This document shows positions 1-32,000 of a DNA stretch of 32,000 nt, piece by piece (within the stretch, counting starts at the first letter, position 1; each line of letters begins with the position of its first letter). The notes beneath the pieces are model-generated. The model was not told the DNA's origin. It made no database searches and saw only the letters and a program-made list of their open reading frames with translations. This stretch comes from Bellilinea caldifistulae (GTDB lineage: Bacteria > Chloroflexota > Anaerolineae > Anaerolineales > Anaerolineaceae), in the NCBI RefSeq assembly GCF_001306055.1, contig NZ_LGHJ01000015.1:60001-92000 (forward strand), written 5' to 3'. Position numbers and translations under genes: made by a program.

Positions 1-478
1 TGATGATCAGGCGCGGATTTTTGATCAGCACATCCGCCACGCCCAGCCGCTGGCGCATACCGCGCGAGAAGGTGCCCACCCGTTTATCCGCCACCTCGCG
101 CAGGCCGACCCGTTGGAGGGCCTCATCCACGCGCGCCGGCAGCTGCGGAGTGGGAATGGGGTTCAGACGGGCAATGTAGGTCAGGTTTTCGCGGGCGGTC
201 AATTCGTCGTAAAAACCGACCTGATCGGGCAGGTAGCCAACCCGCGATTTGACGCTGAGCGGCTGGCGGGTGGGGTCGAGTCCCAGCACCCGCACCGAGC
301 CGGAGGTCGGCTCGGTCAGGCCCAGCAGCATGAGGATGGTGGTGGTCTTCCCCGCACCGTTGGGACCGAGCAGACCGAACACCTCGCCAGCCTGAACCTG
401 CAGGTTGAGATGATCAACCGCCACGAAGGAGTTGTATTTTTTGGTCAGGTCGCGGGTTTCAAGGACGGTCTCGCTCAT
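1..478 (-). CDS. ABC transporter ATP-binding protein (N-terminal ~159 aa; 3' end lies beyond the window edge)
   Basis: My own minus-strand translation from ATG 478-476 gives [54 protein letters not shown]... It has Walker A (GPNGAGKT) and a signature-like FSRGMRQRL. It is absent from the ORF track because it is open at the window edge. The + ORF 113..619 is its antisense shadow. Confidence 0.85.
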
Positions 479-515
479 ACTCACCTCCACAGAGAAAGAA
501 ATCGGGAAGCGAGGA

Positions 516-1682
516 TCAGCGCCGCCCAAAGCGGGAAACCGCCATGCCCACCGCCGCTACCGCCACCGCAATCAGGGCAATGCCAGCCACACCCCACAGG
601 GTCGAGGTCACCACGGTGATGCGGAACTCGGCGGATTGCTGCTTGCTGTCCACCGGGCGAGCGTTGATGGTCAGCAGGTAGTCACCGGCAACCGCTTTTT
701 CGGCAGGTTTGATGGTGGCGGTGACTTCCACCTGCTGGCCAGCGGGGATTTCGACGATTTCCTTGGGCTCAAAGGTAACCGACCAGCCGCTGGGTTCAAT
801 GGAGCTGAGTTGAATGCCGCGCAGCGCAGCCGTACCGGTGTTCTTGAGGATGATCTTGAGTGGATTGTCCTGTCCGGCAGTCGCCTGACCGGAAAGCCGC
901 CCATCGGGGGTGGTGATGGAGAGACGCCCTTCACCGATCACATCGGCAGCCAGATCCATGCTGGCTTCCACATCACCGGCGCGGGCGTAGATTTTGAAGG
1001 GGTAACGCCCGGCTTCGAGGGTGATGAGCGGTTCGGCGACGACCGTCAGGTTCTTGCTTTCGTTGGCCGCCAGTTGAATTTCGGTGACGGTCTGGCCAGC
1101 CGATTCAAAGCGTACCTGCATGTTGGTCGGTTGATCGGCCGACAGGGCAACGGTCAGGTCTTCACCACCTTCATTCTTGAGGGTCACGGTGTAGCGGAAG
1201 GTGGTGCTGGGTGTGCCGCGCTGAATCGGCAGTCCGTCCATGTCCAGCGAAAGGCGCGGGGGCAGTTTTTCCTTGACCGTCAGGATGATGGGTATTTCGG
1301 CGGTTTGGGTTTTGCCCTTTGCCACCACCTTCATGGTGTATTTACCGGCTTCGGGGTTGGCGGGCGGTTCGATGCGCACATCCACATTGACGGTGGTTTC
1401 GCCATCCAGGTAGACCGCATCCACAATCCGGTTGCCGCCGCGGAAACTGGCTTCCCAGCCTTCCGGCAGCCCCGCCATTTCCAGATTGACCATTTGCGGG
1501 CTGTCTGCACGCAGCTTAAGGGTGAGGGTGACCACTTCGCCAAAGCCGATGATCTGGCTTGGGTAGGTGGTAGAGATGGTCAGCCCGGCAGCAGGGGTTT
1601 CATCCTGAGCCTGCACCGGAAGCGGTAGCACGAACAAAGCAATCAGCAGCAAAACCAGTGAAATCGGCAGCAGACGCTTCAT
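516..1682 (-). CDS. Secreted, C-terminally membrane-anchored repeat protein (NEW3/CARDB-like beta-sandwich repeats; ABC-transporter-associated, COG1470-like)
   Basis: Signal peptide [25 protein letters not shown] and a C-terminal TM helix [21 protein letters not shown] followed by RFGRR. Internal repeated segments include ...[13 protein letters not shown]... and ...[16 protein letters not shown]... RBS aaaggag lies before ATG 1682. The gene ends 38 nt upstream of the ABC ATPase on the same strand. Confidence 0.7.
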
Positions 1683-1856
1683 ACTTCTTCACTCCTTTTG
1701 TGCAAAGATGTAAAGAATGTGGGGTTTTTGACGGATGCTATCCTACTACAACAAGATAAGAAAATGATTAGAGAATTGTTAAGGTTCTTCCTTAACGGCA
1801 TGCCGGGGCAGGTGTCCGTTCTGCCCCGGTAGCGTAAGAAAAAAATTGAAGGAGGA

Positions 1857-3152
1857 TTAATCCGTTGCGATAGACGGCTCGGCAGCTGCCACGATGATCT
1901 TCCCGCCGGGCTGCTGATCATCCAGCGTGTTGATCATCCGGACGGTTAAGCCGATGAAACCCATCAGCAGGCACATCCCACCGCCGAACAGATACCACGC
2001 CCGCAGCCCGAGCAACTCCGCCACCGGCGCGCCGATCATCATTCCCAACGGCATCATCGCCTGTGCCAGACTGTTGACCAGAGTAAAAACCCGTCCCTGC
2101 ATGTGCGGCTCAATTTTGGATTGGAGCAGGGCGAACAACGGGCCGTTGGTGAGCGGGTTCATGATGCCGGAAATCAACATGCCACTCCACGCAATCCAGT
2201 AGCCCCAGGCCGGGGCTGCCCCGGTGATCAACACGCCGACGCCGATTCCCATCAGGGAGAGCATGGAAGTGATGATCTTGCGCCGAAAACCGCCCCAGGC
2301 GCTCAGCAGCAGGCCGCCCGCCACTGCCCCCACCCCCCAAGCCGATTGCATCCACGCCAGCTGCAAAGCGCCGCCGTTGAAGTGGCGGGTTACCAGCAGC
2401 GGCATGAAAGCCGAGCCGGGGCTGAGCAAGAAGTTGACCATGGCCGCCATGAGCAGAAGGGTGAAAATTCCCGGCCACGAAACCACATAGCGGAAACCGC
2501 CGCGCACATCTGCCCATACCGTTTTCGGCGTGACCGCAAGGTGGGCATCTTGACGGACGGGCTGGGGGATGGCGATGAATAAAAGCGGCAGAATTGCCAG
2601 CCCGGCGGTCACAATATCAATGGCCAGCACCTGAAAGATGGGCAAGGTGGCGATCAACAACGCGCCCAGCGGCGGCGCGCCGATGTTGATCAGACCGTTC
2701 AACGCCTGATTGGCCCCCGCAATGCGCGCAAGGTGCTGCTGGGGCACCATCAGCGAGGTGGAAGCCTGCATGGCCGGCCAGTGGAATGCGCCGCCGAGTG
2801 AGCGGATGAACAGAGCCACATAGACATGCCACAATTGCACCTGTCCGCTGGCAAATAAAACAACCAGTCCAACGGTTGCCAGGGCAACCAAACCATCGGC
2901 GGCGACCATCACCCAGCGACGGTTCCAGCGGTCCACCAGCGCGCCGGCAAACGGAGAAAGGAAGACCTGCGGCAGCAATCCGACCAGCGAGGCGCTCGCC
3001 AGCACGGCAGCCGAGCCGGTTTTCTCGGTCATCCACCAGACCAGCGCAAAATGAACCAGTCCGCTGCCCAGCAGGGAAAAGACCTGCCCGACCCAAATGG
3101 GGATGAAAATCCGCAGCCAGTGAGAGGGAGTTTTCTGTTCCAAAATTTGCAT
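1857..3152 (-). CDS. MFS transporter (MFS_3 / EntS-like topology, ~12 TM)
   Basis: 431-aa highly hydrophobic ORF with multiple TM segments. It has an MFS-like loop motif PFAGALVDRWNRR after TM2 and long reciprocal shadow ORFs on the + strand. Confidence 0.85.
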   Translation of the reverse strand: MQILEQKTPSHWLRIFIPIWVGQVFSLLGSGLVHFALVWWMTEKTGSAAVLASASLVGLLPQVFLSPFAGALVDRWNRRWVMVAADGLVALATVGLVVLFASGQVQLWHVYVALFIRSLGGAFHWPAMQASTSLMVPQQHLARIAGANQALNGLINIGAPPLGALLIATLPIFQVLAIDIVTAGLAILPLLFIAIPQPVRQDAHLAVTPKTVWADVRGGFRYVVSWPGIFTLLLMAAMVNFLLSPGSAFMPLLVTRHFNGGALQLAWMQSAWGVGAVAGGLLLSAWGGFRRKIITSMLSLMGIGVGVLITGAAPAWGYWIAWSGMLISGIMNPLTNGPLFALLQSKIEPHMQGRVFTLVNSLAQAMMPLGMMIGAPVAELLGLRAWYLFGGGMCLLMGFIGLTVRMINTLDDQQPGGKIIVAAAEPSIATD

Positions 3153-3249
3153 GAAAAAGAACCTTTATATCCCAGCCATGCCTGCTTCGAACGGCGTCGC
3201 CTACCGGCTTTGTCCGGTGCTTTGGGACGCCGCCGCAAAACAAGCGGCA

Positions 3250-3648
3250 TTATTCGATGTACACCTCGACGTGTTCGCCGTCTTCGTCATCGTAGACATC
3301 TACCAGATGTCCGCTCTCGCCGGATTGGATGAAAGCCATCAATTCGTTGACATCCAGTCCTTCAATTTCGGGGGCAAAGCGCATTCCCATGCGGATGCCG
3401 GAAGCGACCAGATTGAGCGGCAGGCGCACGTTGACGCGCGTCTTGCCGGTGTCGGTATCGGTCACGCGCACCCGCAGCCAGCGTCCGGCGCTTCCCGGCG
3501 GGGTGGGCGGAACGGGCGGGCGCGGAGCGCCTTTTACCTGAGCCGAACCGGTCTCCAGCGCTTCGAGCAGACGGGCAGCCTGATCGGCGGTGATTTTTCC
3601 TTCCTGCAATAATTGGAGAATTTTCAAGCGTTCTTCGGCGTTTGCCAT
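3250..3648 (-). CDS. DUF2089-partner protein with an N-terminal SHOCT-like / YvlB-LiaX-type helix
   Basis: From internal ATG 3648: MANAEERLKILQLLQEGKITADQAARLLEALE, then a Pro-rich linker and a beta-rich C-terminus. RBS aaaggaaaagg is upstream. It starts 25 nt after the DUF2089 stop. The track's start at 3690 would overlap the upstream gene. Confidence 0.65.
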   Translation of the reverse strand: MANAEERLKILQLLQEGKITADQAARLLEALETGSAQVKGAPRPPVPPTPPGSAGRWLRVRVTDTDTGKTRVNVRLPLNLVASGIRMGMRFAPEIEGLDVNELMAFIQSGESGHLVDVYDDEDGEHVEVYIE

Positions 3649-3673
3649 GCTACACCTTTTCCTTTCCGGCCTT

Positions 3674-4075
3674 TCAAGCCGTTTCCTCACGTTTACCCAG
3701 CAGCCGCTGGTGAGCCTCTTCCGGCGTGATCAACCCCTGCGCCAGCTCGTCCAGAATGCGCAGGCGATCCTCAGCGGTCAGGCGCACCGGGGTTTCTTCA
3801 CGTCCCGGTTCAAACCCCAGCGTCCGCAGAACTTCGTTGAAGCGGTTGCGCAGGGTGGGATAGGAGAGCCCCAATTCTTCCTCCATGCGGTTGAACCGGC
3901 CCTCGCAGCGAATGAAGGTCAGCAAAAATTGCAACTGCTCGCTGTTCAACGGAGCAAAGGGGTTGGCCGACGGGTGAAAATGTCCTTCAATGGTGGTGTC
4001 ACATTGGGCGCAATACAACCGGGTGACGAGTAATTGCGATGAGCACACCGGACAGCGGTTGAGAATGGGATTCAT
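3674..4075 (-). CDS. DUF2089 family protein (N-terminal zinc ribbon plus C-terminal HTH-like region)
   Basis: CPVCSSQL...CAQCDTTIEGHF zinc ribbon, followed by LNSEQLQFLLTFIRCEGRFNRMEEELGLSYPTLRNRFNEVLRTLGF, which matches the DUF2089 pattern as I remember it. RBS aggagg lies before ATG 4075. Confidence 0.75.
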   Translation of the reverse strand: MNPILNRCPVCSSQLLVTRLYCAQCDTTIEGHFHPSANPFAPLNSEQLQFLLTFIRCEGRFNRMEEELGLSYPTLRNRFNEVLRTLGFEPGREETPVRLTAEDRLRILDELAQGLITPEEAHQRLLGKREETA

Positions 4076-4142
4076 GCTTCCTCCTGTTGGATCGTTCGGT
4101 CAAACTGTTCTGGCTTGAATTTTGCCATGTTTATCTGCAATT

Positions 4143-4170
4143 ATTTTAATTGATAATTTAATTTTGTCAA
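4143..4170 (-). promoter_or_regulatory. Sigma-70-type promoter for the DUF2089 operon (TTGACA-16 nt-TAAAAT)
   Basis: On the minus strand, TTGACA lies at 4170..4165 and TAAAAT at 4148..4143, with a 16-nt spacer. The site sits in an AT-rich divergent intergenic region about 70 nt upstream of ATG 4075. Confidence 0.4.
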
Positions 4171-4369
4171 TAGTAAATTGAATTATTTTTATATTTTTTC
4201 AAGATTATTTAGTTATCTTGTGGGTCTTTTCCCGGAAGCGAAATGTCCATCCACTAAATTTTTTTTAACAATTGACCAAACCTTCAATCTCTTGCCCCGC
4301 TGTGTTATACTAATTTTTATCAACACGAACCCACATACACGCCGGTTGAATCAACCTGTGGGAGGAATT

Positions 4370-4870
4370 ATGAAGAATCTGCTCCTCATGCGGCATGCCA
4401 AGTCCAGTTTCAAAGAAGGAGAAATGCCCGACTTTGAACGTCCGTTGAGCAAACGTGGCGAAAAAGACGCCCCCCGAATGGGAAAACTGCTCAAGGACAA
4501 AAACCTTGTTCCCGATTTGATCCTCTCTTCGACCGCCGTCCGCGCCAGCCGCACCGCCGAATTGGTTGCCGAAAAGTGCGGGTACAAGGGTGAAATTGTG
4601 TACATCCAAAGCCTGTATCTTGGGGAACCGGAAGCCTATCTGGAAGCCCTGCGTGACCTGAAAGATGAGGATGATCGCCTGCAGACCGTGCTGGTGATCG
4701 GACACAACCCCGGTCTGGAAAGCCTGCTGCAGTTGCTGACCGACCACCTCGACTGCTTGCCCACCAGTGCGATTGCTTACCTGAAAGTGCCGGTGCGTTC
4801 GTGGAGCGCGCTGACGCCTCAGATCATTGCCGGGTTGGAAAATCTCTGGCGGCCGCGCGATTTGAAGTGA
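4370..4870 (+). CDS. sixA: SixA-like histidine phosphatase family protein
   Basis: From ATG 4370, preceded by GGAGG at 4361-4365: MKNLLLMRHAKSSFKEGE with the RHA catalytic motif, and a second catalytic His in VIGHNPGLE. Size is ~166 aa. The track's upstream extension from 4178 is AT-rich and implausible as coding. Confidence 0.8.
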   Translation: MKNLLLMRHAKSSFKEGEMPDFERPLSKRGEKDAPRMGKLLKDKNLVPDLILSSTAVRASRTAELVAEKCGYKGEIVYIQSLYLGEPEAYLEALRDLKDEDDRLQTVLVIGHNPGLESLLQLLTDHLDCLPTSAIAYLKVPVRSWSALTPQIIAGLENLWRPRDLK

Positions 4871-4898
4871 CCCCTTCCGTCGAGGGGGCAAGAACGCC

Positions 4899-5192
4899 GT
4901 TGCGTTCGGGATGACATTAACCGCGTATACGTCATTCTTTACGAGCGCAGCGAGCGTGGCAATCTCCCGCAAAGCAAGGCAGGAGATTCTCAACTGCCCT
5001 TTACCGTACGCAGTGTGGGAGATGTCCACCTGCACTGCACCGTACGCAGTGCGGTGCAAGTGTCGCTGACGCTCGACATGACATTAACCGCTTATACGTC
5101 ACCGCGAGCGAGCGCAGCGAGCGTGGCGGTCTCCGGCAGGGCCGTTGCGGAGCGGTTTACGTCATTCTTTACGAGCGCAGCGAGCGAGGCAA
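4899..5192 (+). repeat. Composite intergenic repeat, locus A (hairpin 17-mer module, ~108-bp core, and a second partial unit)
   Basis: Exact 17-mer gtggcaatctcccgcaa at 4956-4972. The core at 4983-5091 is near-identical to 6934-7041 and 27491-27599. The motif gacattaaccgc recurs at 4913 and 5079. Confidence 0.85.
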
Positions 5193-5657
5193 TCAGAACG
5201 GGGCGGCGGGCGTAGCCCGCCGCAGGGCGAAGCGCAGACCGGCGGGCGTTAGCCCGCCGGTGAGCGTAGCCCGTCCCGTTCTTGGCGTGAGGCGCAAAGC
5301 CGAGCGATTATGAGCGAGCAACAAGCGAGCGAATGCGAGGCTTTGCAAGGGGAAGCCCCCCTGGGGGGGCGGGGGACTGAGGCGGGGGGGCAGAGCGAGG
5401 CGGGCTTTGCCCGCTGAGCGGAATTGCTTTTGGGGCGGGTTTAGCCGATTGCGGAGCGGAGCAACGGCGTTTGAACCCGCCCCTTACCTTGTCAAGAATA
5501 GGGCTTGTCCTTTGCGGGTTCTTGTGTTTCCGCAAGGTGTAAGCCCTATGGAGTTTTACCACTATATGTGGTGGTGTCTATTGTCACTTGTGCCATATAT
5601 GGGGGTTGTGCTAGATTATTGATATTGTTCGTCTATTCCCATTTTTCGAGGTGAAGC

Positions 5658-5906
5658 ATGTTTGGCAAATGTGATGGTTTGGATGATGCGGTTAAAAACC
5701 TTGCTGTTCTTTATGCGGCACAGGTTGACCTAATGAGAGAGGCAAGGGGGCGGGGTAATATCCCTGCTTTCAACGTTGCTTATTTTTTTGCTGATGTGCT
5801 TGATTGTTTGGGCCGGCTGGATAGGGAAAGTCTGATTTTGATAATGGGTGAGAAAGTCGGGAATAAGGTTTGGGATGAGGTAAAGCCCAGTGGATGCACG
5901 CATTAG
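5658..5906 (+). CDS. Hypothetical small protein (82 aa) in a low-GC islet
   Basis: RBS gaggtg lies 5 nt before ATG 5658. I recognise no motif. It overlaps the downstream HTH gene by 17 nt in a different frame. Confidence 0.45.
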   Translation: MFGKCDGLDDAVKNLAVLYAAQVDLMREARGRGNIPAFNVAYFFADVLDCLGRLDRESLILIMGEKVGNKVWDEVKPSGCTH

Positions 5907-6129
5907 CCGGATTGAGTTTAGCAAGCGGCAACGTCAGGTATTGGCGTTGATTGCGCAGGGTTACACGACTGGCCAAATTGCTTGTGCCCTTGGCATTAGT
6001 CGGCGTACTGTTTTGGCGTATTCTGCATATTTGCGCAGTCTGACTGGGGCGGCTAATAATGCTGGTCTGGTAAATGTTTGCTGGCAGATCGGTGTTTTGC
6101 CTTTGGATTGTGCCGGCCTATCAACGTGA
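5890..6129 (+). CDS. Stand-alone LuxR/GerE-type HTH DNA-binding protein (79 aa)
   Basis: FSKRQRQVLALIAQGYTTGQIACALGISRRTVLAYSAYLRSL matches the LuxR C-terminal HTH pattern (xxRExxVLxLxxxGxSxxEIAxxLxISxxTVxxH). There is no receiver or ligand domain. Confidence 0.6.
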   Translation: MDARISRIEFSKRQRQVLALIAQGYTTGQIACALGISRRTVLAYSAYLRSLTGAANNAGLVNVCWQIGVLPLDCAGLST

Positions 6130-6390
6130 AGCCGAAGCCCGCAAGCGGAGCTTTGCGGGCGGAGGCTTGACCTACCCTTTGCCCCCGCAGGGGGCAAGCG
6201 CATTGTGGGGGGCTTGCCCCCCACAGGGCGCAAGCTTTCAATGGCGGACATTTGCTAGCCCGCAGCCCGGAGGGCAAGGGCGGTAGCAAAGGACGCCGTG
6301 AGGCGGGCGGGTTTTGTGCGTGAGTGAAGCGGAGCGGAGCGAACGCACGAAAACCCTACCTTGATTAGCCCGCCGAACTTACCTTTGGTT

Positions 6391-6635
6391 CTGAATCATG
6401 ATTCACGACTGGTGGCTAGGCTGACTGCGGTGGCCAGTCTGACTGTGGTATGAATCACGACTGGTGGCTAGGCTGACTGCGGCATGATTCACCACTGGTG
6501 GCCAGGCTGACTGTGGCATGATTCACGACTGGTGGCCAGGCTGACTGTGGCATGATTCACGACTGGTGGCCAGGCTGACTGCGGTGGCCAGGCTGACTGT
6601 GGCATGAATCACGACTGGTGGCCAGGTGAATCACT
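6391..6635. repeat. Tandem array of about 6 head-to-tail units of 34 bp, two of them extended to 52 bp by an 18-bp sub-repeat
   Basis: Units lie at 6398-6449 (52 bp), 6450-6483, 6484-6517, 6518-6551, 6552-6603 (52 bp) and 6604-~6632 (partial). Consensus is atgattcacgactggtggccaggctgactgtggc. The array opens with the 12-bp palindrome gaatcatgattc (6393-6404). Confidence 0.9.
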
Positions 6636-6693
6636 ACGATCTACTTTATTCACTTACGGCGGTGGTTGAATGGTTGCTTGCTGCTTTGTGTTA

Positions 6694-6729
6694 GTTTCAA
6701 TCCGTTGTTCTGAGACGATTTATCGAAAC
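6694..6729 (+). repeat. Solo 36-nt CRISPR-repeat-like sequence (gtttcaatcc...cgaaac)
   Basis: Sequence is gtttcaatccgttgttctgagacgatttatcgaaac, with GTTTCAATCC and GAAAC termini. After 30 nt comes a weak look-alike, ctttcaatcatc..., at 6760. There is only one good copy and no cas genes in the window. Confidence 0.2.
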
Positions 6730-6794
6730 TAAGTGTTTCAGGGTAAGCCATTGCCCTTGCTTTCAATCATCTAGTTTTTCTCCCTGCTCCCCCA

Positions 6795-7062
6795 CAGCGA
6801 GCGTGGCAATCTCCCGCAAAGCAGGGCAGGAGATTCCTCACTTCGTTCGGAATGACGTTTACGGGTATCCGTCGCCGCGAGCGAGCGCAGCGAGAGCGGC
6901 AATCTCCGGCTAGGCCGTTGCGGAGGCTGGGCGGAGATTCTCACCTGCCCTTTACCGTACGCAGTGCGGGAGATGTCCACCTGCACTGCACCGTACGCAG
7001 TGCGGTGCAAGTGTCGCTTCGCTCGACATGACATTAACCGCGTATCCGTCGCCGCGAGCCGC
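6795..7062 (+). repeat. Composite intergenic repeat, locus B
   Basis: 17-mer at 6803-6819, a second variant gcggcaatctccgg at ~6897, and the core at 6934-7041. It ends 3 nt before the stop of the MBL hydrolase gene. Confidence 0.85.
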
Positions 7063-7064
7063 CC

Positions 7065-7748
7065 TTACAGGCTCAGGCTTTCTCCCGGTTTGAGGATGTG
7101 AACCCGGCTGCCGGTCTCCTGCTCGACCTGCTGCGCCCAGCGCTGAACGTCCTGGGCAATCAGCGGGAAGGTGTCGTAATGAATCGGGACGACGTGCCGG
7201 GGGGAGATCAATTTGACTGCTCGCAGGGCATCCGCCGGCCCCATGGTGTAGTTATCCCCAATTGGCAGTACCGCCAGATCAATGCCCTCTTCGCCGATCA
7301 GGCGCATATCGCCGAATAAACCGGTGTCCCCGGCCAGGTAGATTTTCTGGCCCTCATTGGTCGTCAGCAGAAAGCCGGCCGGGTTGCCGCCGTAACTGCC
7401 ATCCGGCAAAGCCGAGCCGTGCAGCGCCAACGTCAATTTGAGGTAGCCAAACGGGTGGTGAAAACCGCCGCCCAGGTGCTGGGCGTGAGTCTTAACCCCT
7501 TGTTTGGCGATCCAGTTGCAAATTTCAAAATTGCTGATGACCAGCGCGTTGCTGTGTTTGGCGATCTCCACCGCATCGCCGACGTGGTCGCCGTGCCCGT
7601 GGGTGATCAGCACAAAGTCGGCGGTCACACTTTCCGGCGAGGCGCTGGCAGCCGGGTTGCCGCTCAGGAACGGATCCACCAGCAAACGATAGCCGCCCGT
7701 TTCCAGACCGAGGGCAGCATGTCCAAACCAGGTCAGTTTGACGCCCAT
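7065..7748 (-). CDS. Metal-dependent hydrolase, MBL fold (UPF0173 family)
   Basis: MGVKLTWFGHAALGLETGGYRLLVDPFLSGNP and the HGHGDH metal-binding motif (ITHGHGDHVGD). RBS aaaggagg lies before ATG 7748. Confidence 0.85.
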   Translation of the reverse strand: MGVKLTWFGHAALGLETGGYRLLVDPFLSGNPAASASPESVTADFVLITHGHGDHVGDAVEIAKHSNALVISNFEICNWIAKQGVKTHAQHLGGGFHHPFGYLKLTLALHGSALPDGSYGGNPAGFLLTTNEGQKIYLAGDTGLFGDMRLIGEEGIDLAVLPIGDNYTMGPADALRAVKLISPRHVVPIHYDTFPLIAQDVQRWAQQVEQETGSRVHILKPGESLSL

Positions 7749-7840
7749 TTGAAAAATCCTCCTTTGGTCAATGTGGATAGTTTTATATTAACCGAAGTTG
7801 GGGATAATGAAAATAGTCCGATGACCCAATCAAAATATAC

Positions 7841-7950
7841 CATGGGCGTGGCAATCTCCCGCAAGGCTGTTGCAGGGGGGCGGGAGACTCCCCTGCACTG
7901 TAAAGTGTCCCTGCGTTCGAAGTGACGTTAAAAAGGGCATGTCATTGCGA
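7841..7950 (+). repeat. Intergenic repeat, locus C (hairpin 17-mer module plus gcgttcgaagtgacgtta and gtcattgcga motifs)
   Basis: 17-mer at 7848-7864, with right arm gcgggaga complementary to tctcccgc. The gtcattgcga motif at 7941-7950 supplies the stop codon and last codons of the cupin gene. Confidence 0.75.
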
Positions 7951-8280
7951 GTCACCGGGGGCGGCGCGGATCATGATCAGCAGCATTTTAGCCGGTTGGT
8001 TGGCTTTGAGGGCGTGCGGCTGGCCGGCCGGCATGAGCAGCATCTGTCCGCCGTGCAGGCGGTAGGGCTGCCCGGCGATGTGGATGTCCATTTCGCCTTC
8101 CAGCAGCTGCACCAGAGCATCATACGGGGCGGTATGCTCGCTCAGCCCCTGCCCGCCGTCAAAGGCAAACAGGGTGACCGTGCCGCTTTTCTGATTGATC
8201 AGCGTGCGGCTGACGACCGCCTGCGGTTGAACTTCGATTAATTCGGCCACATTCCAGACTTCGGTTGGGGTTTTTTCCAT
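7942..8280 (-). CDS. Cupin domain protein
   Basis: GGQGLSEHTAPYDALVQLLEGEMDIHIAGQPYRLHGGQMLLMPAGQPHAL is cupin-like. I prefer ATG 8280 (MEKTPTEV), with GGAGGA about 10 nt upstream, over the track's TTG at 8304. Confidence 0.75.
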   Translation of the reverse strand: MEKTPTEVWNVAELIEVQPQAVVSRTLINQKSGTVTLFAFDGGQGLSEHTAPYDALVQLLEGEMDIHIAGQPYRLHGGQMLLMPAGQPHALKANQPAKMLLIMIRAAPGDSQ

Positions 8281-8384
8281 AGGGGTTGTTCCTCCATCTG
8301 TCAAGGATACCGCAGAATTCCCCCGGCGGCTTTGATGTGGAACAAATTAACCCCGTGGAGTTGATCCGCCCGCCGCTGGCGGGA

Positions 8385-8431
8385 GAAAGACTCTCCCCCG
8401 CCATCGGCGGGCTGCATCCGGCGGGGGAGAG
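8385..8431 (-). terminator. Candidate intrinsic terminator of the 922-aa gene
   Basis: Perfect 12-bp stem ctctcccccgcc (8391-8402) / ggcgggggagag (8420-8431). On the minus strand it is followed by tctttct. It lies 23 nt downstream of the stop at 8454. Confidence 0.45.
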
Positions 8432-8453
8432 GGTCGGGGCAAACCGGCTGGCT

Positions 8454-11222
8454 TTATTTGCGCACCAGCGGCAGGTAGATGTAGGCCGGTCCGGAGGTAA
8501 CCTGCACGGTGCGTTCGTCCTTCTTGGATGGATCGCCCTGCGAGGTGAATATCACGTGGATGTCGTCGTCAGTGTGATTCGGCTGGGTGGCGCGCACCCA
8601 CACCCGCACATCCGCCGATTCGCCGGGCGGCAGGCTGGTGATTTTAGAGGCATCGGCCGGGTCGAGCCACAGGCTGAATTCGTTGTTCGCAAAGGAGACG
8701 GTGAAGGTGTCGCCGATATTGCCGTCGTTGCGCACGGTGAAGGTGAAGAAGGCGGTTGTGTTGAAATCAAGATTCCACTCCAACGGGTTGAAGGTTTCAA
8801 CGGTCGGCTGGTAGCGTTTCACCAGCGAGGTTGTTTCGATATCCTGTGTCACAGACTTAGCCGTATTAGTGACAGAAGACAGCTCGATTTGCCCTTCTTC
8901 CACATATTCCTCGTTGCTCTGCCCCCAATCTCCGGACTTGGCCCACAGCAGCAGGGTGCGCTCTTCATTCGGCTGGAGCGGACCGACCTGCGTGATTGGA
9001 TTGCCCTGTAAATCGGTCACCCACAGGGAAATTTTATCGAACGTCAAGGTTATGTTGAATGTTTCGGGGACGTTTCCCTTATTTTTGACGACAATCTCTC
9101 GGTAGTTGGGATCGCCGTTGTAGTAAACCGTTTGAGCTTCGGGTTCGAGCAAATCGGGCTGGTAAAAGGGCGTTGCTGCCCGCAGACCAACTTCCAGGAA
9201 AAGATTGGTAGCATCCTGTATATTGGTAGCATCCTGTATAAAGGAAAATCGGACTTTGCCGCGTTGTAAGGATTGTTCGACAGCCGGGGCGCGGTAGCGT
9301 ACCTTAAAAGTACAAAAAGTATTGTCATTTCGAGGACCGTTACATTCATTATCAATGACTTCAAAGCAATCTCGCTCATCGGCGACTTCACATTTATTGA
9401 GGTTGATATCCACCCCGGTTACGGTGACACTTCCTCCATTCAATCCGAAGAAATAGACATTAAAGAGCTTTTCAGGTTCGCTGTCGTATTCAACAACACC
9501 AAAATCGTGGAAAGAGGGCTGGATGTTGGGGTTGCCGGGCGGGTTGCCCTGATCGCGCAGATAGACCTGCTGGTAAGCGGCCGCTTCACCTTCCGAGAGC
9601 ATATCCGCGCCGGAGGAGAAAGCAACCCAGCGGCCGGTGGCGCTCAACGAGCTGAAGTTGGAGTTGAGTTCCGGCGGTTGACCGCCTGCCGTCAGAGAAG
9701 CGCGCCAGGTTTGGTCGGCCTGCCAGTTGCGTCCAAAAATATCCGGGCAGTTGTTGCTTGTCCAACCTTCCAGATTTTGAATCACACAGGCGTTGTTCAG
9801 GTCGCCTTCAACCAGCTGGTCGTCATATGAGGTGAAGGAAACAATCCGTCCGTCCTCGGAAATGGACGGGTGATAGGACGGTCCCTCTGTGGGCTTATCA
9901 TCCGGTCTCACCGAAATGAGCTGGATTGACGGATTTGATAAATTGCCCTCGTTGAGTTCGGCTTGGTACAGGTAAATCCGAGTCACTGTCCGAGGGGAGG
10001 ACAGATTGATGAGGTCGTTAGTGGATGATTGGAAGGCGACATACAGTTTGTCTTGACCGGGGTCGTAGGTCACCGCCGGGTATTCGGAGGCGCCGTTAGC
10101 CGGTAAACCGCTGGTGTTTTTCGAGATCAGGCGGATCGAGCCATTGTCGCGGTCGAGCAGGAAGATGTTGGCGCGCCGCTGGTGGAGGGGAGCGTTGGGG
10201 TTGTCGGGCGGGTAATTTTCCGCGGGAACGCTGCAATCCAGATTGGTGGCGCGGGAAACGAAGACCACGTAGCGCCCGTTTGTCCCCGGCACGAAGACGG
10301 GGTGGTAGGAATCGCCGTTGGCCGGCGCTCCGCCGCAGCCGCGGCTGAGCAGGGTATGCACAAACTCCTGAGTAAGATTTTCTCCAACGTCGGTTACCTG
10401 CCGGATGAAGATGTCCTTGACGTAATCGTTGCTGTTTTCGCCCAGATCCGCCATGGATTCAAAAACCACATACACCCCCTGGCTGGAGATGAACGTCGCA
10501 TCAGCGACCGGATGGGGGTGGGAGAGTTTGGCTTTGACAGTGCCGTTTGGTTGGGTTGAACAAACCGGCGTTGACCCGCTTAAGGCGCATTCCACATTGC
10601 CGGAATGGAAACCGGCATCGCCTTGGCCTGACGGAGTTGCGGATACCCGGAAGAGGCCATTTGTTTCCCGTTTTGTTTTATCGGTAAAAGTGAAAAAGAT
10701 ATCCGCTTCTTTTTGGCCGGGTTGATCGTAGCCCGAATATTCGGCCGAGGACTGAAACACGATGTACTTGCCATCTCTCGACACGGTGGGGAAGACAGCA
10801 TCCCCATCCAGATTTTCTGAAGAAGCATAATTTGTGATCTTGATTAAGGGATTCGACGGCGTGTCGGAAAATTGGAGAAAGATATCAAAACAGCCGCGCA
10901 GCTGATTGGTGAGTTCATTGACGCAGAAGACATCGCCGTCGTTGTCGCTACCGCCGTCAAGGTTGAGATTGCTTGCGCTGGATGCGAATACGACCGCGGC
11001 GCTTGTATCGTCCCACGATAGGCTGGTGTAGAGGGAATTACCGTCTTTCCCCAGCCCATAAGGTTTACCCACCTCGTTAGGCAAGCCGTGTGAAAGCAAA
11101 TAGGTTGTCCCCAGTTGAGTTTCTGCGTCCGCGCTGACCACCAGCGTTGGCAGCAGCAGGACGACAATCAGCGTCTGCAGCAGACGGCGCAGTCCCGCTT
11201 TGCGTGCGTTTCTTCCCATCAT
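8454..11222 (-). CDS. Large secreted protein: TolB/PD40-like beta-propeller repeats plus C-terminal CARDB/NEW3-like beta-sandwich domains
   Basis: Signal peptide ...LLQTLIVVLLLPTLVVSADA. Recurrent PD40-like blades: DGKYIVFQSSA, NGRYVVFVSRATNL, DGRIVSFTSYDDQL, TGRWVAFSSGADML. The C-terminal repeats include ...VKNKGNVPETFNITLTF... and ...VRNDGNIGDTFTVSF... I prefer ATG 11222, with GGAGG 6 nt upstream, over the GTG at 11237. Confidence 0.85.
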   Translation of the reverse strand: MMGRNARKAGLRRLLQTLIVVLLLPTLVVSADAETQLGTTYLLSHGLPNEVGKPYGLGKDGNSLYTSLSWDDTSAAVVFASSASNLNLDGGSDNDGDVFCVNELTNQLRGCFDIFLQFSDTPSNPLIKITNYASSENLDGDAVFPTVSRDGKYIVFQSSAEYSGYDQPGQKEADIFFTFTDKTKRETNGLFRVSATPSGQGDAGFHSGNVECALSGSTPVCSTQPNGTVKAKLSHPHPVADATFISSQGVYVVFESMADLGENSNDYVKDIFIRQVTDVGENLTQEFVHTLLSRGCGGAPANGDSYHPVFVPGTNGRYVVFVSRATNLDCSVPAENYPPDNPNAPLHQRRANIFLLDRDNGSIRLISKNTSGLPANGASEYPAVTYDPGQDKLYVAFQSSTNDLINLSSPRTVTRIYLYQAELNEGNLSNPSIQLISVRPDDKPTEGPSYHPSISEDGRIVSFTSYDDQLVEGDLNNACVIQNLEGWTSNNCPDIFGRNWQADQTWRASLTAGGQPPELNSNFSSLSATGRWVAFSSGADMLSEGEAAAYQQVYLRDQGNPPGNPNIQPSFHDFGVVEYDSEPEKLFNVYFFGLNGGSVTVTGVDINLNKCEVADERDCFEVIDNECNGPRNDNTFCTFKVRYRAPAVEQSLQRGKVRFSFIQDATNIQDATNLFLEVGLRAATPFYQPDLLEPEAQTVYYNGDPNYREIVVKNKGNVPETFNITLTFDKISLWVTDLQGNPITQVGPLQPNEERTLLLWAKSGDWGQSNEEYVEEGQIELSSVTNTAKSVTQDIETTSLVKRYQPTVETFNPLEWNLDFNTTAFFTFTVRNDGNIGDTFTVSFANNEFSLWLDPADASKITSLPPGESADVRVWVRATQPNHTDDDIHVIFTSQGDPSKKDERTVQVTSGPAYIYLPLVRK

Positions 11223-11365
11223 GCTCAACCTCCGCACCCCGCCGTTTCACCTCCGGCGAAATTTTACTGAAAACAATTTTCCTGCAAACTTCATTCTAAC
11301 AAATTCGCGGTTTGTTTGGGTTTTCAGTTTTGTTATGTCACTTCAACCCTGCCGATGATTTTGGA

Positions 11366-11490
11366 CGGCGGCGTGGCAATCTCCCGCAAGGCACCCACCT
11401 GCGTCTCCCCCAAAATCGTTTGCGATTTTGGGGGAGACGGGAGGGTGGAATTTCTCACCCGCCCTGTGCCAAAGTCAGGGCGGGTGTGGC
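11366..11490 (+). repeat. Intergenic repeat, locus D, with two perfect hairpins
   Basis: 17-mer at 11373-11389. A perfect 16-bp stem lies at 11403-11438 (gtctcccccaaaatcg/cgattttgggggagac). A perfect 11-bp stem lies at 11456-11486, 8 nt past the stop of the 513-aa gene; it may act as a terminator but has no U-tract. Confidence 0.8.
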
Positions 11491-11494
11491 TTCC

Positions 11495-13036
11495 TTATGA
11501 CCGGGACAGGGGGAAGGCTGGCTCCCCGCCGACGGCGCTCACCCGCAGGCCGGCCTGCGGCGTCCACACCACCCGGCGCAGTAACAGCGGGCGCGCCGCA
11601 CCGCCGCCCGAAAGCCGCGCCCATTCGCCGGTCAGCGGCTCACCCAGGCGGGCCGGCCGTCCGCTGAGAGCCGTCAGCCGTCCATCCATCCCCAGCAGCC
11701 AGGCGGGGTTGTCTTCGGGCGGCAGCGGCTCGATGATCAGGTCGCGCTCGGCGTTGACCAGCGCTCGCAGCCGCCGGCCTTGGGTATCCCCGCGGCTGAG
11801 CAGGTCAAGCAAAACCTCGCCGCACGGACGCAGTCCCTCGTCTGCAAAGGGAACCACCCCGTCCAGTTCGGCGCGCAGGTGAACGCTGCGGAGGAACTGC
11901 CCGCCGGCAGGAGCAGCGCACAGCTCAAGCACGCGCGTCCGGCGGCTTTGCCCGGCAGAGATGTAAAAATTGAGGTCGGTCAGCCCGCCGGAGGTGTCCA
12001 CCCAGGCCGAGCCGTTCCACTGGAGCATCTTGCCGCGCGGGTAGGGATCGCCGCTTTCGCGATAGAGGATGTAGTAATGGCTGGTGTTGAGCGCGCCGCT
12101 GCGCCCGATGCGCAGCCAGTAAGGCGTGTTAGCCTGCAAGAGGGGCGGCTGCTCGAAGCGGAAGCGCGCCCACATCCGCCCGCTGCTGATCAGAGCGGCC
12201 GGTAAACCGACGGAAGCCAGCCCGGCGCCGGGCACGCCGTTCTGATCGGCGCACACCGTCAGGGTGATCTCATCGCCCGGCGTGCCGCTGCGCCTCAGAT
12301 TCAGCCCGGCTTCCAGCAGGTAAAGCGGTCCATCGGCGGTTTGAAAACTTTGCGCCAGCAGGGCATCACTGGTGGCCGAGCGCCCCAGCGTTTGCGTGGT
12401 TTGGGCGGCCTCCACAAAGCCCTCCACCCCGCCACCTACCCGCAGGTAAGCCCAGTTGAGGGTGCTGAACCAGCCGCGCCCGATCAGGCGCATTGCCGGG
12501 GGCGAGGGGCGCGCCGGCAGGAACGCCTGCCCCTGCGGCAGGGCGCTGCCCTGCAAGGCGGCCCGGCAGGCAGCCAGGAGGCTTTCCGGCTGTTCCTCGT
12601 TCAGGTGCAGCAGGCGTTCCTTGCGCCCGTAACGGCTCTGGCTGAGGCGGTCCTCCACCCAGTCGCTGCGGGTGCGCCGGGCGGTGAAGGGCGGCTCATT
12701 GACCAGCGGGCTGTAGACCGCTGCCACGCGGTTGGCGAGATGGGAAAGGTCAAAGTACAGCCCGGCCGCGCCGTTGAGAATTTCCACCCGTCCGATAAAG
12801 CCGTTCCAGCAGGCTTCCCCGGCAGGCGAGTAGAGGATCAGCGGGCGGCGCAGCGCATCGGCGGCCCATTCAGCCGCATCCAGGAGCGAGCAAGCGCCAC
12901 AATCGGCGCGCAGCACGGCAACGGCGGCGCCGCCCGGTTCTTCCCACACCAGCCGTTCGACCCGGATAGGGAAAGGCGGCGGCAGGCTGGGGGTATTGTC
13001 CCGCAAAAACCACCGAATGGTGAGCGGTTCGTTCAT
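11495..13036 (-). CDS. Phage-cluster protein of unknown function (513 aa; candidate tail, nozzle or fibre component)
   Basis: Long intact ORF whose ATG overlaps the upstream stop (ATGA at 13033-13036). I recognise no motif. It is the last gene of the cluster. Confidence 0.7.
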   Translation of the reverse strand: MNEPLTIRWFLRDNTPSLPPPFPIRVERLVWEEPGGAAVAVLRADCGACSLLDAAEWAADALRRPLILYSPAGEACWNGFIGRVEILNGAAGLYFDLSHLANRVAAVYSPLVNEPPFTARRTRSDWVEDRLSQSRYGRKERLLHLNEEQPESLLAACRAALQGSALPQGQAFLPARPSPPAMRLIGRGWFSTLNWAYLRVGGGVEGFVEAAQTTQTLGRSATSDALLAQSFQTADGPLYLLEAGLNLRRSGTPGDEITLTVCADQNGVPGAGLASVGLPAALISSGRMWARFRFEQPPLLQANTPYWLRIGRSGALNTSHYYILYRESGDPYPRGKMLQWNGSAWVDTSGGLTDLNFYISAGQSRRTRVLELCAAPAGGQFLRSVHLRAELDGVVPFADEGLRPCGEVLLDLLSRGDTQGRRLRALVNAERDLIIEPLPPEDNPAWLLGMDGRLTALSGRPARLGEPLTGEWARLSGGGAARPLLLRRVVWTPQAGLRVSAVGGEPAFPLSRS

Positions 13037-14364
13037 GGCAGTTTCACCCGCGGGGCGTAGAAGGCCTGCACCTCACAGCGGCTGGTGAGCGGTGCGCCGC
13101 TTTCGGTTTCCCACAGCAGGTACAGGCGGTAATCGCTGCCGGGCAGCAAATGGAGCGGGCTGCCGGTAAGGGCGTGGGTGAAGGCGGTTTCCCCGGCGGA
13201 AGAACGACTGTACGCTATCTGCCTTTCGCCGTCCACCCAGACCTCGCTCGCCGAGGCGCCGTTGAGGGCGTGCAATTCCAGCCAGCCCTCCGTGGGCAGC
13301 AGGTGAACGAAATCCACCTCCAGCGTTTTCAAACTGGTATCGCGGCTTTCGGCGCGCAGTTCGAGTGTGAGCGCGGCCGGGGTGATCTGCGGCAGCCAGC
13401 CCGGCGGCAGGTGAAGGCCACCGGTCACTTGCAGGGAGCGCTGGGTTTGGACTGCGACATCCGGGCTTTCTTCCAGCGGATTGGCATTCCCGTCCAGCAG
13501 CCGCCAGCGCAGGTAGACCCCCTCCGGCGGCGGACTGAAGAGCCGCAGCACCGGACGGAACAGCCGCCCGGCACAAAACCCCAGCCGCTCAGCCGAAAGC
13601 GTCCAGCGCAGCAGGCTGGCCGAATCGGAGCGCGTCCATTGCACCCGGCGGTAAGCCCCGCCGCTGGCAGCACCGCTGTTCAGCACATTGCTGGCGGTAC
13701 AGTCGGGCCCGGCTGCGGCGCTCTCCCCCTCCAGCGAGTGGAGAAAAGCCTCGCCGCCCCAGGTCAGGCGACTGCCGGCGGCCAGGATGACCTGTCGAAG
13801 AGTCTCCCCCATCGGTTCGAGCAACCGCAGGCGCAGGCTGAGGGGGGCGGGCTGGCCGCCGCTCAGGTCGGCGGCGCGGATATCGGCAAAGTTCTGGTGA
13901 GCGGGGTCGCCGTCGTGGTGATTGTACACCGCCAGCCCGGTTTCGCGTTGAACGCCGTTGGCATTGGTGAGCGGCAGGGCGGCGGCCGGTTTACGCCAGT
14001 CGGCGGCCCGGCGCAGGTACAGGCGCAGGCTGTAACCGCCGCGCGCCGGTCTCTGGTTGAGCGGGTCGCTTTCCAGCCAGCCTTCGTACAAACTGGCGTA
14101 AAGCGGCTCATCTGCCGGCTCAATCCGCCGTTCCAGCACGGCAAAGGGAGTCCGGCTCACCGCCGCCAGGACTGCTTGCAAGCCTTCCAGCCACTCGCGG
14201 ATGCCCGCCCCATGCAGTCCCAGCACGGCGCACTCGATCACTTCCCCGCCGTCCTGGGATGGGTGCTGTTCCAGCCAGCGCAGGCCCTCCAACGGCGGCT
14301 GGGGGACACTCGACTGCAACACCCAGGCGGGCGAATCGGGCAGGATGATGCTGAGGGAAAACAT
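13033..14364 (-). CDS. Phage-cluster protein of unknown function (443 aa)
   Basis: Intact ORF that starts 5 nt after the upstream stop, with ggag 8 nt upstream. I recognise no motif. Confidence 0.7.
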   Translation of the reverse strand: MFSLSIILPDSPAWVLQSSVPQPPLEGLRWLEQHPSQDGGEVIECAVLGLHGAGIREWLEGLQAVLAAVSRTPFAVLERRIEPADEPLYASLYEGWLESDPLNQRPARGGYSLRLYLRRAADWRKPAAALPLTNANGVQRETGLAVYNHHDGDPAHQNFADIRAADLSGGQPAPLSLRLRLLEPMGETLRQVILAAGSRLTWGGEAFLHSLEGESAAAGPDCTASNVLNSGAASGGAYRRVQWTRSDSASLLRWTLSAERLGFCAGRLFRPVLRLFSPPPEGVYLRWRLLDGNANPLEESPDVAVQTQRSLQVTGGLHLPPGWLPQITPAALTLELRAESRDTSLKTLEVDFVHLLPTEGWLELHALNGASASEVWVDGERQIAYSRSSAGETAFTHALTGSPLHLLPGSDYRLYLLWETESGAPLTSRCEVQAFYAPRVKLP

Positions 14365-14369
14365 GGCGG

Positions 14370-14813
14370 TTACTCCATCGGCCAGCCGGGCTGTAGCGGG
14401 TCTTCGGCGGGCGGGTAGGGCGGGTTTTCGGCTGATTGCAGGCGGCGCAGGCGGTAGCGGTTCAGGCCGGCCAGCCCTTTTTGAAAGTGATCCAGCAGGA
14501 TGCGGGCGGTGGTCAGTGCGGCGGCCTGCTGCCCGGCGTGAAAATCGAAGGCGTCCAGCCGTTCGGCTGCCCGCCCCAGCAGGGCGTAGCCGAGCGCGCC
14601 GCGCAGCAGCAGGCTGGCGAGAATCGGCGGCAGGGTGGTCGGGTTGGTCTCGCCGTCCAGTCCGTTGATCAGCCAGTCCTCACCGCTGGCGGCCAGCAGG
14701 TCGTGGTAGGCCTGGCGCAGGGCGTGGGTCAGTTCGGCCTCGCTCCAGATGACCGCCGGCAGGTCGCGCAGAATCAGACGCAGTTCGGTAATCAGGCTGC
14801 TGGTGGTGTTCAT
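14370..14813 (-). CDS. Possible head-tail connector / head-completion protein (147 aa)
   Basis: From ATG 14813, which forms an ATGA overlap with the upstream stop: MNTTSSLITELRLILRDLPAVIWSEAELTHALRQAYHDL. It resembles the N-terminal pattern of gp6-type head-tail connectors. The functional call rests on position and weak resemblance only. Confidence 0.45.
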   Translation of the reverse strand: MNTTSSLITELRLILRDLPAVIWSEAELTHALRQAYHDLLAASGEDWLINGLDGETNPTTLPPILASLLLRGALGYALLGRAAERLDAFDFHAGQQAAALTTARILLDHFQKGLAGLNRYRLRRLQSAENPPYPPAEDPLQPGWPME

Positions 14814-15010
14814 GGGCGGGTCTCCGCATTCCAGTGGAATTTGCGCCCGTCGGCGGCGATGATCGTCCACCCGCCGCTGCCGTCCGAACGGTAAGCGAGG
14901 GGCGGCAGTTCCAATCCGAGGGCGCGGCAGGCCAGCTGGATGGACGGCGGGAGTTCTGCCGCGGCCGGCGACCGATCAGGCCGGGAGGGCTGCCTGGGGC
15001 GCTGATTCAT
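14810..15010 (-). CDS. Small hypothetical protein (66 aa) in the phage cluster
   Basis: Internal ATG 15010 forms an ATGA overlap with the holin-like gene's stop, and its own stop overlaps the next start. It is Pro/Arg-rich at the N-terminus and has no TM segment. Confidence 0.4.
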   Translation of the reverse strand: MNQRPRQPSRPDRSPAAAELPPSIQLACRALGLELPPLAYRSDGSGGWTIIAADGRKFHWNAETRP

Positions 15011-15216
15011 CGGCGCGGCTCCGGGCTGCGGCCGGCATCTTCGATGGCGACGCCGGTGGAGTAGACCGCCAGGGCGGCGATGACGCCCTGAACGGCCTGC
15101 CAGCCGTTCAATTCGCCGCTGCTCCAACCGGCGGCGATGGTCACCAGGGCGGCAATCAGCGCCCAGAATTTGCGGGAACGCAGCAGGCGTTCCAGTTGAG
15201 AAAGAATGGGCTGCAT
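15007..15216 (-). CDS. Holin-like small membrane protein (69 aa, 2 predicted TM, charged C-terminus)
   Basis: TM segments FWALIAALVTIAAGW and VIAALAVYSTGVAI, with tail EDAGRSPEPRR. A strong RBS aaaggagg precedes it. It lies next to the GH25 endolysin. Confidence 0.5.
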   Translation of the reverse strand: MQPILSQLERLLRSRKFWALIAALVTIAAGWSSGELNGWQAVQGVIAALAVYSTGVAIEDAGRSPEPRR

Positions 15217-15347
15217 GTTGATTTTTCCTCCTTTATATTGAAAAGAAAGGTGGTTGAAGAAAGGGATGGGTCTGGCGGGAGATCGCCGCGCTTCCTGGTG
15301 GCGGCCCGCAATGACGGAAACCGGTTGATGTCACCCCGAGCGTCAAC

Positions 15348-16208
15348 TTAACATTGTCTGCTTTTTTCAAGGTGCAAATCGGGGTGGGCCGCCCACAAAC
15401 GGCGCACCATCTCTTCCAGTGAAGGCTGGGGCGGCGGGTTGGCAGGCGCTGCCAGACCACACCAGGCTCGCAGGTCGTTCGGGCTGCCGTTGAACCAGTT
15501 CAGGTCGAGCGGCTGCCCGCCGCCCCCCGGCAGGACAAAACGATCACCGCTGAACTGCCACATGCGCCAGTCGGCAGCGCCGGCCGGTAAAGCCGGGGCA
15601 AACATCTGCGGCAGGTGCTGGCGGCGCAGGGTTTGCCAGTCCAGGCTCAATTTGCCGCGCGGGTAGGGGTATTGTGCCAGCCACAGGTCCCAGCCGGAAA
15701 GCCAGTCGAGCATCGGGGCTGCGTAGGCCTGCACAAAGGTCGTGCGGGTGTAGATCAGGGTCGGTTTGGCCGTGCGACGGGCGATGCCCTCGCTCACCAG
15801 CCGGGCACAGCGGCTGATCTGCGCCGGAGGCAGGATGCGGGTGATGTTGTGATTGGCCCACTCCTCCCAATCGAGCCAGTACTGCTCCACATCCACTGCG
15901 CAGAAGTCCAGTTGCACATCTTCGCTGGCGCGCAGGAAGTTTTCCACCTGACGGTCGGGGTCGTGAGTTGGGTCGCACCAGTGATAACCCCCGGTCAGCA
16001 GGCCGGCGCGGCGGGCGGCGTTGGCGTGCTGAATGCGCCGCCCGTCCCGCAACTGGCTGCCCTGACTGATCTTGACCACCGCAAAAGTCGCGCCCGCGCC
16101 ACTCAGCGCCCGAAAATCCACAAAGTCGTTCCAGTGGGAGACATCCACGCCGAGGGCGCGCTCGGCTGGCGGCGTAACGGGTCGGGGTACAGCCATCGGC
16201 TCGTTCAT
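15348..16208 (-). CDS. GH25 muramidase (phage-type endolysin)
   Basis: LGVDVSHWNDFVDFRALSGAGATFAVVKISQGSQLRD...GGYHW is the classic GH25 N-terminal pattern (GIDVSxWQG...FviIKatEG...GaYHy). It starts 2 nt after the capsid gene's stop. Confidence 0.85.
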   Translation of the reverse strand: MNEPMAVPRPVTPPAERALGVDVSHWNDFVDFRALSGAGATFAVVKISQGSQLRDGRRIQHANAARRAGLLTGGYHWCDPTHDPDRQVENFLRASEDVQLDFCAVDVEQYWLDWEEWANHNITRILPPAQISRCARLVSEGIARRTAKPTLIYTRTTFVQAYAAPMLDWLSGWDLWLAQYPYPRGKLSLDWQTLRRQHLPQMFAPALPAGAADWRMWQFSGDRFVLPGGGGQPLDLNWFNGSPNDLRAWCGLAAPANPPPQPSLEEMVRRLWAAHPDLHLEKSRQC

Positions 16209-16210
16209 GT

Positions 16211-18139
16211 TCAGGCGACGTTGGCTTTGTAAAGCGGGCGGTAATCGGCGACGAACACGCTCACCCAGTGGCGCACCTTCATGCGGATTTCATCGTGGGT
16301 GAACAAGGCCCCGCTGGTCTCGCGGTCGGCGACGAAAATCTCCGGCAGCAAGCCGAACCGTTCGCCGAGGATGATGCCGGGGGCCAGTTTCGGGTCGGCA
16401 ACGGCTGCCCAGTCGTTGGGGTCGCCGAATTCCGGGCAGGTGATTACATCGCCCATCTCGCCGCGCTGCAGGTTTTCGGAGAAGATGCCGGTTTCCCGCT
16501 CGAAAGCCGGGTAGAGAATGCGCATGGCGGTCAGGCGCAGACTGCGCGGCACAATCAGGTAGCGGGCATCCAGCGCCAGTTTGGGGGCGCTGCCGCCCTC
16601 AGCCACCAGCATCGGCTGCTCGTAGATGGCTTTGCTGGCGGCTTCCCAAGCCTCGCCGGAAAGGGCCGCCGTGCCCACATTGTGGTGATTGGCGGCATGA
16701 AACACGGCGCTGCCATCCGCCATTTGCGGCCCAACCCCGTTGTTGGCGGTGAAGATGCTGCCGACCAGCGCCGAAATGCGCCGCAGGGCAGCCGATGCCA
16801 GTTTGCGCGGGTACTGGCGCAGTTTGTGGGTTTCGTCGCGCTCGAACATCTCCAGCGTCAGCGCCACAAACCCGCCGTACTTGCCCCATTCGCCCACCTC
16901 CGCCGAATCGCGGATTGCCAGCTCGGTGTAGGCAGCCCCTTCGGCGACACCCGGCAGGACGCTCACTTCCCCCACCAGCACGCCGGTGATCGGGTGCAGG
17001 TTGCTGAAATGCTCCACGCTGACAATGGGTTCCCACCAGCGGTAACCGCTGCGCCCCAGTTCCTCCCAGCCCATCACTACCATTTTGTTAAGGGCGTCTT
17101 TGAGCAGTCCGGGCAGAGTGGCGGTGGTGGAAAGGGTGACTCGTTCGGGGTAGTAGCCGCCGTAGAAGTTGTAGTCACCGGTTAGCAGGGTGTAAAGCTC
17201 GCGGATGCCGCTCAGGCGGGCGGCTTTCAGGCCGTTCAGAGCAGCCGGCTTGGGAATACCCAGCAGATCATGGACGGCCGCCTTCAATTGATCCTCCGGC
17301 GAGTAGATCGCTTCGATGCGCGCCGGGCCGTTCACCCACTGGCCGGCGGTCAATTCGCTGACCATCTGGCGGGTGTCCTCGATGGTGCGCTGCAAATCGG
17401 CCGGGTCGAACGTCCGCCCGCTGAACTGGCGGCGGATGCGCTCGGCTGCGGCGGTCGGCAGGTGGGCGGCAGCCAGCGACTGGTCGAGCAGCAGGCGGCA
17501 CAATTCCCCTTCCAGCGCGGCAGCCGATGGCTGAGGTGGGGCGGCGGGCGTCCCTGGCGCATCAGCGGGGATTGGGGTTGGGTTGAGTTCGTTCATCAGG
17601 TTTCCTCCATCGGTTGAAAAATGAGTGAAATGGGTTTGCGGGGATTGCTGGTTGAGGGCGCGCAGAAAGGCACCACCGCGCGCCGGTTGAATCACACAAT
17701 CCACCGAAAGGACACGCACAATTTTTTCGACCTGCCGCCCGCGTGCGGTGAACAGCAAATCGGCAGAAAAACCGACCTGCGGGCGGACGGATTCGTCCAG
17801 CATGGCGCTGCCGAGGGCGCGCAGCAGCGCAGCCGCCGGCCCCAGCGGTTTAAGGCGCAGGCGGATGCCCTGACGCGCCTCGTCCCACTGCGGGTCATAT
17901 ACCACCCCGGCCAGATCGCGCAGGCTGCGCTCGCCGAGATGATGGTCAAGGTAGCACTCGCGCCCGTCCCACAACGGCAGGGACTGGCGCAGCACCTCGG
18001 CGGTGAAGTGCCAGCCGTTGCCCTCCCCGGCGGTGATGGCGAGGATTTCAAATTCGCCCAACGCCTCGCCGTTCAATTGCAGACGGGCGGCGCAATCCAT
18101 CACGGTGGATGCGGGTGAAATCTGAACCGGCGGGTTCAT
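16211..18139 (-). CDS. Prohead protease (HK97/S78-like) - scaffold/delta-like linker - major capsid protein fusion (642 aa)
   Basis: N-terminal motifs fit the S78 prohead protease pattern: YLDHH, VGFSADL and VLSVDCVIQPARGGA. Residues ~180-300 are Ala/Leu/Gln-rich and helical. The C-terminal ~340 aa are capsid-like and sit directly after the portal gene, with an ATGA overlap at 18136-18139. Confidence 0.75.
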   Translation of the reverse strand: MNPPVQISPASTVMDCAARLQLNGEALGEFEILAITAGEGNGWHFTAEVLRQSLPLWDGRECYLDHHLGERSLRDLAGVVYDPQWDEARQGIRLRLKPLGPAAALLRALGSAMLDESVRPQVGFSADLLFTARGRQVEKIVRVLSVDCVIQPARGGAFLRALNQQSPQTHFTHFSTDGGNLMNELNPTPIPADAPGTPAAPPQPSAAALEGELCRLLLDQSLAAAHLPTAAAERIRRQFSGRTFDPADLQRTIEDTRQMVSELTAGQWVNGPARIEAIYSPEDQLKAAVHDLLGIPKPAALNGLKAARLSGIRELYTLLTGDYNFYGGYYPERVTLSTTATLPGLLKDALNKMVVMGWEELGRSGYRWWEPIVSVEHFSNLHPITGVLVGEVSVLPGVAEGAAYTELAIRDSAEVGEWGKYGGFVALTLEMFERDETHKLRQYPRKLASAALRRISALVGSIFTANNGVGPQMADGSAVFHAANHHNVGTAALSGEAWEAASKAIYEQPMLVAEGGSAPKLALDARYLIVPRSLRLTAMRILYPAFERETGIFSENLQRGEMGDVITCPEFGDPNDWAAVADPKLAPGIILGERFGLLPEIFVADRETSGALFTHDEIRMKVRHWVSVFVADYRPLYKANVA

Positions 18140-19572
18140 TCCAGACCTCCGTTTTTGGGCTCGCCGCTGGTTAAATCCACCTTGCCTTCGGGGAAGCCGC
18201 CCCTCTGCCGTCCGGCCGGCCCGGCGGGCAGAGCGGCTTTGCCGCCTTCCAGCAGTTCCTCCACCTCGGCCGTCTCGCCGATGAAGCGGTAAACCACCCG
18301 CAGCAGTTCGCGGTCGTCAATCAGGCCGCGGTCGCGCAGCTGCCCCACCACCGCCAGAATGTGGTTGCCGGCCAGTCCGAGGGCGACATTATCGCGCGCT
18401 GAAAGGTCGCCGCCATGCACACGGATGACGGCCTGCCCGTCCACCCGTCCGCCGCCGGGACGGCGGCCCTGCGCCAGAGCGCGGCGCTGTACGGCAATCC
18501 GCAGTAAATCGGCAATCACCTGCAGAAAGAAGGCCTGGCGCTGCTCAAAGCGGCGGTAGGTCGGGCCGCCGGCGGCTTCGGCGGTGGTGCGCGTGCTGGA
18601 TTCCGGCTCGGCGAGGAAGTGCAGCGGCAGGCCGGCTCCGGCGGCAATCATCTTCTTGATCGCCAGCCCGTCGGTGTTGGCGTCATCGGCTTCGAGGCGC
18701 GGCTGAATCACCTCCCAGGTCTCGTTTTCATCGGTCACCAGAATCGAACCGGGGGCCGGCGGCTGGGCATTCAGGCGCTGCTGGCGTGCCAGCCGTTCGC
18801 CTTCGCCGGTAAAGCGCGAGCGCACCACGTACAAAAACGCCGTGCGGTAGCGGTTCAGTCGGGCGCGGTCTTCCAGCCAGTTGGCGTAACGACTCAGCCA
18901 GCGCAGCAGGGGCAGCAGATCCGATTCGCCCCACACGCAGCCCGCCGGCCGGTTGATGGCGTAGTGGCGCATTACCGCCGGAAAGCGGCCGCCGGCGTCC
19001 GGCCCATCCTCCAAGGGCTGATAGGCCGGCCAGGCCTGTACCTCGCGGCCATCCAGTCCGGGGACCGGTTGGTACTCCAGCGGCTGATCAACATCGTTTG
19101 GGCGGGTGCGGATCTCGTCAATCTGGGCGGCCGGCACAGCCCGGAAGTAACTCATCCCGGCGGGGTCGGTGGAAATCAGGATGAACAGATTACCGCTACG
19201 GGTCAGTTCGTCGCACCATTCGGGCAGGCGCAGGCTCAACTGGTTGAGCGGGTGATGCCACAACTGGTGCAAAAATCGGCTGGTAGCCGGGTGCTCGCAG
19301 GCAAAGGTGATTCCGCCGCCGACCACGTACTGGGTGGTCAGTTCGACGATCCGCCGTGCCAGCGGATTGACCCGCCAGGCTTCCAGCGCCTGCTGGAGCG
19401 CCTCGCGCCTTTCGGCAAACGGGCGCTCATGAGGCGGGGCGGAAGCGGATCGAGCGCCCAGGGTAAAGGTATTGTCAGTTTCGGTTTGCAGGGCTGCCCG
19501 CACCTGAAGGCGCACTTCATCCGCCAGCAGACGGCGGCGCAGCCCTTGCCAGAAAGTTTCTTTCATCTTCAC
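18136..19572 (-). CDS. Phage portal protein
   Basis: 478 aa, positioned between TerL and the protease-capsid gene. The segment WGESDLLPLLRWLSRYANWLEDRARLNRYRTAFLYVV resembles portal family core motifs. RBS gaggtg is present. Confidence 0.75.
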   Translation of the reverse strand: MKMKETFWQGLRRRLLADEVRLQVRAALQTETDNTFTLGARSASAPPHERPFAERREALQQALEAWRVNPLARRIVELTTQYVVGGGITFACEHPATSRFLHQLWHHPLNQLSLRLPEWCDELTRSGNLFILISTDPAGMSYFRAVPAAQIDEIRTRPNDVDQPLEYQPVPGLDGREVQAWPAYQPLEDGPDAGGRFPAVMRHYAINRPAGCVWGESDLLPLLRWLSRYANWLEDRARLNRYRTAFLYVVRSRFTGEGERLARQQRLNAQPPAPGSILVTDENETWEVIQPRLEADDANTDGLAIKKMIAAGAGLPLHFLAEPESSTRTTAEAAGGPTYRRFEQRQAFFLQVIADLLRIAVQRRALAQGRRPGGGRVDGQAVIRVHGGDLSARDNVALGLAGNHILAVVGQLRDRGLIDDRELLRVVYRFIGETAEVEELLEGGKAALPAGPAGRQRGGFPEGKVDLTSGEPKNGGLE

Positions 19573-19593
19573 CTCGTTTCAGAAGACAGGGGT

Positions 19594-21132
19594 TCAAAAA
19601 CCGCGGTCAAGGTCGCGCAGCGGGTCACAGCCCGGCACAATCAGCGTTTCACCGCCGGACGGCAGGGGTTGATCATCCAGCAGACTGACCAGCGCCGCTG
19701 AGATGAGCAGGTCGTCGTGGGCTGGCTGACCGCTGAGCGGATCGCGGCTGCCATCCGGTACGCCCCAGCGCATTCGTTTTTCGGGGCCGGGCAGAATCTC
19801 GTACTGGCACAAGTCCAGTTGACGGGAGAACAACCGGCCGGCTTCGTCCTGTTCGGCATCGGCGGCTTCTTTCCATCGTCCGCTTTCCACCAGCGAGAGA
19901 AAATCCCAGCCCAGTTTGCTCTTGCTGGCGGTCGAGAAGGTGAAGGGAATCACCCGGCCCGGCAAAGCCCGGCTGAGAAAATCCGCCAGCCCGGCTCCGA
20001 TGCCGGTGGCATCCACCACCACCCGCCAAGGCCGCCAGATTTCCGCCAGAGCACGTAATTCGGTGTACAGGTCGCTGTGGCGGGTGCCCACCCACAGGCG
20101 GCGTCGAACGCAGCGGTAGGTGGGGGCGCGCAGCAGCGGGTCGGCGCAGGTGCTGCGGTCGACCGCTACAATCGTCAGGGCGGTGGCATCCCGGGCTGCA
20201 TTGAGGGGGTTTTCGCCCGTAGCGGGTGTACCGGTGGTTTCGTCCGCCCCGGCCACATCCAGCAAAAAGGCGTAGATTTCCCCCGGCTGCGGCTGGTCGA
20301 GCAGGCGGTGACTGCCGGTCAGGCGCGCCCGCCGTTCCGGCGGGAACAGTCCGCCCTGCCCGTCAATTTCCTCGCTGTAGTACTGGCTGCGGATGAATGG
20401 GTGCTGGCGGCCGAGGCGCGCCACCTGTTCGGCGACAAACCGGGCGTAGGCGGGTACCTCGGCGGCAACCTGATCGGCGCTGGCGATGAAGACCCGCTGT
20501 ACGCCGTCCTGCTGCTGGGCATGGCGCGCCAAACGCAGTTCGCGTGCCAGCAGAGTCTGGCTGGTCCAGGCGGTGCCCCACAGGACGCGGGTGGCGTTGG
20601 TGGAGGCTGCCATCGGGGCAATTTCTTTGTCGAATTTTTCGATTTCCACGTCCTGGGCTTCGTCCACTTCCAGCAGGGCGCTGGCGGTTGCCCCGACGAT
20701 GTTGCTGTGGGGTTCGCCGCTCAAAAAGAAAATCCGCGCCCGTCCGACGCGGTAGATGTAGCCGCTTTCGCGCATCCAGTTCCCGTTGAGCAGGCTGTTG
20801 CGTTCCAGCACGCGCTGCAAGCGGCGCATGGCGTTCAGCGATTGCGGTTTCCAGGTCGGCGAAATTTTGACAATTTCGGCCTCGCAGTCCTGCAAACAGG
20901 TCAGCAGGTAGGCCTCCAGCTGCGCCTGCACCTCGTTTTTACCCGACTGGCGCGGGAACAGCACCACGAAAGTCAACCCCTGGCGGTACAGCACCGAGCG
21001 GGCAACTGCCCGAATGACTTCCGCCTGATAGGAACGCAGGCGGATTTTGCCGAATGCCCGCGCAAACAAGCACGGGTCTTGCAGGGCTTCGCGCAGGGTG
21101 ATCAGGGAAGGGTCTTTTTTCTCCGATTGCAT
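19594..21132 (-). CDS. terL: Terminase large subunit
   Basis: From ATG 21132, with RBS aaggagg: Walker A-like FPRQSGKNE, Walker B-like LLEVDEAQDV, and a C-terminal nuclease-like region (VVVDATGIGAGL). The track's extension to 21369 has no support. Confidence 0.85.
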   Translation of the reverse strand: MQSEKKDPSLITLREALQDPCLFARAFGKIRLRSYQAEVIRAVARSVLYRQGLTFVVLFPRQSGKNEVQAQLEAYLLTCLQDCEAEIVKISPTWKPQSLNAMRRLQRVLERNSLLNGNWMRESGYIYRVGRARIFFLSGEPHSNIVGATASALLEVDEAQDVEIEKFDKEIAPMAASTNATRVLWGTAWTSQTLLARELRLARHAQQQDGVQRVFIASADQVAAEVPAYARFVAEQVARLGRQHPFIRSQYYSEEIDGQGGLFPPERRARLTGSHRLLDQPQPGEIYAFLLDVAGADETTGTPATGENPLNAARDATALTIVAVDRSTCADPLLRAPTYRCVRRRLWVGTRHSDLYTELRALAEIWRPWRVVVDATGIGAGLADFLSRALPGRVIPFTFSTASKSKLGWDFLSLVESGRWKEAADAEQDEAGRLFSRQLDLCQYEILPGPEKRMRWGVPDGSRDPLSGQPAHDDLLISAALVSLLDDQPLPSGGETLIVPGCDPLRDLDRGF

Positions 21133-21259
21133 AAACCTCCTTGTGAAAAGAAAATGGGGGCGGGCTGAGAGGGGGGCCGGCGGCAGGTTCCGCTCCGCGA
21201 GGGGATGCCGTCCGGGGTTGAAGGTCGTCCACAACCCAGCCCGCCCGGCTGGGAGGGCA

Positions 21260-21571
21260 TCAGTCCTGGCTTTCGCTGAGCAGGGAGTGGATGCCATTGG
21301 CTTCCATTTCGGTGCGAATCTCCTCCAGCGTTGCCCGAACCAGATCGCCGCTGGTTTCCTGCTCGGCAAGCGACTGCTCGGTTTTCAGCAGGGTTGCCAG
21401 GCTGGCGCAGGCGCGCGAAACGGTCTGCAACACCGAGAGCAACTCGCCCAGCGAGATGCCGTCATCCGCCAGCGACTGGGCGCGCCGAATCAGCAGGCGC
21501 ATCATGCGAATTTCCTCGCTCAGTTTGCCGCCGTTGCGGGGGCGTTTGGATGGGCTGACGGTTCGGCTCAT
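21260..21571 (-). CDS. Small helical protein at the head of the phage cluster (possible small terminase or regulator)
   Basis: 103 aa with RBS gggaggg. It has a basic N-terminus (SPSKRPRNGGK), then predicted helices. It is the first gene of the co-directional cluster. Function is assigned from position only. Confidence 0.45.
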   Translation of the reverse strand: MSRTVSPSKRPRNGGKLSEEIRMMRLLIRRAQSLADDGISLGELLSVLQTVSRACASLATLLKTEQSLAEQETSGDLVRATLEEIRTEMEANGIHSLLSESQD

Positions 21572-21611
21572 TTTCCCTCCCGAAATAGAATTTATGTTCT
21601 ATTACAGAGTG

Positions 21612-21640
21612 AGTGTAGAACATACAAAGCCGCCCGTCAA
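21612..21640 (-). promoter_or_regulatory. Candidate promoter of the phage-like operon, overlapped by an inverted repeat
   Basis: On the minus strand, TTGACG lies at 21640..21635 and TACACT at 21617..21612, 17 nt apart. The 8-bp inverted repeat atgttcta (21594-21601) / tagaacat (21616-21623) overlaps the -10 and the start region. Confidence 0.3.
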
Positions 21641-21968
21641 TCTGTCAAAAGGTGCAATTTCTGGCATCGAATCTGCACCCTGGTGCAGTGTCCTATGTCC
21701 GATTTCGATGATGATTACTTTACAAATGGGTTACAACCGCTTTACAGTTGCCTTTCAGCGCCAATTTTTTGGCTCAGCCTGCGCTATACTCAAAAAGCGG
21801 TCAAAAGTGATGGACAAACCGTGAATTGTCCAAAAACGGTTACAAAAAAGTGTATAGCGGATGACAAAACACCAAAAACTAACCAAAAACTATTGACTTT
21901 TATACCGCACTGCCTTAATGTAAAAGCAGCAGGAAAAGACCTTTTCTGCCGCGGAAGATAGGAGCCGT

Positions 21969-22823
21969 ATGTTCCAATTCCTTCAAATCCTCCCAAAGCC
22001 GATCCGCCGCAGTCCGCTGTGGCGGGATGGACGTGCCCAGTCGTTCATCGAACTGGCGCTGGTTCTGCCCGTTTTGCTGATCATGTTGCTGGGTCTGGTG
22101 GAAGTGGTAATTTTCATCGGCCGCTATCTGGATGTGCTGGACCTGACCCGTGAGGCGGCCCGCTTTGCTTCGGTGCGCGATCCGTTTCAGTATTCCCCGC
22201 CTTCGGTCTGGCCGTCCGGGCAGAACTGCAATGCCCCCCAAAATCCGGCCCGGCCGGTGGGGGCGGATTTTTACAACATCAACGAACGCTGCATGACCTG
22301 CAGTGATCCCAATTACTTCCACTTTTACTACACCACTGCCTGCATCTTCTCGCCGCCGGCCGGGAGTGACTCTTGCCGAACGAACGATCCCTTCTGCAAC
22401 GGTCTGAATCCCTATGTAACCTTCAACCCGACCACCGATGATGTGGTCATTTCGGTGTATACCGTGTCCAACCGCACGGTCACGCATGTCTGGCCGCGCG
22501 ATGATGTCTGGCCGAACACCGGCTATTGGGCGCTTTCCGACCACGATGAGGATACCAACCACAACGGCAACTGGCGTACCGATTGCCGTGGAAACATCGT
22601 CCGCACCGAGCCCTATTACACCCGTGACCGGGTGATCAGCGGTCTCAACGATAGTGTTGGGCCGGCCAGCAAAGGTTTTGTAGCCGTCGAGTTCTACTAC
22701 TGCTATGAACAGGTACTCAATCTCCCACTTTTCACTCAAATTGTCCCAAATCCGCTCCGAATCCATGCCTACACCCTCATGTCCCTCCCCGCGGCGCAGC
22801 CGACGCCAACCCCCAGACCGTGA
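21969..22823 (+). CDS. TadE-like pseudopilin-domain protein with a Cys-rich C-terminal extension (284 aa)
   Basis: The N-terminus GRAQSFIELALVLPVLLIMLLGLVEV fits the TadE/TadF prepilin-like motif, with Glu at +5 after the putative cleavage site. RBS aggag lies before ATG 21969. Confidence 0.8.
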   Translation: MFQFLQILPKPIRRSPLWRDGRAQSFIELALVLPVLLIMLLGLVEVVIFIGRYLDVLDLTREAARFASVRDPFQYSPPSVWPSGQNCNAPQNPARPVGADFYNINERCMTCSDPNYFHFYYTTACIFSPPAGSDSCRTNDPFCNGLNPYVTFNPTTDDVVISVYTVSNRTVTHVWPRDDVWPNTGYWALSDHDEDTNHNGNWRTDCRGNIVRTEPYYTRDRVISGLNDSVGPASKGFVAVEFYYCYEQVLNLPLFTQIVPNPLRIHAYTLMSLPAAQPTPTPRP

Positions 22824-24672
22824 GCCTGCCCGCCCGGCGCGCTCCGAAGGCCAGATTCTGGTCATCTTTGCGGTGGCGTTTCTGGTGCTGCTCTTTTTCA
22901 TTGGCCTGGCGATTGACGCCGGTTCGCTGTATGTGACCTACGGCCATCTCAAACGCGCCGTAGATGCCGGGGCGGTGGCGGCCGCCAACACCTTCAAACG
23001 CGGCGAAAATCTGGCCAGCATGACCGCCGCCACCGAAGAGGTGATGGTTCTGCACAATGTGGACACCGCCACGCTCGACCTGCAGGTGTTCATCTGCGAT
23101 GCGGATGGCGATTCCAACCGGGACAGCAACCTGCCGGCCGAATTTTACGCCCGCTGCCCGGATACCAGTGCCGGACAATCGCCGCGTAAACTGGTCTGGG
23201 TAGAAGCCACCCAGCGCGCCCCGCTTTACTTCCTGGGGTTACTGGGTTTCGGGCCGGTCAACCTGACCACCAATGCCATTGCCGAAGCTGCAGCCGTGGA
23301 TCTGGTGATCGTGCTGGATATTTCCGAATCGATGGCCAGCGATACCCCCGGTTTTGTGCCGGATGATTACGACCCGGATGCGACTTGCAACCCGCTCACC
23401 CGCACCCGTCCGGTCAACCGCTCCGACCCGCCGCCGGCCGGCGCCTGCTTGCCGATGTGGCACGCCAAAAATGCCGCCGATGCGCTCATTTCGCGCATGT
23501 ACCAGGGCTTCGATCAGGTGGCCATCATCACCTACGACTCGCGTGCCGAATTGCATCCCATCCCCAACCTGCATGGGGTGACGGTGGCGCTGACCGACGA
23601 CCTCGAAGCGGCCCGCAATTACCTGTGGAACAGCATCAAAGTGCATGACGACCCGCCCGTCCGCCGCATCTGGAAGCAGTGGGTGGATTACCGCGCCGTC
23701 AATCCGGTCAATCCCGAAGACCGCGACGGTGACGGCTCCGATGCCGATAATCCGACCGTCGTTGGCTATACCTGCCCCAACATGAGCGACCCGCGCATGG
23801 CCGATCGCTGGTGGGCCGTTTCCGAAGGCGGTCCCGACCCCTACGGCTGGGGCGGGGTGCCCTGCGATGATGACGGCCTGCTGGATGCCTACGATTGGGA
23901 CGGCGACGGTGTGTTCACCATGGCCGATCATAACGCGGCGCTGGCTTACCTTGCCAAATACCCGGTGCAGTACAGTCAGGGACGCCCGATCCGCCCATCG
24001 CTCTCGCCGCTTTCCACCTGCATCGGCTGCGGCTTGCGGGCTGCCAATCTGGTGCTGAACGATGCCCGTCCGGGGGCTGTGTGGGTGGTAGTCCTGTTCA
24101 CCGATGGAGTGGTCAACCTGAGCGATACCGCCGGCAGCGGCGGCAGTGGCCCGGGCGATACGCCGTGGACGGGCGGTCTCGTGCCGCTTGCCTACCCCGA
24201 CGGCTTTTGTGATGGACGGCTGAATCAGGGCTGGTGGCCGAGCCTGTGCATTGACACCACTTTTACCCCGCGTTATTGCATTGACGATCAGGAACAAACC
24301 TGCCCGCCGGGTTCAACCTGGATTCGCAATAACAACCAACCTTCCTTCAACCGCAACAACAAGTACTCGGTCAGCGATTATGCCCGCGACATGGCCGATG
24401 CCCTGGCGCTGACCCGCTCGACCAATCAGAACGAGCCACGCGGCAATGATGTGGCGGTGTACACCATCGGTCTCGGTGCAGTCAGTTTGGGTGAACCGCT
24501 CCTGCGCTACATTGCCGCCGTCGGTGATGACGGCGACCGCACCACCAATCCGTGTGCTACGGCGCCAGCCTTCCGTTCCTGCGGTCAGTATTATTACACC
24601 AACAACCCCGAAGATCTGGTTCCGATCTTCGAGGATATTGCCACCCGTATCTACACGCGAATTACGCAGTGA
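22765..24672 (+). CDS. TadG-like (Tad_N) protein with a von Willebrand factor A domain
   Basis: GQILVIFAVAFLVLLFFIGLAIDAGSLYVTYGHLKRAVDAGAVAAA fits the TadG N-terminal pattern. The MIDAS motif is VDLVIVLDISESMA (DxSxS). The start is uncertain: ATG 22765 overlaps the upstream gene by 59 nt. Confidence 0.8.
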   Translation: MPTPSCPSPRRSRRQPPDREPARPARSEGQILVIFAVAFLVLLFFIGLAIDAGSLYVTYGHLKRAVDAGAVAAANTFKRGENLASMTAATEEVMVLHNVDTATLDLQVFICDADGDSNRDSNLPAEFYARCPDTSAGQSPRKLVWVEATQRAPLYFLGLLGFGPVNLTTNAIAEAAAVDLVIVLDISESMASDTPGFVPDDYDPDATCNPLTRTRPVNRSDPPPAGACLPMWHAKNAADALISRMYQGFDQVAIITYDSRAELHPIPNLHGVTVALTDDLEAARNYLWNSIKVHDDPPVRRIWKQWVDYRAVNPVNPEDRDGDGSDADNPTVVGYTCPNMSDPRMADRWWAVSEGGPDPYGWGGVPCDDDGLLDAYDWDGDGVFTMADHNAALAYLAKYPVQYSQGRPIRPSLSPLSTCIGCGLRAANLVLNDARPGAVWVVVLFTDGVVNLSDTAGSGGSGPGDTPWTGGLVPLAYPDGFCDGRLNQGWWPSLCIDTTFTPRYCIDDQEQTCPPGSTWIRNNNQPSFNRNNKYSVSDYARDMADALALTRSTNQNEPRGNDVAVYTIGLGAVSLGEPLLRYIAAVGDDGDRTTNPCATAPAFRSCGQYYYTNNPEDLVPIFEDIATRIYTRITQ

Positions 24673-24694
24673 TGCGCTTCGCGGAAAGCGAGGG

Positions 24695-27409
24695 ATGCCG
24701 ATGAAAATGCCCCAATTCTCACTCAAAATCTACTTTTTCCAGCGGCGCAGCCAGCGAGCGCAGGGTTTGGTTGAATTTGCGCTGGCTTTACCCATCCTGC
24801 TGATGCTGGTGTTCGGCATCATTGAATTTGGGCGTTTTCTGCAGGCCTGGCTGGCGCTCGAAAACGGCGCCCGCTTTGGAGTGCGTTATGCCATTACCGG
24901 TAATTTCAACCCGGCTTACTGTCAGGCGGCTGCCCAGGCGCTGGCGCTGGAAGATGCCGATATTGCCGACGGCCACTACGACTGCCGCGTCCCCGAATCT
25001 TTCTCGCCGGACTGGGAACAGATGCAAAACGCCCTTCAGGACTGGGCGCGCCTGCCTTCCATTCGGGATGCGGCGCTGGCCGGGGCAACTGGCATCGCCT
25101 GGGATTCGGCGCCAGCCGTTTCGGGCGATTATCTGGCTTACCTCGACTACGGCTGGAATCATGCCGATTTCGACATGGTCAACCGCGGTAATCCGTCTTT
25201 GAAGGGGTATTTCAATGTGACCACCTGCTCCAACCGGATCGAACCGGTTGGCAGCAATCAGGCAGCCCGCTTCCAGTTCAACCCGAACGCCCGTTATTTT
25301 GTCCCCAACGACCCCAACAGTCTGGATGATTACCGCTTTCCGGATTACTGCGAGCGGGTGCGGGGTAACATTGACGCGGCCGGCAACTTTACCAACCCGG
25401 TCACCGAGCGCTATGTGGATGATGCCGGCGGTCCGGGTGACCGCGTGCGGGTGGTGCTGACCTACCGCCACGAATTGATCACCCCCTTCCTCAACTCGTG
25501 GTGGCCGACCGTGCGCATTCAGGCGATGCGCGAAGGGATTGTGGAAAAGTTCCGCACCTCACGGGTGACCGGTCTGGTGGGCAGCATCGGCATGGCGGCC
25601 ACCTTTACCCCCACTCCTCCGCCGACTGCCACCGAAACGCCGACCACCACACCGACCAACACACCCACGCCGGTTTTCTGCCAGTACAACGGCTCGGTGC
25701 TACGCCAGTGGTGGACCGGTATCAGCGGCAGCAGCCTGAGCGATCTGACGAATAACCCACGCTACCCCGGCAACGCCACCGCCTTCGATTATCGCACTTC
25801 TTTCGAGGCACCGACGGACTGGGGCGATAATTACGGTCAGCGCATGCGCGCCTACCTGTGCGCCCCGTGGACCGGGGAGTACACCTTCTACATCGCCAGC
25901 GATGATTCGAGCGAGCTGTACCTCAGTTCCAGTCAGAATCCGGCCGGGGCCGTCCGAATTGCTTATGTAAACGGCTATACCAGCAGCCAGGAATGGACTA
26001 AATACGCTTCCCAGCGTTCTGCTCCCATTACTTTGCAGGCCGGGCAGTTGTATTACATCGAAGCGATCCAGAAAGAAGGCGCAGGCGGGGACAATCTGGC
26101 GGTTGGCTGGACCGGTCCCGGCATCACCGAGCCGGGTGACCCGCCGGTGGTCATTCAGGGGCAGTATCTGGTGCCGGTGACCCCGGAAGCGACCTACACC
26201 CCGACCCCCACCAGCCTGCCGCGCTGCGAGGACCTGGTGGTGTTGGGTGAACCACTTACCTTCCAATCCTTTGTCGCCGGCAGCCCCGGCAACGGTTATA
26301 TCATTCAATCGCAGTTGCAAAACACGGGTCCTTACAACATCTACATGAGCGGGGCGTTAATGGACTGGACCGGCGAGTGGCACAACCCGGTTCACAGCCA
26401 GCCCAGCGGACACATCTTCAATTATTACTCCGGCAACACCGCCAATCAGCCGATTTATGACCCGCCCAACGTGGCATCCTACCCCTATGGTCATGTATTC
26501 ACCCCCACCCCCAATCGCAACCTGATCAGTCCATATGGCAGCAACTACCTGCGCTGGGTCTATGGGCAGCCAAATCCGGCGGTCAGTAATTTCTCCTTCT
26601 GGATTTTGCCCGATTTCAACCACTACCCGCCGGTGGCAACCGGCGTACCCACCCCGCGCATGACGGTGACGCCGGTCTCGTGGGCTGTGTCGGGTAATAG
26701 TCGTTATCACAACTTCTACTGGGCCAGCGACTTTACCGGTAGCATTTATTACAATGTGGTTCCCACCGTCGGTCCGACTCTCTCCTGCGTCCAGCAGGTG
26801 ACCGGTTACCCCGGGCCGAGCATTCAGGTCATCATCAATCCGGGCGGCACACCCTTCTCGGCACGCGCCATCATTAACGGTAATGATAGTGGTGTGGATA
26901 CTTCACTGGGCGTGTACTTCTTCGTGTATGACAGCGCTGGCAATCTGGTACACTGGTCGCGGGATGCCAATTCGTGGTTCTGCATCTTCGGGCATACCGG
27001 CAGCGGCAGCCGCCGGCGCTGCATCACCCGCACCCCGCTGGTGGATTCGTGGGACCAGGGCGGTGGGCTGATCCGCAACGGCAGTTACACCCTGGTGGTT
27101 CTGGCGCGCAACAACCACACCAGCAAGAAGTCCAATGTGGTGGTGGTGCCCTTCGTCATTTCGGCAAATACCCCCACCCCGACTCCCCTGCCGACCAATA
27201 CCCGTACCGCCACCATCACCCGCACCATCACCCGCACGTTTACTGCCGGACCAACCCGCACCAATACCCCCATTCCTTCGATTACACCCACGCGGACCAT
27301 TACCCCTACTCGTACGGTGACCCGCACGCCGACCATTACCCGCACGCCGACCATTACCTCCACACCCACCCTATGTCTGACGCCGTGGGAGTTGGGCGGC
27401 TGCAACTGA
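24695..27409 (+). CDS. TadE-like N-terminus - PA14 domain - large C-terminal region - Thr/Arg/Pro-rich tail (904 aa)
   Basis: From ATG 24695: RAQGLVEFALALPILLMLVFGIIEFGR is TadE-like. The PA14 pattern lies at ~25680-26125 (CAPWTGEYTFYIASDDSSELYL...LQAGQLYYIEAIQKEGAGGDNLAVGWTGPG). TP-rich linkers are present. The track's upstream extension from 24446 overlaps the previous gene. Confidence 0.8.
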   Translation: MPMKMPQFSLKIYFFQRRSQRAQGLVEFALALPILLMLVFGIIEFGRFLQAWLALENGARFGVRYAITGNFNPAYCQAAAQALALEDADIADGHYDCRVPESFSPDWEQMQNALQDWARLPSIRDAALAGATGIAWDSAPAVSGDYLAYLDYGWNHADFDMVNRGNPSLKGYFNVTTCSNRIEPVGSNQAARFQFNPNARYFVPNDPNSLDDYRFPDYCERVRGNIDAAGNFTNPVTERYVDDAGGPGDRVRVVLTYRHELITPFLNSWWPTVRIQAMREGIVEKFRTSRVTGLVGSIGMAATFTPTPPPTATETPTTTPTNTPTPVFCQYNGSVLRQWWTGISGSSLSDLTNNPRYPGNATAFDYRTSFEAPTDWGDNYGQRMRAYLCAPWTGEYTFYIASDDSSELYLSSSQNPAGAVRIAYVNGYTSSQEWTKYASQRSAPITLQAGQLYYIEAIQKEGAGGDNLAVGWTGPGITEPGDPPVVIQGQYLVPVTPEATYTPTPTSLPRCEDLVVLGEPLTFQSFVAGSPGNGYIIQSQLQNTGPYNIYMSGALMDWTGEWHNPVHSQPSGHIFNYYSGNTANQPIYDPPNVASYPYGHVFTPTPNRNLISPYGSNYLRWVYGQPNPAVSNFSFWILPDFNHYPPVATGVPTPRMTVTPVSWAVSGNSRYHNFYWASDFTGSIYYNVVPTVGPTLSCVQQVTGYPGPSIQVIINPGGTPFSARAIINGNDSGVDTSLGVYFFVYDSAGNLVHWSRDANSWFCIFGHTGSGSRRRCITRTPLVDSWDQGGGLIRNGSYTLVVLARNNHTSKKSNVVVVPFVISANTPTPTPLPTNTRTATITRTITRTFTAGPTRTNTPIPSITPTRTITPTRTVTRTPTITRTPTITSTPTLCLTPWELGGCN

Positions 27410-27420
27410 GCCCTTTGGGA

Positions 27421-27665
27421 GGACATTAACCGGTTTACGTCATTGCGAACCGCCACAGGCGGCGTGGCAATCTCCCGCAAAGGTGGGTGGGAGATTGCCA
27501 CCTGCCCTTTACCGAAGGCAGTGCGGGAGATGTCCACCTGCGCTGCACCGAACGCAGTGCGGTACAAGTGTTGCTGACGCTCGACATGACATTAACCGCG
27601 TTTTCGTCACCGCGAGCCGCCGCAGGCGGCGCGGCAATCTCCTGCAAAACCGTTGAGGAGGTTCT
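27421..27665 (+). repeat. Composite intergenic repeat, locus E
   Basis: The 17-mer at 27464-27480 sits within a perfect 11-bp hairpin, ggcaatctccc/gggagattgcc. The core lies at 27491-27599, and a second variant gcggcaatctcctgcaa at ~27627. The element fills the convergent gap between the PA14 gene and the CNNM gene. Confidence 0.85.
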
Positions 27666-27668
27666 GGC

Positions 27669-28955
27669 TTAACTTGCGCTCTCGCCGGGCGGGTTTTCAA
27701 CCTCGGCGGCGGGGTTGTGCCGGCGGGCGCGCACGCGCCGAATCCGCCGCCCGCTGACCTGCTCGACGGTCAACAGCCAGTCTTCCACCTGCACCTGCTC
27801 ACCGCCAATCGGCACGCGTCCGATCACGCCGTATATGTAACCCCCCAGCGTATCGGCTAAATCGGTCACCAGATGAGTGCCCAGCACCTCGTTGAAGTCA
27901 TCCAGATCAATCCGCCCATGAAAGAGCACCTCATCCTCGCCAATGCGCTGGTAAAGCAGTTCCTCGGCCTGATCGTACTCATCGCGGATTTCACCGACAA
28001 TTTCTTCCACAATGTCTTCCAGGGTCACCAGCCCGGCCATGCCGCCGTATTCATCCACCACAATCGCCATGTGAATGCTGTTCATCTGCATCTCGCGCAG
28101 CAGGTCATCCACCTTTTTGGACTCCGGCACAAAGTAGGCCGGGCGTAAAAACGGGCGAATGTTCTCCGGTTCGTCCTCTTCCAGCGAGGCGCGCAGCAGG
28201 TCTTTGGCGTAGAGCAGCCCGATCACGTTATCAATGGTCTCCTCGTAAACCGGCACGCGCGAATGTCCGGAAGTCACCAGCGCCTGTACCGCCTCCGAGA
28301 CGCGGGTGTTGACCTCCAGCGCCAGAATGTCAATGCGCGGCACCATGATCTCGCGGCACAGGGTATCCCCAAAGTGAAAGATGGAGTAAATCATCTGGCG
28401 CTCGCCTTTTTCCAGCCCACCGCTCGGCTGACCGACCTCCACCCATGTTTTAAGCTCGTCCTCGGTCATGCCGCCGTGAGCGGCATCCAGCGCCAGCGGC
28501 TGACCCATCAGCCCGCCCAGCAGAGATGAAAATGGGCGCAGTAGCACCTCCAGCCCGCGTGCCAGCGGGTAAAGGCGCAGCAGCCAGCGTTCGGCATCCC
28601 GCCGTACCCATCCCTCCACGCTGATTTCCAGTATGACCAGCAGCAGTCCGCCGCCAAAAAAGACGCCCAACCAGATCAGCGGGGAATTCAGGTTGGGGTA
28701 GAGAGTCTGTCCGATCAGCACGCCGCACACTGCCAGCAGGACGTGCGCCAGCGAAATGACCAGCCGCAGTCCCAGCCGGTAGGCAACTTTTTCGATCAGG
28801 GCGATTTCGCGCTCGACGCTGACCTGTGGGCGCTGACCGGAAACCTGCATCAGCAGCGGCAGGCGAGTGTTCACCAGCGCTGCCCGAACCCACACAGCGA
28901 TGAAATCCAGCGCCAGTAAGACCACAACCAGCCCGACCAGACCGTTCAGGCTCAT
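27669..28955 (-). CDS. CNNM (DUF21) - CBS pair - CorC/HlyC domain protein (hemolysin-family / Mg-Co efflux-like)
   Basis: From ATG 28955 (MSLNGLVGLVVVLLALDF): N-terminal TM domain, a CBS region (REIMVPRIDILALE..., HSRVPVYEETIDNVIGLLYAKDLL) and a CorC_HlyC-like C-terminus (GRIDLDDFNEVLG...GGYIYGVIGRVP). Confidence 0.85.
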   Translation of the reverse strand: MSLNGLVGLVVVLLALDFIAVWVRAALVNTRLPLLMQVSGQRPQVSVEREIALIEKVAYRLGLRLVISLAHVLLAVCGVLIGQTLYPNLNSPLIWLGVFFGGGLLLVILEISVEGWVRRDAERWLLRLYPLARGLEVLLRPFSSLLGGLMGQPLALDAAHGGMTEDELKTWVEVGQPSGGLEKGERQMIYSIFHFGDTLCREIMVPRIDILALEVNTRVSEAVQALVTSGHSRVPVYEETIDNVIGLLYAKDLLRASLEEDEPENIRPFLRPAYFVPESKKVDDLLREMQMNSIHMAIVVDEYGGMAGLVTLEDIVEEIVGEIRDEYDQAEELLYQRIGEDEVLFHGRIDLDDFNEVLGTHLVTDLADTLGGYIYGVIGRVPIGGEQVQVEDWLLTVEQVSGRRIRRVRARRHNPAAEVENPPGESAS

Positions 28956-28956
28956 C

Positions 28957-30000
28957 TCAGGCCTCGCTTTCGGCGTTGGAGATGAACCCACCGCGCTGCA
29001 CCGTGTAGGGAGGCAGTCGCACACCATCCGCCAGCGTGCAATTTTCCAGCCAGGCGGCAGCGATGCGGCAGTCATTCCCAACCTGTGTATTCCACAAAAC
29101 GGCCCCCGGACCCATCTGGCAATTGGCGCCGATGTGGGTTTGCCCGCCCAGATAACACTGCGGGTAGAGGATGGTATCCGCGCCGATGGTCACGTCTATT
29201 TCGATGGTGATTGAGGAAGGATCTACGAGGGTAACGCCAGCCTCCATCCAGCGCGCCGCAATGCGCCGCTGAAGGACAGCCTGCGCCTCCGCCAGATGGG
29301 CGCGGGTGTTGATTCCCAGCGCTTCGTGGGGGTCATGGGCGGTGACGGCCTGCACGCGCCGTCCCTGCTTTCGGGCAATCTCCACCAGATCAGTGAGGAA
29401 GTACTCCCCCTTGGGGGAAAGGCGCACTTCTTCGAGGGCATCCCACAGCCATTGGCCGTCAAAACAATACACCCCGGCGTTCAGTTCGCGCAGAGCCAGA
29501 ACTTCGGGCGGGGCAACGGCTTCCTCGACGATTGCCTGCACATCGCCATCCGGGCTGCGCACCACCCGCCCAAAGCCGTGCGGGTCGTCCAGGATGACGC
29601 TCAGCATGGTCAGGGCGGCATCGGCGCTGCGCTGCAAGTCCACCAGCTGCTGCAAAGTTTGGGAGGTGATCAGCGGCATGTCGCCAGCGGTCACCACCAC
29701 CCAATCGGCCTTTCCTTTGAGTAGCGGCTGCGCCATGCGGACGGCGTGGGCGGTGCCGAGTTGCTGATCTTGCAGGGCGTAGCGTGCCCGCGCGCCAACC
29801 GCAGCGCGCACCTGTTCGGCGCCGTGGCCGACCACCAGCACGGGCAGTTGTCCGCTGACCTGAGCGGCTGAGCGCAGGCTGTGTTCGATCAGCGGCACCC
29901 CTCCCAGCGGGTGCAGTACTTTGGGCAGGCTGGATTTCATGCGTTTGCCGTAACCGGCAGCCAGAATGACCACAGACACCGCAGGATCAGGCTGCATCAC
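28957..30000 (-). CDS. glmU: GlmU-like sugar-1-phosphate uridylyltransferase with only a short left-handed beta-helix (347 aa)
   Basis: VVILAAGYGKRMKSSLPKVLHPLGG is the GlmU N-terminal signature (LAAGxGxRMxSxxPKVLH). The C-terminal hexapeptide repeats stop early compared with ~450-aa GlmU. The start may be GTG 30000 or ATG 29997. Confidence 0.75.
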   Translation of the reverse strand: MMQPDPAVSVVILAAGYGKRMKSSLPKVLHPLGGVPLIEHSLRSAAQVSGQLPVLVVGHGAEQVRAAVGARARYALQDQQLGTAHAVRMAQPLLKGKADWVVVTAGDMPLITSQTLQQLVDLQRSADAALTMLSVILDDPHGFGRVVRSPDGDVQAIVEEAVAPPEVLALRELNAGVYCFDGQWLWDALEEVRLSPKGEYFLTDLVEIARKQGRRVQAVTAHDPHEALGINTRAHLAEAQAVLQRRIAARWMEAGVTLVDPSSITIEIDVTIGADTILYPQCYLGGQTHIGANCQMGPGAVLWNTQVGNDCRIAAAWLENCTLADGVRLPPYTVQRGGFISNAESEA

Positions 30001-30138
30001 ACCCCCATTGCTGAAGAGAAGGAAAAAGATCGCCCCGAGGGCAGGGTAAAATCCGCCGCCGCGGGGCTTTGCCGTTGGTGCGTATCGCTTTCAGGGTCAG
30101 GAGAGTCGCTGTCCACAGTCATGAGGTTGAAATTTACA

Positions 30139-30211
30139 GGCTGGGGCGCCCGGATTCGAACCAGGATCCACAGATCCAAAGTCTGGTGTGCTGCCGTTGC
30201 ACCACGCCCCA
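30139..30211 (-). tRNA. tRNA-Gln (anticodon TTG)
   Basis: The reverse complement tggggcgtggtgcaacggcagcacaccagactttggatctgtggatcctggttcgaatccgggcgccccagcc folds by hand into a cloverleaf. The acceptor stem is TGGGGCG/CGCCCCA, the D stem GTGC/GCAC, the anticodon loop CTTTGGA, and the T arm CCTGG-TTCGAAT-CCGGG. There is one C-U mismatch at the top of the anticodon stem, and the 3' CCA is not fully encoded (CCT). Confidence 0.8.
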
Positions 30212-30283
30212 ATGAGGCTGGGTTGAACCCCTGTGCGAGGCTTATTCTATCACAAAACCGTCTTTTTGGGGCATAAAAATACC

Positions 30284-30311
30284 TTGACAAAAACCTAAAA
30301 GTGCATAAAAT
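30284..30311 (+). promoter_or_regulatory. Sigma-70-type promoter for the ArsR-DUF2087 / EamA operon (TTGACA-16 nt-TAAAAT)
   Basis: TTGACA at 30284-30289 and TAAAAT at 30306-30311, in an AT-rich spacer about 50 nt upstream of the GTG 30363 start. Confidence 0.4.
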
Positions 30312-30362
30312 CGTTTTGATAATTATAAAAATGTTTTGATTAAACCGAAAGGATTTTTTGCC

Positions 30363-30947
30363 GTGGATCACGCAACGCTAACCGAAGAACTGTTGACCTT
30401 CTTCAAGGCACTGGCGGATGCTCAGCGCTTGAAGATTGTCGGTCTGCTGGCGCAGGAAGCTCACACCGTTGAGCAACTGGCTGCCCTGTTGAACATCAGC
30501 CCCTCCACCACCTCGCATCATCTTGCCAAACTGGCCAAAGCCGGGCTGGTGGAAGCGCGCACCGATGGTCATTATTACTTTTACTCCCTTAAAACCGATA
30601 CGCTGGAGGCGATGGCGCAACGACTGTTGAAGAGTGAAAACCTGCCGCATCTCTCGGCGGATGTCGAGAGCGAGGCGTACGAACGCAAGATCATCCAGAA
30701 TTTTACCGATGCCAGCGGGCGGATTAAATCCCTGCCGGCGCAGGAGAAAAAGTTTCAGGTGTTGCTGCGCTATGTAGCCAAAGCCTTTCAGCCCGGCCGG
30801 CGGTACACCGAAAAGGAAGTCAACGAAATTCTGGCTCGTTACCATGAGGATACCGCCTCGCTGCGGCGCGGTTTGATCGAATCCCGCTTGATGGCGCGTG
30901 AAAGCAGTGGAAAGGAATACTGGCTGGTGGAAGAGGCCGCCGGATGA
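30363..30947 (+). CDS. ArsR/SmtB-family HTH regulator fused to a DUF2087 domain
   Basis: FKALADAQRLKIVGLLAQEAHTVEQLAALLNISPSTTSHHLAKLAKAGLV is an ArsR-type wHTH. The C-terminal part (KKFQVLLRYVAKAFQPGRRYTEKEVNEILARYHEDTASLRRGLIE) is DUF2087-like. I prefer GTG 30363, with aaagga 8 nt upstream, over the track's TTG 30336. Confidence 0.8.
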   Translation: MDHATLTEELLTFFKALADAQRLKIVGLLAQEAHTVEQLAALLNISPSTTSHHLAKLAKAGLVEARTDGHYYFYSLKTDTLEAMAQRLLKSENLPHLSADVESEAYERKIIQNFTDASGRIKSLPAQEKKFQVLLRYVAKAFQPGRRYTEKEVNEILARYHEDTASLRRGLIESRLMARESSGKEYWLVEEAAG

Positions 30948-31867
30948 CCGTCGCATCTCCACCAGCCCGACGCTGGGTTGTCATCCTCAAAGTATTGTTT
31001 GCGGTGAGCGTTTGGGGCGGATCGTTCATCGCTACCAAAATTGCCCTGCGCGATGCTGCCCCGGTCACGATTGTGTGGACGCGCTTTGGCATCGGGGTCT
31101 TAATCCTCGGCTTAGCCGTGAGGTTGAGGGGAGCGTATCGGCGGCCGGGCCTGCGCGATCTGGCTTACTTCGCCTTGCTGGGTGGACTGGGAATCACCTT
31201 TCACCAATGGCTGCAGTCCACCGGTTTAATCACCGCTCAGGCTACCACCACAGCCTGGATTGTGGCGAGCACCCCCGTGTTCATGGCGCTGCTGGGCTGG
31301 TTGTTTTTGCGTGAATCGCTCGGGCCGGTGCGGCTGGGCGGAATCCTGCTGGCGGCGGTGGGGGTGCTGCTGGTGGTTTCGCGCGGGGACTGGCGTGCCC
31401 TTTCACTCGGCCGGTTTGGAACGCCCGGCGATTTGCTGATTTTGATCAGCGCGCCAAACTGGGCGATCTTTTCGACCCTCTCGCGGGATGGATTGCGCCG
31501 TTACCCGGCGGCGCTGATGATGTTCTTTGTCATGGGGTTCGGTTGGTTGTTTTCTTCCGCTTTCTTCCTCAGCGGCCCCGGCTTTGCCGACCTGAGCCAC
31601 TTAACCGTGGATGGCTGGGCAGCCGTGTTGTTTTTGGGGATTGCCTGTTCGGGGCTGGCGTATATCTTCTGGTACGATGCCCTGCAAGCCATGCCCTCGG
31701 CGCAGGTGGGGGTGTTCCTTTACCTTGAACCGCTGGTGACGGTTGCGGTAGCCGGTTTGATGCTGGGTGAAGTGCTTACCCCGGCCACGCTCATCGGTGG
31801 GATGATCATTCTGCTGGGGGTCTGGCTGGTCAATCGGCAGATGAACGGGATGGGGCGAAAAGGGTAA
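30944..31867 (+). CDS. EamA/DMT-family transporter (10 TM)
   Basis: 307-aa hydrophobic ORF with two EamA-like halves (...VWGGSFIATKIAL... and ...LLILISAPNWAIFSTLSR...). Its ATGA overlap with the ArsR-like gene indicates an operon. Confidence 0.85.
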   Translation: MTVASPPARRWVVILKVLFAVSVWGGSFIATKIALRDAAPVTIVWTRFGIGVLILGLAVRLRGAYRRPGLRDLAYFALLGGLGITFHQWLQSTGLITAQATTTAWIVASTPVFMALLGWLFLRESLGPVRLGGILLAAVGVLLVVSRGDWRALSLGRFGTPGDLLILISAPNWAIFSTLSRDGLRRYPAALMMFFVMGFGWLFSSAFFLSGPGFADLSHLTVDGWAAVLFLGIACSGLAYIFWYDALQAMPSAQVGVFLYLEPLVTVAVAGLMLGEVLTPATLIGGMIILLGVWLVNRQMNGMGRKG

Positions 31868-32000
31868 TGTCATCGCCCTGATCGAGTGCCAGTGAACCGC
31901 GCGGGGCGCGCAGCAACTGGATGGCTACCCAAATATCCCCCACCGCGCCGGAAAAATTCATCACGGCAGCCAGAATCACATAGGTCAGGGCCGAAAGCGG
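31830..32000 (-). CDS. Partial CDS, C-terminal 56 aa only (possibly a DUF3267-type membrane protein)
   Basis: My own minus-strand translation from 32000: PLSALTYVILAAVMNFSGAVGDIWVAIQLLRAPRGSLALDQGDDITLFAPSRSSAD, with a stop at 31830-31832. The NFSGAVGDIW segment recalls the C-terminus of DUF3267 proteins. It overlaps the convergent EamA gene's 3' end by 38 nt. Evidence is weak. Confidence 0.3.
   Translation of the reverse strand, partial: PLSALTYVILAAVMNFSGAVGDIWVAIQLLRAPRGSLALDQGDDITLFAPSRSSAD

Follow-up and report, generated by a model that had tools for sequence, protein, structure and literature searches.

A chromosomally inherited, phage-derived gene module of Anaerolineaceae as a candidate gene-transfer-agent-like system

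What does a compact block of phage head, lysis, and tail-tip genes do in a chromosome of Bellilinea caldifistulae in which no integrase accompanies it? Four readings of this locus are weighed here, on the basis of the window (the whole 32-kb stretch of DNA that was analyzed) and of its homologs in related genomes. The one that we favor, and hold to be fairly probable, is that of a phage-derived module, domesticated and fixed in the chromosome, whose host-controlled genes would yield DNA-filled particles with a very short tail, that is to say, a candidate "viriform" of the gene transfer agent (GTA) kind. As such, the module is a strong candidate for a new GTA-like system of Chloroflexota.

A Compact Block of Ten Intact Genes

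The cluster comprises ten co-directional genes that run on the minus strand from position 21571 to 11495 over ~10 kb (all features below lie on this strand), and all ten are intact, as an earlier note on this DNA had described. From g1 to g10, the spacings are 127, 27, -4, 2, 131, -4, -4, 5, and -4 nt, the value of 27 nt between the large terminase (TerL) and portal genes assuming an ATG as portal start. The four ATGA overlaps thus lie exactly where they had been placed, whereas the statement that all other gaps measure 2–25 nt fails at the g1/TerL, TerL/portal, and GH25/g6 junctions. The reported lack of integrase, repressor, and replication genes extends to the whole 32-kb window, in which none was found, and to the annotated module neighborhoods on contigs of 0.67–1.05 Mb. 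No att-like direct repeats were found in the window either, and its sole tRNA gene (tRNA-Gln, 30139–30211) lies 8.5 kb from the cluster, past the Tad operon. The flanks are indeed a propeller gene on one side and a Tad-like operon on the other, the window genes outside the cluster being ordinary host genes for MFS, DUF2089, MBL, cupin, PD40 propeller, TadE/TadG, CorC/CNNM, NTP-transferase, ArsR-DUF2087, and EamA proteins.

Head, Packaging, and Lysis Genes

The first gene, g1 (21260–21571; 103 aa), present in both tail-end variants of the module, encodes a helical protein. It can be aligned to a 135-aa protein from the integrase-linked relative L074 (see below), over the C-terminal two-thirds of the latter; this longer protein itself matches PHROG small-terminase families (phrog_1889, E 5e-7). 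A ~30-aa segment of the longer protein (GQPGNKNALKHGFYS) is absent from the chromosomal g1 copies, and g1 is probably a small terminase (TerS) with a truncation, with a packaging role presumed from this alignment; its dN/dS is 0.07 (window vs. locus L001). TerL (19594–21132; 512 aa) matches Terminase_6C (E 2e-5) as well as phrog_5909, phrog_2, and phrog_5713, and is 88% identical to its L001 copy (dN/dS 0.11). The portal protein (18136–19566; 476 aa, or 478 aa if the start is the GTG at 19572) matches phrog_10963 (E 1e-28; dN/dS 0.135) and is at most 28% identical to cultured phages. The overall identity of the module to cultured phages was put below 30%, with the TerL entry at 32% to its nearest cultured phage, Bacillus phage vB_BboS-125.

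The fourth gene (16211–18139; 642 aa) encodes an N-terminal prohead-protease-like domain, a scaffold/linker, and an HK97-fold major capsid protein (MCP) in a single chain. Residues 338–639 correspond to Phage_capsid_4 (E 1.7e-27), and the protein matches both NCBIfam scaf_prot_MCP2 (prohead protease/MCP fusion; E 2e-31) and phrog_4523 ("major head and protease protein"). H66 and S125, invariant among 20 homologs, fit a putative serine protease. Further down the operon, g8 (14370–14813; 147 aa; dN/dS 0.29), kept in both module variants, is a head-tail adaptor or connector candidate; its family profile has one weak match, at E 0.014, to a protein of known structure, the "portal adaptor protein" 9gb5_I.

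Between these head genes lies a GH25 muramidase or endolysin gene (15348–16208; 286 aa; Glyco_hydro_25 E 2e-22; endolysin phrog_291 E 8e-25), which in the second module variant sits between TerL and portal. It is followed by g6 (15007–15216; 69 aa), for which family and PHROG profile searches returned no significant match; its size, its two hydrophobic segments, and the nearby endolysin make it a holin candidate. Almost every locus has g6 behind the MCP gene, and no gene of the cluster is better conserved (94–97% identity, dN/dS 0.04–0.08). The next gene, g7 (14810–15010; 66 aa; dN/dS 0.46), has homologs in the Bellilinea group and carries a conserved (I/V)IAADGRK motif, which is also visible within a 167-aa protein of locus L027.

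A Tail Tip without a Tube

The 443- and 513-aa proteins at the end of the operon had been taken for ORFans, a view that structure prediction with AlphaFold2 and Foldseek overturns, since both receive tail-tip folds. The model of g9 (13033–14364; 443 aa; pLDDT 90.3, pTM 0.87; dN/dS 0.41) resembles in its fold the distal tail protein (Dit) of siphophages, the ring protein of the tail tip, and has extra beta-sandwich domains: its best PDB match is the Bxb1 tail-tip chain 9d93_Mc (E 1.3e-7), and further top matches include baseplate chains of lactococcal phage p2 (4v5i_AS and 2wzp_P, E 3–4e-6), a Douge baseplate chain, and the SPP1 Dit 2x8k. The model of g10 (11495–13036; 513 aa; pLDDT 86.2, pTM 0.84; dN/dS 0.35) folds like a Tal or minor tail protein (central hub or fiber), with matches to phi812 baseplate chains (E 1.5e-7), the Sf11 tail, the lambda and Bxb1 tail tips, and the Douge central fiber gp20 in the PDB, and to siphophage minor tail proteins and "tip attachment protein J" in BFVD. 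Residues 212–318 form an inserted, lectin-like "choice-of-anchor R" domain (NCBIfam choice_anch_R, 40.1 bits vs. a cut-off of 30).

The idea that the cluster has no recognizable tail genes is therefore right for the tube, tape measure, and terminator and wrong for the tip. Neither family and PHROG profile searches nor the gene content of the window yielded a gene for any of these three in the module, which makes the infectivity of the predicted particles uncertain; tail parts may be encoded elsewhere.

Vertical Inheritance under Purifying Selection

Homologous modules occur in ~58 Anaerolineaceae species genomes (Bellilinea, Longilinea, Ornatilinea, Thermanaerothrix, Anaerolinea, and Flexilinea), and at least 591 MCP protein clusters were found. 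In several genera, the module is flanked by the same two neighbors, the Tad operon upstream (L001-5, L008, L012, L016, and L049) and the PD40 gene downstream (L001, L003, L013, L017, L034, and L049). Judged against these flanking genes, the module is inherited with the chromosome throughout Anaerolineaceae: between the window and L001, dS is 0.40–0.68 in the cluster and 0.49–0.70 in the Tad genes, and over 36 pairs, the distances between head proteins follow those between Tad proteins with r = 0.97. The synteny comparison that the earlier note had called for thus fits domestication, and its dN/dS check reveals strong purifying selection, with values of 0.07–0.13 in the head genes and 0.29–0.46 in the tail-end genes. 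The tail tip has been exchanged between lineages. Some clusters are split: host genes separate TerL from the rest of the module in L088, and in L038, L041, and L051, the MCP sub-cluster lies by itself.

These data bear on the reading of the locus as a non-functional prophage remnant, namely a deletion derivative whose decay is still to come. It could account for the missing tube, tape measure, integrase, and replication genes, for the host repeat inserted into the cluster, and for the internal stops of TerL, portal, or MCP at a minority of loci, which may reflect real decay or assembly error. However, single uninterrupted tblastn matches were obtained in 45/52 (TerL), 54/64 (portal), and 63/76 (MCP) loci, cuts at contig ends being excluded, and a remnant would hardly keep ten intact, translationally coupled genes, a conserved promoter and operator, and a dN/dS of 0.07–0.13 at a dS of ~0.6, in a module retained family-wide with capsid identities of 55–97%. 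The tube-less gene set is moreover shared with the integrase-linked relative. We regard this reading as the least probable of the four, and a very unlikely one, in agreement with the earlier view that the block is neither a normal prophage nor a decaying remnant: its locus is conserved across genera, its dS equals that of its flanks, it is under purifying selection, it co-diverges with a host operon, and its clusters can be split.

An Integrase-Linked Relative

A 25-kb IMG/VR contig, IMGVR_UViG_3300048599_000874 (L074/L086), links a rearranged relative of the module to a tyrosine integrase, ParA, a Rep-like protein, an excisionase-like HTH protein, and defense-type genes. It shares the structural set (TerS-like, TerL, protease–MCP fusion, portal, adaptor-like, Dit-like, and Tal-like proteins, at 26–58% identity) and likewise has no tube or tape-measure genes, so the missing tail genes of the module are not a recent deletion. 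It differs by its gene order and by a longer TerS with a GNKNALKHG segment, and its capsid falls outside the main chromosomal clade, close to the base of the tree.

This contig is an argument for an active mobile element, be it a small temperate phage, a phage-plasmid, or a capsid-forming satellite, that would re-insert at a preferred site by means of an external or helper recombinase. The 25 IMG/VR contigs that carry the capsid gene and a module GC unlike that of the flanks everywhere point the same way, but 24 of these 25 contigs are 4–8-kb fragments of the module itself, and the integrase-linked one lacks the operator described below, whose consensus was not found in it. Furthermore, neither the window nor the annotated long contigs hold an integrase or att-like direct repeats; both flanks are kept across genera, with a dS equal to that of the module and a divergence that follows the neighboring operon; and clusters split by metabolic genes retain intact parts. 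Such an element appears very improbable to us.

A Conserved Putative Operator and Its Possible Role

The cluster had been described as devoid of regulation, which the region upstream of g1 contradicts. A consensus scan, as a pattern match only, places two sigma-70-like promoter candidates at 21612–21648 (TTGACA-18-TATGTT and TTGACG-17-TACACT, 10/12 and 9/12 consensus positions), and a TTGACAG(A/G)TTGAC block is kept across six Bellilinea-group loci. Between the -10 element and the ribosome-binding site of g1 lies a putative palindromic operator, TAGAACATAAATTCTA (21586–21601), found once in the window for 0.03 expected by chance. Its family consensus, TAGAAC-N4-DTTCTA, resembles the GAAC-N4-GTTC LexA/Cheo box; of 37 sites, no more than 7 have GTTC as their right half. 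Of 43 loci, 42 have a site with 10/12 or more matching positions 0–125 nt upstream of the g1 homolog. Sites that match at 11/12 positions or better number just 45 in 1.32 Mb of fetched loci, nearly all of them upstream of g1. The detached MCP sub-clusters of L038, L051, L076, and L048 each carry their own copy.

On the domesticated, GTA-like reading, a host repressor, for which LexA is our best guess, would sit on this operator just downstream of the promoter until DNA damage or a related signal lifts repression, whereupon g1–g10 would be transcribed as one translationally coupled operon. The protease–scaffold–capsid fusion would assemble on the portal and then process itself, TerL would load DNA into the head with the help of g1, a presumed TerS remnant whose lost N-terminal segment is still held by the integrase-linked relative, and packaging would probably be headful, of whatever DNA is at hand. 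The g8 adaptor would close the portal, the g9 ring and g10 hub with its lectin-like domain would form a stub tail that has neither tube nor tape measure, and GH25 and the small membrane protein g6 would lyse the producer cell.

The same evidence for domestication applies equally to functional particles that do not serve gene transfer and in which packaged DNA is incidental: the module might produce killer or decoy particles, bring about programmed lysis and release of extracellular DNA in filaments or biofilms, or mediate superinfection exclusion or capsid hijacking against related phages. SOS-type operators are also typical of bacteriocins and tailocins, the lysis genes lie within the operon, with g6 as its most conserved member, and the tube-less tail leaves DNA delivery uncertain. 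Against this, purifying selection on TerL, portal, and the TerS remnant is as strong as on the capsid, which argues that DNA packaging itself is selected, and the exchange between lineages of a tip of the receptor-binding type (the lectin-like domain of g10) suggests that the particles must attach to cells. We therefore hold a role other than transfer to be rather unlikely.

Comparison with Known Systems

RcGTA-type GTAs of Alphaproteobacteria (Rhodogtaviriformidae) likewise combine genes for head, packaging, and tail tip in a compact cluster without integrase or replication genes; they are endogenized, vertically inherited, and co-diverging with their hosts, are sometimes split over several loci, and have host regulators apparently in control rather than a phage repressor. 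Their small terminase is reportedly reduced, a likeness to g1. The Anaerolineaceae module differs by its independent ancestry and protease–capsid fusion, by the absence of tail tube, tape measure, and head spikes, by the endolysin and holin candidate inside the operon, by its length (~10 vs. ~15 kb), by a raised GC3, by its Chloroflexota hosts, and by being a prediction from genes. Since a ~10-kb cluster could fit into an ordinary capsid, its size offers no argument for an inability to package the module's own DNA, a criterion for GTAs.

In VSH-1 of Brachyspira, lysis genes adjoin the head and tail genes, and production is induced by DNA-damaging agents. VSH-1, Dd1, VTA, and BaGTA each arose from tailed phages by a separate domestication (PMC11841831). 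In contrast to the module, to which they have no sequence relationship, they have complete tails and are experimentally defined rather than read from genes.

With capsid-forming phage-inducible chromosomal islands (cf-PICIs), the module shares a small block with terminase, portal, protease, capsid, and connector genes and no tail tube. These satellites are mobile elements that use tails borrowed from a helper; they carry regulators, a replication module, an integrase, and att sites. The module has no integrase, att site, regulator, or replication genes, is inherited vertically, and carries tail-tip and lysis genes. Hence, where the earlier note had likened the block to GTAs or capsid-forming satellites, the comparative data agree with the former half and do not support the satellite.

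The cultured phage nearest in capsid and portal is Microcystis phage Mae-JY22, whose protease–capsid fusion and portal are 24–29% identical to those of the module, and in which the genes after the annotated tape measure, downstream of the capsid, hold the Dit and Tal positions. It differs in being a complete 41-kb phage with seven genes between the capsid and the Dit-position gene, one an annotated tape measure and the others, judging by position, presumably connectors, tube, and chaperones. This seven-gene block is wholly missing from the Anaerolineaceae module.

Base Composition and a Host Repeat

Both observations made from the window alone, of a raised GC and of a host repeat, stand. GC is 0.63–0.70 in the cluster, above the adjacent propeller gene (0.51–0.58) and the Tad side (0.52–0.61), and across the family, the head module exceeds its flanks in 37/37 loci, by 10 points on average, while partly following host GC (r = 0.67). 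RcGTA regions, too, are GC-elevated relative to the genome around them (PMC7360931). In the module, GC is raised at every codon position, GC3 included, and the integrase-linked relative is GC-rich as well, so the high GC may be ancestral rather than the outcome of GTA-type selection. As for the repeat, a diverged copy of a host REP-like intergenic repeat lies at 15270–15320 within the GH25/g6 gap, ~80% identical to the copy at 27434–27493; at the same site, L001 has a stub only and L059 a longer array.

Gene Content of the Particle Module

The module consists of ten minus-strand genes (21571 to 11495), all with intact ORFs, in the order g1 (103 aa, a putative remnant of the small terminase TerS), large terminase (TerL), portal, a 642-aa protease–scaffold–capsid fusion (MCP), a GH25 muramidase, and g6 to g10, namely a 69-aa holin candidate, a 66-aa protein, a 147-aa adaptor candidate, and two proteins of 443 and 513 aa. 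Scans against Pfam, PHROG, and NCBIfam named four of these ten genes (TerL, portal, the capsid fusion, and GH25), the fusion hitting the NCBIfam model "prohead protease/major capsid protein fusion" and its C-terminal 300 residues being an HK97-type capsid protein; for g6 to g10, the same scans gave no match except a choice-of-anchor R domain in g10. In profile searches of solved structures, the g8 family had a single weak match to a portal adaptor (E 0.014), the g1 family matched only coiled-coil-like noise, and neither the capsid family nor the 168-aa protein of a second tail-end variant (see below) had any match.

The earlier note had described a tightly coupled operon, and the four ATGA start/stop overlaps on which it relied are present. 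Its statement that all other gaps measure 2–25 nt does not hold, as the spacings are 127, 27, −4, 2, 131, −4, −4, 5, and −4 nt, two junctions thus being far larger. GGAGG-type ribosome-binding sites precede g1, TerL, the portal, MCP, and g6. The reported lack of an integrase, repressor, or replication protein was borne out across the 32 kb, where the remaining sizeable ORFs are ordinary host genes, the integrase and att sites, immunity repressor, replication genes, and complete virion set expected of an intact temperate prophage are all missing, and the sole tRNA lies 8.5 kb from the cluster, past the Tad pilus operon. Within the cluster itself, nothing resembles a tail tube, tape measure, chaperone, or terminator. 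A 721-bp difference from locus L084 proved only apparent, being an assembly gap of Ns.

Tail-Tip Proteins and a Second Tail-End Variant

The 443- and 513-aa proteins, g9 (locus tag BECAL_00513 on contig DF967971.1 of GCA_001050215.2) and g10, had been regarded as ORFans; AlphaFold2 models built from alignments of 17–19 homologues (pLDDT 90 and pTM 0.87 for g9; pLDDT 86 and pTM 0.84 for g10) and their structural matches suggest instead that both are tail-tip proteins. The best matches of g9 are a Bxb1 tail-tip chain, baseplate chains of lactococcal phage p2 and mycobacteriophage Douge, and the distal tail protein (Dit) of SPP1 (E 1e-7 to 1e-3). In the PDB, g10 is matched by central hub, fibre, and minor tail proteins from the phi812 baseplate, the Sf11 tail, and the tail tips of lambda and Bxb1, together with Douge gp20; in BFVD, its matches are a "tip attachment protein J" and siphophage minor tail proteins (phages of Arthrobacter, Listeria, and Mycobacterium). 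Its lectin-like choice-of-anchor R domain scores above the NCBIfam cut-off. Because both proteins are multi-domain, the TM-scores of these matches are low, and we therefore use the labels "Dit-like" and "Tal-like", which are no proof of identical assembly.

The nearest cultured phage for the capsid and portal, at 24–29% identity, is Microcystis phage Mae-JY22, in which seven genes separate the capsid gene from the gene at the Dit position. One of the seven is annotated as a tape measure and the other six would, by position, be connectors, tube, and chaperones; this whole block is missing from the module.

Two forms of tail end were encountered among the homologous loci. The Dit/Tal pair is found in the window, Bellilinea, Longilinea, Thermanaerothrix, and others, and the second form carries a 168-aa protein with a 251- or 430-aa protein ending in a sialidase-type domain, the match being confined to the C-terminal domain of a sialidase. 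Profile–profile comparison of g9 and g10 with two tail-end proteins of the second variant (the 168-aa protein and another) detected no homology, and we treat the two forms as either non-homologous or too diverged. The second variant has its own particularities: at L027 (6277–10248) and L087 (11908–16170) GH25 has moved between TerL and the portal; the 251-aa protein has an N-terminal motif, YPLSS..GQPT..HYN.LR.DA, and a C-terminal PA2794-sialidase-like domain; and next after the 168- and 251-aa genes come those for a conserved zinc-ribbon/TM protein and an SH3-domain/TM protein, both of which may be part of the system.

Distribution and Inheritance

Relatives of the capsid fusion, at 55–87% identity, occur in 58 species-representative Anaerolineaceae genomes, cultured carriers including, besides Bellilinea caldifistulae, Longilinea arvoryzae, Ornatilinea apprima, and Thermanaerothrix solaris; the protein collection holds at least 591 clusters of it, many on contigs of 0.2–4.9 Mb. 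The order g1–TerL–portal–MCP–g6–(g7)–g8 is syntenic throughout the compared loci. Loci that share the window's divergent upstream Tad operon are L001–5, L008, L012, L016, and L049, and those that share its downstream PD40-propeller gene are L001, L003, L013, L017, L034, and L049; among these conserved-flank loci are genomes whose Tad proteins are only ~50% identical to those of the window. The earlier note had envisaged that homologous blocks might sit inside complete prophages; this was not seen in the annotated neighborhoods on long contigs, where only host genes surround the module, and neither these nor the window hold an integrase, att site, replication gene, or repressor gene.

The comparison of substitution rates and synteny with related genomes, which had been proposed as a check, gave flank-like dS, low dN/dS in the head genes, and the same locus across genera. 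Between the window and L001, dS is 0.40–0.68 in the cluster and 0.49–0.70 in the Tad genes, and dN/dS is 0.07–0.13 for g1, TerL, portal, and MCP (0.09–0.11 for the Tad genes), 0.04–0.08 for g6, 0.21 for GH25, and 0.29–0.46 for g7 to g10. Distances between head proteins follow those between Tad proteins (r = 0.97 over nine taxa, the pairs not being independent), vertical co-diversification being judged here against flanking genes only.

Leaving out contig-end cuts, a single uninterrupted tblastn match was obtained for TerL at 45 of 52 loci, for the portal at 54 of 64, and for MCP at 63 of 76. Many of the interrupted cases are nanopore assemblies; internal stops, among a few others those in the L003 TerL and the L072 and L079 portals, may represent real decay. 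At two loci, L033 (5787–7604) and L073 (4637–6469), the capsid fusion is interrupted by a stop at one shared alignment position (query residue 247/248), leaving a protease part and a scaffold–capsid part; instead of a pseudogene, this may be a naturally two-gene form. A single metagenome-assembled genome, MFD04716.bin.2.60, has two differing copies of the module on two contigs (L046 and L050), through duplication or a mixed bin.

Some clusters are split. In L088 (ENA contig_12144, 667 kb; 1–21977), genes for 2-oxoglutarate dehydrogenase E1/E2 and DUF362 stand between TerL and the remainder of the module, itself ordered MCP–g6–g8–Dit–Tal–636aa–GH25–portal, and in L038, L041, and L051 an MCP sub-cluster has neither TerL nor portal within 10 kb.

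A Conserved Operator Upstream of the Module

Alignment of the g1/Tad intergenic region from six Bellilinea-group loci revealed conserved promoter-like blocks and a palindrome right before the ribosome-binding site. This operator, TAGAAC-N4-DTTCTA (at least 10 of 12 positions), lies 0–125 nt upstream in 42 of the 43 loci having a g1 homologue. At a threshold of at least 11 of 12, only 45 sites occur in the 1.32 Mb of fetched DNA, nearly all at the g1-upstream position, and the window has one occurrence against 0.03 expected. At the split or rearranged loci L038, L051, L076, and L048, a copy stands directly upstream of the MCP gene; no match of at least 10 of 12 was found at L088.

The operator core resembles GAAC-N4-GTTC, the LexA box of Firmicutes and Actinobacteria (PMC3323433). 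A member of the SOS regulon would have such a box in its promoter, in common with the lexA, recA, and uvr genes of its genome. In the right half-site, just 7 of 37 operator sites have the G, and LexA is put forward only as a hypothetical repressor that might bind this operator. The LexA of Dehalococcoides binds a GAAC-N4-GTTC motif too. Two stray operator sites (L016:16271 and L041:2204) have no SOS gene beside them.

Six Bellilinea-group genomes share a highly conserved stretch of 400 bp (21572–21968 in the window) that separates g1 from the divergent TadE gene and holds repeated TTGTAACC / CTGTAAA motifs and a block AGTATAGCGCAGGC, suggesting that the Tad pilus operon and the particle module are regulated jointly or in a complex manner.

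An Integrase-Linked Relative

The same structural set, rearranged, is found on a 25-kb IMG/VR contig (IMGVR_UViG_3300048599_000874; L074, 1–21929, and L086, 12800–16848), where it is linked to genes for a tyrosine integrase, ParA, a Rep-like wHTH protein, an HTH_17 excisionase-like protein, and DUF3560, as well as to AAA_15 and PIN_8 genes of low GC. In the capsid tree it has a near-basal branch, and it lacks the operator. The 135-aa protein preceding its TerL matches small-terminase PHROGs, and the chromosomal g1 proteins align to the C-terminal two-thirds of this protein, without a ~30-residue GQPGNKNALKHGFYS segment. Tube and tape-measure genes are missing from this contig as well, so the stub tail looks ancestral to the lineage and not the product of a recent deletion. 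The composition of the contig is patchy, so the integrase linkage could be coincidental, and an IMG/VR scan with the L074 capsid found no second integrase-linked relative. On the whole, this relative may be a mobile form ancestral to the chromosomal module or a coincidental neighbor.

A Proposed GTA-Like System

Kogay et al. 2022 (PMC9662315) define gene transfer agents (GTAs), as viriforms, by six features: caudoviricete-derived proteins, packaging of mostly random host DNA, a genome fully endogenized and often spread over several loci, a head too small for that genome, mostly vertical inheritance with co-diversification, and DNA delivery to other cells. Three of them were recognized here from sequence: phage-derived proteins (TerL, portal, HK97-type capsid fusion, and the predicted Dit-like and Tal-like proteins), endogenization (no integrase, att, replication, or repressor, and clusters split at L088, L038, L041, and L051), and vertical co-diversification, taken relative to flanking genes only (cross-genus flanks, flank-equal dS, r = 0.97). 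The sole hint of random DNA packaging is the putative TerS remnant, which lacks the N-terminal segment of the integrase-linked relative. With a cluster of only ~10 kb, the inability to package its own genome may not apply, and delivery to cells is the least certain step, since tube and tape-measure genes are absent. Next in line among the explanations would be that the module is domesticated for particle production or lysis with another purpose.

Satellites such as cf-PICIs are mobile islands with integrase, att sites, their own regulators, and a replication module, and take their tails from a helper phage. In contrast, the module has no integrase, replication, or regulator gene, is inherited vertically at a fixed locus, and encodes its own tail-tip and lysis genes, so that the satellite origin entertained in the earlier note fails on the features tested. 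The prophage definition fails on them likewise, in agreement with that note. As for its suggestion of a GTA-like system, the likeness holds for three of the six features; given these and the failure of the prophage and satellite definitions, we therefore class the module as something that works like a GTA and do not count it as a demonstrated one. We tentatively propose, at somewhat less than even odds, that it represents the first GTA family in Chloroflexota, one that evolved independently and has been fixed since Anaerolineaceae arose, whose tail would be a Dit ring and Tal hub without tube or tape measure and whose LexA-type operator would coordinate the dispersed parts and link DNA damage to chromosome-wide DNA export.

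A literature search on GTAs or conserved prophage modules in Anaerolineae or Chloroflexota gave nothing relevant in the library searched, and the GTA field is short of examples beyond a few lineages. A recent review (PMC11841831) raises two questions, namely whether the GTAs known from outside the Alphaproteobacteria are outliers within their own clades, and by what features GTAs can be told from dead prophages. The module has unusually clear genomic signatures, namely fixation at one locus across the family, flank-equal dS, strong purifying selection, split clusters with a common operator, and an integrase-linked relative without it. Anaerolineaceae are abundant in anaerobic digesters and sediments. 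If functional, the system would give them an extra route of gene exchange, and a head with a Dit–Tal tip would be enough for a delivery device. Since cultured strains carry the module, it is feasible to try to induce particles and to sequence any DNA that they package.

Composition, Repeats, and Neighboring Genes

The earlier note had observed a higher GC in the cluster than in the adjacent 8.4–11.2 kb gene; the GC content is 0.63–0.70 in the cluster and 0.51–0.61 in its flanks. The head module is richer in GC than its flanks in 37 of 37 loci (mean +10 points) and partly follows host GC (r = 0.67, slope 0.43). In the window, GC1, GC2, and GC3 of the module are up by 8.7, 4.0, and 7.2 points, whereas in RcGTA regions GC is also raised, through GC1 and GC2 only (PMC7360931). 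Elevated GC was accordingly downgraded as a GTA signature, GC3 being raised as well and the integrase-linked relative being GC-rich too; it is compatible with a GTA, not diagnostic.

The host repeat noticed inside the cluster is indeed there, as a ~80%-identical REP-like copy in the 131-nt GH25/g6 gap, with a stub at the same site in L001 and a longer array in L059. Composite REP-like host repeats, with the core CGTCATTGCGA...GGCAATCTCCCGCAA, occupy intergenic positions 4925–5194, 6773–7063, 7845–7869, 11370–11394, and 27433–27660 of the window, the family including a 228-nt unit in two copies with 81% identity. Another intergenic stretch, 6397–6626, is repeated in tandem, the periods being 34 and 52 nt (4.5 copies of the unit GGTGGCCAGGCTGACTGTGGCATGATTCACGACT, with 92% matches).

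The conserved downstream neighbor of the module in several genera, at 8454–11237 (minus strand) in the window, encodes a secreted PD40-propeller/Ig-domain protein, and in L049 this gene begins 22 nt past the last tail-end gene. A link to the module is possible. The protein evolves much faster than its neighbors (45% identity and dS 1.14 relative to L001) and may be a surface protein under diversifying pressure.
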